From: a virus | Virus record (IMG/VR): IMGVR_UViG_3300031485_000046 | Strand: one strand, 5' to 3' | Length of the DNA stretch: 64,000 nucleotides | Shown: one piece after another, positions 1 to 64,000 of the stretch | Position numbering within the stretch: the stretch's first letter is position 1 | Layout of the letters: each line of letters begins with the position of its first letter | Program-made: the position numbers and the translations under genes | The notes under the pieces: model-generated | What the model was told of the DNA's origin: nothing | What the model saw: the letters and a program-made list of their open reading frames with translations, nothing else | Databases searched by the model: none

Positions 1-250
1 GCTGATATACTCAATATCATCTTTCTGCATACCTTTCTTTATCTTCTCCGTGAATATGCCTTCAATATCACGGAACGGAGCTTTATTATATTTCTTGAAG
101 TAATCCACACACCAACTGGATAATAATTTAGCCGTAGATGCTTCCATGTAATGGATTGACCATATCGGAGCGATAGCACGAATAAAATCATCGGACACGA
201 TTAAGCCAATAAGGATTTTTCGTTCTATGAATTTATCTGGCTTTTCCATT
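1..250 (-). CDS. Partial CDS (N-terminal 83 codons; continues beyond window start); possible DnaB-like replicative helicase N-terminal region
   Basis: ATG at 248-250 preceded by AGGAGGG RBS; open to position 1; sits directly downstream of the DnaC-like loader gene; weak resemblance to DnaB N-terminal domain. Confidence 0.5.
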
Positions 251-259
251 TAGGCCCTC

Positions 260-910
260 CTACTCGTTATTGTAATGGTACTTTATGATTTGTGAGCACA
301 TCCGTCCAATTCTAGATGGTATCCTAGCATCATCCATCATTTCAGACAATCCTTCAATGGACACGTTGCTAGTAAATATGGTTGGGCGCAAATATTCATA
401 TCGGGTATTTATCAACTTGTATATTTTCTCATAATTAGCTGGATTGAATATTCCCTTTTCCACTCCAAAATCATCTAATACTAATAATGGAATTTGAGAT
501 GCAACCTCTATGGGAGTGGCTAAAGCCCAGTCACGGTGATTGTGCTTACTTTCTTTGTCCAGCAAATCTGCCATAGAAGTGAAAATAAAATTCCTAGATG
601 TATTCTGGATATATGCTCTTTTCATTATTTCCACATATATGAACATGGCTAGTACAGTTTTGCCTGACCTGGGTTGATTATGCCATATGTATATCCCGCT
701 ACCTTCAGTAGCTGTCATGGCATCCGCAATCTTACTAACCTTTTGCTTGATAGATTTGGATGAATACGTTTCCAATTCTTTGAGCATTCTAGGAGTAAAA
801 TGCCCTCGCAAATGCATTTCAATAGGATGATTGTCCCATACATTTTCCCTTGCACAAAACTCGCATACTGTAAACTTATATTCTCTTCCGCATTTGTTGC
901 ACATACTCAT
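260..910 (-). CDS. DnaC/IstB-like helicase loader ATPase with N-terminal CxxC zinc ribbon
   Basis: Walker A GSGIYIWHNQPRSGKT, Walker B LLVLDDFG, sensor TSN; RBS AAGGAGGG 6 nt upstream of ATG. Confidence 0.85.
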   Translation of the reverse strand: MSMCNKCGREYKFTVCEFCARENVWDNHPIEMHLRGHFTPRMLKELETYSSKSIKQKVSKIADAMTATEGSGIYIWHNQPRSGKTVLAMFIYVEIMKRAYIQNTSRNFIFTSMADLLDKESKHNHRDWALATPIEVASQIPLLVLDDFGVEKGIFNPANYEKIYKLINTRYEYLRPTIFTSNVSIEGLSEMMDDARIPSRIGRMCSQIIKYHYNNE

Positions 911-930
911 AGGTATCCCTCCTTACAGGA

Positions 931-2346
931 TTATTCTGACTGAATCACATTACCCAACGCATCATAAAACACTATCTTTTCATCCACATGGAGTTTATTC
1001 TTTCCATTATGTCTTCGTATCCTGCTACGGAAATCTTCTATCATCCGATATTTTTTTACGAATTCTTCCATATCTCGTACTACGGGCATATAATCCATAG
1101 TTTTGTTATGAATATGCCATGACAGCAAAGTAGATAAATTGGCGGGCGGAACCTCCTCAGACATACTGAATCGGTACAAAGAATTTGCCCATTTCAGTAT
1201 TGGCGGATTCTTGGTTTTCAATGATTCTGCTAATTCTCTAGCCATTTCGACGAACGCCGGAGGCGTATTGTCGAGGGCTAATGAATAATAAAACCAGCTG
1301 AAAGCTGTTTTAGTACCTTCTTTATCTCTGGATGCAAACTCATTCCAAAGTAGGTTTGGAAGAGATACTTTTCCGGTTTCTTTAGATTTATTCCTACTTG
1401 TAACTGCTGTAAGCAGGAGATTCTTAATCTCTTCCGTTGTCCATTGTTTTCTCAGGTAAACCTGGTCGATCTTAAAGGTTTGGAAGAACTCTCGTAATTC
1501 TTTTCTTGGTTGATTGTTCTTCATGCTGACTATCGGTATTCCCTGCAACAATGCTGAAAGCATCTTGCAGGCGGATTGTATCGTTTTACTCTTTGGATCA
1601 AGGTTATGCTTTGTCACATTTGGAAGAGTATTCCAATAAGAAATTATTTCTGAATTAATATCAGATAAAACACTGGCGGACACGCATGTGTCCGATAAAG
1701 TTTTTATTCTTGTATCTTCTTTAGAAGATACAGGAAGAATAACTTTAGTTATTCTTTTGTATTTGTTTATATGTTTATTAGGTTTATATTGTGCCTCGGT
1801 GTTAGGCGTAATGTTAGCATTGATGTTAGGAGTAATGCTGTGAGTGTCATTTTCGATACTCTGGGCGAAAGCTGTTCGTACAACTGAATCGGTACGTTCA
1901 TTGACCTTTTCTACGGGTTCTGTAGAAGGTGTAAATAGTTCTATCAGCTTCAACGGGTTTATTTTGTACCATTCTTTTGCAGGTAAACCTCTGAATTCCG
2001 ATTGCATTACACCTTTTTGAATAAGGATCTTTTTTGCGTATATCACAAATTGTCCAGAAAGGTGCCCTTTTTCATACAGGTCCTTCTTGGTATAGTAAAA
2101 CCATCCTTTATGATTAGGGTACTTCTGCATGTTATACATACACATTTCAATATACATGGATACAAGTCCAGCAAACATCCATCCGTACTTTTTGACCAAT
2201 TCTTTGTTAACGGTATAATAGCTGATTTTACATACCAGGCGATTCATTATTTCGCATTCCTGTTCGTAAGTCAATTCTTTACATTTACCATATTTCTTTT
2301 GTAAAGATTCAATGGTTATTTTTTTATCTTTTTTTATTTTTTCCAT
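931..2346 (-). CDS. Hypothetical protein; possible replication initiation/replisome organiser (by position upstream of loader)
   Basis: Long ORF; start taken at MEKIKK (ATG 2344-2346); function inferred only from context. Confidence 0.65.
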   Translation of the reverse strand: MEKIKKDKKITIESLQKKYGKCKELTYEQECEIMNRLVCKISYYTVNKELVKKYGWMFAGLVSMYIEMCMYNMQKYPNHKGWFYYTKKDLYEKGHLSGQFVIYAKKILIQKGVMQSEFRGLPAKEWYKINPLKLIELFTPSTEPVEKVNERTDSVVRTAFAQSIENDTHSITPNINANITPNTEAQYKPNKHINKYKRITKVILPVSSKEDTRIKTLSDTCVSASVLSDINSEIISYWNTLPNVTKHNLDPKSKTIQSACKMLSALLQGIPIVSMKNNQPRKELREFFQTFKIDQVYLRKQWTTEEIKNLLLTAVTSRNKSKETGKVSLPNLLWNEFASRDKEGTKTAFSWFYYSLALDNTPPAFVEMARELAESLKTKNPPILKWANSLYRFSMSEEVPPANLSTLLSWHIHNKTMDYMPVVRDMEEFVKKYRMIEDFRSRIRRHNGKNKLHVDEKIVFYDALGNVIQSE

Positions 2347-2855
2347 GGCAATACATCTCTCGCTTTCCATGCACAATAATACAACATACTTGTACAAGAT
2401 GCCGCAGGAATATAATACCATGTAACAGATTTTTTGAATCGTTTTTCCTTTTCAATCTTGATAAAGTTAATGGATTGTAGAAATTTAATAACCTCCCGTA
2501 TCTTTTTAAGCGGGAATAGCGTTCTCTCTTGCATTTTTCGTAAAGGGTACGTAAACCAGATATTTCCTTGTTTATCTTCATGGTACTTATCTATCTCATC
2601 TAATTTTCGTTCTGCTGGATATAAATAGTAATGATCATACCCGGAATTTCCGTATGTGTCTTCCGCTATTTGTTTGGCTTCTATCATTAGTGAAATGATT
2701 ACTGCCGTTTCAGTACCCATTATTTTAAGGATATTTGAGTCAATCATAATCCTATCCATCCCACATAGATTCCATGCTACTTTTTCACGAATATCGGAAG
2801 TTATTTCCTTTCCATATACTTTCATAAATGTTTCCATATTCGGTAAACTTTCCAT
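2334..2855 (-). CDS. Hypothetical protein
   Basis: 173-codon ORF with RBS GGAGGTAC upstream of ATG. Confidence 0.7.
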   Translation of the reverse strand: MESLPNMETFMKVYGKEITSDIREKVAWNLCGMDRIMIDSNILKIMGTETAVIISLMIEAKQIAEDTYGNSGYDHYYLYPAERKLDEIDKYHEDKQGNIWFTYPLRKMQERTLFPLKKIREVIKFLQSINFIKIEKEKRFKKSVTWYYIPAASCTSMLYYCAWKARDVLPWKK

Positions 2856-2880
2856 TTATGTACCTCCTTCCGAAAAACCT

Positions 2881-3398
2881 TCAGGCCCTCCATTGTTAAA
2901 AAAGAGCGGAGGTTTTCAAAATTTGGCAACCTCCGCCCTTCCCACGCCCCTAATTCGTGTTTTTGTTTTTTGGAACAATGATGGTGAAACTTTTGCTTTA
3001 TTTACTCGAAACCTTTGTTGCAAGAATGACTGTTTCTGCTTGTCAGGAAATGAAAATCGTCATCATTTTCACATCCAAACTAGGATGATTACAATTATAA
3101 AATAGAATGCTGTTGTGCCGCACCTAGATCGGCCTAAGATTTTTGGTGAGTACATTCTATTTTATTTTTGTAAAATCCAAGCAGGCGTGTTCACTCTTTT
3201 GGAGCAAAACTACAGCCTCCTTTCATGTGTTTCAAGATATGGAGCTAATCTCGCTTCGTGCGAGAATGCATATTATCATACAATAGAAATTTGTCCTAGT
3301 AAAGTTGTCGAAATATTGATAGCAACGGCAGAGAAACGTATAGCGCCTTGCGTTGCATACGCATGGCGGAGAAACGGTCGGCGGAGAAACGGAGAAAC
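2881..3398. repeat. Non-coding element A: conserved TCAGGCCCTCCATT box (2881-2894) and GGCGGAGAAAC direct repeats (3365-3375, 3380-3390, partial 3391-3398); homologous to element at 15169-15697
   Basis: Shared end motifs at near-identical spacing (about 485 bp) in two intergenic regions. Confidence 0.6.
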
Positions 3399-3567
3399 TC
3401 CGCTCCTAAATCTCTGCATGGATCTCCGGAGTGCCTTCTGGATTCCTGAAAACGGTAATACTGCTTACCTCAGAAGTTATACCTGTTCCAGAATCGTATA
3501 CCTTTAAGCGGTGCTGGAACAAAGGTATTGCCAAATTGAGAAGCCTTACCGCGTCTTCTAATTCCAT

Positions 3568-3822
3568 TTACTGTTCCACCTTTGTCATAATTGTGGTACC
3601 GCCCATTTCTACAAACAGGATTGTATATTTACCTTCTGTTTTTTTGGCATACTTGTCGAAAAAGGCCATAAACGTAACAAATTCCATACATATTGTCCGT
3701 ACTACCGTAGGAACGCCTTCTGGAGTAGTTGCCCATTCCACATTAATGCTGATAATACCGTCTGGTAACTGGATTCTATCTGTTTTAGTTATCAATTTAT
3801 AAATCTTAATCCTTTCGTCCAT
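3568..3822 (-). CDS. Hypothetical small protein
   Basis: 84-codon ORF with RBS AAAGGAGAAGG. Confidence 0.6.
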   Translation of the reverse strand: MDERIKIYKLITKTDRIQLPDGIISINVEWATTPEGVPTVVRTICMEFVTFMAFFDKYAKKTEGKYTILFVEMGGTTIMTKVEQ

Positions 3823-4108
3823 TTTTATACCTTCTCCTTTCTATTATGAAAAATAGACTGATAACCACACCTATTACTTCCACGGATTTCATGTTTCCTT
3901 GGTTGGTACGCTATAGCCTTTACTTTCAAGCTATAGTTTCATGTCTTTTTTGCTACCTAGTGATCCTGAGCGATTCTAGAGCCAAGGTTATACTTCTCGT
4001 TTACATCTATCCGATATATAATACACAGGTAATTCTTTTCCTTCAGATGATGGAAAGAAAAAAAGTAGAATATATTAATCAGCTATATTTTTCACAAACG
4101 AATATGGG

Positions 4109-4134
4109 TAAAAAGAAGGCAAGGTACTGCCTTC
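4109..4134 (-). terminator. Rho-independent terminator downstream of primase gene
   Basis: Stem GAAGGCA/TGCCTTC (4115-4121, 4128-4134), 6-nt loop, U-run on minus strand (A-run 4110-4114 on plus). Confidence 0.5.
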
Positions 4135-4137
4135 TTC

Positions 4138-5046
4138 CTAAATCCAACCTAGCAATTCTTTCTTCAAGGCATCCGCGTCAGTTTGTGCCATATCACCGGG
4201 GTCACCTTGTATTTTTATAGAATAGGCATCCACGCCTCTAAGTATAAGTTCCGCAGTCAATTTTTCCGATTGTTTTATTGCCTGCGGATCATCATCGAAT
4301 ACCACAAATACTTTCTTGAACCTTTTGCTTATTTCCCTTACCTGATATTTAGTGTATTTTATCCCAAAAGTAGCAATAGCACCGTACCCAAATCTCCATG
4401 CGTCTGTGACACCCTCCACACAAATGCAAGCATCATAATCCTTAATTGGTATCGCTTGGTAAAATACGTGCTTGTGTTTTACTATCTCTCGTTGTTCTGG
4501 ACACGTTATATAGCGGAGGGAATGCTTGGCAGTAATATCCCTCGTCTGAAAAGACACAATACGATTTTCCCAATAGATGGGAATAACTAATCTGTGGGAG
4601 AATGATATTCCATCCATAAGACTGATAGGACCTGTGCCTTGTACATCCCATATCTTTTCGATTACCTCTGGATTAAACTTTCTTTTGGTAAGGTATCTTT
4701 TATGACGATCGTTCATTGGTGCAGTAGAAGGAGGCAGTCTGAATTTTTTCTGACCGACTCTTACTGTTACAGTAGATTTTACATGACTCTTACCTCCGTA
4801 TTTCCTTGCTATTTCCTTTGCTTCTTTCTCTGATACGTGTATAAGTAGTGCTAGAGCTTTATGGGTCGCTTTCCAACCGCATCTCCAACAGACATAAAAA
4901 TCATCCGCCATATTGTATCCTAAATGCATTCCTGGATTACCAATGCAAAAAGGGCAGGTCGTATTGACCCACCCTTCCCGACAATGTTTATGCCCTTCCG
5001 TAGCAAATGGTACGTTAAAATCCTTGTACAATTGGATTATATTCAC
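4138..5046 (-). CDS. DNA primase (DnaG-like, CHC2 zinc finger plus TOPRIM)
   Basis: HKHCREGWVNTTCPFC zinc finger; TOPRIM motifs CVEGVTDAWRF, VFDDDPQA, GDPGDM; GTG start with AGGAGG RBS. Confidence 0.85.
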   Translation of the reverse strand: MNIIQLYKDFNVPFATEGHKHCREGWVNTTCPFCIGNPGMHLGYNMADDFYVCWRCGWKATHKALALLIHVSEKEAKEIARKYGGKSHVKSTVTVRVGQKKFRLPPSTAPMNDRHKRYLTKRKFNPEVIEKIWDVQGTGPISLMDGISFSHRLVIPIYWENRIVSFQTRDITAKHSLRYITCPEQREIVKHKHVFYQAIPIKDYDACICVEGVTDAWRFGYGAIATFGIKYTKYQVREISKRFKKVFVVFDDDPQAIKQSEKLTAELILRGVDAYSIKIQGDPGDMAQTDADALKKELLGWI

Positions 5047-5551
5047 GGCAATCCTCCTGCATTAGGGCTTTCAGTTCGTTTATCGTATCCCAAATTCTTT
5101 CGTGTGTCCAACCTTTCTCTCTGAGGATGTGGCGCAATTTCCCACGAACTGCTCTACCGCTCATGCTACCATATTCTTCTTGTGCCTCTATAATCATATC
5201 ATATACGATTTTGGCAGAAGGACTCATACGATCCATCTTTTCTTCCCATTCTTCTTTAGCATCTACCGATTCAGGTGATGGTATAGTATATTCCATTTCT
5301 TCATCGAAAAAAGTACATGGAACCTTTTTCTGATGATACAGGTAATTGTTCAGTTTGGATTTTACGCACAAGGCAATCCAATTTATCAATGGTACGTTTT
5401 TATCCGCTTTGTATGTATTCAAGGCAACTGTATAGCCAACTGTAGCCTCAGAAAAAAGTTCCTCAAAATCTACTCCAGAGGTTTTATTGTACGACCAAGC
5501 TAATTTCCTTAGAAAGTTCTGGTACTTTTTATAGGTAGCGGTATCAGTCAC
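5015..5551 (-). CDS. Sigma-70 family-like transcription factor (regions 2 and 4)
   Basis: DFEELFSEATVGYTVALNTYKADKNVPLINWIALCVKSKL resembles sigma region 2; C-terminal HTH-like segment; start placed at GTG 5549-5551 with AGGAGGA RBS. Confidence 0.55.
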   Translation of the reverse strand: MTDTATYKKYQNFLRKLAWSYNKTSGVDFEELFSEATVGYTVALNTYKADKNVPLINWIALCVKSKLNNYLYHQKKVPCTFFDEEMEYTIPSPESVDAKEEWEEKMDRMSPSAKIVYDMIIEAQEEYGSMSGRAVRGKLRHILREKGWTHERIWDTINELKALMQEDCREYNPIVQGF

Positions 5552-5565
5552 AATATATTCCTCCT

Positions 5566-5784
5566 TTAGGATTTTCTGCTGTACTTGTGATGGTGTGGGC
5601 AGTAACAACGCCTATCAGAACGTAACACCAACCAATCCGCTTTTTTAGCACGGAAGACGCATTCTTCAAACGTATCACCAACAAATATCGCCTTGCGTTT
5701 ATACTTGTGGGAAGAGCAATATCTACAATCACATACCATTTCCATGTAGACTCTATCTCCCCACGTCACTCCCACAATAATCAT
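5566..5784 (-). CDS. Small Cys/His-rich protein
   Basis: 72-codon ORF immediately downstream of SNF2 gene; stop inside RBS of next gene. Confidence 0.45.
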   Translation of the reverse strand: MIIVGVTWGDRVYMEMVCDCRYCSSHKYKRKAIFVGDTFEECVFRAKKADWLVLRSDRRCYCPHHHKYSRKS

Positions 5785-5789
5785 AATAC

Positions 5790-7817
5790 CTACTCCGCAT
5801 AGGAATTCAGCATCGCGGTAAGCATAGAGCCTTCAGGAACATCTTCCCCATCCAGTACCGCAGTAATCACCTTTCTCTTTTCATCTATCATTTCTGCCAA
5901 CCTTTCTTCAATTGTGCCTCTGGGAAGAAGATACCAAATGTTGACAGCATTTTTTTGTCCAATACGATTGCACCTGTCCTCCGCCTGATCTAGGAGCCCA
6001 GGTGTCCAAGGCAGTTCAAGGAAAGCTACGTTGTGGGAAGCGGTAAGTGTGATACCTACTCCAGCCGCCTTAATATTACCTACGAACAATCTTACGGAAG
6101 GGTCATTCTGAAATCTATCCACTATCTCTGCTCGTTTTTGGGCAGATACAGACCCGTCTATTTTTACCGCAATCCCTGTATTGAATTCATCCATAATGGC
6201 TGATATGATTTCCTTGTGGACAGCAAACACTACAAGTTTATGGGAAGTATCGTTCAGGAAATCTTTAATCCATTCAATCGCACCCTTTAATGCACCCTTA
6301 GCCGCCATAAACCTAAGAGCAGAAATCTGGGCAAGTGCTTCCGCATTAGAAGCCTTAGCCGCTGCCAACGCACCTTTATTTTCAGTAACCCAACCAATAA
6401 AATCTCTTTCTACCTTTCGATATTCCTTCTCATTAGACAAGGCTACAGGGATGACTGCTCTCTGCTTAGGTGGCAATTCTGTCAGGACTTCTTCTTTCCT
6501 TCTACGGATCATAACTCCCTGAAGTTTTTCGTACAATTCTTCGAGATTAGAAGCACCATTGTAATCCCAACCGAATCCATTGTGCTTGGCATCGCAGTAC
6601 CGATTGGCAAAGTGCATGAAATTAGGAAAGAGATTAGGTTCTACCATGCGGATAGCATTGTATATCTCCTTAGGCCGATTGATTACGGGTGTTCCTGACA
6701 TAGGAATAATATGAGGGATCCTTTTTGCCAATGCTTTCACGGCTTTGGTTCGGATAGTAGCATTGTTCATTATTGCCTGACATTCATCCAGTACCAGCAC
6801 CTTAGGACTAAGGCTTGCAAGGTATTCTTGCCATCCTGCCACTATATCATAATTAAGGATGATTATGTCAGGGTTATCAAGTTGGTATGCCTTTTTTCCT
6901 TCAAGTACAACTGCCTTTCTATCATCAGAAAGGCATCCTTTCACTTCTTTCAGCCAATTATATTTTACCACTGCTGGTGAAATGACAATAGTAGGCTTCA
7001 GTTCAGGATGGGCATGAATGTAGGCAAGGGCTTGAATAGTTTTGCCTAGTCCCATATCATCTCCAATTATTGCTTTACCATTCCGATGTTCCAAAAAAGC
7101 TACTCCCTGTGCTTGGAAAGGGTACAGCTTTTTCTTCAAACCTTCTATATTCGCTTCCTTCATATCATGGACAGATTTCTCTATCCTTGATATGATGTTC
7201 ACCAGCCCTTCATCAATAGAGAAACCCCATTCTTTTACCTGTTTGATAGAGGCAGGCGAAGCAGAAGCAACCCAATACTTTTCGGTTTCCTTGCTGACAA
7301 ATGACCTGTTAGGAAGCGATTTTACCTTCCCAAGCAGATCACCTGTAGGCTCGAAGGTTAGTTTCATCATATCGCCAGCGACTAATGTGGCGATACTTTT
7401 CTGAGGTTCCCGATTACCATCGTAGGATTTGTGAGTAGAAGGCACCTGAACAGTTCCCGCGTCCTCGTAGGCTATGAGAACAGATTTAGGGAACCAAGAA
7501 TCAACAACCTTGCTTCTCGTAACACCTTTTGCCATCTCGATCTGTTCTGGCGTAAGGGATTCAAGAACAAGGTCACGCAAGCCCCAGTCCTTAAGACACT
7601 CAGGACCAATGCCAATGAGTTTAGAACCGGGATGGGTAAGTGCTCTTCCACATTTGGAACAACGAACTTCTGGATCAATCTCACCGTACCCGTATAGGTA
7701 AACTGCTCTTGCAGTTTCCCTAAGGATTGCGGCTTTGAAGTATATTGGTACACCTTTCTCTCTTGCTACTATGGGTCTGGTTCGATAGAACTTTGCAGGC
7801 AGCTCCATGAATGTCAT
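5790..7817 (-). CDS. SNF2/RAD54-family helicase
   Basis: DMGLGKTIQ (motif I), LVLDECQ (motif II), helicase C motifs LFVGNIKAAGVGITL and QAEDRCNRIGQ; RBS AAGGAGGG. Confidence 0.9.
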   Translation of the reverse strand: MTFMELPAKFYRTRPIVAREKGVPIYFKAAILRETARAVYLYGYGEIDPEVRCSKCGRALTHPGSKLIGIGPECLKDWGLRDLVLESLTPEQIEMAKGVTRSKVVDSWFPKSVLIAYEDAGTVQVPSTHKSYDGNREPQKSIATLVAGDMMKLTFEPTGDLLGKVKSLPNRSFVSKETEKYWVASASPASIKQVKEWGFSIDEGLVNIISRIEKSVHDMKEANIEGLKKKLYPFQAQGVAFLEHRNGKAIIGDDMGLGKTIQALAYIHAHPELKPTIVISPAVVKYNWLKEVKGCLSDDRKAVVLEGKKAYQLDNPDIIILNYDIVAGWQEYLASLSPKVLVLDECQAIMNNATIRTKAVKALAKRIPHIIPMSGTPVINRPKEIYNAIRMVEPNLFPNFMHFANRYCDAKHNGFGWDYNGASNLEELYEKLQGVMIRRRKEEVLTELPPKQRAVIPVALSNEKEYRKVERDFIGWVTENKGALAAAKASNAEALAQISALRFMAAKGALKGAIEWIKDFLNDTSHKLVVFAVHKEIISAIMDEFNTGIAVKIDGSVSAQKRAEIVDRFQNDPSVRLFVGNIKAAGVGITLTASHNVAFLELPWTPGLLDQAEDRCNRIGQKNAVNIWYLLPRGTIEERLAEMIDEKRKVITAVLDGEDVPEGSMLTAMLNSYAE

Positions 7818-7840
7818 GGTTTAATGCCCTCCTTTGGATT

Positions 7841-8152
7841 TTAGATGAGTTTCTGGTTCCTATTTAGCATTCCCTTCAGTTCATACTCCTTTTTTAACTT
7901 GTGGTAATACAAGTGCCAATCTGGAAGGGGATTCATGTGCAATTTCCCATCCCCCGATTCTGAAATGAACCATACTGCAAATCCTAACTTTCCTGAATAC
8001 CGAACGAGGAACTGGTCCCCGTTCTCGTTCATCCGCACCGCGTAACTCCAGCGGATGGTTTCTCCGCGGGCCTTCATATTCCGCATGGAAAAATGCTGAT
8101 CGCCTTGTGATATAAAGGCCCTACGAAGTTCGTTTACCGTATACTTTTTCAC
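7841..8152 (-). CDS. Hypothetical protein
   Basis: GTG start 8 nt after AAGGAGG; follows upstream stop directly. Confidence 0.6.
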   Translation of the reverse strand: MKKYTVNELRRAFISQGDQHFSMRNMKARGETIRWSYAVRMNENGDQFLVRYSGKLGFAVWFISESGDGKLHMNPLPDWHLYYHKLKKEYELKGMLNRNQKLI

Positions 8153-8455
8153 CTACATACCCTCCTTTATTCCGTATCTTTTTACTACCTCAAGTCTGCC
8201 ACAAGGTATACCCCCTATTTCAAATTCTACATAATCCTCTTCCTTTACCATAAATGTGATATTGGACAATCTTACGGTAGGTTTCAACAGGTATTTCTTT
8301 ATAACCTTTTTAAGTAGTTTATCCGTAGTCCATGTTTCCTCGTCCATTGTTAAAGGGGAATCGTGTTTCCATTGATCATTGACTTCATATCCCTCTTTTT
8401 TGTTGCCCCATACATCATACAGCCATATCTGAACATCCATATACTTTTGTTCCAT
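8153..8455 (-). CDS. Hypothetical protein
   Basis: Start placed at internal ATG (8453-8455) preceded by AAGGGGGG RBS. Confidence 0.55.
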   Translation of the reverse strand: MEQKYMDVQIWLYDVWGNKKEGYEVNDQWKHDSPLTMDEETWTTDKLLKKVIKKYLLKPTVRLSNITFMVKEEDYVEFEIGGIPCGRLEVVKRYGIKEGM

Positions 8456-8548
8456 CTTTAGTCCCCCCTTCATATTGATAAGGTACAAGAGCAAGGTATG
8501 ATACTATTTTATTTCATAGTGTAATAATATCATACCTTTTTTGTTATG

Positions 8549-9316
8549 TCAAACGCCAGTTGTGTCTGGCTTCATTATTTCATCAGCAATATACATACCA
8601 TTTCTGGAAAACACTTCGCCTAATTTCACAAGCCCTTCAATAATTTCCTTTTCATCCGTTAGCTCCTCGTAAAAATCCCTAAGTTTTAGAAAGGTATACC
8701 TAGAAAGCATTTTTATATAATGAGTTAGCCGTTCCTCTAGCAAGGAAATATTTCTCTGAATAGTATCCATTACCTCATCAGATACAGGTACAAGAATCCC
8801 CTCACCAATATCCGTTGAAGGAAATAGGGTGTTTTCATGGCAGTATATATTAGTGGAGCCGGAAATATAAATATCTAACTTTCCTAGATATTCAACCTTA
8901 GTATATTCCACATTAGGGAAGGGGTGTTCTACATACGAAAGTATCCTATAAACCAAATCTGGATATGTTTGTTCAAGATGGTGCCAGAATGATCCAAACC
9001 CTCGAAAGGTACGGCAATCTTTCTCTACCGTTTTTTCAAACCATTCTTCATGCCAGCTACCAACTGCTTGAGGAATATCTGTATCCTTGAGGACACAAGT
9101 AATTCTAGCACCATCATTCTTACAAGGATACGTAAAATCAGAATGTTCAAAGCCAATAAATGTTATCCCTTGCAATTTAAGAAACAACCGTACCTCTGCA
9201 TAAAAATGCTCGTCCCATTCCTCGGGAAGCTCTACCTTATATTCCGCAAGTGCCTTTCTCTGGATATTGGCGTCCAATTCATTATATCCGTACACTCGTA
9301 TTTTCCTGATTTTCAT
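8549..9316 (-). CDS. Hypothetical protein
   Basis: 255-codon ORF, coupled to upstream small ORF. Confidence 0.7.
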   Translation of the reverse strand: MKIRKIRVYGYNELDANIQRKALAEYKVELPEEWDEHFYAEVRLFLKLQGITFIGFEHSDFTYPCKNDGARITCVLKDTDIPQAVGSWHEEWFEKTVEKDCRTFRGFGSFWHHLEQTYPDLVYRILSYVEHPFPNVEYTKVEYLGKLDIYISGSTNIYCHENTLFPSTDIGEGILVPVSDEVMDTIQRNISLLEERLTHYIKMLSRYTFLKLRDFYEELTDEKEIIEGLVKLGEVFSRNGMYIADEIMKPDTTGV

Positions 9317-9468
9317 ATCCTACACCCTCCTATTCTGATATGGTGTAGGTTAATATTTTCTTTACCTGCATGTTCTTTTTCCTCCTTTGCTTTCTGGATA
9401 GCCTTTATAACCTCGTCAATGTCCTTATACAGGTATACCACATTATTTATGGTTATTTTGTGTATCAT
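9313..9468 (-). CDS. Small ORF (51 aa), not in the supplied ORF track
   Basis: ATG at 9466-9468 with AGGAGG RBS; stop TGA overlaps ATG of next gene (ATATGA). Confidence 0.4.
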   Translation of the reverse strand: MIHKITINNVVYLYKDIDEVIKAIQKAKEEKEHAGKENINLHHIRIGGCRI

Positions 9469-9479
9469 ACCTTTTCCTC

Positions 9480-9782
9480 CTATCCTTTGCAAAAAGAGTA
9501 AAATACCTTAGCGCATTCTCCATCCTTACTAAGGTGGATAAGGTTTGCCGTAAACATCGAAGAACAGGCAACGGCGTGTATTTCCATTCCGCATAGTGCC
9601 GATTCTTCCTTGAACCCATTTGGGCTTGTGGTAAATTCATCAAGCCAGATTCTCTGATTCCTGTATCTAACATAGGGAGAAGATACATCCATATTACCAT
9701 GCTCTTTGTTTACCGCATATTTGATTTCCTGCCAATGGTTACTGCCGAAGATCACCATTTTAGCATTTTCCCAATGTTTCAT
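9480..9782 (-). CDS. Hypothetical protein
   Basis: ORF with 4-nt overlap to upstream gene. Confidence 0.55.
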   Translation of the reverse strand: MKHWENAKMVIFGSNHWQEIKYAVNKEHGNMDVSSPYVRYRNQRIWLDEFTTSPNGFKEESALCGMEIHAVACSSMFTANLIHLSKDGECAKVFYSFCKG

Positions 9783-10072
9783 ACCTGCACCATCCTTTCT
9801 AGGATAGAAAACTCCTTCTCCAATACCTTTAGGGCCGTGTAAATATGGTCATCATTGTAATCCTTACTGTAAAACAAACTGGATATAGCAAAATCATTTT
9901 TCCTGTTTACAAAACCAAATATATCGAATAGTATTCTTCTCCTAAAATCTTTGTAGTCACCCCGTTCCTTTATCCATTTGGCATACCCAATGGCTTCTTC
10001 TTCTGGCGTAGTAGCAAGAAATTTAGCCATTTCCTCTTTCAGGTACTGGTAGTCTTCAGGCGTGATTTTCAT
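9779..10072 (-). CDS. Hypothetical protein
   Basis: 97-codon ORF in operon context. Confidence 0.6.
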   Translation of the reverse strand: MKITPEDYQYLKEEMAKFLATTPEEEAIGYAKWIKERGDYKDFRRRILFDIFGFVNRKNDFAISSLFYSKDYNDDHIYTALKVLEKEFSILERMVQV

Positions 10073-10324
10073 TTACCTTTCCTCCTGAGGATTATACGTA
10101 TGATCGAAAATGGTGCAATGGTCCGCATTGTAAACCCTTATCCTAAGAGTCCCATCTTCCTGAGGAATGCAAGATATACGAAGTATCTTATTTGGCTCAC
10201 CATTTTCCTTTACGAAAAGATCCGTGGCCATTTCCCCTGTTTTACTTCTGGGACCACCTGCAAGCAAAGTTTCCCTACCTTCAATTTCTGACCTGATCCA
10301 AAAATTTCTGATAGTCATACCCAA
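10073..10324 (-). CDS. Hypothetical protein
   Basis: 83-codon ORF in operon context. Confidence 0.55.
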   Translation of the reverse strand: MGMTIRNFWIRSEIEGRETLLAGGPRSKTGEMATDLFVKENGEPNKILRISCIPQEDGTLRIRVYNADHCTIFDHTYNPQEER

Positions 10325-10698
10325 AGCTCTCCTTCGTCATTATCCACCTTGAGGTTTCCGTCTTCTTCAAGAATCCATTTCACGGGATGGTATTGAGGAT
10401 TGATGTCCTTCATCATTACCATCCTTGTATCAGTAATCATGGCAACATATCCGCTTACTAGCTTCTGTCCTTTGGCGTTGCATAGGAAGAGTGTAGTGTT
10501 TCCTGCCGATCCTACGCCTAGTCCGAGGTAAATTGCGTCCTCATTTTCGTTGAATCCAACGAAAATGGGTGTAGGGGAGTGTGTGACTCCCCCCTCCGTG
10601 TCTACTTCTGGCTTCTGCAAACGGGTGACCTGAATATCATCACCCTCTGCCGTAATGCGGTACCGGTTTCCATCTATATTTACTATTTTCTTTGCCAT
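10315..10698 (-). CDS. Hypothetical protein
   Basis: Start at internal ATG (10696-10698) with AGAGGAGG RBS. Confidence 0.6.
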   Translation of the reverse strand: MAKKIVNIDGNRYRITAEGDDIQVTRLQKPEVDTEGGVTHSPTPIFVGFNENEDAIYLGLGVGSAGNTTLFLCNAKGQKLVSGYVAMITDTRMVMMKDINPQYHPVKWILEEDGNLKVDNDEGELWV

Positions 10699-10699
10699 T

Positions 10700-11092
10700 T
10701 TAGTTATCCTCCTCTTCAAAGTTTACCAACTCAGGCAGATACTTCCTGAGTGCGGGCAGACTGTAGAAAAACCTTGACGGTTTTCCTGTACCTGTTCTTG
10801 CCCTGAGGCATCCACCGCCTTCAGGGTAGAGGCTCATGGAGATCATGCGCCCGTTGGTGAAAGTGCCCTTCCAGGTAAGAGTTACCCTTCCAAAAATGTC
10901 TTCCTTAACTTCGATGTCAGGGTTGGGTTCCTCCCCTCTGACCTTTTCAAGTACCTCTACCCCTATTGAAAGGGGCCCGTAGGTGGTGATTTCTTTGCTG
11001 GGAGTGCCCCAGCAGTGGAGCATCCACCTGGCAAACTCGTGATATACCCTTTCTGCCTCCCTCGGGTCTTTTATGGTACGCCTTTCATCCAT
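10700..11092 (-). CDS. Hypothetical protein
   Basis: 130-codon ORF with AAAGGAGG RBS. Confidence 0.65.
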   Translation of the reverse strand: MDERRTIKDPREAERVYHEFARWMLHCWGTPSKEITTYGPLSIGVEVLEKVRGEEPNPDIEVKEDIFGRVTLTWKGTFTNGRMISMSLYPEGGGCLRARTGTGKPSRFFYSLPALRKYLPELVNFEEEDN

Positions 11093-11093
11093 G

Positions 11094-11348
11094 TTAGTTA
11101 TCCTCCTTTGCGGCTTTTCTGAAAACCGCCTTCAGCAGCTCGTGTCCTTCTTTTGAGATGCCTTTAATGTACTCTACCTTACCGCCGGGCTTCCTGGTAT
11201 TTCTAGGGGCATCATGTATAATGAAGAGCCCTGCCCTTCCGTACATTAGCCTAGTTTCTTTGCGCGGATCATCCTCGCTTCTTTTCGAGGCGAGGATGAT
11301 TTCAACTACCTGTTCGAGATGGTTTCTTACTGTCCTCATGGTACACAT
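11094..11348 (-). CDS. Hypothetical protein (first gene of leftward operon; start may be the ATG at 11337-11339)
   Basis: ORF with AAAGGAGG RBS; upstream is a divergent promoter region. Confidence 0.6.
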   Translation of the reverse strand: MCTMRTVRNHLEQVVEIILASKRSEDDPRKETRLMYGRAGLFIIHDAPRNTRKPGGKVEYIKGISKEGHELLKAVFRKAAKEDN

Positions 11349-11486
11349 TCCTCCTTTGGTTTTCTGTACTAAGGATTAGGTTGTCAAGGGTCACGGGTTT
11401 GTGCTCACTTCGCTGTCTGATGCTATTCTCTCATACCATATTTGATATGTCAAATGTCCAGTTTGTCAAACAATAGAGTCTTTTTA

Positions 11487-11515
11487 TTGACAGGATACGG
11501 TTAAGGATATATACT
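11487..11515 (+). promoter_or_regulatory. Sigma-70-type promoter for terminase operon
   Basis: TTGACA (11487-11492), 17-nt spacer, TATACT (11510-11515). Confidence 0.55.
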
Positions 11516-11595
11516 ATTTCAATCTACCTGTAATATTTTCATCTCGAAAAAATGTATATAATAGAAGCCAATTTTGAAAGGAGTGTTTCATACAC

Positions 11596-12162
11596 ATGGC
11601 ATATCGAAAATCAGGGAGACCTTTAGCAGTAGCAGAACCGTGGAATGAATCAATCCCAGAAAGGGCGTATGATCTTTGCCTTCTAGGATTGCGTGATGCC
11701 GATTTAGCCACGGCATTCGGAGTTTCTATATATACCATTGATAAATGGAAACAGACTCATCCAGAGTTTAGAGAAGCACTATCCAGAGGTAAAGAACAAG
11801 CTGACGCTAAAGTGGCAGACGCACTTTACCATAAGGCAGTAGGCTATGCCCATAAAGCTGTGGACATCAGAATAGTTGACGGCGAGGTAGTGAAAATACC
11901 ATACACTAAAATCTATCCACCAGATACTACTGCCTGCATATTCTGGTTGAAGAATAGGCAAAGACAGTACTGGACGGATACCAAGCAAAATGTTCATACT
12001 GGTACAGTGGGTGTGGAACATACTATGAGACGTCAACTTGACCTTTCTGATTTCTCCAAAGAAGAACTTGCCCTAGCAGAAAAACTAGCCTCTAGGATGC
12101 TTCAGGAGGGTACTCAGGATGCAGAGTTTACAGAAGAGGGGGAGAATGACGGGGATGAGTAA
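11596..12162 (+). CDS. terS: Terminase small subunit
   Basis: Immediately upstream of and overlapping terL; RBS AAAGGAG; family assignment is recalled resemblance to HTH-type small terminases. Confidence 0.7.
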   Translation: MAYRKSGRPLAVAEPWNESIPERAYDLCLLGLRDADLATAFGVSIYTIDKWKQTHPEFREALSRGKEQADAKVADALYHKAVGYAHKAVDIRIVDGEVVKIPYTKIYPPDTTACIFWLKNRQRQYWTDTKQNVHTGTVGVEHTMRRQLDLSDFSKEELALAEKLASRMLQEGTQDAEFTEEGENDGDE

Positions 12163-13714
12163 ATATGAACGTAAGGACGCCTTAAAACGCCAAAGAGAAA
12201 ACATCATCCCAAAATCAGATAGGTTCCAAGCATTACTTTTGAACCCATTGCAGATAAAAGCAGAAAAATGCCGTAGGTCCCTATTTGAATTTATGAAAGA
12301 ATTCTGGCCAGAAGTATCCACAAGTGACCCTACATGGAATTGGCATCTAGAATACCTAGCTAACGAACTGGAAAGGATGATGTATAGAGTAGCAAACAGA
12401 CAACCAAAAGAATACGACCTCATAATAAACATAAGCCCCGGTACCACAAAGTCTACCCTATGTTCCATAATGCTGAATGCATGGGTGTGGGCTAAATGGC
12501 CTTGGCTCCGATTCATCAACGCATCCTATTCTGGAGCCCTATCTCTGGAACATTCAGAATTGTGTCGTGACCTTATACGGTCAGAACGATACAAAAGGTT
12601 ATTCCCGTATTTGGAAATAAAGCAAGACAAGGATACCAAAACTAACTTTAAAATTTTATATGATGAAGAGCGTCTGGATTCCATAACAGGCGAAGCATCT
12701 ACACTAAAAAAGAGTGGTGGTAACAGATACTCCACCTCCGTAGGCGGCACCTTGACTGGATTCCATGCTGATGTACTGTTAGTAGACGATCCATTGGATC
12801 CGCAAAGAGCTGTATCCGACGTGGAAGTCCTTAAAGCCAACACATGGATAGATCAGACACTATCTACCAGAAAGGTAGATAAAGCGGTAACACCAACCAT
12901 AATCATAATGCAAAGGCTCCATCAGAATGACCCTACGGGTTATCTGCTATCCAAGAAGAATAAAAAGATAAAGCATATCTGCCTACCAGGTGAAATACGG
13001 AATTACAGGAAAAATTTGAAACCTAAAGCCCTAGCCAAGTATTATAAGGATGATCTGTTCGACCCTATAAGAATGCCATGGAAAGTCCTTGACGACCTAA
13101 GAGTAGACCTTGGTGAATTCGGGTATGCTTCCCAGATCGGCCAATCCGCAGTATCAGACAAGGGCAACTTATTCAAGGTAGAACACTTTCAAATCATCCA
13201 TAGTATGGTACCAGACCCAGACATAGTAAGATCCATACGATACTGGGACAAAGCCGGTACAGCTGGAGCTGGAGCATACACGGTGGGGGTACGAATGCTT
13301 GCATTGAATAATGGAAAATTCCTTATCACGGATGTTAAAAGAGGGCGGTGGTCCACAGAACAACGGGAAGCCATCATCAGACAGACTGCAGAAGCCGACG
13401 GTACAGACACAATAATCTGGCATGAACAAGAACCAGGTTCAGGCGGAAAAGAATCCGCAGAAGGCACTATAAGAAACCTAGCTGGATACACCACGTATGC
13501 AGATAGGGTAACTAGAAACAAGGAAATGAGAGCGGATCCATATTCAGTCCAAGTAAATAATGGTAACGTACTGTTACTATATGCTCCGTGGAACCAAGAC
13601 TTCATAGAAGAGCACAGATACTTCCCAAATTCAACATATAAGGATCAGGTAGACGCAGCCTCAGGAGCGTTCTCTAAGGCAGTACGGAAAAAGATAGCCG
13701 GTGCGATAGGATAA
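12155..13714 (+). CDS. terL: Terminase large subunit (ATPase plus RNase H-like nuclease)
   Basis: N-terminal ATPase region; C-terminal nuclease-domain pattern (IRYWDKAGTAGAGAY...DQVDAASGAF); start at ATG 12155 with RBS, overlapping terS stop. Confidence 0.9.
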   Translation: MSKYERKDALKRQRENIIPKSDRFQALLLNPLQIKAEKCRRSLFEFMKEFWPEVSTSDPTWNWHLEYLANELERMMYRVANRQPKEYDLIINISPGTTKSTLCSIMLNAWVWAKWPWLRFINASYSGALSLEHSELCRDLIRSERYKRLFPYLEIKQDKDTKTNFKILYDEERLDSITGEASTLKKSGGNRYSTSVGGTLTGFHADVLLVDDPLDPQRAVSDVEVLKANTWIDQTLSTRKVDKAVTPTIIIMQRLHQNDPTGYLLSKKNKKIKHICLPGEIRNYRKNLKPKALAKYYKDDLFDPIRMPWKVLDDLRVDLGEFGYASQIGQSAVSDKGNLFKVEHFQIIHSMVPDPDIVRSIRYWDKAGTAGAGAYTVGVRMLALNNGKFLITDVKRGRWSTEQREAIIRQTAEADGTDTIIWHEQEPGSGGKESAEGTIRNLAGYTTYADRVTRNKEMRADPYSVQVNNGNVLLLYAPWNQDFIEEHRYFPNSTYKDQVDAASGAFSKAVRKKIAGAIG

Positions 13715-13772
13715 ACATATAAAGGTAACCAAACAGATAACCCGTTTAGCCGTAGGCTATAGGGATAAATAA

Positions 13773-13817
13773 TGATACAGATAGATATGGATTCACCTAT
13801 CTGTATCATTTTTTTAT
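13773..13817 (+). terminator. Rho-independent terminator after terL
   Basis: Perfect 12-bp stem TGATACAGATAG/CTATCTGTATCA, 12-nt loop, T-run 13809-13817. Confidence 0.6.
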
Positions 13818-14325
13818 GGTAAAATACTCATACCGTAAGGTAAGCTATGATATAGTAAAAATTGGGTAGTTTGGTAGTTATAGAGGTAGTCAGATAGAAT
13901 AGGAAAAAAACTATCCATAAAAATAACATAGATAGGTAGACTAATATGGTATAATCTATAGAAACCTATATATCAATACAATCCATACTTTTACTATCCA
14001 AATAAGCTAATAATCCAATATAATCCAGATAATCCTAAACAGGTACATATAGTCAATTATAATAAGATACAGAAGAGGCAATCCCAAATCATACTAAGAT
14101 GGTATACCAATATATCTGATACACCATATAACCTATCTCATGTAACCATACGAATATGCATATGGATAAACAGTAAGAACGACATAATACAAATATACAC
14201 CAATTCAATCAAGCTAATAGGAACATACGCAATAAGCTAATATCCGATAAGCCTAAACAGGTACATAGTCAATATCAATATCTAGTCAATAGTAAACTAA
14301 CATGCGAGCCTCCCTAAGGTAGGTC

Positions 14326-14370
14326 CCATAAATTGGTACCATAAATTGGTACCATATCCTGGTTTACCAG
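14326..14370. repeat. Tandem repeat ATAAATTGGTACC (about 2.5 copies)
   Basis: Direct read of sequence. Confidence 0.6.
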
Positions 14371-14688
14371 CATGTGGTAACCTTACCTCCATCCTTACCA
14401 TCACCTATACCACCATTCATCTGGATCTAATCTGCCTATACCCATATTTAATCTATGGTATTTAATAAATGGACACCATATTTCATAAATGGATAGCCAA
14501 AACCATACAAGCCATATCCTATTCCGTATTCCAATCCAATATATAGATACCTATACCTCCACTTCACCATGTACTGGGAAACCCAGTAATTGGTATAAAA
14601 AAATGGGACCTAAGTGTGGTAACCTAGATTTATCTATGTATGATCGTTTATATAGTGAAACCGAGATTTATACCTATTATTTTGTCCT

Positions 14689-15080
14689 CCACTATACCAA
14701 TACGGTGGTATGCTGGATTGTAATCAGGAAATTCAAATACGGAGTAGACCTCGATGTTTTACTATGTATATATAGAACGTATCTTTATAACAGTACCTAC
14801 CAACTATCCACTACGGTGGTGTGTTGGATTGTACTTATAAATATGTGGAAAATAGAAAATGGGAGGTATTTCGATGTTTTACTATGTAGAACCGACGGTC
14901 TGTTTTTGTCAGGAATCTTCCAACTATCCACTACGGTGGTATATTGGGAGATACTTACCGAAACGTGTATGATATGAAATGGGAGGTATTTCGATGTTTT
15001 ACTATGCATATATAGAGATATTGATTGGTTCCCATTTACCCTATATCTTACCCAGTATCCACTACGGTGGTATGTTGGGT
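14689..15080. repeat. Four direct repeats, period about 120-130 bp, with conserved cores CCACTACGGTGGT and GGGAGGTATTTCGATGTTTTACTATG
   Basis: Core copies at about 14689, 14801, 14921, 15051; second core at 14751, 14871, 14991. Confidence 0.7.
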
Positions 15081-15168
15081 AGTATTAATCCGTAGTATGG
15101 GTAGGTACTGTCTAGATTGTTTATCTATATATAGAGAATGAATAAGGTGTGTCCATTCCCAAAATACC

Positions 15169-15697
15169 TCAGGCCCTCCATTATCTAGAATTTTCCCCAA
15201 TTATAAAAATTTGTCAACCTCTGGCAGCTAAATGGAGTATAAGTATCCTACGGATACATGTATAAAAATGAAATCTTGGACACGTATCCAACGGATTATT
15301 TTATAAAAATGGGATTGGATTATTTTTATTTATACAGGTTCAATTTGAGAAAATGCACCTGTTTGAGTTTTCGATGGGTAATTGGTATAACAATAGTTGG
15401 ATTATATAAAAACGGTATGGGATAATACCAGACCCGTTTTGAAGGCATAAATTGCATAAATCAGTTCCGTTTATTTTTTTATTTCCTATGGATGGTACCG
15501 AATATTTCGAGGAGAAAAGGAATCCATAAAAATCATACGAGGTTTTTCATGCTACCTAATCCAAAATACGTGGCGAATTTTCGGCTCCGTAATCGTTTTT
15601 CTAGAGGTGAGCGGTGAATTCATACCGGTAGAAAATGAGCGCCTTCTAGCGCACCGCTGGCGGAGAAACTCATTGGCGGAGAAACTGGCGGAGAAAA
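15169..15697. repeat. Non-coding element B: TCAGGCCCTCCATT box (15169-15182) and three GGCGGAGAAA(C/A) repeats (15659-15669, 15675-15685, 15687-15697)
   Basis: Homologous end motifs and spacing to element A (2881-3398). Confidence 0.6.
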
Positions 15698-15748
15698 TGG
15701 ATGGATTTTTCTGTTTTTCTGTTTTTCTGATTGTTGTACATCGTTTCT

Positions 15749-15797
15749 ACATTCTACATTCTACATTCTACATTCTACATTCTACATTCTGCATTTC
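15749..15797. repeat. Heptanucleotide tandem repeat ATTCTAC, about 7 copies
   Basis: Direct read of sequence. Confidence 0.75.
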
Positions 15798-16019
15798 AGA
15801 AGAATGCATGTGGTACTTTATAAGATGCATGTATGCAATGTCATATGCATCCTTAATTGTCTCCTGATTACTATACAATTATACACTATTCCTATTCCTG
15901 TTTCAATCGTAACAGATATTTTACTATTATATAATAATCTATAGTATTGTGTCATATTGTAGAATATTCTTATATTCATGAATATCAGACAAGCATAATG
16001 CAGAATGCATATTATACAA

Positions 16020-16213
16020 TGCATTATTCAGCTATATTTTTCACAAGCATTTTTTAGTAGTACAATGCATAATGCAGAATGCATCATGCATTATTCAATG
16101 AAACATTTCACAAGTGTTCATACAGTGCATACAATACATTCTGCATCATGCATCATGCATTATTCAGCTATATTTTTCACAAGCATTTTTTAGTAGTACA
16201 ATACATTCTGCAA
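16020..16213. repeat. Two copies of a 50-bp direct repeat (16021-16070, 16157-16206) plus three copies of TTCAATGAAAYATTTCACAAG
   Basis: Direct read of sequence; repeats about 136 bp apart. Confidence 0.6.
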
Positions 16214-16439
16214 TATGCATTGTATAGCATGTATTATTCAATGAAACATTTCACAAGTGTTACTGTATCCGAAGAGTATACAATGCATTTTTCAATGAAA
16301 TATTTCACAAGCGATACTGTGATCGAATTGTATCTGAATGACTATACAATTCACTATTATTTTATAAAACTCTATAGTATTGCAGAATACAGTAGAATTC
16401 AGTAGAATTATATTAAGTGTATAGTCTTTTCATGCATAG

Positions 16440-16467
16440 TTGACATTCTATCGTAGAGTGCTATACT
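16440..16467 (+). promoter_or_regulatory. Sigma-70-type promoter for three-gene cassette
   Basis: TTGACA (16440-16445), 16-nt spacer, TATACT (16462-16467). Confidence 0.5.
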
Positions 16468-16584
16468 GTACTCGTAGCAAGCGAGCGAGCAAGTTCTTTG
16501 ACAACTGAAGAAGCAAGCTCATAACAGAGTAACACTTCTTCAGAACATACGCGCACAACGTTGCGCAGAAAGAGAGTGTGTAGC

Positions 16585-16923
16585 ATGACAACGAGCAGCA
16601 AGAAGAACGTAAACAGTAAGAAAGCTGAAATAGTCGAACAGAAAGCAGTTGAAGTAAAGAAAGAAGAAGTAAGAGAAGCAAAGAAGATTAGCAATACTCA
16701 GAAGTGTGCTGATATGATCATGCAACTTGCGAAAGACGCTAAGTATACTCGCAGTGAAATTTGTAATGCTGTTTCAGATGCACTAACAGCATTAAGCATA
16801 GTCACAGTAAAGACTATGCTTTCAGACTTGCAGAACAGCAAGTATGCAAGACGTTATAGCACTCATACTATCGCAGTAAACAAAGAAACAAAGATTGTAA
16901 CAGTAGCAAGTGAGATAAAATGA
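16585..16923 (+). CDS. Hypothetical lysine-rich protein (cassette gene 1)
   Basis: ATG at 16585 downstream of promoter; 5' leader contains 9-bp inverted repeat CTGAAGAAG/CTTCTTCAG (16503-16545). Confidence 0.55.
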   Translation: MTTSSKKNVNSKKAEIVEQKAVEVKKEEVREAKKISNTQKCADMIMQLAKDAKYTRSEICNAVSDALTALSIVTVKTMLSDLQNSKYARRYSTHTIAVNKETKIVTVASEIK

Positions 16924-17132
16924 AGTATCAGCATGTTGAACGTTCGCAAGCTCTCGCAGTAAGTGACGTTGAAACTTTGCAGAATATTGCAAAAAGACGT
17001 CTGATCGATTTGAAACAGCTTGCAAGAGAAGCAGACTCTTTACTTGTCTTTTCAGTAATAAGAAATACATGTATTCAAATCGATCGAAGCATCGATGATG
17101 CACTTGAAAACGCAAGAAAATTACTGAAGTAG
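16920..17132 (+). CDS. Hypothetical protein (cassette gene 2)
   Basis: ATGA overlap with upstream stop. Confidence 0.5.
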   Translation: MKYQHVERSQALAVSDVETLQNIAKRRLIDLKQLAREADSLLVFSVIRNTCIQIDRSIDDALENARKLLK

Positions 17133-17141
17133 TACAAAAAA

Positions 17142-17185
17142 AGATAGTCAAGTATCTACAATTCGATACTTGACTATCTTTTTAT
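17142..17185 (+). terminator. Rho-independent terminator
   Basis: Perfect 15-bp stem AGATAGTCAAGTATC/GATACTTGACTATCT, 8-nt loop, T-rich tail. Confidence 0.6.
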
Positions 17186-17208
17186 CTCATTTGAAAGAGA
17201 GTGATACT

Positions 17209-17532
17209 ATGTTAGATAATCAGTATGAATTACATCAAAAGATACAAAAAATAGAACACAAGCATATCAGATTACATGCAAGCAATTGTATGTACAAATT
17301 GATGAATATTCAATTGTTACTTGAAGAACAGATTAATCTACTCATTTCTGATATTGTAGCAAATGATGCTTCTGTTAGTGAAATATTGCTAACAGAACGT
17401 CAAAGTACATTTGATAATGAACTTTTTGCGATAACGACAAAAGAAGATAGAAAAGCAATAGCAATACTGCATAATACTATAATCGATAGTATGAATGCAG
17501 TAAGAAAGACAATCATCTATACAGACGAATAA
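17209..17532 (+). CDS. Hypothetical protein (cassette gene 3)
   Basis: ATG at 17209 (MLDNQYELHQ) after weak RBS; ORF track start at 17170 lies inside the terminator. Confidence 0.5.
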   Translation: MLDNQYELHQKIQKIEHKHIRLHASNCMYKLMNIQLLLEEQINLLISDIVANDASVSEILLTERQSTFDNELFAITTKEDRKAIAILHNTIIDSMNAVRKTIIYTDE

Positions 17533-17574
17533 AATTACACAATAGAGCATAATTGATAGCAATTGAATAGAAAA

Positions 17575-17612
17575 GAGTAGTCAATACTAGACTACTCTTT
17601 TCTTTTTTATTC
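17575..17612 (+). terminator. Rho-independent terminator
   Basis: Stem AGAGTAGTC/GACTACTCT, 7-nt loop, T-run. Confidence 0.6.
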
Positions 17613-17750
17613 ATGCATACAATGCATGATGCATCCTGCACTATGCATAGTATAAGCGTTCATAGTAGCATTTGATAACATAACACTACACTATTTATTA
17701 CAATTAGACAATATACTACAATATGATAGTGTAGTGTGTATTGTCTATTC

Positions 17751-17794
17751 TATACACTACAATATAGACAAGTATACACTACAATATAGACAAG
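17751..17794. repeat. Tandem 22-bp direct repeat TATACACTACAATATAGACAAG (2 copies), flanked by inverted repeat ACACTACACTAT/ATAGTGTAGTGT
   Basis: Direct read of sequence. Confidence 0.6.
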
Positions 17795-17998
17795 TATAGA
17801 ATAGAGTATAATAATCTATAGTATGCTACACTATATAGCAATATAATATAATAATATATAATTGTATAGTAAAGCAGATACAATTCAATACAATGACTGC
17901 GCTAGTATACAATGCATGATGCATGATGCATCGTACACAATGCATAATGTAAAATCGATTTTACACGTTGCAGAATGCATGCTGGCTCCTGGCCCCCT

Positions 17999-18152
17999 CT
18001 AAAATTGTGACAAATTTTTCTGGATATTAAAATGGGTAATCCATTATTTTCTAAAGCATATTCATTATTTATTCTACGTATCTTTCACACACCCCTCGTA
18101 AAATTGCTACTGATTTTTCCCAATACTAAAGTGGGTAATCCATTATTTTCGA
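17999..18152. repeat. Two copies of about 55-bp element ending in TGGGTAATCCATTATTTTC (promoter-like)
   Basis: Copies at about 17999-18052 and 18094-18150; degenerate third at about 18340-18375. Confidence 0.55.
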
Positions 18153-18414
18153 TATATCTATTCTGTATGACTGTATAGATAGTATAAGATGCAGTATCCA
18201 ATTTTAACTAATGGATTAATATACCCAATTTACTCATACTATACGTATCTTCATGGATCCGTTTTCTTTCGTCTTTATTTTTACCATACCCCGTCATTCT
18301 GTATGAATTTATCCAAAAATAACCGCATAAATATTTTGTAAAAATTTATATGGGAGTTAAAATGGGTTGATTAGATCAGTAGAGAGGTTAGATCACACTA
18401 GGGAGTTAGATACG

Positions 18415-18452
18415 ATGCATCCTAGCCCGGATCCTGATAGGCTAGGATGCAT
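18415..18452. other. Perfect 13-bp inverted repeat (stem-loop) ATGCATCCTAGCC / GGCTAGGATGCAT with 12-nt loop
   Basis: Direct read of sequence; no T-run follows. Confidence 0.5.
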
Positions 18453-18674
18453 ATAGAAACTATGTTTGTCGTAATATATCTTGAAAACGCATCAGATTCG
18501 TTTCATACTGTGCGATTTCCTTGCTTATGGAAGCTGTTCGTTCTGTTTCAGACGTTGTTTCTATCGTCTAGAGTGAAAAAGATCGAATACCGTGCAAGGA
18601 TTTAACGTGTCATGCCATCCCATTCGGTTGTTCCCTCCGTCCTTGCGACTTTCCTATAAGGGATGGAAACCGGG

Positions 18675-18893
18675 TCATTTCGCCCGCTCCTCCCAGAACC
18701 GTCTGCGTCGCTCCTCCCTGTGACGCTTGATATTCTCCCGCACCCTCTGCGTGCGGGGCGGGAACGTGTTCAGATGGGTCAGCACCGGCTCCACGCTGAC
18801 AGCTCTGCCGAATTCCCTCTCCCATTCCTGGGCGTAGATTTCCTCGTAGGATAACATTTCGCGAAATCTGAGCCCCGTGCATCGTCCGCTCAT
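18675..18893 (-). CDS. Small basic, arginine-rich protein encoded in a GC-rich patch
   Basis: ATG overlaps stop of KdsB-like gene (ATGA); local composition visibly GC-richer than surroundings. Confidence 0.4.
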   Translation of the reverse strand: MSGRCTGLRFREMLSYEEIYAQEWEREFGRAVSVEPVLTHLNTFPPRTQRVRENIKRHREERRRRFWEERAK

Positions 18894-19684
18894 TCCTTAC
18901 CCTCCTTTTTTTCTATAATTTCATCATATTCATTTTCTTTACCAGAGTTTATTATACAACGAACAGCTTCCAAATCAGCAGGAGTATCTACACTAGGTCC
19001 AACTTTTTTTGCTCTTGTTATTTCTACTTTAATGGAAAAATCATGTTCTAATATTCTGAGCTGTTCCAGTGATTCTGCTGATGCCAAAGGTGTTTGTGGC
19101 ATTTTGGCATAATAATGGATTAAGAAACGTCTAGTAAATCCATAAATTCCTATATGTCGGTAGATGGGATATACTTCTTCCGGATCTCTAATAAAAGGGA
19201 TAGGAGACCTACTGAAATATAAAGCATCTCCATTTATTCTGAATGCCACTTTTACTACCGATGGATCATTGATAGTAGCGGTATCTGTAATAAGGGCACA
19301 TATCGTAGCAGATTCCGTAGCCCTATTTTCAGTTTTATAAAATAATGATATTACTTCATCAATCATACAAGGATTAAGTAATGGTTCATCCCCTTGTATG
19401 TTTATCACTATATTATTATTAGAGAATTTTTTAGCTATTTCCACAACTCTACTAGTTCCGTTTGTATGATTTGGAGAAGTTAGCATAGCTTCTCCACCGA
19501 AATTATTTACAGCCTGCACGATTCTTTCATCGTCAGTAGCTACAATCAACCGGTCAAGTAAAGTAGATCGTGAGGCTCGCTCGTACACTCTCTGGATCAT
19601 TGTTTTTCCGCATATATCAGCTAGAGGTTTACCGGGGAGCCTTGTAGAATTGTATCTAGCGGGGATAACTCCTAAAGTTATCAT
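18890..19684 (-). CDS. kdsB: CMP-Kdo synthetase-like cytidylyltransferase (3-deoxy-manno-octulosonate cytidylyltransferase family)
   Basis: IPARYNSTRLPGKPL, VATDDE, GGE, QGDEP, ALYFSR, HIGIYGF, LEQLR, VDTPADLE match KdsB signature blocks as recalled. Confidence 0.85.
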   Translation of the reverse strand: MITLGVIPARYNSTRLPGKPLADICGKTMIQRVYERASRSTLLDRLIVATDDERIVQAVNNFGGEAMLTSPNHTNGTSRVVEIAKKFSNNNIVINIQGDEPLLNPCMIDEVISLFYKTENRATESATICALITDTATINDPSVVKVAFRINGDALYFSRSPIPFIRDPEEVYPIYRHIGIYGFTRRFLIHYYAKMPQTPLASAESLEQLRILEHDFSIKVEITRAKKVGPSVDTPADLEAVRCIINSGKENEYDEIIEKKEGKE

Positions 19685-19703
19685 TATTTATCACTTCCAT
19701 TCA

Positions 19704-19850
19704 TTATTTAAGATTATGTGGTACTTTTTTGTCAAGTTCCAGTAATTTTGCATTAACTTTTTCTAGTTCAGCCATGAGAAATATTACCATATCGCATCTA
19801 TCAGGTAGTATTTTTTCTTTACCTGTTACTTTCCTCCATAATTCTACCAT
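19704..19850 (-). CDS. Short ORF (48 aa) paralogous to C-terminal half of the 20615-20914 protein; not in ORF track
   Basis: ELWRKVTGKEKILPDRCDMVIFLMAELEKVNAKL vs RLWRKTTGKDFIMPDRCDLVVYLMEELDKAKRRI; no clear RBS. Confidence 0.3.
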   Translation of the reverse strand: MVELWRKVTGKEKILPDRCDMVIFLMAELEKVNAKLLELDKKVPHNLK

Positions 19851-19906
19851 CGGGATTTGTCCAAAGTTTCTTGTTATTGTCGTATTTCTATCCAGTTCTA
19901 TAATAC

Positions 19907-20443
19907 TTATTCAGAAAGGTTGTCATGTTCACTTGCATTTTCCTCCTTTGTTGGAAGTGGTACCGGTAACTTTTCTTTTATGCAATTCATAAGGATTGTA
20001 TATTTCCTTTCTTGCATCATTTCTAATGCTTTTACCATCGTTTTTCCCCAACCATTACATGAATATTTTCCTAAGTCTTTAATGTAGGCAACGTATCCTT
20101 TCATTCCGTTTAGTTCTGTAGTCATTGGCTGAATTGTAATGGAATACGGAATTTTCATCAATTCATCTATAGTGGGATCCTCGTTTCTGTTTATATTTTG
20201 TGAAATTACCGACATATTTATCATGTCAAACCTATTAGACATACGGTCAGGTACGTTAATCGTAGCACCACATCCGGAGCATCGCAAAATTAAGGAATCT
20301 AATTCTGCAATCATTTTATATGGATTTGGATACGCATACTGTATTTGGTCAAGAGTGTCAATTGGTTTAGCGCAAAGTGGGCAAATTATTTGTCTACCGT
20401 CACAAAACAATACATAACGCCCTTGTCCTATAGAAAGACTCAT
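19907..20443 (-). CDS. Hypothetical protein with paired CxxC motifs
   Basis: 178-codon ORF with AAAGGAG RBS. Confidence 0.6.
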   Translation of the reverse strand: MSLSIGQGRYVLFCDGRQIICPLCAKPIDTLDQIQYAYPNPYKMIAELDSLILRCSGCGATINVPDRMSNRFDMINMSVISQNINRNEDPTIDELMKIPYSITIQPMTTELNGMKGYVAYIKDLGKYSCNGWGKTMVKALEMMQERKYTILMNCIKEKLPVPLPTKEENASEHDNLSE

Positions 20444-20637
20444 TCTTCCATCTCCTTTTTAAGCAAAGCCTTCTGCATTTTCCCCAAAGCCGCAAACAAC
20501 GTATCTTTACAACCCGTATAGATATACAGACTGCCCACAACTTTACCATCAACGAGTACAGTATATGTAGGAGATTTGATTGGCCCATGGTTCTCTTCGA
20601 GTATTATCACTATTTCATTCCCCCTTTTCCATTTCAC
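20440..20637 (-). CDS. Hypothetical small protein
   Basis: GTG start, no clear RBS, overlaps upstream gene by 23 nt. Confidence 0.35.
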   Translation of the reverse strand: MKWKRGNEIVIILEENHGPIKSPTYTVLVDGKVVGSLYIYTGCKDTLFAALGKMQKALLKKEMEE

Positions 20638-20914
20638 GTATTCTACGTTTAGCTTTATCCAATTCCTCCATCAGATATACTACTAAATCACATCTGTCTG
20701 GCATGATAAAATCTTTCCCTGTTGTTTTTCGCCATAGTCTTACCGCTCTCATATCCGCTTTCCATACAATATCGAACACATTCTGGAGTTGTTTAGCGTC
20801 TTCTTTCAAGGAATCCACGAGCATTTTCATATTTTCTAACCGTTTTTTCAAGGAATCTCTCTCTTTAACCAGCTTTTCTAGTTCTTGCATGAGCAATTTT
20901 CGATCACTTTCCAT
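20615..20914 (-). CDS. Hypothetical coiled-coil protein
   Basis: ATG 20912-20914 with AAGGAGGG RBS. Confidence 0.55.
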   Translation of the reverse strand: MESDRKLLMQELEKLVKERDSLKKRLENMKMLVDSLKEDAKQLQNVFDIVWKADMRAVRLWRKTTGKDFIMPDRCDLVVYLMEELDKAKRRIREMEKGE

Positions 20915-21044
20915 CAATGTCCCTCCTTATAAATTTGCGCTTCACTATATTATACAACACCATTTTTGCTCATTTATACATAGTTTTCCATGAAAATTGT
21001 GTTTAATTTGCAATTATAGTATACTGTATAGTTTTCTGTCATAG

Positions 21045-21073
21045 TAGACAAAATTGAATTATGGGTATATAAT
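21045..21073 (+). promoter_or_regulatory. Sigma-70-like promoter for morphogenesis operon
   Basis: TAGACA (21045-21050), 17-nt spacer, TATAAT (21068-21073). Confidence 0.5.
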
Positions 21074-21095
21074 GTATTTATAATACGGTAAGGAG

Positions 21096-22556
21096 GTGAG
21101 TAGGATAGAAAATATCAGTACCAACGAATTGGTTGGGCAATTACAGCGGATTACAGCTATGGCTGAACTGGCTACAAGAATGAATGTCGGTGCTAGGATG
21201 GGAATGCAGTATGACGGCCAACGGGATATTGCAAAAGCTCTTGGCTACCCACAAACAATACGGTACAACGACCTCCTTGCCGCATATACCCGTCAGGATA
21301 TGGCGAAAGCCATTATAGATCGTCCCGTAAAATCTACTTGGCGTGGAGATTTCAAGCTAGTAGAAACCCACAGGGACGATGATACGCAACTCGAAACAGC
21401 TTGGTCTACATTATATAGGAAATTGCACATAAAACAGAATTTCCTTAGAGTGGACAAGCTAGCCTGCCTCGGTAATTATGCTCTTCTTTTTCTTGGTTTC
21501 AATGATGTGAATAGTCCTGAAGAATTGATACGACCTGTTTCTGCTGGAGTAGGACGTGAATTGCTGTATTTGAAACCGTTTGGACAGAATGTCATTCAGA
21601 TCAAAGATTGGGAAGATGATACAAGTTCACCTGAATATGGAATGCCGCTTATTTATGAAGTAGACATTGGAGAAGCATCATCTAAAAAGAGCCGAACTGT
21701 CAGCATCCATCGGTCAAGGATTGTTCATGTAGCTTTCGACCTACTTGAATCAGAGTATGAAGGTGCTCCTGTTCTAGAAGTTGTTTTTAACCGTCTGAAA
21801 GACCTTGAAAAGCTAGTAGGCGGTTCTGCTGAAATGTTCTGGAGAGGTGCTAGACCTGGATATGCAGGTAAAATTGATCCAGAATACATGCTGACGAAAG
21901 ATACGGAAGAGGGATTGAAACGCCAGCTGGATGAGTTTGAAAATAATCTGCGAAGGATACTCATGCTTGAAGGTGTTACACTCGATAGCCTTGAGCCGCA
22001 GGTAGTTGACCCGTCTATGCACGTTGATATCCAGATTCAGATGATTTCTGCTATTACTGGTATTCCTAAGAGAATTCTTACAGGAAGTGAGCGAGGTGAT
22101 CTTGCTTCTACGCAAGACAAAGATAACTGGCTCGACCTTATCCAAATGCGACGGGAAGAATATGCTGAACCTAAGATCATTCGAGCAACCATTGACCGTT
22201 GTATTGAATTTGGTGTGCTTCCTAAGCCTGAAAAGGAAACATACAAAATAAAATGGCAGGATCTTTATGCACCGTCTGTTAAGGATCAAGCGGACATTGG
22301 GCAGATACGTTCGCTTGCCTTGAAACATTATACGTACAATCCTGAAGCAGAGCAGTTTATCCCGTTTGAAGCGTTCCTTACATTCTTCCTTGGTTTGGAA
22401 GATGAGGAAGTGGAGTATATCAAAAAGCTCCAGCAAACAAGTGAAAGGATATTGACGCCTGAATTAAAGGAACTTGCGAATGAAAATGCACCAACACGGA
22501 GAGAACGCCCTCCGCGGAGAGGAATACCTCGAGAGGATGAAGAACTAGAAAAGTGA
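21096..22556 (+). CDS. Portal protein
   Basis: Size and position (first gene of head module after terminase region); GTG start abuts RBS so true start may be downstream. Confidence 0.75.
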   Translation: MSRIENISTNELVGQLQRITAMAELATRMNVGARMGMQYDGQRDIAKALGYPQTIRYNDLLAAYTRQDMAKAIIDRPVKSTWRGDFKLVETHRDDDTQLETAWSTLYRKLHIKQNFLRVDKLACLGNYALLFLGFNDVNSPEELIRPVSAGVGRELLYLKPFGQNVIQIKDWEDDTSSPEYGMPLIYEVDIGEASSKKSRTVSIHRSRIVHVAFDLLESEYEGAPVLEVVFNRLKDLEKLVGGSAEMFWRGARPGYAGKIDPEYMLTKDTEEGLKRQLDEFENNLRRILMLEGVTLDSLEPQVVDPSMHVDIQIQMISAITGIPKRILTGSERGDLASTQDKDNWLDLIQMRREEYAEPKIIRATIDRCIEFGVLPKPEKETYKIKWQDLYAPSVKDQADIGQIRSLALKHYTYNPEAEQFIPFEAFLTFFLGLEDEEVEYIKKLQQTSERILTPELKELANENAPTRRERPPRRGIPREDEELEK

Positions 22557-22568
22557 GCAGGCTATTGG

Positions 22569-22629
22569 GGCAGACTAGGGAAATAACTACACTTACTTAT
22601 AATGGGCAGGTTTATTTGCCCTAGTCTGC
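22569..22629 (+). promoter_or_regulatory. Stem-loop between portal and scaffold genes
   Basis: GGCAGACTAGGG (22569-22580) pairs with CCCTAGTCTGC (22619-22629); internal GGGCA/TGCCC sub-hairpin. Confidence 0.4.
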
Positions 22630-22696
22630 TTCTCCTGCTCCAGCTATTCTTCATTCTCCTGATAATATAGATTGCAAAGGAGGTGGTGATTAAACA

Positions 22697-24121
22697 ATGA
22701 CAACCGCAGTAATCAGTATGTATCAGGTGCAGGCAAATAATTATGAAATTCGTATGGAAACGTACATGGGAAGAAAGCATTTGATCGTTCCTGTAGTGAT
22801 GATGGTAGAAGGTGTGCATTGTGGTAGTGCTGGCCCGTTGTTTCATTCAATAGAAGAGCTTGGTAAGTACCCTGATTCTTGGAATGGAATCCCTGTTTCT
22901 ATTCAGCATCCCGAGCAAGATGGGCAGTATATTTCCGCAAACAGTCCTGAAGTTCTTGAACGGCAGACTGTTGGGCAGGTTTTCAATACGTTTGTTGATG
23001 GAAATAAGCTAAAAGCAGAGTGCTGGATTGACATTGAACGTATTACCACTATTAGTCCAGAAGCATACGCATATCTCCAGAATAAACGACCTCTGGAAGT
23101 GAGTATTGGTGTGTTTTCAGATGATATTCCACAAGAAGGCGATTGGAACGGAGAACATTATATAGCTGTTGCCACCAATCATCGTCCTGATCATCTTGCT
23201 CTTCTTCCTGGTGGCAGAGGTGCGTGTTCCTGGGCAGATGGAGCAGGTATCAGAGCCAATTCTATGAAGAAAGGAGGAGAGCCGGTGGATATTACTGCAA
23301 CGATAAAGGATCTTGTGTGTAAAGGATATGGAGTTCTATCGTATCAGAGTAATGAAGGTTTTCGTTCCATTATGTCGCAGATACAGGATGTGCTCAATGG
23401 GTACGATACGGGTCTAAAACTGCATTATCTGTCGGAAGTATACGAGGATTTTTTCGTATATGAGGTGAATTCTCGTATCAATCCAGAAACCTACATTACA
23501 TCCGTAAAGTATTACAAACGTCCGTATTCTGTTAATGAAGATGGAAAAGTTACGCTGGGAGATGTAGCTACGGAAGTGATGCGCAAAATTGTGTATGATG
23601 AGGTTAAAACTAATTCCAAGTATCGAAGAAAGGATGATGTGAAAGTGGACAAAGCAAAAATGGATATTCTGGTCCAGAGCGGAGTGTTTTCCGAAGCTGA
23701 CCAGGAGTGGCTTACGGGACTCGATGCCGAGCGCCTTGATAAGCTGGTTACTGCTTGCACTAAGAAAGTGGAAACTCCGCAGGCGAATGAGGCGAAAGTG
23801 GATATTCCCACAGTCATTCAGGCACTGGCTGAACAGTTTAAGACTCCTGAGCAGTACATCCAGCTGATGCCGGAAGAAATGCGTGATCAGATGGAATCGG
23901 GACTGAAACTGCACAGGGAACAGCGTCAGGCAGTCATTGACAAGATCAAGGCGTTCAATGTATTTTCGGAAGAAGAGCTTCAGAAAAAATCTATGGATGA
24001 ACTGAACAAGATTTCTAAGCTGATTCCTGCGCCTAGGGATTATTCGCTTGCCGGAGCCAAATCTGTCAATACGAATACGGAAACTGAGGAAGTTCTGCTT
24101 CCTCTCGGGCTGAAAGCCTAA
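22697..24121 (+). CDS. Putative prohead protease/scaffolding protein
   Basis: Position after portal; N-terminal globular domain followed by acidic coiled-coil region; RBS AAAGGAGGTGGTG. Confidence 0.55.
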   Translation: MTTAVISMYQVQANNYEIRMETYMGRKHLIVPVVMMVEGVHCGSAGPLFHSIEELGKYPDSWNGIPVSIQHPEQDGQYISANSPEVLERQTVGQVFNTFVDGNKLKAECWIDIERITTISPEAYAYLQNKRPLEVSIGVFSDDIPQEGDWNGEHYIAVATNHRPDHLALLPGGRGACSWADGAGIRANSMKKGGEPVDITATIKDLVCKGYGVLSYQSNEGFRSIMSQIQDVLNGYDTGLKLHYLSEVYEDFFVYEVNSRINPETYITSVKYYKRPYSVNEDGKVTLGDVATEVMRKIVYDEVKTNSKYRRKDDVKVDKAKMDILVQSGVFSEADQEWLTGLDAERLDKLVTACTKKVETPQANEAKVDIPTVIQALAEQFKTPEQYIQLMPEEMRDQMESGLKLHREQRQAVIDKIKAFNVFSEEELQKKSMDELNKISKLIPAPRDYSLAGAKSVNTNTETEEVLLPLGLKA

Positions 24122-24142
24122 TAAAAAGGAGGGTAAAAGAAT

Positions 24143-24634
24143 ATGGCGTACAATACCATCAAAGTTAAGAAGTATTCGGATGTTATTGAGGAGAAAGTTG
24201 CCAGTGCGGCAATCACTCCGGGTATGCTTCTCATCATTGAAAGTGCAGGTACTGTGAAAGCGCACGATCAGGCGGATAAGGACGCATTTCCTATTTTCGC
24301 ACTTGAGGACGAACTTCAGGGCAAAGGGATTGATGATGCGTATGCAGCGAATGACCCTGTCCAGTGCTGGATTCCCTATCGCGGAGATATTGTGAATGCT
24401 ATTCTCGCTGACGGACAGAAGGTTGTTATTGGGGATCCTCTTACCAGTGATGGCTACGGTCGCCTGAAGAAGCATGTTACCGACGTTGGTGCGTCTGCGG
24501 CTGAACTTGTTTCCGTGTACCCGCTACAGATTGTTGGGTATGCCGCCGAAGCTCTTGACCTGTCTGGTTCTAGCGGAGCCGAAGTTTCAGGCCCTCTCGG
24601 CTATCACAAGCGCCTGCTCGTCAGGATTGCGTAA
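24143..24634 (+). CDS. Putative head decoration protein
   Basis: Small ORF immediately upstream of capsid gene (lambda D-E-like order); RBS AAGGAGGG. Confidence 0.45.
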   Translation: MAYNTIKVKKYSDVIEEKVASAAITPGMLLIIESAGTVKAHDQADKDAFPIFALEDELQGKGIDDAYAANDPVQCWIPYRGDIVNAILADGQKVVIGDPLTSDGYGRLKKHVTDVGASAAELVSVYPLQIVGYAAEALDLSGSSGAEVSGPLGYHKRLLVRIA

Positions 24635-24661
24635 TCACAAACATAAGGAGGAGTGCTGAAT

Positions 24662-25783
24662 ATGGAACCCAATGTCTATATGGATTTTCTTGCTAACGGA
24701 GCGGCTCAGGGAGAAGTTGCCCAGAACCTTCAGGTGAATGGTCGGCTTGATCCTGCTATGCTTCGTCCGTATATTGGAAGGGATGGAGCATCCTACATCA
24801 CCGTCTGCAAACACGGTGCTGATCCCAAGGATCCTAAGAGTTATCAGTCTATCCGCGTGAATTCTGGTGCAACTCTTCGCAGAGAAGAGTGGCAGTATCT
24901 GGACGAGGCTGTTCTCAATGTTTCTCGGTATCGTCTTGGCGGTATTGCTGACCTTGAGGCAAACGGACTTGTTTACAACCTCAACAATGCTATGGGAACC
25001 ACCGTTCTTGAGTACCATGATGTATCTGACGCTTTCGAGGCAGAACTTACGATGGATGGGGTTACTAGGAGCAAGGGAGACCGTGTGAATTTCGGTGCAA
25101 AGTACCTGCCCATTCCTATCATTCATGTGGACTACGAGATTAATGCTCGTGTTCTTGCCGCTTCTCGTAGCCTTGGTAATGCGCTCGATACGACTCAGGC
25201 AGAAGTTGCCGCTCGTAAGGTTATGGAGAAGCTAGAGAAAATGATGTTCACCAGCGAAACTTACTCGTTTGGTGGGGGAACAATCTATTCTCTTGTCAAT
25301 CATCCTCATCGTAATCCTGTTACTCTCACGGTGAATTGGGATGATAGTACGTCTACTTCTTCTGGTGATCCTGTCATTACAGGTGCAAAGATCATTCAGG
25401 ATGTTCTTGCTATGAAGCAGGCAAGCATTGATGCTTACCACTATGGTCCCTGGATGCTATACATTCCGACCGCATACGAAACAGTCCTTGACTCGGATTA
25501 TGATACCGTTACGCCTGGCACTACGATTCGGGAGAGGATTATGAAGATCGAAGGTATCAAAGGTATCAAGGTTATTGATGTACTCGCTTCCAATAACGTG
25601 CTCCTTGTGCAGATGACCCCCGATGTGGTTCGCCTTGTGAAGGGCATGGCTATTCAGAACGTGGAATGGCAGACTGAGGGACGCTTCATCAATAAGTACA
25701 AAGTTATGACGATCCAGGTTCCTCAGGTTCGTTCTGACTACAACCAGAAGAGCGGCATCGTTCATCTCGCTCCTGCACCCTAA
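24662..25783 (+). CDS. Major capsid protein
   Basis: Size and position; ATG 24662 with AAGGAGG RBS. Confidence 0.7.
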   Translation: MEPNVYMDFLANGAAQGEVAQNLQVNGRLDPAMLRPYIGRDGASYITVCKHGADPKDPKSYQSIRVNSGATLRREEWQYLDEAVLNVSRYRLGGIADLEANGLVYNLNNAMGTTVLEYHDVSDAFEAELTMDGVTRSKGDRVNFGAKYLPIPIIHVDYEINARVLAASRSLGNALDTTQAEVAARKVMEKLEKMMFTSETYSFGGGTIYSLVNHPHRNPVTLTVNWDDSTSTSSGDPVITGAKIIQDVLAMKQASIDAYHYGPWMLYIPTAYETVLDSDYDTVTPGTTIRERIMKIEGIKGIKVIDVLASNNVLLVQMTPDVVRLVKGMAIQNVEWQTEGRFINKYKVMTIQVPQVRSDYNQKSGIVHLAPAP

Positions 25784-25830
25784 AGGTTAATATCAGGCTA
25801 ATCACGCCTATATAAAGGAGGCATGTAAAA

Positions 25831-26259
25831 ATGGTTGAAAGTAAGGCAGTAAAGAAAAAGGTAGTAAAGAAAAAGGTTGTTGAAAAGAAAGAACCTGAAA
25901 TTACTACTTCCAAAACTGAGGTGATTACTCCTCAGATTGTTGTTACCCCTCCGGGAATGTGTACATGGAGGAAAAAGGAAGGTGCTACATTCAGGCTTGG
26001 TAATGGTAAGAAAGTAAAGCCGAATGAAGTATTCAAGGCGTATCCTCGTGAAATTCCGCCTGCATTTCGTGACCTGTTTGAATTGCTTGAAGGTGATGAG
26101 AATGCTGTGGAACGAGTGATTACCGCTCCTTCTAAGTTTGCTATTGGTGAACGTGAAGACGGTATGTTTGATGTAGTTGATCCTGATGGTAAGTGTATCA
26201 ATGATGTTCCGCTCGGTAAAGAGGATGCCGAAAAACTGCTTATAGCACTCTCTACTTGA
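25831..26259 (+). CDS. Hypothetical protein with lysine-rich N-terminus
   Basis: RBS AAGGAGG; 142 codons. Confidence 0.6.
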   Translation: MVESKAVKKKVVKKKVVEKKEPEITTSKTEVITPQIVVTPPGMCTWRKKEGATFRLGNGKKVKPNEVFKAYPREIPPAFRDLFELLEGDENAVERVITAPSKFAIGEREDGMFDVVDPDGKCINDVPLGKEDAEKLLIALST

Positions 26260-26263
26260 TACA

Positions 26264-26977
26264 ATGCGGGCGTGGAATACTCCGAGGATATGGGATAAAG
26301 GTGAATGTTGGATAATAGGAGGAGGACCTTCTATTATGCGACAGTTCCATATTCCTGAGAATGTGATTGAGGCGGTTAGAGAAAAAAGATTACCGCTTTC
26401 TGCATATTCTCCGTACATGGAAAGCATTCATTCTAAGCATATCATCGGAGTAAACATGGCATTCCAGCTAGGAAATTGGGTTGATTTTTGTTTCTTCGGA
26501 GACGATGGTTGGTTTCGGGACCATAGAAAAGAATTAGCCCAATTTACTGGTGTAAGGGTATCTTGCGCACCTATGTTCAGTAAAAATACGTACCATGCAG
26601 ATAATGGGGAACGTATTAAGTACCTAGCGCAGGATCCTAAAAAATCACACGGTATTAGTGAAGTACCTTACACCGTATGTTGGAATGCAAATAGCGGAGC
26701 GGCGGCAATCAGCCTAGCTTCTCATCTAGGTGCTAAAAAGATTGTTCTGTTAGGATTCGATATGCAGTTAGATCCTAATGGAAATAGTCATTGGCACAAA
26801 GAGTATCAAATGAATCCAGCAAAACGATCCGTGTTTCCTCGACACCTTAGAGGGTTTCCAATTATCGCCGCGGATGCTAAACGGATGGGCATCGAAATAC
26901 TAAATGCCTCACCTGAAAGCGTAATAGACGATTTTCCTAAAATGACAGTGGAGGCGATATTGAATGGTTCTCCATAA
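26264..26977 (+). CDS. Sialyltransferase-like (CMP-sugar-dependent) glycosyltransferase candidate 1
   Basis: Motifs CWIIGGGPS, SGAAAISLASHLGAKKIVLLGFD, HWHKE resemble GT42/GT29-type and Maf/DUF115-type transferases (recalled). Confidence 0.6.
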   Translation: MRAWNTPRIWDKGECWIIGGGPSIMRQFHIPENVIEAVREKRLPLSAYSPYMESIHSKHIIGVNMAFQLGNWVDFCFFGDDGWFRDHRKELAQFTGVRVSCAPMFSKNTYHADNGERIKYLAQDPKKSHGISEVPYTVCWNANSGAAAISLASHLGAKKIVLLGFDMQLDPNGNSHWHKEYQMNPAKRSVFPRHLRGFPIIAADAKRMGIEILNASPESVIDDFPKMTVEAILNGSP

Positions 26978-27578
26978 AAACAATATCGCGGTTATAGGAC
27001 ACGGTCCTAGCACTCGTGGAAGGAAACTAGGCAGTTTCATTAACCTTTGTGATACGGTCATTCGCATGATCGAATGTGATTGGCAGGATGCAGAAGATTA
27101 CGGTAGTAAATATACGATCGGTGTATATGCTACGGGAGGATCTGACGATTTTACAAAGGTGATTGAACGAAAGCCTTCTCTTTGCTGGTGGGTGTACGTT
27201 GCGGCTGGAACCCGTCCTTCTACGGCGATGAATGATGATACAGTAGATGCTCCAGGTGTTGCGGGTCGTCCGATACGGTGGTTACGAAGAACCGTATGGG
27301 ATTGGATCGGTGATAATAAAAAGTTCTCTAGAGGTACTGCTGCCGCGATTGCGTCTATGGCGATCCTAAAACCCACTACAGTTCATTTAGTTGGGTTTGA
27401 TGATGTTGCAAGGGGTGGAATGCTGAAAGGAGCATATCATCCTCCTGAGTTGCAACAGTACCTCAAAGAACAAGGAAAGACACTTGCCAGAAGTGAAACA
27501 GACCATGATTGGAATAATGAAGGCACCGTACTCCAACGTGCCGCAGACTATTACGGAGTTGAGGTGAATTTTCTATGA
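26964..27578 (+). CDS. Sialyltransferase-like glycosyltransferase candidate 2 (paralogue)
   Basis: Motifs IAVIGHGPS, RGTAAAIASMAILKPTTVHLVGFDD, HDWNNE; RBS GGAGGCG. Confidence 0.6.
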   Translation: MVLHKNNIAVIGHGPSTRGRKLGSFINLCDTVIRMIECDWQDAEDYGSKYTIGVYATGGSDDFTKVIERKPSLCWWVYVAAGTRPSTAMNDDTVDAPGVAGRPIRWLRRTVWDWIGDNKKFSRGTAAAIASMAILKPTTVHLVGFDDVARGGMLKGAYHPPELQQYLKEQGKTLARSETDHDWNNEGTVLQRAADYYGVEVNFL

Positions 27579-28813
27579 AGACAATATCAGAGGAATATAT
27601 TCGCCTTAATTCTGAGGTACACAACCAGCGGAGAGGGTACGGTAATTCAGCCAATCGGTTTGCTAAGGACATTGGGCTTGTTTTGCATCAGTTCCACACA
27701 ATGTCTTTTCTGGATTATGGATGCGGAAAAGAATCTTTGATCCGTTGTATTACGAAGGACTATCCGTATCTTGCCCAGAGAGCAAAGTATGGAGCATACG
27801 ATCCAGCTATACCGCACCGGTCCGTTAAGCCGGAAGAGCAGTATGATATGGTTATTTCTACAGATGTTCTTGAACACATTGAACCTGAATATCTGTCAGC
27901 CGTGCTGGAAGAGATCAAAGGATATGCTAAAAAAGGCGTCTATCTGAATATCTGTATGCGACCGTCAGGAGATATTCTACCTGATGGTCGAAATGCCCAT
28001 CTGATCGTTAAAGATGCCCCGTGGTGGCGTGAAACACTATCCAAAGCGTTTGAAGGATGGGCACTGGAAGAACGGGATGTACTTGACTCTTGGCGCAATT
28101 ATACAGTAGTATTGACACCACCTAAGATTCAAAAGCCATTAAATATCGTCTGTTTCTACTGGAAAGGTACGAGTAATCGGTACCCAGGATGGGACGATGT
28201 GGATTTGGCAAAGATTTATGTCAACAATCTGTATAATGGCGTCCGTCGAAATTTGAACAAGGATTACAAGTTCATCTTGTTTTCCAATGATATTGAAGAT
28301 GGGCTGGATCCACATGTAGAGATACGAAAGTTCCAGCCTATCTCGTGGACAGGGTGCAATCCTAAGTTGTATGTGCATAGCCCAGATGCAGGATTAGAGG
28401 GAAGGGTGCTTACGTTTGATATGGATACTATCATCGTAGGAGACCTTACTAATTTTGCAGAATACGATGGGGCTTTCACTACACGGATGGAACCTGACCG
28501 AAGAAGAGTAACAGCAGGAGACCTGCTAGGATTTGAAGCAGGTGAAACGTACCAGTTATGGGAGAATTATAAGAATATCTCCAAGTATGCTGAAAAGTAT
28601 CAAGGAGATGAAAGGGAGATCTACAAACTTCTTTGGAAACATTTGCTGTACTGGCAAGAAGAAATACCCGGGCAGTTGGTTTCTTATAAAGGTGATGTTC
28701 GTCCTAATCAGAACAGACTGCCTAGAAATGCAAGAATTGTAAGTGCGCACGGTAAGCCTCGTCCGCATGAGATCAATGCGGAATGGATTAAATCGTGTTG
28801 GTGGGGAAAATGA
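27575..28813 (+). CDS. Fusion protein: N-terminal class I SAM-dependent methyltransferase, C-terminal domain of unknown (possibly transferase) function
   Basis: FLDYGCGKESL (motif I-like) and MVISTDVLEHIEP (motif II-like); C-terminal FDMDTIIVGD. Confidence 0.6.
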   Translation: MKTISEEYIRLNSEVHNQRRGYGNSANRFAKDIGLVLHQFHTMSFLDYGCGKESLIRCITKDYPYLAQRAKYGAYDPAIPHRSVKPEEQYDMVISTDVLEHIEPEYLSAVLEEIKGYAKKGVYLNICMRPSGDILPDGRNAHLIVKDAPWWRETLSKAFEGWALEERDVLDSWRNYTVVLTPPKIQKPLNIVCFYWKGTSNRYPGWDDVDLAKIYVNNLYNGVRRNLNKDYKFILFSNDIEDGLDPHVEIRKFQPISWTGCNPKLYVHSPDAGLEGRVLTFDMDTIIVGDLTNFAEYDGAFTTRMEPDRRRVTAGDLLGFEAGETYQLWENYKNISKYAEKYQGDEREIYKLLWKHLLYWQEEIPGQLVSYKGDVRPNQNRLPRNARIVSAHGKPRPHEINAEWIKSCWWGK

Positions 28814-29526
28814 AACCGTATGTAGAATCTCCCATTATCATAACAGGTTGTCCACGAAGCGGAACTAGCATCATTTCTGGGATGTTAGAAATATGTGGTG
28901 CATTTGCAGGAACTATTCCACAGCCTACGAAACACGAAACAAGAGGCATGGGAGAGAATCGGGTTATATATGAGGATGTTGTTAAACCGTATATTCAGAG
29001 TTTGCAAGCGGATCCATCTGGACAATGGCCATTGATGGATTCTGAAAAACTGATGATTCCTATCGACTGGGAATCAATGATTTCAGACGCCTTGCACAAG
29101 GATGGCTATATGGGAGGCAAATGGCTATATAAGAGTAATACTGCGGCTCTTATGTGGAAAGTGTGGTCCTACGCCTATCCTAGCGCCAAATGGGTCCTAG
29201 TACGCAGGCGTACAGGTGACATAGTTTCTTCATGTTTGCAGACCTCGTATATGAAAGCATTCAAAAATCCTGCATATCGTAAGGAAATTGGAGCGGAAAC
29301 AGAATCAGAAGCATGGATCCATTGGGTACATAAGTATGAAGAAGCCTTTGTAGGGATGTTGACTGCGGGAGTTAATTGTAAGGTTGTCTGGCCGGAAAGA
29401 TTCGTAAGAAACGATTATCAACAGTTGTATGAAGTAATTGAATGGGTAGGGCTTGAATGGAAATCTTCTGTAGCAGATTATCTAGACCCAAAGCTATGGA
29501 AGAATGAACGGAAGGAGGAGTGCTGA
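28810..29526 (+). CDS. Sulfotransferase
   Basis: IIITGCPRSGTSIISGML (5'-PSB PAPS-binding motif) and VLVRRRTGDIVSS (3'-PB-like); ATG 28810 overlaps upstream stop (ATGA). Confidence 0.7.
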   Translation: MKPYVESPIIITGCPRSGTSIISGMLEICGAFAGTIPQPTKHETRGMGENRVIYEDVVKPYIQSLQADPSGQWPLMDSEKLMIPIDWESMISDALHKDGYMGGKWLYKSNTAALMWKVWSYAYPSAKWVLVRRRTGDIVSSCLQTSYMKAFKNPAYRKEIGAETESEAWIHWVHKYEEAFVGMLTAGVNCKVVWPERFVRNDYQQLYEVIEWVGLEWKSSVADYLDPKLWKNERKEEC

Positions 29527-29894
29527 TGGCTAGAGTAACTCCAGCGGAAGTAAAATTGATCCTTCCTGATTCTGAACTGACAGATCCTACGATCACTGCG
29601 TTTATCACCAGTGCGAATAATCTGGTAAATGCAGTGCTTACGGATTACTTGACGGAGCCGTTGCTTACCGAAGTAGAAAAATGGCTGACCGCGCACATGA
29701 TTGCTTCTACAGTTGAGAGAATGGCAACTAGGGAAGGTGCCGGCGGTGCAGAAATTTACTACACGGGTAAGTACGGACAGAATCTAACATCCACACCATA
29801 CGGCCAGATGGTGCTGTCGTTAGATCCATCAGGAAGAATGGCGGCTCTCGGTGGCAAGACTGTCACCATGATTGCCATTAAGAATTTTGATTGA
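29527..29894 (+). CDS. Putative head-tail connector/adaptor protein
   Basis: Position and size; ATG 29527 with AGGAGG RBS. Confidence 0.55.
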
Positions 29895-30277
29895 TGGTTA
29901 GCGGGCTTATCAAGTTCATAAAAAAAGTGTGTGTTCAGCCTGCCGTTTATTGGGGTGCTCCGAAGCCCGATGGATTTGGCGGAATGACATACGGCACTCC
30001 CGTAGAAATAAAATGTAGGTGGACAGATAAAGTGCAGGTAATAAAGTGGCAAAGTGCATACGTACCGACAAGTAATGAATTTATTTCTTATGCGGAAATA
30101 CTGTTGTATTATGATGTGGAGCTTCAAGGTGTGTTATGGCTTGGTTCTCTTACATCCTTGTCTACCACACAAAAAGCCGCTCCACTTACAATACCTGGCG
30201 CACGGGAAATAAAGACATTGGAACGGGTTCCTTTGTTCAGATCGTCTACGGAATTCGTAAAGAAGGTGTATCTGTAA
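29891..30277 (+). CDS. Hypothetical head-tail joining protein
   Basis: Operon position; 4-nt overlaps. Confidence 0.55.
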   Translation: MMVSGLIKFIKKVCVQPAVYWGAPKPDGFGGMTYGTPVEIKCRWTDKVQVIKWQSAYVPTSNEFISYAEILLYYDVELQGVLWLGSLTSLSTTQKAAPLTIPGAREIKTLERVPLFRSSTEFVKKVYL

Positions 30278-30771
30278 TGGCATACGCGGTATGGAATGGT
30301 TTGCCAAAAGTGATTCAAAATCTAAATGCACAGATAATGAAAATTCAGGGACGAACACTACTTGGATTGATACGTGGTGCATCAATTATCAAAGATACGA
30401 TGGATTCTATGCCTCCTGTTATACCTGTTGATACAGGAAATATGCGCCATAGTTGGTTTGTTGTCACGAACAATGGTGGTGTTCGAGCTGGAAAGAATCC
30501 TAGTTTTCTGCCGGGTCCGCATAATGATCGAGATGTTGCAAAGCTAAAGAGTGACCACGCTAAGGCGATTTCAGTATCCGCTTCTATGATTAAAGGCAAA
30601 GAACCGGCGGTAGCATTAGGTTTTTCTGCCTATTATACGATGTGGGTACATGAAAACGTAGGCGCACATTTTACAAAACCGGGTTCTGGTGCTAAGTTTT
30701 TTGAAGCAGGAATAAAAAATAGTACCAAACGAGTATTGATGGTGATACAATCGGAGGCGAAAATACGATGA
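30277..30771 (+). CDS. HK97 gp10-like neck/tail completion protein
   Basis: VDTGNMRHSW motif; ATG 30277 overlaps upstream stop (TAATG). Confidence 0.6.
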   Translation: MAYAVWNGLPKVIQNLNAQIMKIQGRTLLGLIRGASIIKDTMDSMPPVIPVDTGNMRHSWFVVTNNGGVRAGKNPSFLPGPHNDRDVAKLKSDHAKAISVSASMIKGKEPAVALGFSAYYTMWVHENVGAHFTKPGSGAKFFEAGIKNSTKRVLMVIQSEAKIR

Positions 30772-31205
30772 ATGCTCCTTCTATTGATATAAAGGATATT
30801 TTAGCGTATATTCCTCCTTCCGAATCATCTAGTGGATACGATCCTGTTAATGAGTTTGGATTAACATTCGGATCAAATTTATTTGTAGGACGAGAGCCTG
30901 CACAACCAGACGAAACAGTTACAATTTTCGACGTTGTAGGATGGGAGCCTCAGCTTACCTTTAACAAAGAAGAGATATATGAGTACCCGGCTGTTCAAGT
31001 AAGAGTTCGTTCCAGATCGTATGTCACTGGTTGGAATCTTCTTGAACAGATTGTACGGAGGTTGCACGGAATTGCTCAGGAAACATGGAATGGGACATTG
31101 TATAGTGTAGTGCGGTGTTCCAGAGCACCGATGCTCTTGGATTGGGATGAAAATGCAAGAGTGCGGTTAATTGCTAGTTTTGAAATTCAAAGGAGGAGTG
31201 CTTAA
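30768..31205 (+). CDS. Putative tail terminator/neck protein
   Basis: Position between neck genes and major tail protein. Confidence 0.55.
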   Translation: MNAPSIDIKDILAYIPPSESSSGYDPVNEFGLTFGSNLFVGREPAQPDETVTIFDVVGWEPQLTFNKEEIYEYPAVQVRVRSRSYVTGWNLLEQIVRRLHGIAQETWNGTLYSVVRCSRAPMLLDWDENARVRLIASFEIQRRSA

Positions 31206-31206
31206 T

Positions 31207-31641
31207 ATGGCAATTGCTGGTGTTGGAACAGTATTCAACCGTTGGGACCCTACAGCGGGATCGTCGGGCGGATGGAAAAGAATTGCGGAGATTAACAATA
31301 TCACTGGCCCGGGTATGTCGAGGGATACGATTGATACATCCACCCTTGATACTGAGGGCGGATATCGGACATTCATCACAGGATTCAGAAATGCAGGCAC
31401 CATGACCCTTGCGATGAATTTTACTCAGGCAACCTATCTTCAGATGAAGGCAGATTTTGAGAGTAATGATCCTGTTTCTTATCAGGTCATTCTTCCGGAT
31501 GATGAAGAAACTGTGATCGAATTCGATGGACTTGTTACTGAAATTCCGTTGACGATTCCTACGGATGACAAGATTACTGCGGATGTTACGATTCAGATCA
31601 GCGGCCCTGTTGATGTATTCAAGGGCAGTAGTGGAATGTAA
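31207..31641 (+). CDS. Major tail protein
   Basis: Position upstream of chaperone pair and tape measure; ATG 31207 with AAAGGAGG RBS. Confidence 0.7.
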   Translation: MAIAGVGTVFNRWDPTAGSSGGWKRIAEINNITGPGMSRDTIDTSTLDTEGGYRTFITGFRNAGTMTLAMNFTQATYLQMKADFESNDPVSYQVILPDDEETVIEFDGLVTEIPLTIPTDDKITADVTIQISGPVDVFKGSSGM

Positions 31642-31660
31642 TTAAGAGAGGAGCCTAATC

Positions 31661-32083
31661 ATGGCATTTTTGAACAGGGAAGAACTTCTGAAAAAAGCAC
31701 CGTTTAGGGTGGAACGAGTAGATTTTCCTAATGGGGATTTTGTGTTCGTTCGCCAAATGTCTTCTAAGATGAAAGATCAGCTAGAAAATTCGGTTCTTAG
31801 GCGTAGTATTGACAAGAACGGACAGGTACAGTTTGAACAGGATCTTTCAGGATTCAATGCAAAAGTAGCGGCACTTTCTCTTTGTGATGAAGAAGGTAAT
31901 CTGCTTCTTTCTTTGAAGGATGCAGACCTGCTTGCAGAGAACAAACCCGCAGAAATGATTGATACCATTTCTCTTAAAGCAGGTGAACTGAACGGCATTT
32001 CTGTCAATGCGAAAGAGGAAGCAGTAAAAAACTCCGAGAGCGGCACACCCGAAGATTCCTCTTCAGGTTGTGTCGAGAATTAG
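31661..32083 (+). CDS. Tail assembly chaperone (gpG-like)
   Basis: Acidic small protein directly upstream of tape measure, with overlapping -1 frame ORF. Confidence 0.7.
   Translation: MAFLNREELLKKAPFRVERVDFPNGDFVFVRQMSSKMKDQLENSVLRRSIDKNGQVQFEQDLSGFNAKVAALSLCDEEGNLLLSLKDADLLAENKPAEMIDTISLKAGELNGISVNAKEEAVKNSESGTPEDSSSGCVEN
32026..32032 (+). other. Candidate -1 programmed ribosomal frameshift slippery site A_AAA_AAC
   Basis: Heptamer in zero frame of chaperone ORF (codons GTA AAA AAC); -1 frame open from 31987 to 32433. Confidence 0.55.
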
Positions 32084-32433
32084 GATACACACACCCTAAC
32101 GATCTGCTGGAATGCCTCTCACTTGAGGAACTCCAAGAATGGGAGGCATTCGATTCCTTAGAGCCTGTGGGAAGATTAGAAGAACGAATGGAATATATGT
32201 TTGGGATGGTTTGCGCAGTTATCACAAACAATATTGCCGCCATATTCGGTAAGAAGGGTTCTAATCAGACTACAGTAACTCCAGCAGATTTCATGCCTAA
32301 ATGGGGTGTGTTCCCTGAAGAAGTAAAAAAGGAAAAACAGATACAATCTGTTGAGGAAATGAAACAAATACTGCTTTCTATGGCTAAAGTACAGAATACC
32401 AAACATCCTAGAGAAAGGAGGCGAAGAAAATAA
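32032..32433 (+). CDS. Frameshift extension of tail assembly chaperone (gpGT-like C-terminal part)
   Basis: -1 frame ORF ending at tape measure start; no independent RBS. Confidence 0.55.
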   Translation, partial: LRERHTRRFLFRLCRELGYTHPNDLLECLSLEELQEWEAFDSLEPVGRLEERMEYMFGMVCAVITNNIAAIFGKKGSNQTTVTPADFMPKWGVFPEEVKKEKQIQSVEEMKQILLSMAKVQNTKHPRERRRRK

Positions 32434-35067
32434 ATGGCGATAGGTGGTACTGCTAGTCTTGGAACACTTGTTACCACACTTGGTGTTAATTCAAAACCAC
32501 TGTTGACTGCGGAAAAGCAGGTAGCCACATTTGCTAATAGAACGAATACGTTGATGGCGTCTGTCCGTAGGACAATGATGACCGTATTCGCTACTGTTGG
32601 TGTGGGCCGTCTTGCTAAAGGATTTCTTGATGCCGCCGTATCTGTGGAAAATTACAAAGTATCTTTGAACGCCGTTATCAAGGACGCACAAAAAACGGAA
32701 GCTGTATTCCAAGACCTTTTCAAATGGGCGTCCATCAATCCTATTGATACGGATGATGCTATTAAATCATTTGTTCGTCTGAAAACAGCTGGTGTGGAAA
32801 ATACAAAAGCCGCTGTTGTCGCCGCGGCAGATGCGGCAACAGTTATGCAGAAACCTGTTGAATACGTAGCAAATGCGATGGTTTCTACGAATAATAAGAT
32901 GCTTCGGCAGATAGGTGTACAGCTTGACCGTACAGGTAAAACAGCTATTATCCGAAGTGGTAAAGTACGAATTGAAGTTGAAAAAGATATAGACAAGATC
33001 CGTCAAGGCATTATCGAGGTTCTTCAAAAGAATTTCGGTGGTGCGATGGATGCTTTCAAAAATACCTGGAGAGGTTCTCTGAATACCATGAAAGGTCTTT
33101 GGTGGACTTTCATGGCGGAAGTTATGGGAACAAACAATTCAGGAGGTCCTTATGAAACATTGGTCAAAGGGATAAACAGGGTTCGGGATGCTTGGATAGA
33201 ATGGAGAGAAACTACGGATTATACAGAATTTGTAGCAAATACCCAAGCAGTATTTTCAGCCATGATTGATGGGATGATAAAGGGTATTGAGATGTTAGTA
33301 AAAGGGTTTAAGTGGTTGCTTGATAATCTAGAGATGGTAAAAACAGCGATTATTGTACTTGCAAGTGCGAGAGTGATGGGGCTTCTTATCCGTTCCTTTG
33401 CTCTCCTTCGTACTGAATTAATTGCAGGAAGTGCAGCCACTTCGTTATTTATGAAGGCGATATATGCGCTCAGGCTTGCATTTCTTGAACTACGCACGGC
33501 AAATACAATTTTAGGAGGGCTAAAAGGGGCACTTGCCGCTTTGGGGCTAGGGCCGGGTGGTTTGTTAATCGGAGCAATCGGTGGTTTGGTACTCCTTGCG
33601 GAAAATTTGAAACCTCCGTTCCAAGTTGCGTATGATGAGATTCGCAGATTCAAGCAGGAATTACGCACCATCCCTGTAGACAAGATTAAGGAGATTGTTG
33701 ATCTTAGTTATTCCATGGGTGGGTTTGGGATGGGGGGAAATTATAAAGCCTCCATAGCGCAAGCAGTACAAAATGAAACAGGTAGAACATTGGCTGAAAT
33801 AAAAACACAAGCTGGTAAAATGAAAGCTATGTGGAATTACATGAAGCAAAAAGGGTATGGGGATAAGATATATGTAGAGCCAGAAACAACAGATCAACCT
33901 AGTATGGGCGGCGGTGAATCTAAGTATAAAAAACTCATCCAGCAAATGAAGGATGAGGCAAAATATCTTGGTGCAAACGTACAAGCCTTTCTTCCTATAC
34001 TGGATCAATGGGCATCTAAGATGAAACCTCTTTCTGAGGATTGGAAGCTGATTAAAGATTATGCTGTGGAAATAAGAACAGGAATGGCTAAAGAAGCTGG
34101 GAAAGAAGCCGCTGATACAATGAAACGGCTGGAAGAGCAAATAAAATTGCAAAAGGAAGCGAGAGAAGCGGCGGAACAAGGAGTAGAAAAGTTCTGGAGC
34201 ACCGCGGCTAATGGATTTTCGCAAGGACTTATTAAAGGTCAAGAGTATTTCCAGATGCTCACAAATGAATTTGAAAAATTGAAAGAAGCGGTAAATGCAG
34301 AAGCCGGTGGGTTTTTGAATATGGAAGATATATTCAATTGGACTGAACCGATGTGGACTATATTTTCTGAATTGCAGAGTGTGGGAGGACATCTTGCTAA
34401 TCTTGACCTTACTAGGCTCAACGAGCAGTTGGAAAAAGGGGTTCTTTCTCAAAAAGAGTGGAATGCGGCCGTACAGGAATTACTCGACAAATACTCCGCG
34501 CTTCCTTCTGTCGTGGAACAAGTAAACAACGCTCAGCAAAACACAAAGAAGACCTCCGACGAGTTCGGAATAAGCGCAAAACTCTGGGCGAACGACCTCT
34601 CACAAGGACTTGCACAAGCCATTGTCAACGCCGAAGACCTGGGTGACGCGCTGCGGAATATTGCCAAGTCCATAGCAGGGAGTTTTTTACAAAAGCTCAT
34701 CGGTGGATGGATCGGCGGTTTATTCGCCGACGGCGCGGCCTTTCAAGGCGGGAGCGTCATCCCGTTCGCAAAAGGTGGTATCGTGGGCCGCCCGACAATC
34801 TTCCCTATGGCTCGCGGCATGGGCTTGATGGGGGAAGCTGGCCCGGAGGCGGTCATGCCGTTGACACGGACAGCAGGGGGCGAGCTTGGCGTTAAGGCAG
34901 AGGGTAACGGCAGCGGCGAGATGAATATCACCATGAATATCAACGCCGTTGATAGCCGCTCCTTCGTGGAGATGATGCGGTCGAACAGGGCGAGCGTTGA
35001 AAGCATCGTTGTGGAAAATATTATGAAAAACGGGGCTGTTAGGAGTGCTATGAGGGGGATGGCGTAA
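32434..35067 (+). CDS. Tail tape measure protein
   Basis: 877 codons, hydrophobic segments, position after chaperone pair. Confidence 0.9.
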   Translation: MAIGGTASLGTLVTTLGVNSKPLLTAEKQVATFANRTNTLMASVRRTMMTVFATVGVGRLAKGFLDAAVSVENYKVSLNAVIKDAQKTEAVFQDLFKWASINPIDTDDAIKSFVRLKTAGVENTKAAVVAAADAATVMQKPVEYVANAMVSTNNKMLRQIGVQLDRTGKTAIIRSGKVRIEVEKDIDKIRQGIIEVLQKNFGGAMDAFKNTWRGSLNTMKGLWWTFMAEVMGTNNSGGPYETLVKGINRVRDAWIEWRETTDYTEFVANTQAVFSAMIDGMIKGIEMLVKGFKWLLDNLEMVKTAIIVLASARVMGLLIRSFALLRTELIAGSAATSLFMKAIYALRLAFLELRTANTILGGLKGALAALGLGPGGLLIGAIGGLVLLAENLKPPFQVAYDEIRRFKQELRTIPVDKIKEIVDLSYSMGGFGMGGNYKASIAQAVQNETGRTLAEIKTQAGKMKAMWNYMKQKGYGDKIYVEPETTDQPSMGGGESKYKKLIQQMKDEAKYLGANVQAFLPILDQWASKMKPLSEDWKLIKDYAVEIRTGMAKEAGKEAADTMKRLEEQIKLQKEAREAAEQGVEKFWSTAANGFSQGLIKGQEYFQMLTNEFEKLKEAVNAEAGGFLNMEDIFNWTEPMWTIFSELQSVGGHLANLDLTRLNEQLEKGVLSQKEWNAAVQELLDKYSALPSVVEQVNNAQQNTKKTSDEFGISAKLWANDLSQGLAQAIVNAEDLGDALRNIAKSIAGSFLQKLIGGWIGGLFADGAAFQGGSVIPFAKGGIVGRPTIFPMARGMGLMGEAGPEAVMPLTRTAGGELGVKAEGNGSGEMNITMNINAVDSRSFVEMMRSNRASVESIVVENIMKNGAVRSAMRGMA

Positions 35068-35399
35068 TGGCAGAGACATTTTCCTATTCGCCTCTCTATG
35101 CGTATCAAAGAGGATTAAATCATAATGTCCTGATAACGGAGTTTGAATCAGGAAAAGAGCAACGTAAGTATTTAGGAGTTCGTGCTAGGACGTGGACACT
35201 CGGATTCCGAGCCGACGTTGCTACCATCCAGGGAATCGAGGATTTCTACAATGCCCGTGGTGGTAATTACGAGGCGTTCAACTGGACACCTCCGGGAGGA
35301 AGCGCCATTTCCGTCCGGTTTGAGGAAGGGAGCCTGTCGGTCAGTTATTACGGCTCTCAGTACGGCGAATGTGAAGTCACATTGAGGGAGATATTATGA
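35067..35399 (+). CDS. Minor tail protein M-like (lambda gpM family)
   Basis: GGNYEAFNWTPP resembles lambda gpM GGWKSFLWTPP (recalled); TAATG coupling to tape measure. Confidence 0.75.
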   Translation: MAETFSYSPLYAYQRGLNHNVLITEFESGKEQRKYLGVRARTWTLGFRADVATIQGIEDFYNARGGNYEAFNWTPPGGSAISVRFEEGSLSVSYYGSQYGECEVTLREIL

Positions 35400-35938
35400 G
35401 CAGGGCAGGAGCGGCATATATAGCAGAATCGGCGAATGACGAACTGAAGCCTATCCTGCTGGTGCGTGCGCTGGATATTCCACAGGTGCTCAATCCTTCG
35501 GTCAAGGTCAGTCTGTATTTGACCAATGCGCAAACGGACATATCCTTTTTTGACGAGAATGATAACACCCAATTGTACACTGCATGCGCCCTGTCCTATG
35601 ACCAGGTGCAGGCGTCCACGGATAATGAGATCGGCACGGTAAACGTGCGGCTGGACAACGTATCAGGGACGTTTACCAGCCTTGCGAAGGACTACCTTTT
35701 ACGCGGCGTGAGAATGCATCTGCTGGAGGCGTTCCAGGATACGTTATTGTCTCCTGCCGGGGCGCGGTGGATATTCCAGGGACATCTCGAAAAAGCGATT
35801 ATAGGGATGTCAGCCATCGAGGTGATGGTCAAGGCGGATTTTTCTCTTTCGACGCGGGTTCCTCGCAGGCTCTACTGGGTGAAGGACTTCCCGCATCTCC
35901 CGTCTGCGAAAGACCCGCGGACGCTGGCGCTGAAATGA
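35396..35938 (+). CDS. Minor tail protein L-like
   Basis: Position in M-L-K-J order. Confidence 0.6.
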   Translation: MSRAGAAYIAESANDELKPILLVRALDIPQVLNPSVKVSLYLTNAQTDISFFDENDNTQLYTACALSYDQVQASTDNEIGTVNVRLDNVSGTFTSLAKDYLLRGVRMHLLEAFQDTLLSPAGARWIFQGHLEKAIIGMSAIEVMVKADFSLSTRVPRRLYWVKDFPHLPSAKDPRTLALK

Positions 35939-36321
35939 TCGGTATTCCGTGGAAGACGAAAGGGCGGGACCGGGACGGGATTGACTGCGTCGGTCTAGCC
36001 CTTCTCGCGCAAAAGGAGCTGTACGGGCGGGAGTATGACTTCCCATTTGACTACGACCCGGAGACGGGGGATGAGCGCGTTTTGCTCGACTGGCTGGAAG
36101 ACATAGCTGATGAAGTGGACATACCGCAGAATGGAGACCTGGTGATTTATCGGATGCCGGGAATTGACGGGATTGTAAAACATCACATCGGTACGGTCGT
36201 TGGCGAGGCATTGTTGCACATTTATCCGGGGAAGAGTTCTCGGAAGGTGAAAATCAGGATGAAACGGATCTACAAAATCTACCGGGCGAAGGAGGTGGAG
36301 ACATGCCGGGAGCGGCAATAG
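35935..36321 (+). CDS. Tail assembly protein K-like (NlpC/P60 peptidase fold)
   Basis: GIDCVGLALL (Cys) and HHIG (His) motifs; start at internal ATG 35935. Confidence 0.7.
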   Translation: MIGIPWKTKGRDRDGIDCVGLALLAQKELYGREYDFPFDYDPETGDERVLLDWLEDIADEVDIPQNGDLVIYRMPGIDGIVKHHIGTVVGEALLHIYPGKSSRKVKIRMKRIYKIYRAKEVETCRERQ

Positions 36322-39300
36322 GGGCGCTGTTAGGATTTGCCTTGTCAGGAACTGGGCTTGGGATAGGACTTGCAGGATTCCTTGGCGTTTCAGCCGGTAC
36401 CCTCTGGATGGTTGGGGCCTCCCTCGGTTCGTTGTTCGACGGACCGGATATCGACCTTGGAGGTTCGACGCCTAATTACACATTCGGACAGCTGTCGAAT
36501 ACGAAGAGCCAAATGCTCCCCATCCCCATCGTATACGGGCGGTGCAGGGTCGGCGGGAATGTGTTCATGCAGACGTTTTACGACGATACCTTGCAGAAAA
36601 TGGATATGCTGGTCGGTGTTTCCGAAGGGCCAATCCAGTCCATAAAATCCATTTACGCCAGCGACACGGAACTGACGGATGTAAACGGTGATATTACCCA
36701 CGAATTGGAAGAGGTGACGCTGAACGTCCACCTCGGTGAACCAGGCCAGGTTGCTGACAGCCGAGACCCCAGCGGGAGCACATATGCGAATGTGGCTTAT
36801 GTGGGGCTGACGCTGAAGGCGCAGGACGGGCTATCAGGCAACCCTACCATATCGTCCATAGTGGAAGGGCGGAAGATATGGACGCCTGCTGGTACGATGT
36901 TTTCAAGGAACCCAGCGTGGATCGTCTATGACTTCCTGACCAATACCCGCTACGGCGTCGGCATTCCAACAGACCTGATCGACCTCGACTCATTCATGGC
37001 GTCCGCCGACTATTGTGACGCTCTGGTTGAGGGTGAACCTCGTTTCACACTGGATTATATCATCGACACTCAGCGACCGGCGGTGGACCATCTGCAATCC
37101 ATGCTGGCTTGTTTTAGAGGGTATTTCCTCGCCCGGGACAAGATCGAATTGCACGTGGAGCAGGCCGGGAGTGTGTACAAGGCCCTTGGGCCGGATAATT
37201 TCGTGAAGGACAGCTTCACCTGGTGGCAGAAGAGCGGCGACGATTCACCGAACAGAATCACCCTGGAGTGGATCGACCCGGACAACCATTACGAGCAGTC
37301 CTCGGCTGTGTTTGAGTATCAGGAGGATATGCAGGCTCGTGGTGTTTTTGAAAAATCATTCTCCGTGCTCGGAGTAACCCGCTCGTCCCAGGTAGGTCGG
37401 TTGGGTAATTACCTGATGGAAACAGCAAAGCGGGTACAGAATTTCTGCTCGTTCCAGGTGGGACTCCAAGATGCCGACATCGAGGCAGGGGAAATCATAT
37501 CCCTGACATATCCCGATTTTACGGGGTGGGATTCGAAACCCTTCCGGGTTGTGGCGGTGCAGGACCACGGTGATTCGGGTTTAGTTACAATCACCTGTGC
37601 GGAATATGATGCGACGGTATACGGTGATGATGCGCTGCCTGTGCAGACACCCATAGTAGACCCGACGCCCGTTACCTATGACGATGTGTACTCCCTCGCT
37701 CTTGAGGATATGGGGCATATCGCCGATGACGGGACATGGTTCCCGGTAATTCGTGCTACGTGGCAGAACCCGTCCGACTACACGCCCGCTGCACTTAACA
37801 TCCGCTGGCGATATAGCGGCGATACGGTATGGAACCTGCATCTGAACACGTCCCGGCTGACCACGCAGACCAACATTACCGGGCTGACTACCGGAGAGGA
37901 TCTGGAAGTTTGGGTTAATTGCGTTAAGCCAAATAATGGCAGGGAGACAACCGGGGCGACGGCAACGCTGTCCGTAGGACGGGATGTTACCCCTCCGGCG
38001 GCCCCAACTTCCCTTACTGCAACGGGATGGTTTGGAAGCATTAATCTGGAATGGGTGAATCCTGCTGACAGGGACCTTAGTCATATCGAGGTATGGGAAA
38101 ATGCCATTGATAACAGGGCAACCGCAGTAAAAATTGCCGAGACAAAAGGGACATCATACCAGCGGTATGTAGGGTCGTTCATTACTCGTTACTACTGGGT
38201 GCGGGCGGTTGATTTCTCAGGCAACGTGGGCGCATGGAACGCTACGGCAGGCACGGCTGGCAACTCTGACCAGAAGAACCATCAGGATTTTGTAGATTTG
38301 GTGCTACAGGAAAATCCGTATCTCGCAGAAGTACAGACAGACCTCAACTCAGCGATAGTTTTAGGCGACACAAACATTAAGACAATTGACCTGCCTGGCT
38401 ATGAGCAGAGGATAGCCAACCGCATTGATGAGGTCAACGATGACATAATGACGCAGGTCAACACGTATGCTGACGGAACTATCGATGCGATGCTTGACGC
38501 TTCCGAAGCAATAAGTGCAGTAAGAGATGCGGGGATTATTACCGATCCTGTTACGGGATTGACAAGCATTTTCGCCCTTGATGCATACAAGACAGCAAAT
38601 GACGCAAGAGTATCAAACGTTGAGATTGACCTTGATGCAGTCGAATCCACTCTTACATCTAAGGTCACTCTGGCACAGGTGGACGAGCGGATCGCAGGGG
38701 CTGTCTTCGGCGATGCAGGGGAATTGCTCCTGTCCGGCGTGGATGCACGGGTGTCGCTGGTAGAGGAGACCCTTGACGGTGTTGAGGCCGAACTTCTCGA
38801 AAAGGCAACATACGTGGAGGTGAACGAACTCGGCGGGCGAATCGGCACAGCAGAGTCAAGGTTAGACGGTCATGATGCGGAGATTGCCATGCTTGCCACG
38901 TCACAGGAACTTGACGAGGTAGAGAGCCGTGTGACAACGGCAGAGCTTAATATCGATGCCCTTGAAGGATCAATTGTCAATAAGGTTGCCAGCACGGTAA
39001 CGATTACACAAGACCAAGAGGAGCTAATAGCACAGGGCCTGGTTGATGCGATGCTAAACGACCGTGAGGCACAGACCGATGCTAAGGCAAAAACGCAGAG
39101 TGCATTAGCAATAGCGGAGTCTGAACTGTACGCCCATGTCAATGATGAGATGGAAGCAGAGGCGGGGCAGAGATTGTTGTTGGCGGCGAAAGTTGACAAT
39201 AATCAAGCGACTATCCAGAGTGAGTCTGTCGCACGAGCAAATGCTGATTCCGCCATAGCCTCTAATGTATCAACATTGTCAACCACCGTAGGGAACAACA

Positions 39301-39773
39301 CATCAGCGATACAGACAATTGACAGTTCAGTAGACGGGATTCAATCAAAACACGCCGTTAAAATCGATACAAACGGATATGTCACAGGCTATGAACTTAT
39401 CGGCACAGGCGCATCAAGCTCCATGGTGTTCCACGTTGATAATTTCCTAGTCGGCAAGCCGGGTACAACCAACAAATATCCGTTTGTAATCGGCACGGTA
39501 GACGGTGTATCGCGGGTTTCTATGGACTCGGCGTTTATACAGGATGCGGCAATCGAGAATGTGAAGATTGCAAATGCAACAATAACAAGGTTAAAAATTG
39601 AAGGACACACTCTGACTGAGGTCGCATCGTATTACGTTGCAGCAGCGAAGGATATGTTAGAGGACGCAACGTGGACTTACTACACGGATATCGACCAAAT
39701 AACAATTACAACAGAAGCGGGTTATCCAGCACCGATAACGTGGACGGCAGTGCTCAATACAGGAGCAGGGTGA
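36303..39773 (+). CDS. Host specificity/tip attachment protein J-like, with glycine-rich hydrophobic N-terminal segment
   Basis: NPAWIVYDFLTNTRYGVGIP region resembles lambda gpJ NNMAWCLWDMLTHPRYGMG (recalled); 1156 codons; RBS AAGGAGGTGGAG. Confidence 0.85.
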   Translation: MPGAAIGALLGFALSGTGLGIGLAGFLGVSAGTLWMVGASLGSLFDGPDIDLGGSTPNYTFGQLSNTKSQMLPIPIVYGRCRVGGNVFMQTFYDDTLQKMDMLVGVSEGPIQSIKSIYASDTELTDVNGDITHELEEVTLNVHLGEPGQVADSRDPSGSTYANVAYVGLTLKAQDGLSGNPTISSIVEGRKIWTPAGTMFSRNPAWIVYDFLTNTRYGVGIPTDLIDLDSFMASADYCDALVEGEPRFTLDYIIDTQRPAVDHLQSMLACFRGYFLARDKIELHVEQAGSVYKALGPDNFVKDSFTWWQKSGDDSPNRITLEWIDPDNHYEQSSAVFEYQEDMQARGVFEKSFSVLGVTRSSQVGRLGNYLMETAKRVQNFCSFQVGLQDADIEAGEIISLTYPDFTGWDSKPFRVVAVQDHGDSGLVTITCAEYDATVYGDDALPVQTPIVDPTPVTYDDVYSLALEDMGHIADDGTWFPVIRATWQNPSDYTPAALNIRWRYSGDTVWNLHLNTSRLTTQTNITGLTTGEDLEVWVNCVKPNNGRETTGATATLSVGRDVTPPAAPTSLTATGWFGSINLEWVNPADRDLSHIEVWENAIDNRATAVKIAETKGTSYQRYVGSFITRYYWVRAVDFSGNVGAWNATAGTAGNSDQKNHQDFVDLVLQENPYLAEVQTDLNSAIVLGDTNIKTIDLPGYEQRIANRIDEVNDDIMTQVNTYADGTIDAMLDASEAISAVRDAGIITDPVTGLTSIFALDAYKTANDARVSNVEIDLDAVESTLTSKVTLAQVDERIAGAVFGDAGELLLSGVDARVSLVEETLDGVEAELLEKATYVEVNELGGRIGTAESRLDGHDAEIAMLATSQELDEVESRVTTAELNIDALEGSIVNKVASTVTITQDQEELIAQGLVDAMLNDREAQTDAKAKTQSALAIAESELYAHVNDEMEAEAGQRLLLAAKVDNNQATIQSESVARANADSAIASNVSTLSTTVGNNTSAIQTIDSSVDGIQSKHAVKIDTNGYVTGYELIGTGASSSMVFHVDNFLVGKPGTTNKYPFVIGTVDGVSRVSMDSAFIQDAAIENVKIANATITRLKIEGHTLTEVASYYVAAAKDMLEDATWTYYTDIDQITITTEAGYPAPITWTAVLNTGAG

Positions 39774-39794
39774 AACGTTACTTTCGGGGCAAGG

Positions 39795-40004
39795 TTGCTC
39801 CGTAACGGTGTAGTAATCAACACAAGGGACGCTTTTTATTACTCTTTATATCAAGGGATGTCTCCGGTTGTTTTTAGTTTTGTTGATACAGGGGCATCGA
39901 CAGGATCAACTACTTATAAGATACAGGTTAAGCGGGTTCGGTCTCTGGACTGTCATGTTTCGGCATCGGAGAGGACGATGGTGGTTCATTATGCCTACAG
40001 ATAG
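39795..40004 (+). CDS. Hypothetical small protein
   Basis: TTG start, weak RBS. Confidence 0.3.
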   Translation: MLRNGVVINTRDAFYYSLYQGMSPVVFSFVDTGASTGSTTYKIQVKRVRSLDCHVSASERTMVVHYAYR

Positions 40005-40350
40005 GGGAACATGGTTTACGTATTATTCTCAAAACGGGGAGATTTACGGGAGCTATTCAAATACACGCGAGAACATGCTGATTGACCTAGCTGACAAGTC
40101 ATACATCGAAGCACCCGACAATGACATTGACATCAGCAATAAATATGTAGACAACGGAGAAGTTAAAATCAGACCTAACATGAACCTTGCCATTATTGGA
40201 GGGGTAATCACGGGCATACCGCAGGGCGCAACGGTCACACTGGGCGAGCAGTCTTTTACTGTCGATGATGGGGAAGCTGACATCGAGGGATATACAGGGA
40301 TAGTTAAAATAACATGCTGGCCCTATCTTGATGCGGAGGTGACGCTATGA
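39991..40350 (+). CDS. Hypothetical protein
   Basis: Internal ATG 39991 overlapping upstream stop. Confidence 0.5.
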   Translation: MPTDRGTWFTYYSQNGEIYGSYSNTRENMLIDLADKSYIEAPDNDIDISNKYVDNGEVKIRPNMNLAIIGGVITGIPQGATVTLGEQSFTVDDGEADIEGYTGIVKITCWPYLDAEVTL

Positions 40351-40541
40351 AAATAAACTACAAGCCGACCTCTGCGGAGGTGCGGAAAAAACGCAAAGAG
40401 GACTATCTGCAACGCTTCCCGGTTGAACGGCAGTTGGAAGCCCTCACGGAAGCGGCATCGGGCAGACCGGAAAAACTGAATGAACTCATGCAGGGCCTCG
40501 CTGAAATACGCAGGGCCTTGCCATTTGCGAAGGAGGAATGA
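40347..40541 (+). CDS. Hypothetical small protein
   Basis: ATGA coupling. Confidence 0.5.
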   Translation: MKINYKPTSAEVRKKRKEDYLQRFPVERQLEALTEAASGRPEKLNELMQGLAEIRRALPFAKEE

Positions 40542-41947
40542 ATTTGAGCTGGTATAGAACAGGTACCGTAGCCGTAACAAACGGAAGTAAGACAGTCACA
40601 GGAGTAGGTACGTTGTGGACAACGGCAGTCAATGCTGGTGACGCTTTCGCCCTTGTTGACGCAAATCTAAACCCGACTGATGCATGGTATGAGGTGGAGT
40701 CCGTCACGAACAATACGACTCTGGTGCTGAAGCAGAGTTACGCCGGGACAACCGGGAGCAATAATCAATATTGTGTATTTAACATGGTCGGCAACATGAC
40801 CACGCCGTCATTTGCTCAGAGGTTGGCTACGTTCTTCGCATCCTTCCAGAGTTTGATCGACAAGCCGACGACCACACCTACGGCATCCAGCATCCCGGTT
40901 GCGGACTCCGGCGGGAAAATCGCCGACGGATGGGTTCCTGACACTATAGCACGTCTCGCCTCACCAGCACTCACTGGCTCCCCCACAGCCCCCACGCAGT
41001 CAGCGAGCGATGATAGCACGAAGATTGCCACGACTGCGTTTGTGAAGGATCAGGTGGCATCGGAGACTGTTGCCGGAATGGTTGAACTCGCCACGTCAGC
41101 AGAGGTTTTAGCAGGGGAGGATACAGAAAGGGCGGTAACACCTGCGGGCTTAAAAGCGGGATTAGAAGCATCTTACGCTATCTTTGACTCTGACCGCATT
41201 TATGATGGCGTGAACCTCGAAACCAAGTTTGCCGCTGAGATAGCGGGATATACAGATGTTTGGGCATGGATAAAGGCACGTATTGCAGCAGGAGATTACA
41301 GTGGTCTGCATGTCGGTGATTACGTCCAGTTTACGGTAGGGTCTGATACGGTTCAAGCTCAGATTGCAGGAATGGATACGTATTATAGGACTGGAGACTC
41401 CCCACTCGGTCACCACATTGATTTTATCTCTAGGGATTGCCTGACGGCAACATATCAATGGAATACAACAGGCAACAACAACGGCAACTCATCTAATCCA
41501 TCTCCGTGGATGGTGTCTGCACTCAAAGCAAGCCTTGACGGACTTGTAACAAGCCTCCCAGCGGGGTTGCAGTCTGTTGTGGTTACAAAACGAGCATTTA
41601 TTGAAACACGATATACAAGTGGGTCAACGTTGATTGACTCGACATCGTGGGCTTGGAACAACATGGGCAAGTTGTGGGTTCCGTCTGAGTTCGAGGTTTT
41701 TGGCACTATAGTTTGGGGGACACGTGGATACAGTAATAACGGCGGGGTGCAGTATCCTATTTTTGGGAACTCATGGAAAAACAGGATGAAAGGCGCAGGG
41801 CATAACGGGGAGCGCACCGTCTGGTGGTTGTCTTCCGTCTATAGTGGCAATTCTGAGTCATGTTGCAATGTCGGCAACGGCGGGATTATCGGCCGCAGTA
41901 ACGCATCCGACGCTTATAGGGTGCCGCTCTGCTTCCGAATATCGTAG
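40538..41947 (+). CDS. Side tail fibre protein
   Basis: SDDSTKIATTAFVKDQV motif typical of tail fibres; RBS AGGAGG. Confidence 0.8.
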   Translation: MNLSWYRTGTVAVTNGSKTVTGVGTLWTTAVNAGDAFALVDANLNPTDAWYEVESVTNNTTLVLKQSYAGTTGSNNQYCVFNMVGNMTTPSFAQRLATFFASFQSLIDKPTTTPTASSIPVADSGGKIADGWVPDTIARLASPALTGSPTAPTQSASDDSTKIATTAFVKDQVASETVAGMVELATSAEVLAGEDTERAVTPAGLKAGLEASYAIFDSDRIYDGVNLETKFAAEIAGYTDVWAWIKARIAAGDYSGLHVGDYVQFTVGSDTVQAQIAGMDTYYRTGDSPLGHHIDFISRDCLTATYQWNTTGNNNGNSSNPSPWMVSALKASLDGLVTSLPAGLQSVVVTKRAFIETRYTSGSTLIDSTSWAWNNMGKLWVPSEFEVFGTIVWGTRGYSNNGGVQYPIFGNSWKNRMKGAGHNGERTVWWLSSVYSGNSESCCNVGNGGIIGRSNASDAYRVPLCFRIS

Positions 41948-41953
41948 GAGGTG

Positions 41954-42478
41954 ATGGATATGAACGACATGGAGTACAACAATGCTGTACAGATACTGCG
42001 ACAAACGGATTATGTCGCGCTGAAGCTCGCAGAGGGCGCAGACCCTCTCGAATATGCCGAGGTCTTAAAACTCCGTCAATCGTGCCGAGATAAAATTAAC
42101 GATTGGAACGGAGAAGATTTCATCGCACCGACATTTGAGGATTTGAGAAACAGAAAATATCGGGAAATCTCACAGGCCCACAAGGAGCATGTGGCAGGAA
42201 GCATCATGACATCCCTCGGCTTCCCCATGCAGTTCGACATGAAGGACAATCTCATGGTGGAAGGAACCATAAAACTGGCACAGGCAAGCGGAGCAACTAC
42301 AATTTACCTGACTGACGCAGAGGATGTCACTCATTACGACATCCCTCTTGCAGACGCACAGGCCGTGTTGCTTGAGATGAGTACTGCATTTGCACAGGCT
42401 CATGCTAAAAAACAGACGCTTCGGGAGCGGACAGCAGAAGCACAGACCCAGAGCGATCTGGACAAGATAAGCTGGTAG
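41954..42478 (+). CDS. Tail fibre assembly protein (Tfa-like)
   Basis: Position immediately after tail fibre; RBS AGGAGGTG; start ambiguous (41954 or 41960). Confidence 0.6.
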   Translation: MDMNDMEYNNAVQILRQTDYVALKLAEGADPLEYAEVLKLRQSCRDKINDWNGEDFIAPTFEDLRNRKYREISQAHKEHVAGSIMTSLGFPMQFDMKDNLMVEGTIKLAQASGATTIYLTDAEDVTHYDIPLADAQAVLLEMSTAFAQAHAKKQTLRERTAEAQTQSDLDKISW

Positions 42479-42490
42479 GAGGGGGATCGT

Positions 42491-42577
42491 GTGGTAGTGA
42501 TTCAGTGTCAGGATTTCTGGCCGATTGTTCTTGGCGGTGCGATCATCTTTATATTGGTGATGATGCTAAGGAGGTGA
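42491..42577 (+). CDS. Very small hydrophobic ORF (28 aa) upstream of endolysin
   Basis: GTG 5 nt after GGAGGGGG; single predicted TM segment. Confidence 0.25.
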   Translation: MVVIQCQDFWPIVLGGAIIFILVMMLRR

Positions 42578-42581
42578 AAAA

Positions 42582-42968
42582 ATGGGAAATCTTTCCAAAA
42601 ACTTTTCTAGTTCAGAATTTGAATGTCCACATTGTCATCAATCTCCAATGGATCCGTTGCTGATTTCTATATTGCAGATAATTAGAAACTATGTGAAATT
42701 GCCTATTGTTGTAAATTCAGGGTATCGTTGCCCTGAACATAACAAAAGGGTGGGAGGTGTTGCCAACTCCCAACATATCTTTGGTAAAGCGGCGGATATT
42801 TATGTTGAAGGCTGGTCAAATAAACAGTTGTTAGATGTAATCCGCGCCCTGACTGTAGCGAAAAAGATTTATGTAGGGTATGCGTACATTATAAAAAACT
42901 CGAATCGTGCCGTACATATTGATGTTCGTATACCCGAATCCAATACAGTCAGGGGGTGGATGAAATAG
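42582..42968 (+). CDS. Endolysin, peptidase M15-type (zinc D-Ala-D-Ala carboxypeptidase-like)
   Basis: SGYRCPEHNKRVGGVANSQHIFGKAADI with His/Asp metal ligands; RBS AAGGAGGTG. Confidence 0.85.
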   Translation: MGNLSKNFSSSEFECPHCHQSPMDPLLISILQIIRNYVKLPIVVNSGYRCPEHNKRVGGVANSQHIFGKAADIYVEGWSNKQLLDVIRALTVAKKIYVGYAYIIKNSNRAVHIDVRIPESNTVRGWMK

Positions 42969-43345
42969 AGTCCCAGAACATAGAACTTCGTGAACTTCGG
43001 GACGATATAAAAGAGATCAAGGATACGATGAAAGAACTGGCAAAGGTAGCAAGTACCCAAGCCCTTCAAAATCAACGCCTTGACATGGTAGAAAGGGATA
43101 TGTCCAATATTAAAGATGATTTGCTTTCAATCCATCGAGAACTTGTTATTATTGATAAACGATGCCTTGAACGATCACCTGTTATAGAGTTTGGGAAAAA
43201 ACGAATGGATAGTCCGGATAAGTATATGTCTAATGATACGTGGTGGACAATGTTTATCGGTAGTGCAGTTCGGAATGGGGTATGGATCGTTTTAACGGGT
43301 TTGATTGTTCCGTTGATTCTTTATTTAACGGGGGTGAAAAAATGA
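42956..43345 (+). CDS. Lysis-associated membrane protein (coiled coil plus C-terminal TM)
   Basis: C-terminal hydrophobic segment; start uncertain. Confidence 0.5.
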   Translation: MDEIESQNIELRELRDDIKEIKDTMKELAKVASTQALQNQRLDMVERDMSNIKDDLLSIHRELVIIDKRCLERSPVIEFGKKRMDSPDKYMSNDTWWTMFIGSAVRNGVWIVLTGLIVPLILYLTGVKK

Positions 43346-43881
43346 ATCTCCTGGAAGTGGTACCTGCACTTGATTCAATTATTGGTAAGATCATTCAAGA
43401 TCCAAATCAAGCAGGGAATCTAAAACTGGAACTAGAAAAATTGGATGTTCAAAAAGATATTGAACGGTATAAAGTACAGCAGAGTTGGTTGAGCAATAAA
43501 TCCGTATACGTTGCGGGAGCAATCCCTACAATCCTATGGCTTCTGTCAGTAGTGGTAGCATTCAACCACATCATCGCTCCACTACTTATAGGAATGGGCA
43601 TGAATATTCCTGTTCTGGAACTACCTTCGTATTATACTGATCTTGCTGGTACGATTGTTCTTGGTTTGTTTGCGAAGAAGGCGTGGGATGGTAGCACTAT
43701 TGAGAAGTTAGGTAAAAAACCTAAAGAAGAAAAGGCTGTAGAAGTAAAGGTAGTAGAAAAAGTAAAAGTTCCTGTTGTGGACGAATCTGGAGAAGAGCCT
43801 GTTTCTGAAATACCGAAAGATGATCCAGACTATTACAATAAGCGGTATGAGGAACTTATCAAGAAATTTAACAAGACATAA
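43342..43881 (+). CDS. Putative holin-like membrane protein
   Basis: Multiple hydrophobic helices; ATGA coupling; last gene before terminator. Confidence 0.55.
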   Translation: MNLLEVVPALDSIIGKIIQDPNQAGNLKLELEKLDVQKDIERYKVQQSWLSNKSVYVAGAIPTILWLLSVVVAFNHIIAPLLIGMGMNIPVLELPSYYTDLAGTIVLGLFAKKAWDGSTIEKLGKKPKEEKAVEVKVVEKVKVPVVDESGEEPVSEIPKDDPDYYNKRYEELIKKFNKT

Positions 43882-43895
43882 AGTTAAAACAAAAA

Positions 43896-43928
43896 GGGAG
43901 GGTCAAACTTCGACCACTCCCTTTTTTT
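43896..43928. terminator. Bidirectional rho-independent terminator between convergent gene blocks
   Basis: Imperfect stem GGGAGGGTC/GACCACTCCC, A-run upstream, T-run 43922-43928. Confidence 0.6.
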
Positions 43929-43930
43929 GT

Positions 43931-44581
43931 TTATTCTGCTACAAGAATTTCTGCAAGAGATTCATCTAGTTTATATACCGCGTCCCATAACGCATTACAA
44001 AAATCATTGAATTCCTTCATAGCGGGAGGGTTCCCTCTAAGTTTGTAAATATGTCGCCATTCTCGCATATTACCTGTAACAAGCATTTTTGTTGGAGTAC
44101 ATTCAGGCAATAGGTATTTAGCTGTATCATTCCCGTGCTTTTCTTGAATCTTTTTTACAAGCTGGGTTCCTTTATACAACCAATCCAATACTTCTGCATC
44201 TTGTTCAATAGCTTCAGGAAGTATGAACCCAATAGGATTCTTAATGATGGATTTAAGTGACCATCGTGTGCTTTGTACGGAAAAGGAAAGCAACCTATGC
44301 CGTGCAAATTGCTGAAGAAGAGCCCTAGAGATGTTAGAAACTTCCACGACGAGGACAATGTGTTCTATCACACTTTCATGACCGTCTTTGATTCGTTTAA
44401 GGACATACTGTTTTGCTGTTTCCGTATCATACCCATCTTCTTTCCAGAATACAATTAGGTCTTCATACTCATCAGTTATTGCAGGAAAAGCCTCTTGATT
44501 CACACAAATCTTAGATCCATGTAAAGCGTTTTGCAAAACAGTGGCATCTAACACTTTTACAGTCACAGGAAACTCTCTCAT
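43931..44581 (-). CDS. thyX: Flavin-dependent thymidylate synthase ThyX
   Basis: RHRLLSFSVQS matches ThyX RHR(x7)S motif; start at ATG 44579-44581 with AGAGGAG RBS. Confidence 0.85.
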   Translation of the reverse strand: MREFPVTVKVLDATVLQNALHGSKICVNQEAFPAITDEYEDLIVFWKEDGYDTETAKQYVLKRIKDGHESVIEHIVLVVEVSNISRALLQQFARHRLLSFSVQSTRWSLKSIIKNPIGFILPEAIEQDAEVLDWLYKGTQLVKKIQEKHGNDTAKYLLPECTPTKMLVTGNMREWRHIYKLRGNPPAMKEFNDFCNALWDAVYKLDESLAEILVAE

Positions 44582-44749
44582 AAAATCATCACTCCTCTTA
44601 CGTAAATACATACGTATCCTTGGCGAATCCTTGCGTCAGGATCGCATTCTTTTAGAAAAGAGATATAGAATCATGTCTAAACTGTTTTTTATTGCAGGAA
44701 AGCGTATTATCCGTCAGAATGACGTGTGCCCATCCTGCGATGTTAAATC

Positions 44750-45265
44750 CTAATAAGCACCCGACGTAAAACAGGAAGAAGCTATGCATATCAAATCTCC
44801 TATTGTTCCAGAGTTTTCTATAATATGGTCAAAACAGAATCCATCTAATTCCGTTTCTGACGGATGATTCTTCTGTTCTTCTGTAAGACCATTATCATAG
44901 TTAGGACGTTCGATACGAACCGTAATCACTTTGTATCCATTCTTTTTTCCCCATTGTCGCATAATCTGGATCTCATTCAAATACCGGCAGTCTGTTATTG
45001 CTATTTGATTTGGATAACTGTTAGTCTCCAGCATGCGACAGACAAGATTCACCCAAGTATCTCGATTATATTCCCTTACGGTAGAAGCAAGATCCTGTAG
45101 AAATTTACGACCTCGTTCATCTTTGTGCCCATTCCAACCCAACTTGATAGCAAAATCCTTAAGCCGACCAGCAAAGGAATATTTATTGTACCCATCTAAT
45201 CCTAACGCAAATGTATCTTTACCGGCTCTAGCTTTACCAGATATAAGAATGATCGTTTTATTCAT
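44750..45265 (-). CDS. Deoxynucleoside monophosphate kinase (P-loop)
   Basis: ISGKARAGKDT P-loop; size and context. Confidence 0.75.
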   Translation of the reverse strand: MNKTIILISGKARAGKDTFALGLDGYNKYSFAGRLKDFAIKLGWNGHKDERGRKFLQDLASTVREYNRDTWVNLVCRMLETNSYPNQIAITDCRYLNEIQIMRQWGKKNGYKVITVRIERPNYDNGLTEEQKNHPSETELDGFCFDHIIENSGTIGDLICIASSCFTSGAY

Positions 45266-45407
45266 CCGAAGTATTACCTTTTTCTACAGAAGGTAAGGGT
45301 TCATTTGTTTGTGCTGGACTAAAACATTTAGCCAATGTGGGTAGTCCATCTTCTTCTGCTACTTGCCGCATAATTTCCCGCAATTTCTGAGGCATGATTC
45401 TTGCCAT
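45258..45407 (-). CDS. Small ORF (49 aa)
   Basis: ATG 45405-45407 with GTGAGGT RBS-like sequence. Confidence 0.35.
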   Translation of the reverse strand: MARIMPQKLREIMRQVAEEDGLPTLAKCFSPAQTNEPLPSVEKGNTSDE

Positions 45408-45412
45408 GCTGA

Positions 45413-45829
45413 TTACCTCACTTTCGTCAATAACATAGGAATATATACTTTTACTTTTCTTCTTCCCCACCGTAGTGCCTCTTGCCGAGTATGGAAACAA
45501 ATATCTATCTTGTTTCCAGTTATTCTTTTTCCTCTATCATCTACCCTGCGCCATCCAATGCCTTGCAAATGTACCCATGTACCAAATGGAATATATTTTG
45601 GTGCGGCAATTGTAACATCAGGTGTCGTTCGATTCCCGCTTGCTGTTACTGTAGGATCTCCAGAATAACACATACCTTTAATTGCTTTAGGATCTAATGG
45701 AGCGTATCCTGTGGCAACCATTTCAATTGTCTTAGATAAAGGATACGAAAAAACGGGATGTACTGAAAGTAACATCCCGAAACCAAACATCATACTACCG
45801 AGAAGGAGGATCTTCTTTATCGACATCAT
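45413..45829 (-). CDS. Secreted 3D-domain protein (putative cell-wall hydrolase)
   Basis: N-terminal signal peptide; 3D-domain pattern TASG...PFGT...DRG...GNKIDI. Confidence 0.7.
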   Translation of the reverse strand: MMSIKKILLLGSMMFGFGMLLSVHPVFSYPLSKTIEMVATGYAPLDPKAIKGMCYSGDPTVTASGNRTTPDVTIAAPKYIPFGTWVHLQGIGWRRVDDRGKRITGNKIDICFHTRQEALRWGRRKVKVYIPMLLTKVR

Positions 45830-45956
45830 TCCAAAACTGGGTCATTTTCTTACCTACCCAAATGTACATTACGATAAGAGCAATAATGTACAATCCGATA
45901 AGTGTGCCGATAACCGTCAACAACCAAAATATCCACATAGGTAGATATATTGTCAT
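45795..45956 (-). CDS. Small membrane protein
   Basis: Two hydrophobic helices; starts 1 nt after dUTPase stop. Confidence 0.4.
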   Translation of the reverse strand: MTIYLPMWIFWLLTVIGTLIGLYIIALIVMYIWVGKKMTQFWNDVDKEDPPSR

Positions 45957-45957
45957 A

Positions 45958-46428
45958 TCAGACACCTGTACTTCCAAAACCACCCGCACCTCTATCAGTA
46001 TCCGTGAGGGAATTTACATACTCATTAAGCGCATGAACTACTGGAACCACAACAGCTTGGGCGATTCTGTCACCATGCTCAATAATAATGTCTGGATCAG
46101 TTATCCACCCCGCATGTTCAATCAATACCTTTATTTCACCGCGGTAATCAGAATCAATAGTGCCTGGGGCGTTTGGAATCCTTAGTTTTGTAGTAAATGA
46201 CAGTCCTGATCTTGGGCGTATTTGCATTTCACAGCCTTCAGGTATTTCTACTGCAAGTCCTGTGGGAATAGCTTTAATCTGCCCAGGTTTTACCGTTATA
46301 TTCCCGTCAGGGTACAGGAAAGGATCTGCTAGACATGCTTTTAGATCCATCCCGCTTGCTCCTACAGACATATACTTAGGTGAAGTAGCTGCAGGGTCAA
46401 GCAGTTTCCACTTCAGGATAACAGTCAT
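45958..46428 (-). CDS. dut: dUTP diphosphatase
   Basis: Motifs RSGL, GTIDSDYRGE, GAGGFGSTG. Confidence 0.85.
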   Translation of the reverse strand: MTVILKWKLLDPAATSPKYMSVGASGMDLKACLADPFLYPDGNITVKPGQIKAIPTGLAVEIPEGCEMQIRPRSGLSFTTKLRIPNAPGTIDSDYRGEIKVLIEHAGWITDPDIIIEHGDRIAQAVVVPVVHALNEYVNSLTDTDRGAGGFGSTGV

Positions 46429-46439
46429 TATACTCCTCC

Positions 46440-47090
46440 TTATCTAATCTGGAATGTTTTTGTAAATCCGTTTCTACTTTTGCACCATCCTACTAGCCAA
46501 TAACAAAATGGTGTATCACTCAATGCGATCAATATTTTAACAACCCACTGGCTCATTATCATGGAAAATAAAACAGGCATGGGCATAATTCCATAAAATG
46601 CAATAACGATAAAGATTACCGTATCGAAAAACTGGCTAGATATGGTACCTACGTTATTTCTAAGCCACAAATGTTTTCCATGTGTTAAATCCTTTAGCTT
46701 ATGAAATACCCATACATCATTCAGCTGGCTGACAAGATAAGCAGTCAATGAAGCTCCAGTAATCCTACCAACTCTTCCAAAGAGTTCTGTAAAGAATTCC
46801 TGCCTCTCATAGAAAGGAGCGGCGGGAAGCATAACAGCGATAAACCCTAGTGACATAGCAAGCAGACTACAAAAGAATCCTGCCCATACAACCCTTGTAA
46901 CTACTTTCTTACCCCATACCTCTCCAATCACATCAGTCATAAGAAAAGTAATTGGGTATGCGATAACACCTGCTGGTAGAATGAAATCCCCAAACATAAA
47001 CAGTTTTGTTGCCAATACGTTTGCAGTTACCAACGATGTCACAAATACTGCAACCAGTGTGATGAATGTTCTTGGAATCTTGAGTTCCAT
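46440..47090 (-). CDS. YhhQ/VUT-family queuosine-precursor transporter
   Basis: Multi-pass membrane protein; YPITFLMTDVIGEVWG, LTAYLVSQLNDVWVFHKLK, FFDTVIFIVIAF align with recalled E. coli YhhQ blocks. Confidence 0.7.
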   Translation of the reverse strand: MELKIPRTFITLVAVFVTSLVTANVLATKLFMFGDFILPAGVIAYPITFLMTDVIGEVWGKKVVTRVVWAGFFCSLLAMSLGFIAVMLPAAPFYERQEFFTELFGRVGRITGASLTAYLVSQLNDVWVFHKLKDLTHGKHLWLRNNVGTISSQFFDTVIFIVIAFYGIMPMPVLFSMIMSQWVVKILIALSDTPFCYWLVGWCKSRNGFTKTFQIR

Positions 47091-47105
47091 GCTGATACTC
47101 CTCCC

Positions 47106-47714
47106 TTAGATTACGGTACTTCGTCTTTTTCTGTTCTGTATCTGAAATACTTTATCCGCCGATTCAATCAAAGCATCAGAATGGGTAATCATGATAATTT
47201 GTAATCCGAGTTTGTCTGATACCTGTTTTAGCATCTCACTTGCTTTAGGTAGCAATCCTTCAGAAAGATTCTTGAATGGTTCATCCAGTAACAGCACATT
47301 CCGAGTTTTTGGCCGTTGCATAGACCATGATGCAACCCTAAGCGCAAAACTAGCTACATCTACTGCACCACCTCCAGACGCTGATAAAGGATCTATCACC
47401 TGCTTTCCTCGTTGAAACATCAGATCACATTCAGTCTTACCTCTCCTTTGCACAAATTCTACCAACATACTGTATGGATCATCAAATACAGAATCAAGTG
47501 CCATCGAAACCGTATCTGCTATATGGTACTGCAACGATTGTTGTGTTTTCAATCCTACTTCCTTTACTACCGCTATCGCTTGTTCGTGCTTTCTTATTTC
47601 TCGGTGTGTTTCTGCTAATCCTTGTTTGGCAGTTTCTAATGACTGTTCAAGCTGTTCTTTCTGCCCTTTCAATCGTTCAAGCTGGATTCGCAATTGCCTT
47701 ATCTCATTTTTCAT
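47106..47714 (-). CDS. SbcC/Rad50-like ATPase, C-terminal half
   Basis: Signature-like LSASGGGAVD, Walker B LLLDEP, H-loop ITHS, preceded by coiled coil. Confidence 0.75.
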   Translation of the reverse strand: MKNEIRQLRIQLERLKGQKEQLEQSLETAKQGLAETHREIRKHEQAIAVVKEVGLKTQQSLQYHIADTVSMALDSVFDDPYSMLVEFVQRRGKTECDLMFQRGKQVIDPLSASGGGAVDVASFALRVASWSMQRPKTRNVLLLDEPFKNLSEGLLPKASEMLKQVSDKLGLQIIMITHSDALIESADKVFQIQNRKRRSTVI

Positions 47715-47982
47715 TGTCTGAATATGATTGCGCTATTTCTTCAAGAAGCGAATCCAGTTTAGAGGAAACAGTATCCAAATTACTCTGGATTTTTGCAAGA
47801 GTTTTTTCCGCTTCTTCTAAATCCTTACAACCCCATTTTTCCGCTAGTTCTTTCAACATATAGTCTTTCTTGCCTTTTAATTCAGCTATTTTTGCTTTAC
47901 CGTCTTCAATCTTCTTCTTTAGTACAAATAGTTCCTTTTCTGTCAGTTTAGAGGAGCGAATTGCCATCTTTATCACATCCAT
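47704..47982 (-). CDS. Coiled-coil protein
   Basis: 92-codon ORF overlapping the SbcC C-half by 11 nt. Confidence 0.5.
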   Translation of the reverse strand: MDVIKMAIRSSKLTEKELFVLKKKIEDGKAKIAELKGKKDYMLKELAEKWGCKDLEEAEKTLAKIQSNLDTVSSKLDSLLEEIAQSYSDNEK

Positions 47983-48271
47983 TCATATAGTTTTGGTACC
48001 GCCTACAATGGTCCTTTTTAACACAAGTATGGAAGCATATTTGAGCCGCAACCATACATTCTCTTGCAGTACACCACAAGAATTCTGTTTCATGCAAAGC
48101 AGCCAATTCCTCGAATCGTTTCATTCTGTTTCTGCTCAATACTTTAGGTTTTTCCCCGAATACCCACTGTCGAATCATAGGAGGATTAATTGTGCCGTTT
48201 ACGGGAACTTCAACAATTCCTTTAGGTTTTTTTAGGAATTTACGAGTTTTCTTCTTAGCATACTTTTTCAT
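47948..48271 (-). CDS. Small Cys-rich basic protein
   Basis: ATGA overlap with SbcD stop. Confidence 0.45.
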   Translation of the reverse strand: MKKYAKKKTRKFLKKPKGIVEVPVNGTINPPMIRQWVFGEKPKVLSRNRMKRFEELAALHETEFLWCTARECMVAAQICFHTCVKKDHCRRYQNYMNGCDKDGNSLL

Positions 48272-49170
48272 AGCACTTCACCATCCATCGCTTTATGGAT
48301 AAGTGATATAACTGATTTTCTTAGTTTATTGGTTGAAAGAAATTCCCTTAGATTGTCTTCGAATGACAATGACACATTCCAGTCCTCCTTCAGGCGTGAT
48401 ATAAATGCTTCCATCCGCATATCTCTTTCTGCCTTTACCTCAAGATGTTCCTTTGTAATCACATCTGTCTTTATTGGTAGATATTCTGCGGTTACACTAT
48501 TTGTTTCAGCAAACCATAAATATACCCTAGGTTTGTGTTCCGCCTGATCCGCAGTTTGTCTTGTGATAGATCCAGGATTTACTAGCAATCTATCTTTATA
48601 TTTTACCACAAAAGGTGTATGGTTGTCACCTGTCAATATTAATTTATACTTAGAAAATTTTCTAAGTATTTGCTCCGCAGTAGGATCTGTACATCCTAGC
48701 CATGGTTTATTGCCTGTATATGTAAACTTGTGCCATACAGCAACATTTTCAAATGCACTACCTGCTAGTAGTTCTGAAATAGCCTCATTGGGTTTTTCTT
48801 CCCCCCAATGCCCATTTCTTAAAACTGTAATGTTATGTGCTGTACTTAAAGTATACATCCCAGACCGTTGTGCAAGTTCCATATTATGTTGTGGCAAATC
48901 GTGATTCCCGTATACCGTTAAAAAAGCAGGACCATTTTTGAATTCAGAAAACTGGTTGAAAAATGATATTGATGCAGAGAGTAAATAGGGTGATGTTTTC
49001 CATGTATGGAATAAATCTCCAGCATGGATAACAGGGCAACCATACTTTCTTTGCAATTCCATAATATAGTTCGCTTTTATCCATTGGGATTCCCAAAAAT
49101 TATCAGTACGGCAGATTGGTTGTGTGTCTCTCAAATGCCAATCTGCCGTAAGAATTGCCGTAGGTTTCAT
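48268..49170 (-). CDS. SbcD/Mre11-like nuclease (calcineurin-like phosphoesterase)
   Basis: Motifs TADWHL, GDLFH, GNHD, GDNH. Confidence 0.85.
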   Translation of the reverse strand: MKPTAILTADWHLRDTQPICRTDNFWESQWIKANYIMELQRKYGCPVIHAGDLFHTWKTSPYLLSASISFFNQFSEFKNGPAFLTVYGNHDLPQHNMELAQRSGMYTLSTAHNITVLRNGHWGEEKPNEAISELLAGSAFENVAVWHKFTYTGNKPWLGCTDPTAEQILRKFSKYKLILTGDNHTPFVVKYKDRLLVNPGSITRQTADQAEHKPRVYLWFAETNSVTAEYLPIKTDVITKEHLEVKAERDMRMEAFISRLKEDWNVSLSFEDNLREFLSTNKLRKSVISLIHKAMDGEVL

Positions 49171-50219
49171 TTCTTACCTCCTTTTTTACTGCCGCATAAA
49201 GGACAAGTATCTGGAAATAGCGCATCAAACTTTTCCTGAAGTTTATTAGTTTCTTGCACTATATTATACATATCCTCGTCATTTTCCTTTATGTTTGTGA
49301 AAAGAAGGTATACATCTTTTTTATTATCGTAAAGTGTTCTTAGGTTTTGAAACAATTCAATAGCATTGTCTACTTGCGTTTCCTTAATAGGAAATGCTTC
49401 AAGTTTTTTTAATGCTTGTGATACTGCTTTTATTTCTGAAACAATGTCTGAAGCTCGAAGGAAAGTGTGTTCCAGTTGCGTTTTTTCTTCACGCAAAGTA
49501 AAATACTCCGTTACTTTTTTATCTATAGCAAAAAGAGGTTCAAATTCTTCCATTTGTAAATCAACCTCTTCTATGACATCAATAATCCTACTCAATTCCA
49601 TCAGGTCTTTGTCAAGTTTCTCTATCCTATTTTGAAGTTTCTCCGCACGGATAATTTTCTTTTCCATTTCAGAAATATGATTAAACTTAATAAGGGAATT
49701 TTCATATTCCTCTATTTTGCTTTCGTATACCCGTACATCCTGATTTAATTGCCTTTGCCACGATGCAAGTGTTTTCATTGTAGCATCAATAATGTCTAGG
49801 TGTGCGATCCTATTAAAATGAGCCGCTACCTCACCTGCACTAGAATCAAGTAAAAAGGGTCGGTCAAACTGCTGTTGCAGATTTACCTCGTCAATATTAA
49901 GGATTCGCACAACATCATCGGGAACATCTGTTTTGATAGCAGTCAGCTTGCTACCGTTTATTGTGTACCCATGTCCGCTATCATGTTTCCAACGGGTAAT
50001 CTCGTTATCAGGTACTTGAATAGTAACAGAAGTATCTCCGCCCCAGTCAGAACGAAAAGCATCTCCTAAGGGTCTATTCCAAATAACCCATCGTAATGCT
50101 CTTAGGATAGCAGTCTTGCCAGAGTCTGAGGGGCCAATGATAGCATTGACCCCTGCTTCAAACTCGAATTGGCTTTTCGTATGTGACTGGAAATTTCTTA
50201 GCTCCACTCGCTCAATCAT
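49167..50219 (-). CDS. SbcC/Rad50-like ATPase, N-terminal half with coiled coil and C-terminal CxxC hook
   Basis: Walker A GPSDSGKT; long coiled coil; CPLCG. Confidence 0.8.
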   Translation of the reverse strand: MIERVELRNFQSHTKSQFEFEAGVNAIIGPSDSGKTAILRALRWVIWNRPLGDAFRSDWGGDTSVTIQVPDNEITRWKHDSGHGYTINGSKLTAIKTDVPDDVVRILNIDEVNLQQQFDRPFLLDSSAGEVAAHFNRIAHLDIIDATMKTLASWQRQLNQDVRVYESKIEEYENSLIKFNHISEMEKKIIRAEKLQNRIEKLDKDLMELSRIIDVIEEVDLQMEEFEPLFAIDKKVTEYFTLREEKTQLEHTFLRASDIVSEIKAVSQALKKLEAFPIKETQVDNAIELFQNLRTLYDNKKDVYLLFTNIKENDEDMYNIVQETNKLQEKFDALFPDTCPLCGSKKGGKK

Positions 50220-50221
50220 AA

Positions 50222-50590
50222 TTATTTACCTTTGTTTTTCTGCAAAAGCTGAAAGAATACTTTTGCATCCATAATTACGATAGGATCTTTTCGACTTTTT
50301 TTCGCAAACAGCAACCATTCTGTTCCTGGAATGGTATTGGTTTGCGCTTGCTCTATCCAAGATGGGATAGACCAATTTTCCTGTGCTTTACACTCAACAG
50401 AGTATGGAAATTCTTTCAGCACTTTTGCTTCCATGCGAACATCTACGCCATTCTGCCCCATACCTCTAGATTCGATAGGGCAATCGTGGCCCCATTCATA
50501 CCCAGTTAGATTCGATATTTGTTCACAAACCCATTTCTGTAGCCTGCGACCTTTATCCTTAGCAGATGCAACAGATATCCGTTTTTTCAT
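50222..50590 (-). CDS. Putative PD-(D/E)xK nuclease (Holliday junction resolvase-like)
   Basis: GVDV...VECK arrangement; placed between recombinase and SbcCD. Confidence 0.5.
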   Translation of the reverse strand: MKKRISVASAKDKGRRLQKWVCEQISNLTGYEWGHDCPIESRGMGQNGVDVRMEAKVLKEFPYSVECKAQENWSIPSWIEQAQTNTIPGTEWLLFAKKSRKDPIVIMDAKVFFQLLQKNKGK

Positions 50591-51651
50591 ACCAATACCC
50601 TGCGTTTCCTATTGGAATCGAATTGTGATTCAACTTCTTCCCATAAATCAATTACAGCATCTTCCAATTTCTTTTCAAGCCCGTCTTCTTCAATCATCCG
50701 AATAGATTCTTCTAATGATTTGCCTAGTTTCGTATCTCCAAGCGCATAAACAGTATTACCGCTCATCTTCTTCAGGTATTGCAGATTCTCTCGAATATTA
50801 TCAATACCATAATCAAAGATTATAGTTAAAGGAGCAGAACGATACGGCTTCCATACAGAATTCTTGTATACTTCCACTTCTGTAGTTACGCCAATTACTC
50901 GTTCCACTTCCTTTTTGTTGATAGTTTTTACAACCTTTATCTTTTTAGGACTACTGAATTTCAGTCGAGTGGATGCATAAAATCCAATTGCAAATCCACC
51001 TGCGGCAGAAGTTTTTTCAGCATAAGGAGAAGAATCTCCTGAACTCCTTACCTGATTAGAACAGACCACAAGAAACTTCTTTTCCGTAATGACACGGCAG
51101 GTTTTTCGTAGCTGTTCCGAAAACTCCTTTGCCCTTCTCATTCCCATTTTGTCGCCTTCTTTTCCCTCTAATTCAAGGTTGGTAGAAAGAGCGGCTAGAG
51201 AATCCACAAATACTCCGTGCAAATTTCCTTCAGGTTCTGGTGCCCATTTACGAATAGGTTCAAACACTTCAGGTACAGTATCAGGGTGGTCTATCTCCAT
51301 TTCCTCTACATCAAGATCGAACATCGTAGCAAATTGCCTATTCAACCTTGCTTCGGGATCACGAAAGAAAATAGAACCACCCTGCCTTTGTATTGCACCT
51401 GCTATCTGACATAACACAACTGTCTTACCACTGCCTGATGGGCCAAATGCTTCTACGAGCACTCCACCCGGCAACCCACCACCTCTTACCCTTCCACCTG
51501 ATATAGCAAGGTCAAGCAACGTAGAACCCGTAGATACTTTGTGCGTAAAATCACCATCATACTCCTTTTTCTTTGCAGGTGGTTCACTCATTCTTTGCTT
51601 TATCTGGGTAGTTAATTTACTTGGCGTCAGCTTTTTCTTTCTTACCACCAT
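50587..51651 (-). CDS. RecA/UvsX-family recombinase
   Basis: Walker A GPSGSGKT preceded by STGSTLLDLAISGG; RBS AGGAGG. Confidence 0.8.
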   Translation of the reverse strand: MVVRKKKLTPSKLTTQIKQRMSEPPAKKKEYDGDFTHKVSTGSTLLDLAISGGRVRGGGLPGGVLVEAFGPSGSGKTVVLCQIAGAIQRQGGSIFFRDPEARLNRQFATMFDLDVEEMEIDHPDTVPEVFEPIRKWAPEPEGNLHGVFVDSLAALSTNLELEGKEGDKMGMRRAKEFSEQLRKTCRVITEKKFLVVCSNQVRSSGDSSPYAEKTSAAGGFAIGFYASTRLKFSSPKKIKVVKTINKKEVERVIGVTTEVEVYKNSVWKPYRSAPLTIIFDYGIDNIRENLQYLKKMSGNTVYALGDTKLGKSLEESIRMIEEDGLEKKLEDAVIDLWEEVESQFDSNRKRRVLV

Positions 51652-52027
51652 TCTCTATCTCCTCCATGCGTTTGATGATAGCTTCAATCTGGTCTACTGT
51701 AAGTTTCTTTTTATTCAGTAGACCACTGGCAGTAATCTTATACCGATCCATTGGTATATTATCAGCCTTAAGGAGTAAGAGCCGTTTTGCAATATCATTC
51801 ACCATTGTAGGCGTTGAAGGAGCTTCCTTGCTTAGTTCCTTCTCCACTAAATCACATATAACATGTGATCTGGACAGACCTTTGTACACCGTATATAGGC
51901 TAAACTTGTCGGCAAGGGCAGGGGGAAGATACCCCCCTGCCATCTTGTTCCGATCAAGAAGAGCCTTAGGCTTTTTTTCTACAGGAGCAATCACTTCAGC
52001 CTTTTTCTTCTTAATCGTCTTCGCCAT
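51617..52027 (-). CDS. Hypothetical protein
   Basis: RBS AAGGAGG; 136 codons. Confidence 0.6.
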   Translation of the reverse strand: MAKTIKKKKAEVIAPVEKKPKALLDRNKMAGGYLPPALADKFSLYTVYKGLSRSHVICDLVEKELSKEAPSTPTMVNDIAKRLLLLKADNIPMDRYKITASGLLNKKKLTVDQIEAIIKRMEEIENGGKKEKADAK

Positions 52028-52029
52028 AA

Positions 52030-53304
52030 TTAATCCTCCTTAGCATCCATACAATCGTCCCATTTCGCACAATCATCACATTCATCATATTCTTCACAAT
52101 CTTTTCCGAATACATGACCGTGCGGACACTTGTTCTTTCCAGCTTTCTTATTTACCTTTTCTTCTTTCTTTCCCTTTTTAGCAGGTTCTTCTTTCAGTTT
52201 CTTTCTACCAGTACCATCACAGGGATTGCATACGCCCCCTCTAGAATTCTTACCAGTACCCTTGCAAGCCACACATTTTTCCTTTTCCGGAATATCTTCC
52301 TCTTCTTCCTCTTCTTCTACTTCATCATCATCTTCATCATCGTCCGTATCCTCTTCATCCTCCTCTTCTTCATCTTCGTCATCCGTATCTTCATCCTCAT
52401 CTTCGTCAGAGATGTCGTCCTCGTCCTCGTCATCCTCGTCAGAAGAATCATCAGCATCGTCTTCATCCTCTTCGTCAGGATCAGCCTCTTTCTTTTTCTT
52501 GGATTTCATCATACTACGGACAGAAGTTCCATCTTCTTCTTCGTCATCCTCAGTTTCATACTCAAAGAATTTAGCTTCCAGCTCATTATACGTAAGCACC
52601 TGAAGAATCTCATCCAGATTAGGAACATCTTTCAGATCCTTTTCCTTATATGGCTTTTCACGTTCTTCAAAATCAATTCTGGAGGTAGCGGCGTACTTAT
52701 TCTTACCAAACTGTTCCTCGCTGAAACGAATCTTGAGAGTAAGCCCTTCATCAGGATCAGGGAATACAGCATTCGTATCATCTTCTTCAAGTTCCTCATT
52801 CAGCTTATCCTGAAAAAGATACTGCGAAATATCCCAAATATGAGGTTTCTTTTCGTGATCCTTTGAATTCAGAGGCACCACTACGTACAAGTTCCGAAGA
52901 GAAGGCTTGAGTGCCTTCAGTTCATCGTCTTCCGCATCTCCATCTTTCACTCGCTTAGCTCGATGTTCGCAGATAGGACATTTCTTACCGAAAGTTGTGA
53001 GGCAGACAAAGGTTTCCTTATTTGCCCCTATTCCGCGATGTACTTTATACGGCTTCTTATACCACTGCTCTCCAACAGTAGCAATACCAAGATCCACATT
53101 CTTATCCATATGCTTTGGGTCTGTAACAGTATATGGAAGAATGTCGAGTGATACTCTAGAACCCGGCTCTTCTTTGAATACTCGAATATTTTTAGGCAGA
53201 TTCAGATATCCGTATTTAGAACCTTGTGCTTTCTGCTGTTTCACATTACCAGCAACTGCCGCCCTGAATTTGCTGTTACTGCCCTTTTTTCCAAGTTTAG
53301 CCAT
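52030..53304 (-). CDS. Putative ssDNA-binding protein with long acidic D/E tract and Cys-rich C-terminus
   Basis: Position in replication module; zinc-ligand-like CPICEH; function inferred. Confidence 0.55.
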   Translation of the reverse strand: MAKLGKKGSNSKFRAAVAGNVKQQKAQGSKYGYLNLPKNIRVFKEEPGSRVSLDILPYTVTDPKHMDKNVDLGIATVGEQWYKKPYKVHRGIGANKETFVCLTTFGKKCPICEHRAKRVKDGDAEDDELKALKPSLRNLYVVVPLNSKDHEKKPHIWDISQYLFQDKLNEELEEDDTNAVFPDPDEGLTLKIRFSEEQFGKNKYAATSRIDFEEREKPYKEKDLKDVPNLDEILQVLTYNELEAKFFEYETEDDEEEDGTSVRSMMKSKKKKEADPDEEDEDDADDSSDEDDEDEDDISDEDEDEDTDDEDEEEEDEEDTDDDEDDDEVEEEEEEEDIPEKEKCVACKGTGKNSRGGVCNPCDGTGRKKLKEEPAKKGKKEEKVNKKAGKNKCPHGHVFGKDCEEYDECDDCAKWDDCMDAKED

Positions 53305-53306
53305 AT

Positions 53307-53459
53307 TTACTTTTCCTCCTTATGATTTATAATGTGAATTGGCCCTTCACAATCAGGATCCACACATTCTTTACAACCGATAGTTCGTCTTGCCTGCGTA
53401 ATATGCTCACAATGCACACAACCCTCTTCAGGGTAGTTTCTGCACTGGAACCAAGGCAT
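53307..53459 (-). CDS. Small zinc-ribbon ORF (50 aa), not in ORF track
   Basis: ATG 53457-53459 with AGGAGG RBS; CxxC...CxxC...C. Confidence 0.45.
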   Translation of the reverse strand: MPWFQCRNYPEEGCVHCEHITQARRTIGCKECVDPDCEGPIHIINHKEEK

Positions 53460-53623
53460 GTTTTATTCCTCCTCTTCTTCTTCGTTCTCTCCTGCTTTCT
53501 TTTTAAGAAAATCATCAAATGCATTTAGCCATGCAGTCATTTGAAGCCTGCTGAAAAGATATACAAAGAATGGTATGATAAATGCACAAAGGACGCTGAT
53601 AATAAGGATTTGGGTAAATGACA

Positions 53624-54118
53624 CTATGATTTCCTCGCTTTCTTTTTCTTCACCATAGAAGCGGCAACGGTTTCATTCACTTTCTCATTTTTCCGCGTCC
53701 TCTCTTCTGAAAGATTTCTAGGAATAGACGGCCCTGCAAAATACTGCATACCATGTAGCTTGATTAACCCATCAAGTGTATCTTTTCTGGAAGCGATCGC
53801 ATCGAATGCTGATTTAGCCATACCGTACCTATACTGTGCTTCGATTACTTCCTCCGCGGCTTTCTTGTAAGAATCTTGAAGGATGATTGTATCTGCTACA
53901 AGATTCTCGGTTATCTTGCCCAAACCAAATGCATCAGGATCTGCTCGTATCTCTTTACTCAACTCAGCCTTAACAGCGTCAAACTGTTCCTTCATATAGT
54001 CAAGTTCCTTCCTAGCTTCACTTACTACATCTCCGTATTTCTTCATCAGGATCGGCTGTTCAAGCAATTCTACATCAAGGGCAGTTTCGTCAATGTTTAC
54101 ATCAAGATTGTACTCCAT
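53624..54118 (-). CDS. Hypothetical protein
   Basis: 164-codon ORF in replication operon. Confidence 0.6.
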   Translation of the reverse strand: MEYNLDVNIDETALDVELLEQPILMKKYGDVVSEARKELDYMKEQFDAVKAELSKEIRADPDAFGLGKITENLVADTIILQDSYKKAAEEVIEAQYRYGMAKSAFDAIASRKDTLDGLIKLHGMQYFAGPSIPRNLSEERTRKNEKVNETVAASMVKKKKARKS

Positions 54119-54189
54119 TATAATTCTCCTTTCTTAATTTATTTTCGTTGCTACACTATATAATACAACCTGCTTTTATCCTATTTAGA

Positions 54190-55104
54190 TCAATTTTCTC
54201 CGCAAACAATAGAAAAACATGCAAACGTAAGTCCTGGAAATCCCGTATTGTAGAACGGTTCTATGAACTGTTCCATAACTAGCCCTGCTTGCATGTTCTC
54301 TCCCTTAAGGAGAATCGTGTTGCAGTAGCTAAGAACCAGCCTGCGAATTGACTCAGGATCTTGGTCTTTCAACTTAGTAAGAATTCCTGCCACTTTCTTC
54401 CAAGGTGCTTTTTGCATAAGAACACGGCATAATTCAATAGCATCTGATTGTACCTCAGCCGCTCTCTTTGCAACTTCTATCCGCATTTCAGCGGGCACAC
54501 CAAGCACCTGATCCAATATCTGCAACGCATTTCTTGGATGACCCTGACTATCCATAATAATCTGTTCATACACTTCTTTAGTCAATTTATGTCCTTCTGT
54601 TTTTACAACAGAACGAAGCAAGGTCATCATTTCTGAATCTGTTAACTGTTTCACCTGATACTGTGAACATCTTCCTTTTATCGTAGCAATCAATTTCTGT
54701 GGATCTGTCGTAGCCAATATATAGTAAACATGTGGTGGTGTATCTTCCAACGCTTTTAGTAGTGCGGACTGGGCATCATTGGTTAGTCGATGAACTTCAT
54801 CCAGTAACCACACTCTACATTTACCTGATAAAGGTTTATACTGCGATTGCCTGCGTATTTCCCTTACAGTTTCAATGCCTCGAAAATCAGCACTATCCAC
54901 TTCCTTAAAATCATCTTCTGAACAACCAAGTTCCGTAGCGATGATTCTACCAAGGGTAGTCTTACCACAACCGGTAGGGCCGTGCAGAAGATATGCATGA
55001 GGATGATCTTCTTTAGCCAGATCCGATTTGAGTGCCGCTACCACTTCTACGTTGCCAACAACCTCGTCAAAAGTAGCTGGACGATATTTATGATAAAGGG
55101 ACAT
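54190..55104 (-). CDS. Clamp loader subunit (AAA+; DNA polymerase III gamma/tau or RFC-like)
   Basis: KYRPATFDEVVGN, Walker A GPTGCGKTT, Walker B LLDEVH, GRCSQ sensor. Confidence 0.85.
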   Translation of the reverse strand: MSLYHKYRPATFDEVVGNVEVVAALKSDLAKEDHPHAYLLHGPTGCGKTTLGRIIATELGCSEDDFKEVDSADFRGIETVREIRRQSQYKPLSGKCRVWLLDEVHRLTNDAQSALLKALEDTPPHVYYILATTDPQKLIATIKGRCSQYQVKQLTDSEMMTLLRSVVKTEGHKLTKEVYEQIIMDSQGHPRNALQILDQVLGVPAEMRIEVAKRAAEVQSDAIELCRVLMQKAPWKKVAGILTKLKDQDPESIRRLVLSYCNTILLKGENMQAGLVMEQFIEPFYNTGFPGLTFACFSIVCGEN

Positions 55105-55109
55105 AGTAA

Positions 55110-55316
55110 TTACTCCCTAAACGGAATACACATTTGTCCTTTTGCAGGTGCACCAGATAGAGATACATTCGTACACATTCCGAGTACCTGTTTCATATCA
55201 TCCACAGCACATTCCTCGATCATTCCCACAATTTCTCCATCACGAATTCTAACCAGAAGATAATTGAACCCAATCTCGCTGAACTTACTAGGATACGCCA
55301 CTATTGTGAATTTCAT
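55110..55316 (-). CDS. Hypothetical small protein
   Basis: 68-codon ORF. Confidence 0.5.
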   Translation of the reverse strand: MKFTIVAYPSKFSEIGFNYLLVRIRDGEIVGMIEECAVDDMKQVLGMCTNVSLSGAPAKGQMCIPFRE

Positions 55317-55498
55317 AATTTACCCTCCTTCTCAATGCATTCAGTACACCTGACAGGTTTTCTGTTATGGCAGAACAACCTGATCCCATACATCAGACAA
55401 CCGTAGCATGTGTCCATATAATCATACGTAGTTGTGTCAAGGTACTCACATGATTCACAATACTTGTTCTTAGGCTTTGCTACTTTTATAATTGCCAA
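55313..55498 (-). CDS. Small Cys-rich zinc-finger protein
   Basis: Multiple CxxC pairs. Confidence 0.5.
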   Translation of the reverse strand: MAIIKVAKPKNKYCESCEYLDTTTYDYMDTCYGCLMYGIRLFCHNRKPVRCTECIEKEGKL

Positions 55499-55510
55499 TC
55501 CTACCCCTCC

Positions 55511-57328
55511 TTATTTGAAATGGTAATCTCCCTTCTCATTCCAAGAACAATCAACAGGACACACTTCTGCTTCTACTTCCAAGGGTACATTTATCCAGCT
55601 CCAGTGCTTAGGTAAATCTTCACAAGTAATCCTATGAACAGTAGACGCAACCATATCTAATTCGTCAGGATGCACATCCAACACCATTGCGTCATGTATC
55701 TGTCCGATCAATCTGGATTTCCAGTTCTGTTCTCTGGATATCTTGTCAACCTGAATGAACGACCATAACAGACAATGAAATGCACTTCCCTGAATAGGAA
55801 TATTTATGCATTCATTCCTACGCATGATACCAGAACATCTGAATCCTGTGTACATGCTCACATACCCGTTTTTTTGATACCCTTCCCACCACTTGTCTTT
55901 CCAACGATTATACACTTTGAATCGCCTATTCCAAAAATCATCTTCAATTTTCTTGATATGGTCCGTAAACTTATCGAAGGAATCTAGCTTGTTTGCAATC
56001 AAGTGGTCGGAAATATGACCTCCGTCATGCTCAATGCCTTCACCTTTCTTCCATTTGCCTTTAGATAATCCGCACCATTTACAAGCAATATTTTCGGCGC
56101 AGTTTACATAATAGTCACCATAGAACTGCGGAAATACAAATCCGTTCTTTGCCGCTTGCCTCATCATTTTATGCGATGGTATACTCTTGTCTAACTTATC
56201 AAGTACAAATATCTGACAAGCCATATCACCGTGCATATCCGATGAAGGATCTTCAATGTACTTTCTCATAACAGGGTCATGATGGTAACACTCGCTGATT
56301 CTTACTTCCACTCCTGAATAGTCTATTTCAAGTAGCTGGTGACCTGGCTTAGGAAATATCGCTTTGCGAGTAATCTCCATAGCCTCTTTATCTCGCTTGG
56401 GAATATTTTGGAAGTTTATCCGCTCCGATGAATTATGTACGCATATTTGGTTCACGATAAAATTATGATATTTTTCCACTTCAATATCGTACACATCTAC
56501 CGGCTCATCAAGGTACTCTATTGTGTGGTCTGTATGATTAGACAATACCTTATTAGAAAGACGTGTATCTGATAACGCCCTCGCTTGCACGTATGTTCCA
56601 TCTATTAGACGGATTTTGTGCTCAGGTGTCACATCTAAGTATCCTTTCCCACCTCCACCGTTTATAGAGTAATGGATTCGCACAACTTTCTTATGTCCTG
56701 TTTTGCCAGCCCATATAACTTTTTGAATAGAAGGGCGGAGTTTATCGTCAAAACAATACACATAATCACCCTTCTTTACATTTTCAATAGGGGTCCCTTC
56801 TGGTTGTGCTTCAAAATCTTTCATTACCAATACTTTAGATCCTTTAGCTACACAAGAGCGAAATGTCTTTACTGTATGCAAATTAAAGAAAGGATGCAAG
56901 TATCCGCCTACTTGTTCTCTTATGAAAGCATCCAGATACGTATCTCGCACCTTTTTCAATTTGCGCATTTCCAAAATCCACTTTATCTCAGGAATATCAA
57001 TCTGGGAAAGTGCTTCATCGTCTGTTGCACCCTTGCCAGATGGTGTCAACTTTGCAGGGGTGATTTTCCTAACATTGTACAAAAGGTGTGCTAACTGCCA
57101 ATTAGAATCAGGGTTAGCCTTAGCACCATACACCTTCGTCCAATGCATATAGAATTTAGTATCCCTGAGTTTTCTATCCAATCGTGCTATTTTTTTGTCA
57201 AGGTACTCTTTTTTCTTTAAGCAGTAATCAACATCAATCCGCATTCCTTCTTGTTCTGCCCTCGCAAAAGCAAGGATGCCATCTTGCAATAGCTGATATG
57301 CTTCAGGAAGATTAGGTGTCAGTTGCAT
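55511..57328 (-). CDS. DNA polymerase family A, polymerase subunit (intein-containing)
   Basis: NFQNIP, motif A DYSGVEVRI, motif B RQAAKNGFVFPQFYG, motif C QIHDAMV; start at ATG 57326-57328 with AAGGAGGG RBS. Confidence 0.9.
   Translation of the reverse strand: MQLTPNLPEAYQLLQDGILAFARAEQEGMRIDVDYCLKKKEYLDKKIARLDRKLRDTKFYMHWTKVYGAKANPDSNWQLAHLLYNVRKITPAKLTPSGKGATDDEALSQIDIPEIKWILEMRKLKKVRDTYLDAFIREQVGGYLHPFFNLHTVKTFRSCVAKGSKVLVMKDFEAQPEGTPIENVKKGDYVYCFDDKLRPSIQKVIWAGKTGHKKVVRIHYSINGGGGKGYLDVTPEHKIRLIDGTYVQARALSDTRLSNKVLSNHTDHTIEYLDEPVDVYDIEVEKYHNFIVNQICVHNSSERINFQNIPKRDKEAMEITRKAIFPKPGHQLLEIDYSGVEVRISECYHHDPVMRKYIEDPSSDMHGDMACQIFVLDKLDKSIPSHKMMRQAAKNGFVFPQFYGDYYVNCAENIACKWCGLSKGKWKKGEGIEHDGGHISDHLIANKLDSFDKFTDHIKKIEDDFWNRRFKVYNRWKDKWWEGYQKNGYVSMYTGFRCSGIMRRNECINIPIQGSAFHCLLWSFIQVDKISREQNWKSRLIGQIHDAMVLDVHPDELDMVASTVHRITCEDLPKHWSWINVPLEVEAEVCPVDCSWNEKGDYHFK
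56432..56854 (-). mobile_element. Mini-intein (141 aa) inserted in polymerase
   Basis: Begins Cys (CVAKGSKV), TPEH block B, ends YHNFIVNQICVHN followed by Ser; flanking exteins reconstitute HTVKTFRS-SERINFQNIP. Confidence 0.8.
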
Positions 57329-58590
57329 CCTATGTACCCTCCTTGCTGAATCCATCGCATTTGTTTAGATGCTAACCGGTAAGTGAACAAACTATCCATA
57401 CCACAGTATATCAATAGTTTATTCCAAATATCAGATCCTACAGGAACATCAAGCAATTTGTTCATGGAATTGCTATCTTTATCATCCGCCCCTTTAAGAT
57501 ATGGAGCGACCTCATCATCATACCCTGCTACACCAAAATTGATATAGGTTTGTATCTTCAATCCTGTGATGTCTGGTCTGTTATCAAGAATGTGTGTAGC
57601 CAACATAGTATCCCATATCCAGTTTTTTACTTCATACCCCAGAATATTTTGTGTCCATGTGTGTTCAAACTTCAGATTTTGGGCAATCTTTCCTATCTTG
57701 TCTGATTGCAAAATTTCCTTAAGCAGTCTATTTCCTTTCTTACTTTTAGGCATCCCAAAAACTATTGCATCTTCAGGATTACTACACATGGACATGCAGA
57801 TGATTTTGTGCTTGCTTGTATCATGCGGTTTAAGGCCCGTCGTTTCATAATCAATAGCAATAGAAAACGGAAACTTTCTAGAAAGAAACTCTTCAAAAAT
57901 TCCTACTAGCTCACTTTCTGATTTTACTATCTTGATAGCCGTCATTTCATCTGGATATGTTTGCATAGACATGTCCACTGTATTTAATGCCCTGTCAAGG
58001 TCCTGTTTCCATACTGTTCGATATTCCTGTGCATCTTGTTTTTCTACAAACTCTGGATGAAATATCGGGCAGATCCACGTATTGTATTTCCTATCTGGAA
58101 TAGTAAATCCTCTCCATTTATTCATTCCACCTAAATTCTTTGTCCAGATAGAACCTATCACGGAGTTTAATGCTAGTTCACCTACAAGAATTATCACTTT
58201 AGGTTTATACTGCTCAATAGTAGATAGCACTCTTCGTCGGCAACATTGAACTTCTTTTGTCCACGGATTGGTGGTTTCCTTGGACCCTGAAGCATAGCAA
58301 GACAAAGCAAAGAGATTCAGACAGTCTTTGAACAAATCAACGCCTCTACGTTCAAATTCTCGCCTAAGCGTTGTTCCAAATCTGTCTTGCCACGGTTTGC
58401 CTACTCGATCATCTCTACTGCTTGGCATATCACCAATGACCATTATTTTCTTTTCAAATTCCCCGAATGGTGCCATTCTAGGAGACGAAATATCTTTATA
58501 CAACCCACAAGAAGCGCAAGAGAAAGCCTTATTACCACTAGGCCTAGTTTTAGATTTAGTTTCTTCTACTGAAAAGAATCCACTAGCCAT
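57319..58590 (-). CDS. DNA polymerase A accessory subunit: UDG-like domain plus 3'-5' exonuclease domain
   Basis: N-terminal CASCG and IMVIGDMPS (family-4 UDG-like, variant motif); Exo I IDYETTGL; separate ORF overlapping pol subunit by 10 nt. Confidence 0.85.
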   Translation of the reverse strand: MASGFFSVEETKSKTRPSGNKAFSCASCGLYKDISSPRMAPFGEFEKKIMVIGDMPSSRDDRVGKPWQDRFGTTLRREFERRGVDLFKDCLNLFALSCYASGSKETTNPWTKEVQCCRRRVLSTIEQYKPKVIILVGELALNSVIGSIWTKNLGGMNKWRGFTIPDRKYNTWICPIFHPEFVEKQDAQEYRTVWKQDLDRALNTVDMSMQTYPDEMTAIKIVKSESELVGIFEEFLSRKFPFSIAIDYETTGLKPHDTSKHKIICMSMCSNPEDAIVFGMPKSKKGNRLLKEILQSDKIGKIAQNLKFEHTWTQNILGYEVKNWIWDTMLATHILDNRPDITGLKIQTYINFGVAGYDDEVAPYLKGADDKDSNSMNKLLDVPVGSDIWNKLLIYCGMDSLFTYRLASKQMRWIQQGGYIGCN

Positions 58591-58594
58591 CTTA

Positions 58595-59602
58595 CTAACC
58601 TTTCATTTCTAGAACGCCAACATACTCCCAATTATCTCCTATGAACTTGATAGCGTTTTCACCAAGAATGCATTTTTTAAGCATTTTACTTACATCCTTA
58701 AGAAGTTCAGGACGAATAGTAAATTTCTTTTCCTCACCTTTATATTTCAGATTCATCTCTTCTTCAAACCAGCCAACTTCAGACTGACCACGAATAATCA
58801 TGCGTTTGGGCTTGATAGTTATTGTTACAGCATTACTTTCTGCTTCACTGGAAAAGATAGACGCACGGTCTAACACCTCTTCAATAGCTCTAGGCAATTC
58901 AAAATCCGCACCCTGCACATCCATATATTTCGACACATCTGGAAATGTATCTCCGAAGAAAGTTCGGCAAGAATACTCCGTACCTTTCTCAGTCTTGAAA
59001 TGAATCCACCCGTGCCCTTCTGCAATATGTGTGGGTACACATCCATTCAATCTCTTTATAGTGCTTGCTGGCAAAAGAAACGTAGACACAGGCATCTTTT
59101 CAGTTAACTTGTACACCATTATTCTATAACTGTCAGACGCTTCAACGGAACCTTTTTCTGTCACATTTACACAAGTAATGATCGGACGGCTCATATCATT
59201 GGAACAAGCAAAGGAAACAAATTTAAGCGCCTTCATAAGACCTTCAGGTACTTTCTTCCATTTGCTTTTCTCACCAATCGCTTCTAGAGGCATCCGTATC
59301 TTTTCTTGAAGAGTAAGTCCTGCTTTAGCTTTACCTGCTTTCATGCGAACCTCAGAACCATTTGCCTCTATTTCTACATCATTGGTTTTCATTTTGCACA
59401 GCACCTGATAAAACTCGTCAGCCTTGATAGCACCCTCAAGCCCATCTAATCCTTCCACAGGATGGGACACACTTATTTCGTCATTGAATGTCATTACTTT
59501 CCCATCCTTAAAAGCAAAGCAGGTAGACTGTTCAATGTGCTCCTTAGACGCAAGACCGGGCTTCACTATTTCAAGAGCTTCCAGAATATCTTCCCTATTC
59601 AT
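58595..59602 (-). CDS. Putative sliding clamp (DnaN-like)
   Basis: Size and position between polymerase and other replication genes; weak pattern similarity. Confidence 0.5.
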   Translation of the reverse strand: MNREDILEALEIVKPGLASKEHIEQSTCFAFKDGKVMTFNDEISVSHPVEGLDGLEGAIKADEFYQVLCKMKTNDVEIEANGSEVRMKAGKAKAGLTLQEKIRMPLEAIGEKSKWKKVPEGLMKALKFVSFACSNDMSRPIITCVNVTEKGSVEASDSYRIMVYKLTEKMPVSTFLLPASTIKRLNGCVPTHIAEGHGWIHFKTEKGTEYSCRTFFGDTFPDVSKYMDVQGADFELPRAIEEVLDRASIFSSEAESNAVTITIKPKRMIIRGQSEVGWFEEEMNLKYKGEEKKFTIRPELLKDVSKMLKKCILGENAIKFIGDNWEYVGVLEMKG

Positions 59603-60189
59603 ATTATATCCACCCCTTTTGCCCTATTTCGTTTTACCTGCCGATGTATAAGAAATGCAAACTGTTTATACATGTTAATAAAATTATACCCAACATGCTT
59701 TAGTTTGCCTTTCTGTATTTCCCACGGAGTGCATATCCTATCTGCTTTCTCCCATCGCATGTCAAGTACATATTTATCAAAAGGAATAAAATCGTATCGT
59801 TCCGCCCAATAAGAAGACATAAGCCCATTATTCAGAACAAGTACACAAAAATGGATGTCGTATTTACTGCATTTATTATACAATTCCTCACAACTATGCA
59901 TTGTCTTGGGCAGATGCAGTCTAGGGTAATTACGAAGCTGGGAGTAAGACTGCCTTATCCAGAATTTTACTGGAATTGTTGTCTGTTCATTTTTTAGTCC
60001 TACATCCACAATTAAACCAATCCCTGAGAACATGTTTTGCGTCTTACCGGGTAATTCACACCGCAACGGACTCATAGGCATATTAACTAATTTTTCAACA
60101 TACCTGAGAACCATGCCGTTGTACTTATTTATATCTTCCTGCGGATTTCTTCCCTTAGTGTCTGATTCTACCTTGAACATCGGTTCCAT
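59599..60189 (-). CDS. Hypothetical protein adjacent to DpdA-like gene
   Basis: 196-codon ORF. Confidence 0.6.
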   Translation of the reverse strand: MEPMFKVESDTKGRNPQEDINKYNGMVLRYVEKLVNMPMSPLRCELPGKTQNMFSGIGLIVDVGLKNEQTTIPVKFWIRQSYSQLRNYPRLHLPKTMHSCEELYNKCSKYDIHFCVLVLNNGLMSSYWAERYDFIPFDKYVLDMRWEKADRICTPWEIQKGKLKHVGYNFINMYKQFAFLIHRQVKRNRAKGVDII

Positions 60190-60204
60190 ATTATGTTTCC
60201 CTCC

Positions 60205-61176
60205 TTATATAGTGAATAATCCTTTGCTTACTTGGAATTGAACTCCTTTGCGATATTCATTCACCCATTGCTCTAATCCTAGAATGTATCGGATGTTAAT
60301 TTCACAACGAACATCAAAGGATTGAATCTCATCATACGTGTACCCATCATCTTCAATCTGTTTTAATTTCCGAGGTGTAAGTACACCCATTCCTTTACTA
60401 GACCGTTGCTTCGATACACAAAACACCATCGGTTGCTTTGAATAATCAGGATTCTTGAATCCACCGATAGGGTACATGATAGAACCCCACGCGGCAACTA
60501 TTCTCCAAGTAGCGGCATCAGCACTAGTAAAAGGTAGCGTTTTCAGCACGGGCAACATCCATACTGCAAATCCGTGTGTTTTAACACGGATTCTATTTAT
60601 ATGGATGTAAGAAAATACTGACCGCATCCAAGATAGCCTAGATTGGACACTCATATCGTTTGCAGGTGACACTCCGATATAGTCAGTAAGTTCTACCATT
60701 TTGTGCAACCATTCCCAATCTTCTCCTTGATGGAAGACATGAATAGGAGTGATCCCTGCATCTTTCATCCTAAGAAGATTTTCGTATCCTTTCGCGGCCG
60801 CTGTATTGATAATTTTCTTATTCTCCGCAGTCTTCACTCGATTGAGATGTGTAGAAGTACCAGGAGAACCGGGGATCACATCGAGGTTGACTACCCTCAA
60901 CTTTTTATTATCATCCGCCGCTATTTGGATTGCCTCTTTAGCATAACTAATGTAGGCGTCAATGGGAATAGAATGACCTTTAGCCCATGCTGAAAACGCA
61001 CCTGAATCAAGAATGATGTTTCCATTTAATGTAGGAACTTGTCTGCACCATTCTTTAAGCTGTTTTGGATAGAGATAAGAAACCAGTCTGTTCGTAATCC
61101 GCCTGTTGAGTTCCTTACCGCGTTCTTCCTTAGGATTAAAAACAGGACCGGCAAAATACAAACGGACTGGCTTCAT
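60205..61176 (-). CDS. dpdA: DpdA-like tRNA-guanine transglycosylase-family protein (7-deazaguanine DNA transglycosylase candidate)
   Basis: ILDSGAF motif resembling TGT catalytic DSGGFQ; no zinc subdomain; adjacent to queF and queC. Confidence 0.65.
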   Translation of the reverse strand: MKPVRLYFAGPVFNPKEERGKELNRRITNRLVSYLYPKQLKEWCRQVPTLNGNIILDSGAFSAWAKGHSIPIDAYISYAKEAIQIAADDNKKLRVVNLDVIPGSPGTSTHLNRVKTAENKKIINTAAAKGYENLLRMKDAGITPIHVFHQGEDWEWLHKMVELTDYIGVSPANDMSVQSRLSWMRSVFSYIHINRIRVKTHGFAVWMLPVLKTLPFTSADAATWRIVAAWGSIMYPIGGFKNPDYSKQPMVFCVSKQRSSKGMGVLTPRKLKQIEDDGYTYDEIQSFDVRCEINIRYILGLEQWVNEYRKGVQFQVSKGLFTI

Positions 61177-61178
61177 TT

Positions 61179-61604
61179 TCAGTTACCTGTTCCGTCGTAC
61201 TCGGCAATCACCGAAATATCAGTACCACCTCTGCGATTGAAATTAGCCTCTATTCGCATGTGGTACGGTTTGCAAGCGTTCGACAGATCGTCCAGTATTT
61301 TGTTTGTAACAGACTCCATAAACGCTCCGTGCTGACGATATGCTCCCATGTATATCTTGAGTGCTTTCGTTTCCAAACAAAAATCCTTTGGAAAGTATCG
61401 AATCGTGATAGTGCCAAAATCAGGATTTCCTGTACGCGGACACAGACTGGAAAATTCCGTGAATACGAACTCCGTGGCGTATTGCCTGTCTTTGCACGGA
61501 TTATCAAATACTTCAAGAAGAGCTGGATCTGGATTATTGTACCTGTCGTACGGTACGACTGTTCCGAGGTTTTTCAGATGGTCTACATTCACTTTTCTAT
61601 CCAT
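61179..61604 (-). CDS. queF: NADPH-dependent 7-cyano-7-deazaguanine reductase QueF
   Basis: EFSSLCPRTGNPDFGT (catalytic Cys motif) and ETKALKIYM (QueF motif); start ATG 61602-61604 with GAGGAGGG RBS. Confidence 0.85.
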   Translation of the reverse strand: MDRKVNVDHLKNLGTVVPYDRYNNPDPALLEVFDNPCKDRQYATEFVFTEFSSLCPRTGNPDFGTITIRYFPKDFCLETKALKIYMGAYRQHGAFMESVTNKILDDLSNACKPYHMRIEANFNRRGGTDISVIAEYDGTGN

Positions 61605-62292
61605 TGTTTGCACCCTCCTCATAGAATACTGGGTCGATCAGATTGTTTTCTGCAAAGGCCTCAAGGCGTTCATAACAACTTCCACATTTTCCGCAAGGAT
61701 TCGGTTGGTTCTTGTAACAAGTTCTTGTAAGGTGATATGGTGCGTTATTTGCAATACCATACTGCACTATCTGACTTTTAGACATGTGAAGGAACGGTGC
61801 AAGTATATTCACATTTCTATCCGTACCAAGATAAATCGCTGTATCCATTGCTTTATGAAATTCTGGGCGACAATCAGGGTAAATAGCATGATCGCCTCTA
61901 TGAATTCCTATAGCAATATTCTCTATACCTTTTGACCACGCCATACCGGCTAGGATCGACAGGAACACTAGATTACGAGCAGGTACCACCGTCTGACTCA
62001 TATTCGATGATTCATAGTGTCCTTCCGGTATTTCTCCACCGCTTAGAAGCAGACTAGATTCCATTCCAGTAAATGCTCCGGACAGGTCTACAACTTCGTA
62101 GGTCAATTCGCAAGGAACGGCAGACACATAATATTTCAATACTGCGTCTGCCGCTCTTCGTTCGTACACATTGTGTTTGCTACCGTACTGGAAATTTACA
62201 CAATGGATTTTCTTGAATTCCTTGCGAATAAGCCAAGCAAGAACTGTTGCAGAATCCAGTCCTCCTGAGAAAGAAAGGACTGCGGAACGCAT
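61597..62292 (-). CDS. queC: 7-cyano-7-deazaguanine synthase QueC
   Basis: PP-loop SFSGGLDS; C-terminal CGKCGSC; start at ATG 62290-62292 (longer ORF-track N-terminus rejected). Confidence 0.85.
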   Translation of the reverse strand: MRSAVLSFSGGLDSATVLAWLIRKEFKKIHCVNFQYGSKHNVYERRAADAVLKYYVSAVPCELTYEVVDLSGAFTGMESSLLLSGGEIPEGHYESSNMSQTVVPARNLVFLSILAGMAWSKGIENIAIGIHRGDHAIYPDCRPEFHKAMDTAIYLGTDRNVNILAPFLHMSKSQIVQYGIANNAPYHLTRTCYKNQPNPCGKCGSCYERLEAFAENNLIDPVFYEEGANNG

Positions 62293-62293
62293 C

Positions 62294-63211
62294 TTACTTC
62301 TTCTTTCCAGCCTTCTTGCCAGCTTTCGCTTCCTTAGCCGGAGCGGTCTTTGCAGGCGCTTCCTTCTTTGCAGAAGCTTTCTTTTCCGCCATTTCTGCCT
62401 TCGCCTCCTTCTTTTTAGAAGATTTACTACCACCATCGTGCTTCACGATTTCCTTAGTGATCTTACTGCCTTTCTCACACTTGATATCCGTGAACTTCAC
62501 GATGTTGCCATCTTCCTTGTCAATGTAGATAAGCACAGGGAAGCGGCAATATTTAGGATTAGTCCCATCAGAAAGAATTGTAGAAAGAGCGGCGATGGTT
62601 GCGTCGGGGAACTGCTTTGCCGCAAGTTCGATCAGATCCTTTTTGCTGTACCGACCCTCATTGATAAGGTCGATAAAAAATTCGATCCTTTTGGCAGTCT
62701 TATTGCCACCAAATATCTCATCCTTCGTTTTCGTGGGCTTATCAGATTTTGCAGGCTTTTCTGCCTTCGGAGCCTTAGCAGGCTTTTCTTCCTTGGCTTT
62801 ACTCTTGCCCTTCTTAGGAATAGGAAGTACCTCTATTTCGTCTTCCTCTTCTTCCTCTACATCGTCACCGTCTTCGACATCTTCGTCCTCATCGCTTTCG
62901 TCCCCATCTTCCCCTTCCTCGTTGACCCCTTCATCGTCTTCGTCTTCATCGTCAGCTTCTTCGTCCCCTTCGACTTCTTCCTCATCCGCATCCTCCTCGT
63001 CGGCATCCTCTTCCTCTTCATCAGCATACTTAGCCTGAATCTGTGCAAGAATATCCATCGTTTCCTCGGAAAGTCCATCCTCTTCGCTTACAGCTTCAGA
63101 AGCCTCAAGCAGTTCAGCTTCCAGTTCGTCAGTACCGAGCTTTACATCAATGGGAGGCTCGATAATAGTATTAATCTCCTTAGCCGCCTTAACCAGTTCA
63201 CTTTTCTTCAT
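62294..63211 (-). CDS. Hypothetical protein with long acidic (D/E) and lysine-rich low-complexity tracts
   Basis: RBS TAGGAGGG; 305 codons. Confidence 0.6.
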   Translation of the reverse strand: MKKSELVKAAKEINTIIEPPIDVKLGTDELEAELLEASEAVSEEDGLSEETMDILAQIQAKYADEEEEDADEEDADEEEVEGDEEADDEDEDDEGVNEEGEDGDESDEDEDVEDGDDVEEEEEDEIEVLPIPKKGKSKAKEEKPAKAPKAEKPAKSDKPTKTKDEIFGGNKTAKRIEFFIDLINEGRYSKKDLIELAAKQFPDATIAALSTILSDGTNPKYCRFPVLIYIDKEDGNIVKFTDIKCEKGSKITKEIVKHDGGSKSSKKKEAKAEMAEKKASAKKEAPAKTAPAKEAKAGKKAGKKK

Positions 63212-63321
63212 AATCTTTGTTCCCTCCTAAATAGATTTTTGTGGATCGCTTGTTTTTTTGCTCTCTGACATATAATAACATATAATTCACGTCCAGTCAG
63301 ATTGTATATAAAACAGATTTA

Positions 63322-64000
63322 TTAAAAATAACTCCCGATAAAGGGTCGGCCTCGTTGCAAGCATTGAAGCACTTTCACTTGCCTTGTCCTGTCAAATTCT
63401 GATTCCCTTACAACTAATTCTCCTAAGCGCATAATACCGATTTTCTTTTCCTCGTCTGTTTGATTCAAACTATATGTAGCCGTTGTGTGGGCATACTTTC
63501 GTTTGTCTTCCGAGAAGTCTGACAAAGATAAGGTTTCCTTGTCATAACTTGACGCTGCCGCTTGTGTAGCCGTAATCAATAAACAATGTTTCTCCTGACT
63601 CAACTTTCGCATCCTTTGCCAAATCTTGTTTATCTGCCCCCTCCCGTCTAACCTGCTACAGTCATAATCTGGAGCAAGAATGTCCGCATAATCTATCAGA
63701 ACTACATCAGGTACGAACCCATCCTGTCGCTCCCACAACGTAAGCAGATTGCTAATTTCCTGCATGGTAAGAGTTTCATTTGGATATGTGGCTAACTTAA
63801 ATTTCTTATTATGTTTCTTCTGCCATGCTTTCATAATCTTGTATGCGTCCTTCCATGTAAGTGTTTTGACAGAAGGACTGTACTCTAGCCAAACAGCACC
63901 TCGTATTCTATCACAATTCCTACATGGTTTATACTCTGGATAATCTTGTTTTGCTTCCATCAGCATATCAAAGGTAATCTTCTTTTGTTCCATATCCGGA
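63322..64000 (-). CDS. Partial CDS (C-terminal region; N-terminus beyond window end): RecA-fold DnaB-like helicase
   Basis: VVLIDYADIL (Walker B-like) and CLLITATQ blocks spaced as in DnaB C-terminal domain; ORF open to window edge. Confidence 0.55.
   Translation of the reverse strand, partial: PDMEQKKITFDMLMEAKQDYPEYKPCRNCDRIRGAVWLEYSPSVKTLTWKDAYKIMKAWQKKHNKKFKLATYPNETLTMQEISNLLTLWERQDGFVPDVVLIDYADILAPDYDCSRLDGRGQINKIWQRMRKLSQEKHCLLITATQAAASSYDKETLSLSDFSEDKRKYAHTTATYSLNQTDEEKKIGIMRLGELVVRESEFDRTRQVKVLQCLQRGRPFIGSYF

What the first reader, a model, noticed from the sequence alone, without database searches (positions are those of the whole stretch)
32026..32032. Candidate -1 programmed frameshift in the tail assembly chaperone
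The slippery heptamer A_AAA_AAC lies in the zero frame of the chaperone gene, and the -1 frame is open from 31987 to 32433, ending exactly at the tape measure start. This is the conserved gpG/gpGT arrangement of long-tailed phages; the fused product would be about 257 aa.
Basis: partly seen in the sequence, partly recalled or inferred. Interest (0 to 1): 0.4.

Follow-up and report, generated by a model that had tools for sequence, protein, structure and literature searches.

The report
Phage tail chaperone G/GT frameshift site
This is a well-supported but ordinary example of the ribosomal -1 frameshift that long-tailed phages use to make a short and a long version of their tail assembly chaperone, found here in an uncultured phage.

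Summary
AAAAAAC lies at 32026-32032 as A_AAA_AAC in the zero frame of a 140-aa ORF (31661-32083). The -1 frame is open from 31987 to 32433, and its stop abuts the ATG of an 877-aa tape measure gene. The fused product is 257 aa.

- The -1 ORF is a Pfam Phage_tail_T (lambda gpT) homologue. The upstream ORF matches a PHROG tail-assembly-chaperone family. The neighbours are lambda-like (terminator, tube, TMP, gpM-like, gpJ-like).
- About 30 related viral loci, down to 20-35% protein identity, all carry an in-frame X_XXY_YYZ heptamer at the homologous place. The heptamer type varies.
- Substitutions fall on G-frame wobble positions before the heptamer and on T-frame wobble positions just after it.
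- The T frame has no start codon with a Shine-Dalgarno sequence.
- A stable hairpin (32041-32075) starts 8 nt after the heptamer. It is kept in close relatives, and some distant ones have a hairpin of different sequence.

Nothing here is mechanistically new. It is a new member of the known gpG/gpGT kind. No experimental proof is possible with these tools.

The parts
31207..31641 (+). Major tail tube protein gene, lambda-like TTP. The ORF list starts it at TTG 31171, but the ATG at 31207 behind AAAGGAGG is the likelier start.
   Evidence: Pfam Phage_TTP_11 E 2.5e-12, Phage_TTP_12 E 1.6e-11; upstream sequences
31661..32083 (+). G-like tail assembly chaperone ORF (zero frame, 140 aa, stop TAG). 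It has a strong SD (GAGGAG) upstream.
   Evidence: phrog_344 'tail assembly chaperone' E 3.3e-15; ORF and translation; SD
32015..32019 (+). SD-like GAGGA, 6 nt upstream of the heptamer. It is a possible 5' stimulator, with weak evidence.
   Evidence: Anti-SD duplex -6.0 kcal/mol. A GAGG-type motif recurs 5-9 nt upstream in most relatives. However, 18% of background coding windows score as well, and the motif encodes conserved Glu residues.
32026..32032 (+). Slippery heptamer A_AAA_AAC, the site of the -1 tandem slip (tRNA-Lys in the P site, tRNA-Asn in the A site).
   Evidence: Invariant in all close relatives. An X_XXY_YYZ heptamer sits at the homologous position in all distant ones. The Asn codon is invariant in alignment A3.
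32041..32075 (+). Predicted stem-loop (14 bp with two bulges, GAAGA/UCUUC apical stem, UUCC loop), 8 nt 3' of the heptamer. It is the candidate 3' frameshift stimulator.
   Evidence: dG -16.5 alone; -20.2 with z -2.9 in a 58-nt context; top 0.9% of local 45-nt windows; 92% of cells paired in 9 relatives, with pair 32043-32073 seen as AU/GC/GU
32032..32433 (+). T segment: -1 frame coding region read after the slip (133 codons plus TAA). It has no start codon or SD of its own.
   Evidence: Pfam Phage_tail_T PF06223 E 2.9e-13; phrog_337. Residues R2 and R8, which lie before the first possible start (TTG 32068 = invariant Leu13), are invariant to 24% identity. T-frame wobble periodicity begins in 32033-32067.
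31661..32433 (+). GT fusion product, join(31661..32032, 32032..32433), 257 aa.
   Evidence: The fused sequence hits phrog_344 on residues 1-129 and phrog_337 on residues 131-248.
32434..35067 (+). Tape measure protein gene (877 aa). Its ATG abuts the T stop, and its SD (AAGGAGG) lies inside the T C-terminal codons.
   Evidence: Pfam TMP_3 (E 3.3e-05, below the curated cut-off) plus position and size. It is followed by a gpM-like gene, PF05939.

Best explanation
Genes 31661-32083 and 32032-32433 are the G and T segments of a lambda-type tail assembly chaperone. Most ribosomes translate G to its TAG stop and make a 140-aa chaperone. A minority slip one base back when A_AAA_AAC (32026-32032) occupies the P and A sites, with tRNA-Lys re-pairing AAA to AAA and tRNA-Asn re-pairing AAC to AAA. 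The slip is probably helped by the hairpin at 32041-32075, which meets the ribosome's mRNA entry channel 8 nt downstream. These ribosomes continue in the -1 frame to TAA 32431-32433 and make a 257-aa GT fusion. By analogy with lambda (inferred, not shown here), many G copies and a few GT copies coat the tape measure protein encoded immediately downstream. The T domain then recruits the tail tube protein, and neither product ends up in the virion. Shown here: the sequence anatomy, the homology, the conservation and the selection pattern. Inferred: the slip itself, its efficiency, the role of the hairpin, and the chaperone function.
For: Anatomy. Homology and synteny: T segment = PF06223 Phage_tail_T E 2.9e-13; G = phrog_344 TAC E 3.3e-15; neighbours are a tail terminator PF12691, a lambda-like tube, the TMP, gpM-like PF05939 and a gpJ-like PF13550/PF09327 protein. 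The lambda gpT N-terminal motif aligns 8 versus 9 residues after the slip site. Conservation: AAAAAAC is identical in 10 close loci and in L009 (65% id) and L011/L012 (35% id). 22 loci from the G-alignment scan (26-67% id to G, most 26-35%) all have an in-frame heptamer at the homologous place followed by a -1 ORF beginning (R)RFxFRLAxxLG. The types seen are AAAAAAC, AAAAAAT, AAAAAAG, AAATTTA, CCCTTTC/A, AAACCCT and GGGAAAC. As a background, only about 2.6% of other ORFs of 100 codons or more in the same DNA show such an arrangement (27/407 including the 17 chaperone ORFs themselves). Selection: variable columns by T-frame codon position are [63,14,8] upstream (which is G wobble), [1,2,7] in the overlap and [19,9,52] downstream (per-pair counts). 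No own start: TTG 32068 has no SD, whereas G, the TMP and the tube gene have GAGGAG/AAGGAGG. Conserved T-frame residues precede that TTG. 460 library homologues of T are stand-alone calls starting at scattered positions, query residues 2-56. The G tail after the Asn is unconserved and 0-34 aa long. Hairpin. Literature: the lambda G-T -1 frameshift with a 30:1 ratio is widely conserved in long-tailed phages, and A_AAA_AAC is used for g-t in the archaeal virus HCTV-2 (PMC5009743).
Against: There is no experimental evidence for the trans-frame protein. G shows no pairwise similarity to lambda gpG (BLASTP E 9.5), no Pfam hit, no PDB relative, and the single-sequence AF2 model was too poor to test the fold (pLDDT 50). 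In E. coli, A_AAA_AAC is reported as much less shifty than A_AAA_AAG (PMC5009743), and the host here is unknown. The hairpin lies in doubly coding sequence, so its conservation is confounded. Covariation is limited to one pair, and the shuffle control is unimpressive (65/500 for covariation). A strong hairpin is found in only about 5-7 of 19 lineages.
Confidence: 0.9

Rival explanations
1. The -1 ORF is translated on its own, either from TTG 32068 or by termination-reinitiation near the G stop. This would give separate G and T proteins with no fusion.
For: A TTG exists in the T frame at 32068, 13 nt before the G stop. Gene callers in public data call T homologues as stand-alone ORFs.
Against: There is no SD before TTG 32068, while neighbouring genes have strong ones. 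That TTG is simply the invariant Leu13 codon of the T alignment, and invariant Arg2/Arg8 lie upstream of it. T-frame wobble periodicity is already present in 32033-32067. The start positions of called homologues are scattered over query residues 2-56. An in-frame slippery heptamer is present in every relative, which independent initiation would not require.
Confidence: 0.04
2. The frame change is made by RNA polymerase slippage on the A6 run. Insertion of one A into the mRNA would be followed by standard translation, giving ...AVKKLRE....
For: The site is a homopolymeric run of six A. Transcriptional slippage on A/T runs is a known route to trans-frame products in bacteria (PMC5009743).
Against: Known bacterial cases use runs of about 9 A/T (PMC5009743), whereas this run is 6. 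Relatives keep the site with heptamers that are not homopolymers (AAATTTA, CCCTTTC, CCCTTTA, AAACCCT, GGGAAAC). Those fit tandem tRNA re-pairing but not polymerase slippage. The zero-frame register X_XXY_YYZ is kept in all relatives, which transcription would not care about.
Confidence: 0.04
3. The heptamer is a coincidence and the -1 ORF is a decaying or unexpressed remnant.
For: In a single genome the chance of an in-frame heptamer in the 32-codon overlap is about 0.11.
Against: The heptamer position is conserved over about 30 loci to 20-35% identity. There is purifying selection on the T frame, and the Pfam gpT homology is above the curated cut-off.
Confidence: 0.01

Closest known systems
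Bacteriophage lambda gpG / gpGT tail assembly chaperones, made by a -1 programmed ribosomal frameshift at G_GGA_AAG (Levin, Hendrix & Casjens 1993; Xu, Hendrix & Duda 2004, 2013, 2014; as summarised in PMC5009743)
   Same: The gene order is the same: tube - G - T(-1) - tape measure - gpM-like. G is 140 aa in both. The T segment is homologous (PF06223; FLFRLCRELG vs FALKLAREMG) and begins 8-9 residues after the slip site. T has no start of its own. The T stop abuts or overlaps the TMP start.
   Different: The heptamer is A_AAA_AAC rather than G_GGA_AAG, so the A-site tRNA is Asn, not Lys. G has no detectable pairwise similarity to lambda gpG. A stable hairpin lies 8 nt downstream. The GT product is 257 aa. 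The efficiency and the G:GT ratio are unknown.
E. coli dnaX -1 frameshift cassette (SD-like element, A_AAA_AAG, 3' stem-loop)
   Same: It is an A-rich heptamer of the A_AAA_AAN type, with a 3' stem-loop at canonical spacing and a purine-rich SD-like element upstream.
   Different: The gene and its purpose are different. The SD-like element here is only 5-7 nt upstream and is not statistically distinguishable from background (18%). The last base is C, not G. In dnaX the frameshift product is the shorter protein, whereas here it is the longer one.
g-t frameshift sites of the haloarchaeal siphoviruses HCTV-1, -2 and -5 (Sencilo et al. 2013, cited in PMC5009743)
   Same: HCTV-2 is reported to use the same heptamer, A_AAA_AAC, for its tail chaperone g-t frameshift.
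   Different: These are archaeal viruses. No sequence relationship to them was tested here.

Membership tests
Lambda-type gpG/gpGT tail assembly chaperone with -1 PRF | A pair of ORFs located between the major tail (tube) gene and the tape measure gene | tested here: met
   Tube 31207-31641 (Phage_TTP_11/12), G 31661-32083, T to 32433, TMP 32434-35067
Lambda-type gpG/gpGT tail assembly chaperone with -1 PRF | The second ORF overlaps the 3' end of the first in the -1 frame and lacks its own start/RBS | tested here: met
   The -1 frame is open 31987-32433. There is no SD before the only candidate start, TTG 32068. Conserved residues lie upstream of it. Called starts in homologues are scattered.
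Lambda-type gpG/gpGT tail assembly chaperone with -1 PRF | A zero-frame X_XXY_YYZ slippery heptamer inside the overlap | tested here: met
   A_AAA_AAC at 32026-32032, the only such heptamer in G
Lambda-type gpG/gpGT tail assembly chaperone with -1 PRF | The slippery site and two-frame arrangement are conserved among relatives despite sequence divergence | tested here: met
   All loci that were analysed. The selection switch at the heptamer is shown.
Lambda-type gpG/gpGT tail assembly chaperone with -1 PRF | The T segment is homologous to lambda gpT | tested here: met
   PF06223 E 2.9e-13, 50.5 bits against a cut-off of 25.9; BLASTP to lambda T E 0.002 over the N-terminal motif
Lambda-type gpG/gpGT tail assembly chaperone with -1 PRF | The G segment is homologous to gpG, i.e. 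has the TAC fold | tested here: inconclusive
   phrog_344 'tail assembly chaperone' E 3.3e-15. Against that: no Pfam hit, no similarity to lambda gpG, no PDB hit, and an AF2 model at pLDDT 50 that is unusable.
Lambda-type gpG/gpGT tail assembly chaperone with -1 PRF | Both G and the trans-frame GT protein are made, at a fixed low GT:G ratio | not testable with these tools
   Needs western blotting or MS, or a dual-reporter assay
Lambda-type gpG/gpGT tail assembly chaperone with -1 PRF | Both products are required for tail assembly, bind the TMP (G part) and the tube protein (T part), and are absent from virions | not testable with these tools
   Needs genetics and biochemistry on a cultured phage-host pair. 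The phage is known only from metagenomes.
dnaX-like tripartite -1 frameshift signal | A 3' stem-loop about 5-9 nt after the heptamer | tested here: met
   32041-32075, spacer 8 nt, dG -16.5 to -20.2, z -2.9, top 0.9% locally. Its stimulatory function was not tested.
dnaX-like tripartite -1 frameshift signal | An SD-like element about 10-14 nt 5' of the heptamer that pairs with 16S rRNA. The spacing figure is from my own recollection of Larsen et al. 1994 and was not checked here. | tested here: inconclusive
   GAGGA lies 6 nt upstream at -6.0 kcal/mol. The motif recurs in relatives, but 18% of background windows score as well and it encodes conserved Glu codons.

The most novel reading that the evidence does not exclude
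Within this chaperone family the stimulatory elements are modular and turn over quickly around a positionally fixed slip site. The elements are the heptamer type, a 3' hairpin, a stop codon placed directly after the heptamer, and a possible 5' SD-like element. If so, the family (about 20 lineages in hand) would be a natural series showing how phages tune the G:GT ratio to different hosts' tRNA pools and ribosomes. In the window itself, a weak heptamer (A_AAA_AAC) would be compensated by a strong hairpin.
Probability: 0.25. Interest if true: 0.25.

Novelty: new member of a known kind. Interest (0 to 1): 0.12.

Why it matters
The main value is for annotation. The phage has no relative in GenBank phage records. 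Public gene calls treat the T segment as a stand-alone small ORF with arbitrary starts. The correct annotation is join(31661..32032,32032..32433) for a 257-aa GT product, alongside the 140-aa G product. The finding also fixes the identity of the tube, chaperone and tape-measure genes in an uncultured lambda-like siphovirus lineage. In addition, it supplies about 20 divergent examples in which the slip position is constant while the heptamer and the stimulators vary. It does not change what is known about frameshifting or tail assembly.

Tried and rejected
- Megablast of 30000-36500 against GenBank phages found no match.
- tblastn of the fused protein against phages gave only a weak hit (E 7e-4) to a Rhodococcus phage tail assembly chaperone.
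- The search for homologous proteins with the fused 257-aa sequence returned nothing at E <= 1e-3.
- Rfam, at a permissive threshold over 31000-33000, returned nothing.
- A PDB sequence search with the fused protein returned nothing at E <= 1.
- The single-sequence AlphaFold2 model of G had mean pLDDT 50, so no fold search was run on it.
- Alignment A2 was too divergent to drive a genome-contig scan. The single-protein scan gave one locus.
- A +1 frameshift was rejected because the +1 frame closes after 23 codons.
- P0087, a 205-aa library protein with a C-terminal T-like region, was examined as a possible natural in-frame G-T fusion. Its N-terminus looks like a membrane or spurious segment, not a chaperone.
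- The SD-like 5' stimulator was considered but not adopted, because the background frequency is 18%.

Full report
OBSERVATION. Bases 32026-32032 are AAAAAAC. The ORF 31661-32083 (ATG behind a GAGGAG Shine-Dalgarno sequence, 140 aa, stop TAG) reads them as GT[A AAA AAC], Val-Lys-Asn. The heptamer is therefore in the X_XXY_YYZ register of the zero frame, and it is the only such heptamer in the ORF. The -1 frame is open from 31987 to TAA 32431-32433. The next base starts the ATG of an 877-aa ORF. A tandem -1 slip gives a 257-aa product...NAKEEAVKN|LRERHTRRFLFRLCRELGY.... The +1 frame closes after 23 codons. In one genome this is only mildly improbable: in-frame heptamers occur at 0.0036 per codon in this window's genes, so at least one in the 32-codon overlap has P about 0.11, and P about 0.03 for A6N types.

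WHAT THE GENES ARE. The window is a phage genome or a large part of one. It carries an SNF2 helicase, a terminase large subunit, a portal, an HK97-like capsid protein and a family A DNA polymerase with an intein. Around the finding the order is:
- tail terminator (PF12691, 30768-31205);
- lambda-like tail tube (Phage_TTP_11/12; likely start ATG 31207);
- the 140-aa ORF;
- the -1 ORF;
- an 877-aa protein with a weak TMP_3 match;
- a gpM-like protein (PF05939);
- further on, a gpJ-like protein of 1156 aa (PF13550, PF09327).

The -1 ORF matches Pfam Phage_tail_T, the lambda gpT family, at E 2.9e-13 and 50.5 bits against a curated cut-off of 25.9. It also matches phrog_337. The 140-aa ORF matches phrog_344 'tail assembly chaperone' at E 3.3e-15 over its whole length. 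I fetched lambda's own region. The T segments align over the N-terminal motif, FLFRLCRELGYTHPNDLLECLSLEELQEWEAF against FALKLAREMGRPDWRAMLAGMSSTEYADWHRF. That motif begins 9 residues after the slip site here and 8 residues after G_GGA_AAG in lambda. G shows no pairwise similarity to lambda gpG, as is usual for these fast-evolving chaperones.

COMPARATIVE EVIDENCE. No GenBank phage is close, but IMG/VR holds relatives, and one MAG contig does too.
- In ten close loci, in L009 (65% T identity) and in L011/L012 (35%), the heptamer AAAAAAC is identical and in the same register.
- A scan with a G alignment brought 22 further locus records at 26-67% identity to G, most of them 26-35% and a few from contigs already seen. 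Every one has an in-frame X_XXY_YYZ heptamer near the C-terminus of G, followed by a -1 ORF that begins with the (R)RFxFRLAxxLG motif.
- The heptamer type varies: AAAAAAC is the most common, alongside AAAAAAT, AAAAAAG, AAATTTA, CCCTTTC, CCCTTTA, AAACCCT and GGGAAAC.
- In the G alignment the Asn decoded at the A-site codon is one of six invariant residues. The G tail after it is unconserved and 0-34 residues long.
- In six loci the G stop codon directly follows the heptamer.
- As a control, an in-frame heptamer in the last 35 codons with a -1 extension of 50 codons or more occurs in 27 of 407 long ORFs of the same DNA. That count includes the 17 chaperone ORFs themselves, so the background is about 2.6%.

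SELECTION SWITCHES FRAME AT THE HEPTAMER. I counted variable alignment columns among close relatives by T-frame codon position. Upstream of the heptamer the counts are [63,14,8]; T-frame position 1 is G-frame position 3, so this is G wobble. In the 51-nt overlap they are [1,2,7], and in the T-only part [19,9,52], both T wobble. The binomial P for the overlap is 0.02 (per-pair counts). The switch is already visible in 32033-32067, before the only possible T-frame start codon, TTG 32068.

NO INDEPENDENT START.
- TTG 32068 is preceded by gcacacccgaagattcctcttcagg, with no SD. G, the tube gene and the TMP gene have GAGGAG or AAGGAGG.
- That TTG is the invariant Leu13 of the T alignment, and invariant Arg2 and Arg8 lie before it.
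- An exhaustive HMMER search with the T frame found 460 cluster representatives. Almost all are 79-150 aa stand-alone gene calls whose first residue maps anywhere between query residues 2 and 56. This is what arbitrary start-calling in a frame without a real start would produce.

STIMULATORY ELEMENTS. A stem-loop at 32041-32075 starts 8 nt after the heptamer (spacer TCCGAGAG).
- Its stability is dG -16.5 kcal/mol alone and -20.2 with z -2.9 in a 58-nt context. It is more stable than 99.1% of 45-nt windows within +/-2 kb.
- It is kept in nine relatives (92% of cells paired, against 30-52% for slid controls). One pair is seen as AU, GC and GU, and the middle of the stem changes register in some relatives.
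- The region codes in two frames, so conservation alone proves little, and the shuffle control for covariation is weak (65/500).
- More telling, L011/L012 have a 10-bp GC-rich hairpin of unrelated sequence 7 nt after the heptamer. L021/L052, L037 and L051 also have strong hairpins 3-8 nt downstream.
- Across 19 lineages, 5 fall in the top 5% and 7 in the top 10% of local windows, while several have nothing. A 3' hairpin is therefore a frequent but dispensable accessory in this family.
- An SD-like GAGGA lies 6 nt upstream, and similar motifs recur in relatives. However, 18% of background coding windows pair as well with the anti-SD, and the motif encodes conserved Glu codons. I do not count it as evidence.
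- Rfam has nothing here.

MECHANISM. The best explanation is the classical one, at confidence about 0.9. With AAA in the P site and AAC in the A site, both tRNAs slip one base 5' and re-pair with AAA AAA. tRNA-Asn is left with a wobble mismatch. Translation then resumes at CTC 32032-32034. The published review notes that A_AAA_AAC is much less shift-prone than A_AAA_AAG in E. coli, that lambda needs only a 30:1 G:GT ratio, and that the archaeal virus HCTV-2 uses A_AAA_AAC at its g-t site (PMC5009743). A weak heptamer helped by a hairpin fits a requirement for low efficiency. The roles of G and GT are inferred from lambda and not tested here: G parts coat the tape measure protein, the T part recruits the tube protein, and both are absent from virions.

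RIVALS.
- Independent initiation or reinitiation of T (0.04) is contradicted by the missing SD, by the conserved pre-start residues and by the universal heptamer.
- Transcriptional slippage on the A6 run (0.04) is contradicted by the relatives whose heptamers are not homopolymers, and by the preserved codon register. The run is also shorter than the roughly 9 nt of known bacterial cases.
- Coincidence (0.01) is excluded by the comparative data.

DEAD ENDS. The word-indexed protein search found nothing. tblastn in phages gave one weak TAC hit. The PDB gave nothing. The AF2 model of G was unusable. Alignment A2 was too divergent for a genome scan.

VERDICT. This is a new member of a thoroughly known kind, the lambda-type G/GT -1 programmed frameshift, in an uncultured phage lineage. 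It is useful for correct annotation as join(31661..32032,32032..32433). It also provides a small natural series of variant slip sites. A specialist would not find it surprising. Interest 0.12.

Noticed in passing
window 27575-29526: Two enzyme-like genes sit inside the structural module, between the capsid genes and the head-tail connector genes. One is a 412-aa protein with a Methyltransf_23 domain (E 2.3e-07). The other is a 243-aa protein of the Sulfotransferase family (PF13469, E 2.5e-11). A sulfotransferase in a phage morphogenesis block is unusual. It could modify a virion or a host surface component.
   Followed up: no
window 55511-57355 (- strand): A family A DNA polymerase ORF (614 aa) carries an intein splicing / HINT domain at about residues 189-308, ahead of the polymerase domain. 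The adjacent 423-aa ORF at 57319-58590 may be the N-terminal part of the polymerase.
   Followed up: no
L022 (CAZXHP010000048.1) and window start sites at 31207, 31661, 32434: The only match among 185,579 species genomes is a 21-kb contig binned into an 'uncultured Mariniphaga sp.' MAG, phylum Bacteroidota. Yet the phage genes carry strong GAGGAG/AAGGAGG Shine-Dalgarno sequences. From my own knowledge, Bacteroidota generally do not use these. The bin assignment may be wrong, or the host is something else.
   Followed up: partly
L011 2746-2755, L012 3995-4004, L037 2249-2258, L038, L051 2779-2788, L054 2812-2821: In six distant relatives the G stop codon follows the heptamer directly (AAAAAAC TGA or TAA). 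G therefore ends at the slip site, and the zero-frame A site after the slip is a stop codon. This may itself favour the frameshift.
   Followed up: partly
L039 2854-2866, L043 2863-2872, L044 1707-1716, L036 2860-2869: Some relatives have two or three overlapping in-frame slippery heptamers in a row, e.g. A_AAA_AAC / A_AAC_CCT / C_CCT_TTA in L039. This gives several possible slip points that lead to the same T frame.
   Followed up: no
L034/L035 and L036 (= L020): The -1 extension after the heptamer is only 56-62 codons in these loci, against 108-137 in the others. The T domain is either truncated or interrupted there.
   Followed up: no
window 31171-31205: The mechanical ORF list starts the tail tube gene at TTG 31171, overlapping the end of the terminator gene. 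The ATG at 31207, preceded by AAAGGAGG, is the more plausible start.
   Followed up: partly

What the first reader, a model, noticed from the sequence alone, without database searches (positions are those of the whole stretch)
34400..42480. Tail-tip and fibre module appears GC-richer than the rest of the genome (mosaic acquisition)
From the C-terminal part of the tape measure gene through gpM/L/K/J-like genes to the tail fibre and its assembly protein, the sequence is visibly richer in G and C than the replication, head and modification genes. The shift seems to begin inside the tape measure gene. This suggests the host-recognition module was acquired from a higher-GC lambda-like phage.
Basis: seen in the sequence. 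Interest (0 to 1): 0.5.

Follow-up and report, generated by a model that had tools for sequence, protein, structure and literature searches.

The report
GC-rich tail-tip module swapped into phage
An 8.1-kb block of this uncultured phage's genome, the end of its tail ruler gene plus the tail-tip and fibre genes that choose the host, is much richer in G+C than the rest because it was recombined in from a different, GC-rich group of phages; this is a clean but ordinary case of phage mosaicism.

Summary
Maximum-likelihood segmentation places the GC-rich block at 34465-42541, with GC 0.518 against 0.405 elsewhere. The shift lies mostly at third codon positions (about 0.36 rising to 0.56-0.68) and starts inside the tape-measure gene near nt 34440.

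- **Module relatives.** The closest relatives of the module (up to 87% nt, 94% aa for J) lie on uncultured contigs that are GC 0.54-0.60 throughout. These contigs share nothing detectable with the window's head and tail-tube genes.
- **Backbone relatives.** The wider backbone family (GC 0.28-0.45) has flat GC and different tail tips.
- **Close siblings.** These carry other alleles of the GC-rich block, joined at three different left breakpoints: TMP aa ~670, TMP aa ~780, and the M|L gene boundary. Two siblings lose similarity to the window at the same right-hand point, about 20 nt before the endolysin start codon.
- **Native version.** One sibling keeps a low-GC TMP C-terminus and gpM homologue. 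The event was therefore replacement of a homologous module, not gain of a new kind of tail tip.

Only gpM, gpJ and, more weakly, gpK are demonstrably lambda-family. The "gpL" is positional only. Donor and host identities are unknown; there are weak hints of Synergistota. Novelty is low: a new member of a known kind.

The parts
32434..34439 (+). Tape-measure gene, native low-GC part (aa 1 to about 669)
   Evidence: GC3 is 0.29-0.41. It is 94-96% nt identical to siblings L018/L096, L097 and L099, and 85.6% to L205. GC-rich contigs give no DNA match here.
34440..35067 (+). Tape-measure gene, recombinant GC-rich C-terminal part (aa about 670-877); the left junction lies here
   Evidence: Identity to the GC-rich contig L005 jumps to about 0.8 at 34440. 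GC3 rises to 0.64-0.68 from 34534. Siblings L097/L099 diverge from the window at exactly 34461. The protein alignment shows the window and L096 carrying L005-type sequence where L099, L097 and L205 carry a low-GC native type.
35067..35399 (+). gpM-like minor tail protein (110 aa)
   Evidence: Pfam PF05939 Phage_min_tail scores 40.5 bits against a cut-off of 39. It also matches PHROG 14. It is 90-93% aa identical to L001/L204 and 70% to the low-GC copy in L205.
35396..35938 (+). 180-aa minor tail protein in the gpL position
   Evidence: It matches PHROG 396 'minor tail protein' at E = 2e-5. It has no Pfam hit, no PDB hit and no similarity to lambda gpL by hhalign. It is 81-94% aa identical to the GC-rich contigs.
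35935..36321 (+). gpK-like protein (128 aa), NlpC/P60-type domain only
   Evidence: It matches PHROG 329 at E = 6e-10. hhalign gives 84% probability to lambda gpK aa 119-180. Weak PDB profile hits are all NlpC/P60 peptidases, and a Cys and a His are invariant in the alignment.
36303..39773 (+). gpJ-like central tail fibre (1156 aa) with a gpI-like N-terminal segment
   Evidence: Pfam PF13550 and PF09327 both score above their cut-offs. PHROG 31 'central tail fiber J' matches at E = 3e-95 and PHROG 32 'tail assembly protein' at aa 54-96. PDB hits include the F2-pyocin fibre, lambda gpJ 8iyk_J, and a tail assembly protein (25vf_9) for aa 8-93. Up to nt 38323 it is 86.5% nt identical to L001; beyond that the similarity is patchy. 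L204 matches through to 39569.
39991..40350 (+). 119-aa protein of unknown role
   Evidence: The gene call comes from the source contig record. It matches PHROG 18216, a family of unknown function. It is 43-67% aa identical to the GC-rich contigs.
40347..40541 (+). 64-aa protein of unknown role
   Evidence: The gene is called. It is 60-79% aa identical in the GC-rich contigs and in L205.
40544..41947 (+). Side tail fibre (467 aa): conserved N-terminal anchor and a different C-terminal domain
   Evidence: It hits several PHROG tail-fibre families, and its C-terminus matches Pfam DUF6273. The N-terminal 170 aa are 85-91% identical to L001/L204, but homology stops near nt 41047. The C-terminal part is only 39-44% aa identical to L201/L202, which are GC 0.58.
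41960..42478 (+). 172-aa protein in the fibre-chaperone position (function inferred from position only)
   Evidence: It matches PHROG 3811, of unknown function. Its C-terminal 125 aa are 76% aa / 81% nt identical to L226, and the similarity continues into the intergenic stretch 42482-42577.
42479..42581 (.). Intergenic spacer holding the right junction (about 42561-42563)
   Evidence: Siblings L229 (97% nt) and L232 (96% nt) match the window only from 42561 and 42563 onward, and have unrelated DNA upstream. GC falls to 0.39 from the endolysin gene (42582) onward.

Best explanation
The block from about 34440 to about 42562 is a recombinant host-recognition module. It comprises the tape-measure C-terminus, the gpM-like gene, the L-position gene, the gpK-like gene, gpI/J, two small genes, the side fibre and the putative chaperone. 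The window's lineage belongs to a low-GC (about 0.40) family of uncultured siphophages with their own replication and DNA-modification genes. This lineage, together with its nearest siblings, already had a lambda-type tail tip. Recombination with GC-rich (0.54-0.60) siphophages carrying a homologous tail tip replaced the native alleles. The crossover on the left fell in a conserved stretch of the tape-measure C-terminal domain; the one on the right fell just upstream of the endolysin gene. The block travels as a unit because its products assemble together: the tape-measure C-terminus sits inside the tip complex built from M, L, K/I and J (established for lambda; inferred here). The likely selected effect is a change of receptor specificity (inferred, not tested). 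Shown here are the compositional discontinuity, the discordant relatedness on either side of both junctions, and the different alleles and breakpoints in siblings. Inferred are the direction of transfer, the recombination mechanism and the phenotype.
For: (1) Composition. GC is 0.518 against 0.405, the change is mostly in GC3, and the tetranucleotide signature is foreign to the backbone.

(2) Relatives of the module. Nearly all are GC-rich along their whole length, including up to 10 kb upstream of J (L204). In these contigs the module and its own flanks share a tetranucleotide signature (r = 0.81-0.85). Their DNA similarity to the window starts only at 34417-34723. They have no tblastn hit to the window's portal, capsid, tube or chaperone genes.

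(3) Relatives of the backbone. About 35 loci with tube identity of 49-70% aa and 5-10 kb downstream have flat GC (mostly 0.28-0.45) and no hit to any tail-tip gene of the window. Some instead have two large ORFs without Pfam matches. Others have a different set of small ORFs.

(4) Siblings with discordant identity. L099 is 94.6% nt identical up to 34461 and 84% beyond 34774. L205 is 85.6% over 26297-34406 but 0.68 in L-K-J, where the window groups with L001/L204 at 0.87.

(5) Three left breakpoints, seen from GC3 along the aligned tape-measure proteins.

(6) Right edge. Two siblings lose similarity to the window at 42561-42563.

(7) Substitution bias. Polarised substitutions on the window branch are 66 GC-to-AT against 8 AT-to-GC, compared with 53:23 on the L001 branch (Fisher p = 0.004). 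This fits drift toward the backbone's composition.

(8) Not an assembly artefact. The tape-measure ORF is intact across the junction, at 877 aa against 875 aa in L205. Independent assemblies also span a low-to-high GC junction (L018, L097, L099, L205).
Against: No sampled contig is a near-identical donor (best 86-87% nt), so the actual donor and the date of the event are unknown. The fibre C-terminus and most of the last gene have no close relative, so their origin is inferred from composition alone. The AT-biased substitution signal is modest, parsimony polarisation inflates GC-to-AT counts, and the replicate on L205 showed no bias. Direction of transfer is partly a matter of definition, since a recombinant has two parents. 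Low-GC lysis genes also turn up next to GC-rich DNA in L229 and L230, so traffic may run both ways. Siblings are short fragments; none covers both junctions.
Confidence: 0.85

Rival explanations
1. Metagenome assembly chimera: two co-occurring phages were mis-joined at the conserved tape-measure C-terminus.
For: The window is identical to a single short-read Logan contig over 32582-52968. The junction lies in a stretch conserved between the two phage pools, which is the kind of place where assemblers mis-join. L229 and L230 look like odd joins.
Against: A chimera would need two mis-joins that return to the same backbone after 8.1 kb. All ORFs are intact and colinear across both junctions. Assemblies from other samples (L018/L096, L097, L099, L205) independently span low-to-high GC junctions on the same backbone. 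L018 spans the window's own junction.
Confidence: 0.03
2. Vertical inheritance with intrinsic compositional heterogeneity: tail-tip genes of this family are GC-rich for reasons of amino-acid content, expression or local mutation bias.
For: The capsid region also shows a smaller GC bump (0.49 at 24-25 kb; also present in L021). Lambda itself has arms of different GC (own knowledge).
Against: The change is in GC3, not in GC1 or GC2. About 35 backbone relatives show no rise downstream of the tube gene. Sibling L205 has low-GC tape-measure C-terminus and M homologues. Identity between siblings drops abruptly at the junctions.
Confidence: 0.04
3. Reverse polarity: a GC-rich phage kept its own tail tip and acquired nearly everything else from a low-GC phage. 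Alternatively, the GC-rich contigs L001 and L204 obtained their tip from the window's clade.
For: A recombinant has two parents, and composition alone cannot name the 'recipient'. The window/L001/L204 alleles are somewhat less GC-rich (0.53-0.55) than the other GC-rich alleles (0.57-0.58). Low-GC lysis genes occur in GC-rich contexts.
Against: 87% of the window is low-GC backbone. The module's tetranucleotide signature matches its flanks in GC-rich contigs and mismatches them in the window. Native low-GC versions of the tape-measure C-terminus and M survive in siblings. The substitution bias on the window branch is toward AT.
Confidence: 0.08

Closest known systems
Tail-tip gene cluster of phage lambda (H C-terminus, M, L, K, I, J, stf, tfa)
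   Same: The position directly after the tape-measure gene is the same, and so is the gene order. A gpM-family protein is present (Pfam PF05939). A gpJ-family central fibre is present (PF13550, PF09327, PHROG 31, PDB 8iyk_J). There is an NlpC/P60-type K-like protein, a gpI-like segment, then a side fibre and a small gene in the chaperone position.
   Different: Only 25-28% aa identity to J proteins of cultured phages. The L-position protein shows no similarity to lambda gpL and has a single cysteine, whereas lambda gpL binds an iron-sulfur cluster through cysteines (own knowledge). The K-like protein is 128 aa against 199 aa for lambda gpK; the hhalign match covers only gpK's C-terminal part, aa 119-180. 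The gpI-like segment is fused to the N-terminus of J rather than being a separate gene. Two extra small genes lie between J and the fibre.
Modular (mosaic) evolution of tailed phages: exchange of tail-fibre and host-range modules, as described for lambdoid phages (HK97/HK022/N15) and many others (own knowledge; mosaicism of a lambda-like phage is discussed in PMC9303873)
   Same: Sharp transitions in relatedness at or near gene boundaries. The host-recognition genes move as a block. There is further patchwork inside the J C-terminus and the fibre C-terminus.
   Different: The exchange here crosses a gap of 12-18 points of GC, which makes the block visible by eye. One junction is inside a gene, at a domain boundary of the tape-measure protein. 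Siblings document three left breakpoints and one right-hand point shared by two of them.
Compositionally atypical horizontally acquired DNA and its amelioration (Lawrence and Ochman concept, own knowledge)
   Same: Atypical GC3 and oligonucleotide signature. There is an excess of GC-to-AT changes on the recipient branch.
   Different: This is a phage genome, where composition need not track the host. Siphophages can differ from their host by 26 points of GC (PMC9303873). The amelioration signal is modest and was not reproduced in L205.

Membership tests
Lambda-type tail-tip module (M-L-K-I-J) | gpM-family minor tail protein encoded directly after the tape-measure gene | tested here: met
   35067-35399 matches Pfam PF05939 at 40.5 bits (cut-off 39) and PHROG 14.
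Lambda-type tail-tip module (M-L-K-I-J) | gpL-family protein (Pfam Phage_tail_L; iron-sulfur cysteines in lambda gpL, from own knowledge) | tested here: not met
   35396-35938 has no Pfam hit. hhalign against lambda gpL gives 0.5% probability. There is no PDB hit. The only match is PHROG 396 'minor tail protein' at E = 2e-5. The protein has one cysteine. The structure model was unusable (pLDDT 37).
Lambda-type tail-tip module (M-L-K-I-J) | gpK-family protein with an NlpC/P60 domain (lambda gpK is annotated as a C40 peptidase) | tested here: inconclusive
   hhalign gives 84% probability to lambda gpK aa 119-180. It matches PHROG 329 at E = 6e-10. PDB profile hits to NlpC/P60 enzymes reach only E = 0.01-0.05. 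There is no Pfam hit. The N-terminal half of gpK has no counterpart.
Lambda-type tail-tip module (M-L-K-I-J) | gpI-type tail assembly protein | tested here: inconclusive
   There is no separate gene. J aa 8-93 match a tail assembly protein of F2 pyocin (25vf_9, E = 1e-4), and aa 54-96 match PHROG 32 (E = 1e-5).
Lambda-type tail-tip module (M-L-K-I-J) | gpJ-family central tail fibre | tested here: met
   PF13550 scores 51 bits (cut-off 23) and PF09327 29.7 bits (cut-off 22). PHROG 31 matches at E = 3e-95. Lambda gpJ 8iyk_J matches at E = 6e-13.
Horizontally exchanged (mosaic) module | Composition differs from the rest of the genome at synonymous sites and in oligonucleotide signature | tested here: met
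Horizontally exchanged (mosaic) module | Relatives of the backbone lack the block or carry another allele | tested here: met
   Searches cover the wider family. Searches cover the siblings.
Horizontally exchanged (mosaic) module | Relatives of the block sit in genomes of matching composition and unrelated backbone | tested here: met
Horizontally exchanged (mosaic) module | Discordant relatedness between the block and the backbone | tested here: met
   The test used identity matrices and a neighbour-joining tree only. Window to L205 is 85.6% in the backbone against 0.68 in the module. Window to L001/L204 is 0.87 in the module, with no detectable similarity in the backbone. No model-based phylogeny was run.
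Horizontally exchanged (mosaic) module | Physical continuity of the junctions (not an assembly artefact) | not testable with these tools
   Reads are not available. Indirect support comes from intact ORFs and from independent assemblies that span similar junctions.

The most novel reading that the evidence does not exclude
The tail-tip block behaves as a recurrently exchanged cassette between two compositionally distinct pools of uncultured siphophages (GC about 0.40 and about 0.58). These pools probably meet in the same hosts, possibly Synergistota of anaerobic digesters. The exchange uses preferred crossover zones: several in the tape-measure C-terminus and at the M|L boundary, and one fixed point at the endolysin ribosome-binding site. 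Traffic may run both ways, since low-GC lysis genes appear in GC-rich contexts. If so, phage GC content in this system would be decoupled from the host, and the junctions would mark a natural 'plug-in' design for host-range modules.
Probability: 0.4. Interest if true: 0.4.

Novelty: new member of a known kind. Interest (0 to 1): 0.25.

Why it matters
It gives a well-delimited natural example of a host-recognition module moving between phage lineages of very different base composition. The junctions are mapped to a few tens of bases, and several independent alleles and breakpoints are seen in siblings. That is useful in three ways. It shows where natural recombination cuts, at tape-measure aa ~670 or ~780, the M|L boundary, and just before the endolysin gene, which can guide engineered tail-tip swaps. 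It warns against GC-based or k-mer-based host prediction and binning for such phages. It also describes an abundant but uncultured phage family. It does not change any general concept: modular exchange of tail genes is textbook knowledge.

Tried and rejected
- **DNA searches of cultured phages.** megablast and blastn of the module and the structural region against 50,697 phage records found nothing useful.
- **Protein searches of cultured phages.** tblastn gave only 25-36% aa matches, so no cultured lineage can be named for either part.
- **Close relatives of the endolysin, fibre and last gene in IMG/VR.** The endolysin reached at most about 50% aa identity. The fibre C-terminus reached only 39-44% aa, and the last gene had one partial relative, L226.
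- **Exact-protein look-ups.** These returned only the source contig.
- **Structure prediction of the L-position protein.** The single-sequence model had pLDDT 37, so no fold search was run.
- **Replicate amelioration test on L205.** It showed no AT bias, and my first choice of outgroup was unsuitable because L004 and L005 are sisters.
- **tRNA genes.** None were found that could offset the codon mismatch.
- **Promoter and terminator scans.** These showed nothing above chance at either junction.
- **Terminal repeat.** None was found in the window.

Full report
**Observation**

The window has a mean GC of 0.419. All eight 1-kb bins between 34001 and 42000 are 0.47-0.55, while bins outside average 0.405 (sd 0.034, maximum 0.491; Mann-Whitney p = 6e-6). 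No other 8-kb window exceeds 0.446. A free two-breakpoint likelihood search gives 34465-42541 (log-likelihood gain 183).

The difference lies mainly at third codon positions. Backbone genes have GC3 of 0.29-0.48. The tail-tip genes have 0.49-0.68, and GC1 and GC2 are almost unchanged. Inside the tape-measure gene (32434-35067), GC3 is 0.29-0.41 up to 34533 and 0.64-0.68 afterwards.

Mononucleotide-normalised tetranucleotide usage correlates at r = 0.79-0.90 among three backbone segments, but only 0.36-0.47 between the block and those segments.

**What the genes are**

The genes following the tape-measure gene are:
- a gpM-family protein (Pfam PF05939, above its cut-off);
- a 180-aa 'minor tail protein' (PHROG 396 only);
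- a 128-aa K-like protein;
- a 1156-aa J-family central fibre (PF13550, PF09327, PHROG 31);
- two small genes;
- a 467-aa fibre with a DUF6273 C-terminus;
- a 172-aa gene in the chaperone position.

J also matches lambda gpJ and the F2-pyocin fibre among solved structures. Its first ~95 residues match a gpI-like tail assembly protein. The K-like protein aligns with the C-terminal NlpC/P60 part of lambda gpK (hhalign probability 84%; weak NlpC/P60 hits). The L-position protein shows no similarity to lambda gpL, and a single-sequence structure model was unusable.

So the architecture is lambda-like. Family membership is shown for M and J, is partial for K and I, and is not shown for L. The endolysin (Peptidase_M15_3) begins at 42582, and GC is back to 0.39 there.

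**Relatives of the block**

Cultured phages give no DNA match and only 25-28% aa identity for J. In IMG/VR, fifteen contigs encode J relatives at 52-78% overall aa identity. A genome scan added MAG contigs, including L204, which is 94% aa identical in the J N-terminal part.

These contigs are GC 0.54-0.60 over their whole length, including up to 10 kb upstream of J. The exceptions are L011 at 0.49 and the distant prophage L210 at 0.38. Their DNA similarity to the window begins only at 34417-34723 and runs to about 38323, or to 39569 for L204, with further patches up to about 41047.

At protein level they share the TMP C-terminus and the M, L, K and J genes at 65-94%. They have no hit at all to the window's portal, capsid, tube or chaperone genes. 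They carry at least two different capsid and tail-tube families. In them, the module and its own flanks share an oligonucleotide signature (r = 0.81-0.85).

**Relatives of the backbone**

The capsid and tube proteins have hundreds of uncultured relatives. About 35 loci with 5-10 kb downstream of the tube gene have flat GC, almost all between 0.28 and 0.45, and no similarity to any tail-tip gene of the window. Some have two large ORFs without Pfam matches after the tape-measure gene. Others (L058, L071) have a different set of small ORFs. The GC-rich block is therefore specific to the window's immediate clade.

**Siblings and junctions**

- **L018/L096** (95-96% nt) runs through the window's junction.
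- **L097 and L099** are 94.6% identical to the window up to exactly 34461. They are unalignable to 34774, and L099 is then only 84% identical, also with GC-rich DNA.
- **L205** is 85.6% identical over 26297-34406, then differs.

GC3 along the aligned tape-measure proteins shows three different switch points. The window and L096 switch at about aa 670. L097 and L099 switch at about aa 780. L205 does not switch within the gene at all. In L205 the whole tape-measure gene (GC3 0.41) and the gpM homologue (GC3 0.38) are low-GC, and the jump is at the M|L boundary.

In the L-K-J region the window groups with L001 and L204 (0.87 nt identity) and is only 0.68 identical to L205. L205's J C-terminal part and fibre region are 83-87% identical to L004 and L005.

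Fine-scale identity profiles show further patches at 34260-34900. In this stretch even L096 drops to about 0.85, while L101 rises to 0.95-0.98.

On the right, a metagenome scan with the endolysin found four informative contigs:
- L229 is 97% identical to the window from 42561 onward.
- L232 is 96% identical from 42563 onward. Unrelated DNA lies upstream in both: GC-rich in L229 and low-GC in L232.
- L231 shares the end of the last module gene.
- L230 loses similarity after 43718.

The last gene's C-terminal part and the spacer up to 42577 also occur in L226.

The exchangeable unit is therefore about 34440 to 42562. Its right-hand end is the same in two siblings, while three left-hand switch points are seen.

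**Interpretation**

The data support recombinational replacement of a homologous, originally low-GC tail-tip module by alleles from GC-rich siphophages. This happened more than once in this clade. Low-GC versions of the TMP C-terminus and M survive in L205, L097/L099 and L021. A fully low-GC but distant version of the whole module occurs in a 156-kb Synergistaceae MAG contig (L210).

Crossovers fall in conserved stretches of the tape-measure C-terminal domain. This makes structural sense, because in lambda that part of the protein sits within the tip complex (own knowledge). The functional consequence, a change of receptor specificity, is inferred.

A polarised substitution count gives 66 GC-to-AT against 8 AT-to-GC changes on the window branch, and 53:23 on the L001 branch (p = 0.004). 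This is consistent with drift toward the backbone's composition. The test is crude, and a replicate on L205 showed no bias.

**Rivals**

- **Assembly chimera.** This would need two compensating mis-joins. It is contradicted by independent assemblies that span similar junctions and by intact ORFs.
- **Intrinsic GC heterogeneity with vertical descent.** This is contradicted by the flat profiles of the family and by L205's low-GC homologues.
- **Reverse polarity.** This is partly a matter of wording, but it is disfavoured by the oligonucleotide signatures and by the surviving native alleles.

**Hosts**

Four of the eight best genome hits are contigs binned to Synergistales or Synergistaceae. Most of these are short contigs, and binning is weak evidence. 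Others are binned to Mariniphaga, Spirochaetota and Latescibacterota.

A GC-rich donor does not imply a GC-rich host. Cultured siphophages can differ from their host by 26 points of GC (PMC9303873). Low-GC lysis genes also lie next to GC-rich DNA in L229 and L230, which suggests that the two pools meet in the same cells.

**Verdict**

This is a clear and well-mapped example of modular exchange of host-recognition genes. It is conceptually ordinary: a new member of a known kind.

Noticed in passing
window 55511-57355 (- strand): The family A DNA polymerase gene carries an intein-like insertion (Pfam Intein_splicing and PT-HINT at aa 188-307), and the DNA_pol_A match is split into three stretches.
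   Followed up: no
window 61597-62436, 46440-47090, 18890-19684, 43931-45265: There is a set of nucleotide-metabolism and possible DNA-modification genes. These are QueC, a Vut_1 queuosine-precursor transporter homologue, a CTP_transf_3 cytidylyltransferase, ThyX, a dNMP kinase and a dUTPase. Together they suggest 7-deazaguanine-type or other DNA modification.
   Followed up: no
window 16019-16118 and 16155-16261: Two direct copies of about 100 nt (88% identical) lie in the most AT-rich part of the window (14-18 kb, GC 0.30-0.35). They could be origin-like or regulatory repeats.
   Followed up: no
window 27575-28813: A 412-aa protein with a methyltransferase domain (Methyltransf_23) sits inside the head/tail structural gene block. 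It is 95-98% conserved in siblings.
   Followed up: no
window 24001-25800; L021 1-1500: The major capsid gene region shows a smaller GC bump (0.49; GC3 0.47-0.48). This bump is also present in the relative L021, so it looks like a family property rather than a transfer.
   Followed up: partly
L229 1-3688 and L230 1213-4933: The window's low-GC lysis cassette (endolysin and the two following genes, 94-97% nt) lies next to GC-rich DNA in two short metagenome contigs. In L229 the neighbouring GC-rich DNA encodes lysis-region genes of the GC-rich phage pool on the other strand, including a candidate second endolysin (my reading of the sequence, not scanned). This is either reverse traffic between the pools or assembly chimeras.
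   Followed up: partly
L210 (Synergistaceae MAG contig JAVVWB010000003.1, 156 kb), locus positions 5900-13700: A distant (26-50% aa), fully low-GC (0.38) version of the whole TMP-M-L-K-J module lies in a long bacterial contig. It is a probable prophage and the only host hint that rests on a long contig.
   Followed up: partly
window 38323-39773 and 41048-41947: The C-terminal third of J and the C-terminal two-thirds of the side fibre are themselves patchworks. L001 loses continuous similarity at 38323, while L204 continues to 39569. No GC-rich contig matches the fibre beyond about 41047.
   Followed up: partly
window 1-64000: The window matches Logan contig SRR34859213_1977 (60,630 bp) at 100% over the fetched 20.4 kb (32582-52968). 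However, the window is longer than that contig and has no terminal repeat, so the genome is larger than 64 kb or the window comes from another assembly. There are no tRNA genes.
   Followed up: no

What the first reader, a model, noticed from the sequence alone, without database searches (positions are those of the whole stretch)
46440..47090. Phage-encoded YhhQ-type queuosine-precursor transporter
A multi-pass membrane protein matching YhhQ/VUT-family blocks lies 13 kb from the queC/queF/dpdA module. It would let the infected cell import preQ0/preQ1 or related bases, a salvage route compatible with the missing early biosynthesis genes. A transporter dedicated to a DNA-modification precursor is an unusual phage auxiliary gene.
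Basis: partly seen in the sequence, partly recalled or inferred. Interest (0 to 1): 0.55.

Follow-up and report, generated by a model that had tools for sequence, protein, structure and literature searches.

The report
Phage-encoded queuosine-precursor (QPTR/YhhQ) transporter
A phage that chemically disguises the guanines in its DNA carries its own membrane importer for the building block of that disguise; the gene is real and well conserved, but this kind of phage gene has been described before.

Summary
The ORF at 46440..47090 (-) is real: 216 aa with a strong ribosome-binding site. It is a clear member of the QPTR/YhhQ family (Pfam Vut_1 E=1.7e-53; TIGR00697 164 bits against a cutoff of 51). 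The model shows a six-helix, ECF-S-component-like fold and all family-invariant residues are present. QueC, unimodular QueF and DpdA lie 13.1 kb away on the same strand. An independent assembly closes the window into a 64,611-bp circle, and the only missing 611 bp lie inside dnaB, so the absence of FolE, QueD and QueE is genome-wide.

The gene is under purifying selection (dN/dS about 0.15-0.18) and keeps its slot between sbcC-C and dut across diverged relatives. Its nearest cellular relatives (60-63% identity) sit in a PreQ1-riboswitch-queF-QPTR salvage operon on Synergistota-like contigs; the phage copy has no riboswitch. In IMG/VR, 43 of 53 dereplicated viral QPTR clusters have a 7-deazaguanine gene within 10 kb, usually dpdA directly adjacent.

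Phage YhhQ genes were reported in 2019, one was deleted in phage CAjan in 2020, and they are annotated in MS1, CDKM15 and phiFN37. This is a new member of a known kind. Transport itself is untested.

The parts
46440..47090 (-). QPTR/YhhQ-family (Vut_1) transporter gene, 216 aa, six predicted transmembrane helices
   Evidence: ORF. Pfam PF02592 E=1.7e-53. TIGR00697 164 bits, above cutoff 51. phrog_4899. Family-invariant residues intact. AF2 model pLDDT 88.9. dN/dS 0.15-0.18.
47098..47107 (-). Shine-Dalgarno sequence AAGGGAGGAG, 7 nt upstream of the ATG, overlapping the stop codon of the upstream sbcC-C gene. The intergenic gap is only 15 nt, which leaves no room for a riboswitch.
   Evidence: Sequence read. 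No Rfam family anywhere in the window.
47106..47714 (-). Upstream neighbour: C-terminal half of an SbcC/Rad50-like ATPase. It defines the conserved slot of the QPTR gene.
   Evidence: SMC_N C-terminal match. The same neighbour is found in L005-L008, L169, L170 and L172.
45958..46428 (-). Downstream neighbour: dUTPase, starting 11 nt after the QPTR stop, with its own strong SD
   Evidence: Pfam dUTPase E=1.9e-22. Sequence. Conserved neighbour in L005-L008 and L172.
60205..61176 (-). DpdA (DNA 7-deazaguanine transglycosylase), 323 aa, the predicted consumer of the imported base
   Evidence: phrog_887 'queuine tRNA-ribosyltransferase' E=1e-41. 24-31% identity to annotated DpdA of Dp-1, MS1, Iggy and CAjan, with the LDSGAFSA motif conserved. 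No Pfam or NCBIfam hit.
61179..61622 (-). Unimodular QueF (preQ0 to preQ1 reductase), 141-147 aa depending on the start codon
   Evidence: PF14489 E=4.5e-29. TIGR03139 143 bits, above cutoff 86.9. Aligns to B. subtilis QueF 4F8B with the Cys, Asp and Glu conserved, and F-H-E replaced by F-M-E.
61597..62292 (-). QueC (CDG to preQ0 synthase), 231 aa
   Evidence: PF06508 E=5.8e-56. TIGR00364 170.9 bits, above cutoff 150.3. SGGLDS PP-loop motif. C-terminal Cys cluster read in the ORF translation.

Best explanation
The gene encodes a stand-alone secondary importer of the QPTR (YhhQ/COG1738, Vut_1) family. It is expressed as part of the long leftward replication and nucleotide-metabolism transcription unit of a roughly 64.6-kb phage whose host is probably a member of Synergistota. 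Once inserted into the membrane of the infected cell, it brings in free 7-deazaguanine bases from the environment, most likely preQ0 and/or preQ1. The phage QueF reduces preQ0 to preQ1. The phage QueC can additionally convert any host-made CDG to preQ0. The phage DpdA then swaps the base for guanine in phage DNA, giving dPreQ1 (or dPreQ0) and protecting the DNA from restriction. The gene appears to derive from a host-lineage salvage operon (PreQ1 riboswitch-queF-QPTR). It has lost the riboswitch, so import is no longer shut off by preQ1. Shown here: family membership, fold, integrity, purifying selection, genomic association with dpdA and que genes, genome-wide absence of folE/queD/queE, and sister relationship to the riboswitch-controlled bacterial operon. 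Inferred: transport activity, the substrate, the modification product, the host, and how much the phage depends on import.
For: Family membership. All 30 invariant alignment columns are retained, including ITFLMTDVIGEVWGK, LWLRNNxST and DTPFCY. Confident six-helix model. The best solved folds are ECF S-components PanT, BioY and RibU, probability 0.98-1.0. The best viral models are Vut proteins, TM 0.78-0.82. Selection: dN/dS 0.15-0.18 between close relatives, and pN 0.09-0.30 with saturated pS at greater divergence. Slot conservation down to 68% identity. Partner enzymes: QueC, QueF and DpdA. Genome-wide lack of FolE/QueD/QueE: Pfam, six-frame HMMs, and circular closure. Guilt by association: 55 of 80 viral loci have dpdA within 10 kb, median gap 0 bp, 54 of 55 on the same strand; 43 of 53 dereplicated clusters have a 7-deazaguanine gene nearby. 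Eight of eight sampled HMM calls were confirmed by PHROGs. Nearest cellular relatives, 60-63% identical, sit in a PreQ1-I riboswitch-queF-Vut_1 operon. The phage clade (95% bootstrap) is sister to that group (87%). Host phylum: the named top hits of the phage KdsB and of the bacterial contig's DeaD are both mainly Synergistota. PMC11130926 predicts that most Synergistales salvage preQ0/preQ1. Literature: E. coli QPTR imports preQ0 and preQ1 (PMC5372724, PMC11130926). Phage QueF proteins are true reductases and the DpdAs of QueF-encoding phages insert preQ1 (PMC10516641). Dp-1, whose relative MS1 has Vut_1 beside DpdA, carries dPreQ1 (MS1 layout).
Against: No transport assay exists for this protein or for any phage QPTR. 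In phage CAjan, deleting the (very divergent) yhhQ left preQ0 modification unchanged (PMC7544227), so such genes can be dispensable, at least when the full pathway is present and the medium is rich. QPTR substrate range varies: C. trachomatis QPTR transports queuine only (PMC11130926). No residue-level specificity rules are published, so the substrate is inferred from context alone. The score to the E. coli-type equivalog NF008406 is far below its cutoff (56.8 against 252). The retained QueC has no obvious substrate if the host truly lacks QueD and QueE, so the simple 'import replaces early synthesis' picture is incomplete. The gene lies 13 kb from dpdA, unlike the adjacent arrangement in most phages. 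The host assignment rests on best named hits at 50-59% identity only.
Confidence: 0.72

Rival explanations
1. The transporter imports a different 7-deazaguanine species from preQ0/preQ1. One candidate is CDG (or ADG), which would feed the otherwise orphan phage QueC. Another is queuine.
For: QueC is retained although FolE, QueD and QueE are absent genome-wide. In 9 of 53 dereplicated viral QPTR clusters a QueC gene lies within 10 kb of QPTR with no early genes in that range, sometimes directly adjacent (0-4 bp) (identity of QueC confirmed). QPTR specificity is known to shift between family members (PMC11130926). CDG is mentioned in the YhhQ paper only as a pathway intermediate, and no CDG transport test appears in the passages retrieved.
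Against: The nearest cellular relatives are controlled by a preQ1 riboswitch and paired with QueF, which points to preQ0/preQ1. Queuine would be useless to QueC, QueF or any characterised DpdA. No QPTR has been shown to carry CDG. The 10-kb flank limit means early genes could lie further away in those viral contigs.
Confidence: 0.13
2. The importer mainly serves translation rather than DNA. It would raise queuosine levels in host tRNA during infection to tune decoding of phage genes.
For: Hutinet 2019 describes 48 phages with preQ0-pathway genes but no DpdA and proposes they may boost the Q precursor. 10 of 53 viral QPTR clusters show no 7-deazaguanine gene within 10 kb. QPTR's native cellular role is tRNA-Q salvage (PMC5372724).
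Against: This genome encodes DpdA. Most viral QPTR genes abut dpdA on the same strand. No tgt, queA, queG or queH was found in the window. Three of the 10 'no partner' clusters are this phage's own clade, where the module simply lies 13 kb away.
Confidence: 0.07
3. The gene is a functional but largely redundant accessory, a backup that makes no measurable difference under most conditions, as in phage CAjan.
For: The CAjan ΔyhhQ mutant had wild-type modification (PMC7544227). The presence of QueC suggests the host supplies CDG, so a biosynthetic route may exist in parallel.
Against: There is strong purifying selection. The gene is at least as well conserved as its neighbours; for example, in L008 QPTR is 77% identical against dUTPase 51% and SbcD 62%. 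Unlike CAjan, this phage lacks FolE, QueD and QueE. The likely host phylum is predicted to depend on salvage.
Confidence: 0.06
4. The membrane protein has a role unrelated to transport, for example superinfection exclusion or lysis timing.
For: Small phage membrane proteins often have such roles. No biochemical data exist for this protein.
Against: It is a full-length match to a transporter family with every invariant residue retained. Its fold matches substrate-capture S-components. It lies in the nucleotide-metabolism operon, not in the lysis cassette at 42.5-43.9 kb.
Confidence: 0.02

Closest known systems
E. coli YhhQ / QPTR (COG1738, PF02592; Zallot et al. 2017, PMC5372724)
   Same: Same Pfam and TIGR family, about 220 aa, six transmembrane helices, works without an ECF module, and imports the Q precursors preQ0 and preQ1.
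   Different: Only distantly related: NF008406 scores 56.8 bits against a cutoff of 252. The phage copy is phage-encoded, has no riboswitch or PurR context, and is predicted to feed DNA rather than tRNA modification.
Bacterial PreQ1-riboswitch-queF-QPTR operon on Synergistota-like contigs (L167, L171)
   Same: These are the closest cellular homologs (60-63% identity) and the sister clade (87% bootstrap). QPTR is paired with a unimodular QueF, the logic of preQ0 salvage.
   Different: The bacterial copy is riboswitch-controlled and sits among metabolic genes. The phage copy has no riboswitch, is separated from its QueF by 14 kb, and its QueF is only 34% identical to the bacterial one, so it was acquired separately.
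Streptococcus phages MS1 / Dp-1 (Vut_1 'membrane protein' gp5 next to DpdA gp6)
   Same: A phage-encoded Vut_1 protein in a 7-deazaguanine module that also has QueC and DpdA, followed by DnaN, dUTPase, RecA and a clamp loader. Dp-1 encodes a QueF-family protein and its DNA contains dPreQ1.
   Different: MS1 carries the full FolE-QueD-QueE-QueC set, and its Vut_1 directly abuts dpdA. It shares only 29% identity with the window protein. The host is Gram-positive.
Escherichia phage CAjan gp41 'putative preQ0 transporter' (Kot et al. 2020, PMC7544227)
   Same: A phage yhhQ-like gene inside a dpdA/que cluster with a similar PolA-clamp-dpdA-queC-helicase layout. It is the only phage QPTR-like gene tested genetically.
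   Different: 159 aa and very divergent (hhalign probability 25%). CAjan has the full preQ0 pathway and no QueF, and modifies its DNA with dPreQ0. Deletion had no effect on modification.
Clostridium phage CDKM15 gp79 and Fusobacterium phage phiFN37 CDS0144 ('queuosine precursor transporter')
   Same: The best cultured-phage matches (50-51% identity), annotated as QPTR, lying within about 450 bp of a TGT/DpdA gene and lacking preQ0 synthesis genes in the fetched flanks.
   Different: These are independent acquisitions: CDKM15 groups with Peptostreptococcus in the tree. phiFN37 carries an integrase and CDKM15 has a lambdoid-type replication module. No QueC or QueF lies nearby.
ECF-transporter S-components (PanT 4RFS/6ZG3, BioY 4DVE, RibU 5KBW)
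   Same: The best solved-structure fold matches: a six-helix substrate-capture protein of the VUT superfamily.
   Different: Only 10-16% identity and TM 0.4-0.5. S-components normally dock onto an EcfT/EcfAA' module. QPTR proteins act alone, and no ECF genes are present in the phage.

Membership tests
QPTR / YhhQ (Pfam PF02592 Vut_1; COG1738; TIGR00697) | Profile match above curated thresholds over the whole domain | tested here: met
   PF02592 181.5 bits (cutoff 27.2), profile positions 1-151 of 152. TIGR00697 164 bits (cutoff 50.95).
QPTR / YhhQ (Pfam PF02592 Vut_1; COG1738; TIGR00697) | Integral membrane protein of about 200-230 aa with six transmembrane helices | tested here: met
   216 aa, GRAVY +0.77. 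The AF2 model (pLDDT 88.9) has long helices at 7-26, 45-59, 61-87, 97-135, 141-165 and 171-206. Fold matches ECF S-components and viral Vut proteins (TM 0.82).
QPTR / YhhQ (Pfam PF02592 Vut_1; COG1738; TIGR00697) | Retention of family-conserved residues | tested here: met
   In a 22-sequence alignment spanning 45-97% identity, all 30 invariant and 20 near-invariant columns are retained in the window protein.
QPTR / YhhQ (Pfam PF02592 Vut_1; COG1738; TIGR00697) | Genomic association with queuosine / 7-deazaguanine genes | tested here: met
   QueC, QueF and DpdA are in the same genome and on the same strand. 43 of 53 viral clusters are associated with such genes. The bacterial sister clade lies next to queF.
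QPTR / YhhQ (Pfam PF02592 Vut_1; COG1738; TIGR00697) | Transport of preQ0, preQ1 or queuine | not testable with these tools
   Needs complementation of E. coli ΔqueD ΔyhhQ, or uptake assays.
E. coli-type YhhQ equivalog (NCBIfam NF008406 / PRK11212) | Score above the equivalog cutoff | tested here: not met
   56.8 bits against a cutoff of 252. It belongs to the family but not to the E. coli orthologous subgroup.
preQ1-riboswitch-regulated Q-salvage operon | PreQ1 riboswitch upstream of the transporter or operon | tested here: not met
   No Rfam family in the window at gathering score, and only a 15-nt gap upstream. By contrast, RF00522 is present above gathering score upstream of queF-QPTR in L167 and L171.
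Phage 7-deazaguanine DNA-modification system (DpdA-based) | DpdA DNA transglycosylase | tested here: met
   phrog_887 E=1e-41. Matches annotated DpdA of Dp-1, Iggy and CAjan, with LDSGAFSA conserved.
Phage 7-deazaguanine DNA-modification system (DpdA-based) | Complete preQ0 synthesis set FolE-QueD-QueE-QueC | tested here: not met
   Only QueC is present. No GTP_cyclohydroI, PTPS or radical-SAM QueE hit in any ORF. The genome is closed except for 611 bp inside dnaB.
Phage 7-deazaguanine DNA-modification system (DpdA-based) | NADPH-dependent QueF, which predicts dPreQ1 | tested here: met
   TIGR03139 143 bits, above cutoff 86.9. The Cys, Asp and Glu of B. subtilis QueF are conserved. The His of the F-H-E triad is Met, but it is also absent (Y-Q-E) in the bacterial QueF of L167.
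Phage 7-deazaguanine DNA-modification system (DpdA-based) | 7-deazaguanine actually present in virion DNA | not testable with these tools
   Needs LC-MS/MS of phage DNA or modification-aware long-read data.

The most novel reading that the evidence does not exclude
In a host phylum that cannot make preQ0 itself (Synergistota are predicted salvagers), this phage's anti-restriction DNA modification would depend entirely on 7-deazaguanines scavenged from the surrounding microbial community through its own riboswitch-free importer. That would make phage defence evasion conditional on community cross-feeding. The importer might have broadened to carry CDG or ADG so that the otherwise orphan phage QueC has a substrate, which would be a substrate not yet known for any QPTR.
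Probability: 0.2. Interest if true: 0.6.

Novelty: new member of a known kind. Interest (0 to 1): 0.3.

Why it matters
The finding adds a well-documented example, complete genome included, of a phage pairing a precursor importer with a truncated 7-deazaguanine pathway (QueC, QueF and DpdA without FolE, QueD or QueE). It also shows where the importer came from: the nearest cellular relatives are in a riboswitch-controlled host-lineage salvage operon, and the phage copy has shed that control. If the importer is essential here, DNA hypermodification and restriction evasion in this phage lineage would depend on exogenous Q precursors, linking phage fitness to micronutrient exchange in anaerobic communities. 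It also points to a probable Synergistota phage. None of this overturns current understanding, because phage-encoded YhhQ/QPTR is already in the literature.

Tried and rejected
- Megablast of 8 kb around the gene against 50,697 phage records found nothing, so there is no close cultured relative.
- Sequence search of the PDB with QPTR and with DpdA gave no useful hit. The afdb50 fold library was unavailable.
- tRNA scan and Rfam scan of the window found nothing.
- The promoter and terminator scan around the gene was no richer than shuffled sequence, so there is no evidence for an independent transcription unit.
It missed the 60-63% bacterial relatives later found through the look-up of encoding contigs.
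- The listing of cluster members gave no organism names for the bacterial contig.
- My first crude gene caller picked spurious plus-strand ORFs at 61.3-63.3 kb and hid QueC and QueF. A PP-loop motif search and the ORF listing fixed this.
- Prophage or host contamination was rejected: the circular map consists entirely of phage genes.
- A decaying pseudogene was rejected: invariant residues are intact and dN/dS is low.
- Co-acquisition of QueF with QPTR from the bacterial operon was rejected: the two QueFs are only 34% identical.
- DpdM or DpdN in the 196-aa ORF next to DpdA was not supported: it has no family hit.
- The 294-aa ORF next to QueC in L173 was not confirmed as DpdA.

Full report
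OBSERVATION. The ORF reported at 46440..47090 exists exactly as stated, on the minus strand: ATG start, 216 aa. A strong Shine-Dalgarno sequence (AAGGGAGGAG, 47107..47098) lies 7 nt before the ATG and overlaps the stop codon of the upstream gene. The downstream dUTPase gene starts 11 nt after the stop and has its own SD. The gene therefore sits inside a tightly packed run of minus-strand genes from about 64 kb down to 43.9 kb. These encode DnaB, QueC, QueF, DpdA, sliding clamp, UDG-exonuclease, PolA, clamp loader, SSB-like protein, RecA/UvsX, SbcC-N, SbcD, SbcC-C, QPTR, dUTPase, a 3D-domain protein, dNMP kinase and ThyX. Consensus promoter and terminator scans around the gene are no richer than shuffled sequence, so nothing indicates a separate transcription unit.

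FAMILY. The protein matches Pfam Vut_1 (PF02592) at E=1.7e-53 over the entire profile. It matches NCBIfam TIGR00697 'queuosine precursor transporter' at 164 bits against a cutoff of 51, and PHROG 4899. It does not reach the E. coli-type equivalog NF008406 (56.8 against 252 bits), so it is a family member but not an ortholog of the E. coli subgroup. In an alignment with 21 homologs spanning 45-97% identity, every invariant column is retained. An AlphaFold2 model is confident (pLDDT 88.9, pTM 0.83) and consists of six long helices. No family member has a solved structure by sequence search. The best solved folds are ECF-transporter S-components (PanT, BioY, RibU; Foldseek probability 0.98-1.0, TM 0.4-0.5), consistent with the VUT superfamily classification quoted in PMC5372724. 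The best predicted viral structures are Vut proteins (TM 0.78-0.82).

CONTEXT CLAIMS. The queC/queF/dpdA module is real:
- QueC, 61597..62292: TIGR00364 170.9 bits, above cutoff 150.3.
- QueF, 61179..61622: TIGR03139 'preQ1 synthase' 143 bits, above cutoff 86.9.
- DpdA, 60205..61176: a 323-aa ORF with no Pfam or NCBIfam hit that matches phrog_887 'queuine tRNA-ribosyltransferase' at E=1e-41. It is 24-31% identical to annotated DpdA proteins of phages Dp-1, MS1, Iggy and CAjan, with the LDSGAFSA motif conserved.

QueF aligns to B. subtilis QueF (4F8B) with the nucleophile Cys, the Asp and the Glu conserved. The His of the F-H-E triad is Met, but that His is also missing in a bacterial QueF examined here.

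No FolE, QueD or QueE domain occurs in any coding-strand ORF of 70 aa or more (Pfam), or in any six-frame ORF of 60 aa or more searched with local HMMs seeded from phage CAjan.

This absence is genome-wide. A 100%-identical, independently assembled 60.6-kb contig (Logan SRR34859213_1977) joins window position 1 to position 64000 through 611 bp that lie inside a 512-aa dnaB gene. The window in turn spans that contig's own gap (window 14887-18867). Together they give a circular map of 64,611 bp.

IS THE GENE FUNCTIONAL AND STABLE? A clade of relatives from 98% down to about 57% identity exists in metagenomes and IMG/VR. Between close relatives dN/dS is 0.15-0.18. At greater divergence non-synonymous differences stay at 0.09-0.30 while synonymous sites are saturated. 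In contigs whose QPTR is 68-97% identical, the gene keeps its slot after sbcC-C. dUTPase follows it in L005-L008 and L172, while in L169 and L170 a short ORF follows and ThyX lies further downstream in L169. The neighbouring genes have often diverged more; for example, in L008 QPTR is 77% identical, dUTPase 51% and SbcD 62%. This is a long-resident, selected gene of this phage lineage.

LINK TO DNA MODIFICATION. I collected 80 IMG/VR loci encoding QPTR relatives and searched them with iterated local HMMs for DpdA, QueC, QueF, FolE, QueD and QueE.
- 55 of 80 loci have a DpdA-like ORF within 10 kb. The median gap is 0 bp and 54 of the 55 are on the same strand.
- After dereplication at 90% identity, 43 of 53 clusters have at least one 7-deazaguanine gene nearby: 28 with DpdA only, 7 with QueC only, 2 with DpdA plus QueC, and 6 with early genes.
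- Three of the ten clusters without any such gene are this phage's own clade, where the module simply lies beyond the 10-kb flank.
- A PHROG check confirmed 8 of 8 sampled HMM calls.

Cultured examples show the same arrangement. CDKM15 and phiFN37 have QPTR within about 450 bp of a TGT/DpdA gene. MS1 has QueC-QueD-QueE-FolE-Vut_1-DpdA-DnaN. CAjan has a divergent 159-aa 'preQ0 transporter' inside its dpdA/que cluster.

ORIGIN AND LIKELY SUBSTRATE. Relatives at 60-63% identity (P0063, P0055) are not viral. They lie among metabolic genes on bacterial contigs, immediately downstream of a unimodular queF. A PreQ1-I riboswitch (RF00522) scores above its gathering threshold and ends 8 nt before queF in both contigs. 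That is the signature of a preQ0/preQ1 salvage operon, as described for yhhQ in PMC5372724.

In a bootstrapped neighbour-joining tree the phage clade is monophyletic (95%) and sister to this bacterial group (87%). The C. difficile phage CDKM15 copy pairs with a Peptostreptococcus sequence, which indicates independent captures by different phages. The phage QueF is only 34% identical to the bacterial operon's QueF, so it was not co-acquired.

The window has no Rfam match at all, and there are only 15 nt upstream of the gene, so riboswitch control is absent in the phage.

Two independent lines point to Synergistota. The phage's KdsB (CMP-Kdo synthetase, 18890..19684) has named best hits that are all Synergistota. 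The DeaD helicase on the bacterial contig has named hits that are almost all Synergistota. PMC11130926 states that most Synergistales are predicted to salvage preQ1/preQ0. Host assignment remains an inference from hits at 50-59% identity.

MECHANISM. The most likely sequence of events is as follows. The phage expresses the importer together with its replication genes. The importer brings in preQ0 and/or preQ1. QueF reduces preQ0 to preQ1; phage QueFs have been shown to be genuine reductases (PMC10516641). DpdA inserts the base into DNA; DpdA from a QueF-encoding phage inserts preQ1 and, less efficiently, preQ0 and CDG (same paper). QueC would convert any host-derived CDG to preQ0. Only family membership, fold, integrity, selection, association and evolutionary origin are shown here. 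Transport, substrate, product and host are inferred.

One loose end remains. QueC is retained without QueD or QueE, which makes sense only if the host supplies CDG or if CDG/ADG is imported. QueC lies near QPTR without early genes in 9 of 53 viral clusters. This keeps open a CDG-import reading that no published experiment retrieved here addresses.

COMPARISON WITH WHAT IS KNOWN, AND NOVELTY. Phage YhhQ homologs were noted by Hutinet et al. [quoted passage not shown] A CAjan ΔyhhQ mutant kept wild-type preQ0 modification (Kot et al. 2020).

In 50,697 GenBank phage records, 12 carry a homolog detectable with this protein and 75 carry the divergent CAjan type. That is about 0.17% in total: rare, but recurrent and already annotated. 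A 91%-identical protein is already labelled 'queuosine precursor transporter' in NCBI, on a 3-kb contig binned to a Methanomethylophilaceae MAG. Since proteins 68-97% identical sit on phage contigs, that contig is probably a mis-binned phage fragment.

The finding is therefore a new member of a known kind. Three things are new relative to the cited literature: the documented genome-wide 'late pathway plus importer' genotype, the derivation from a riboswitch-controlled bacterial salvage operon, and the probable Synergistota host. These are incremental points rather than surprises.

VERDICT. Interest is about 0.3.

Noticed in passing
window 1-249 and 63322-64000; L004 10662-12200: The two window ends are the two ends of one 512-aa dnaB gene. 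An independent 60.6-kb assembly supplies the missing 611 bp, and the window spans that assembly's own gap. The genome therefore maps as a 64,611-bp circle and the window is 99% of it.
   Followed up: yes
window 18890-19684 (-), 26264-26977 (+), 27575-28813 (+), 28795-29526 (+): The phage encodes a full-length KdsB (CMP-Kdo synthetase, 287 bits to PRK05450). Embedded between the capsid and tail genes are an ORF with a weak MptE/Maf-like hit, a 412-aa protein with a methyltransferase domain, and a sulfotransferase-family protein. Together these look like a possible virion glycosylation or sugar-decoration cassette.
   Followed up: partly
window 18890-19684; L167: The named best hits of the phage KdsB, and those of the bacterial contig carrying the nearest cellular QPTR, are mostly Synergistota. 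This suggests the phage infects a Synergistota host.
   Followed up: partly
window 55511-57355 (-): The family-A DNA polymerase is interrupted by an intein (Intein_splicing and PT-HINT hits at residues about 189-308). The upstream ORF 57319-58590 fuses a UDG-superfamily domain to the 3'-5' exonuclease domain.
   Followed up: no
window 49167-50219, 48268-49170, 47106-47714 (all -): The SbcC/Rad50-like ATPase is split. The N-terminal half (350 aa) and the C-terminal half (202 aa) are separate ORFs, with the SbcD/Mre11 nuclease and two small coiled-coil ORFs between them. The arrangement is conserved in related contigs.
   Followed up: partly
window 13715-18600: An AT-rich stretch (GC 0.33-0.35) with few credible ORFs and several tandem-repeat arrays: 120 bp x2.2 at 14751-15016, 7 bp x7.3 at 15745-15795, 67-69 bp x3 at 16019-16262, and 22 bp x2.7 at 17751-17810. 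The independent assembly broke at both edges of this region (14886 and 18868). It may be an origin, packaging or regulatory region.
   Followed up: partly
window 62294-63211 (-): A 305-aa protein between dnaB and queC has a long Asp/Glu-rich acidic tract and a Lys/Ala-rich basic C-terminal tail. It has no credible family hit (only a weak sub-threshold Pfam Nop14 match from the acidic tract). It is conserved in the Logan contig. Function unknown.
   Followed up: no
window 61179-61622 (-), QueF residues about 101-103: The phage QueF has F-M-E where B. subtilis QueF has F-H-E. The Cys, Asp and Glu are conserved. A bacterial unimodular QueF (L167) has Y-Q-E at this position, so the His is not universal. 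The effect on activity is unknown.
   Followed up: partly
L014, L020, L023, L009, L015, L076, L078, L029, L035: In 9 of 53 dereplicated viral QPTR clusters a QueC gene lies within 10 kb of QPTR (sometimes 0-4 bp away) with no FolE, QueD or QueE in that range. This is a recurrent 'QueC plus importer' pattern whose logic (CDG import?) is unexplained.
   Followed up: partly
P0004 (NCBI MDD3399315.1): A 91%-identical QPTR on a 3,089-bp contig is assigned to a Candidatus Methanomethylophilaceae archaeon MAG. Because proteins 68-97% identical lie on phage contigs, this is probably a phage fragment mis-binned into an archaeal MAG.
   Followed up: partly
window 34000-42000: The tail-tip and fibre region (tape measure end, the 1156-aa Phage-tail_3 protein, and the 469-aa fibre-like ORF) has GC 0.49-0.55, against about 0.40 for the rest of the genome. 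This suggests mosaic acquisition of the host-recognition module.
   Followed up: no
window 5015-5608 (-): The phage encodes a small protein with a sigma-70 region 2 hit in the early/replication block, next to a DnaG-like primase and an SNF2-family helicase with an N-terminal DUF6011.
   Followed up: no
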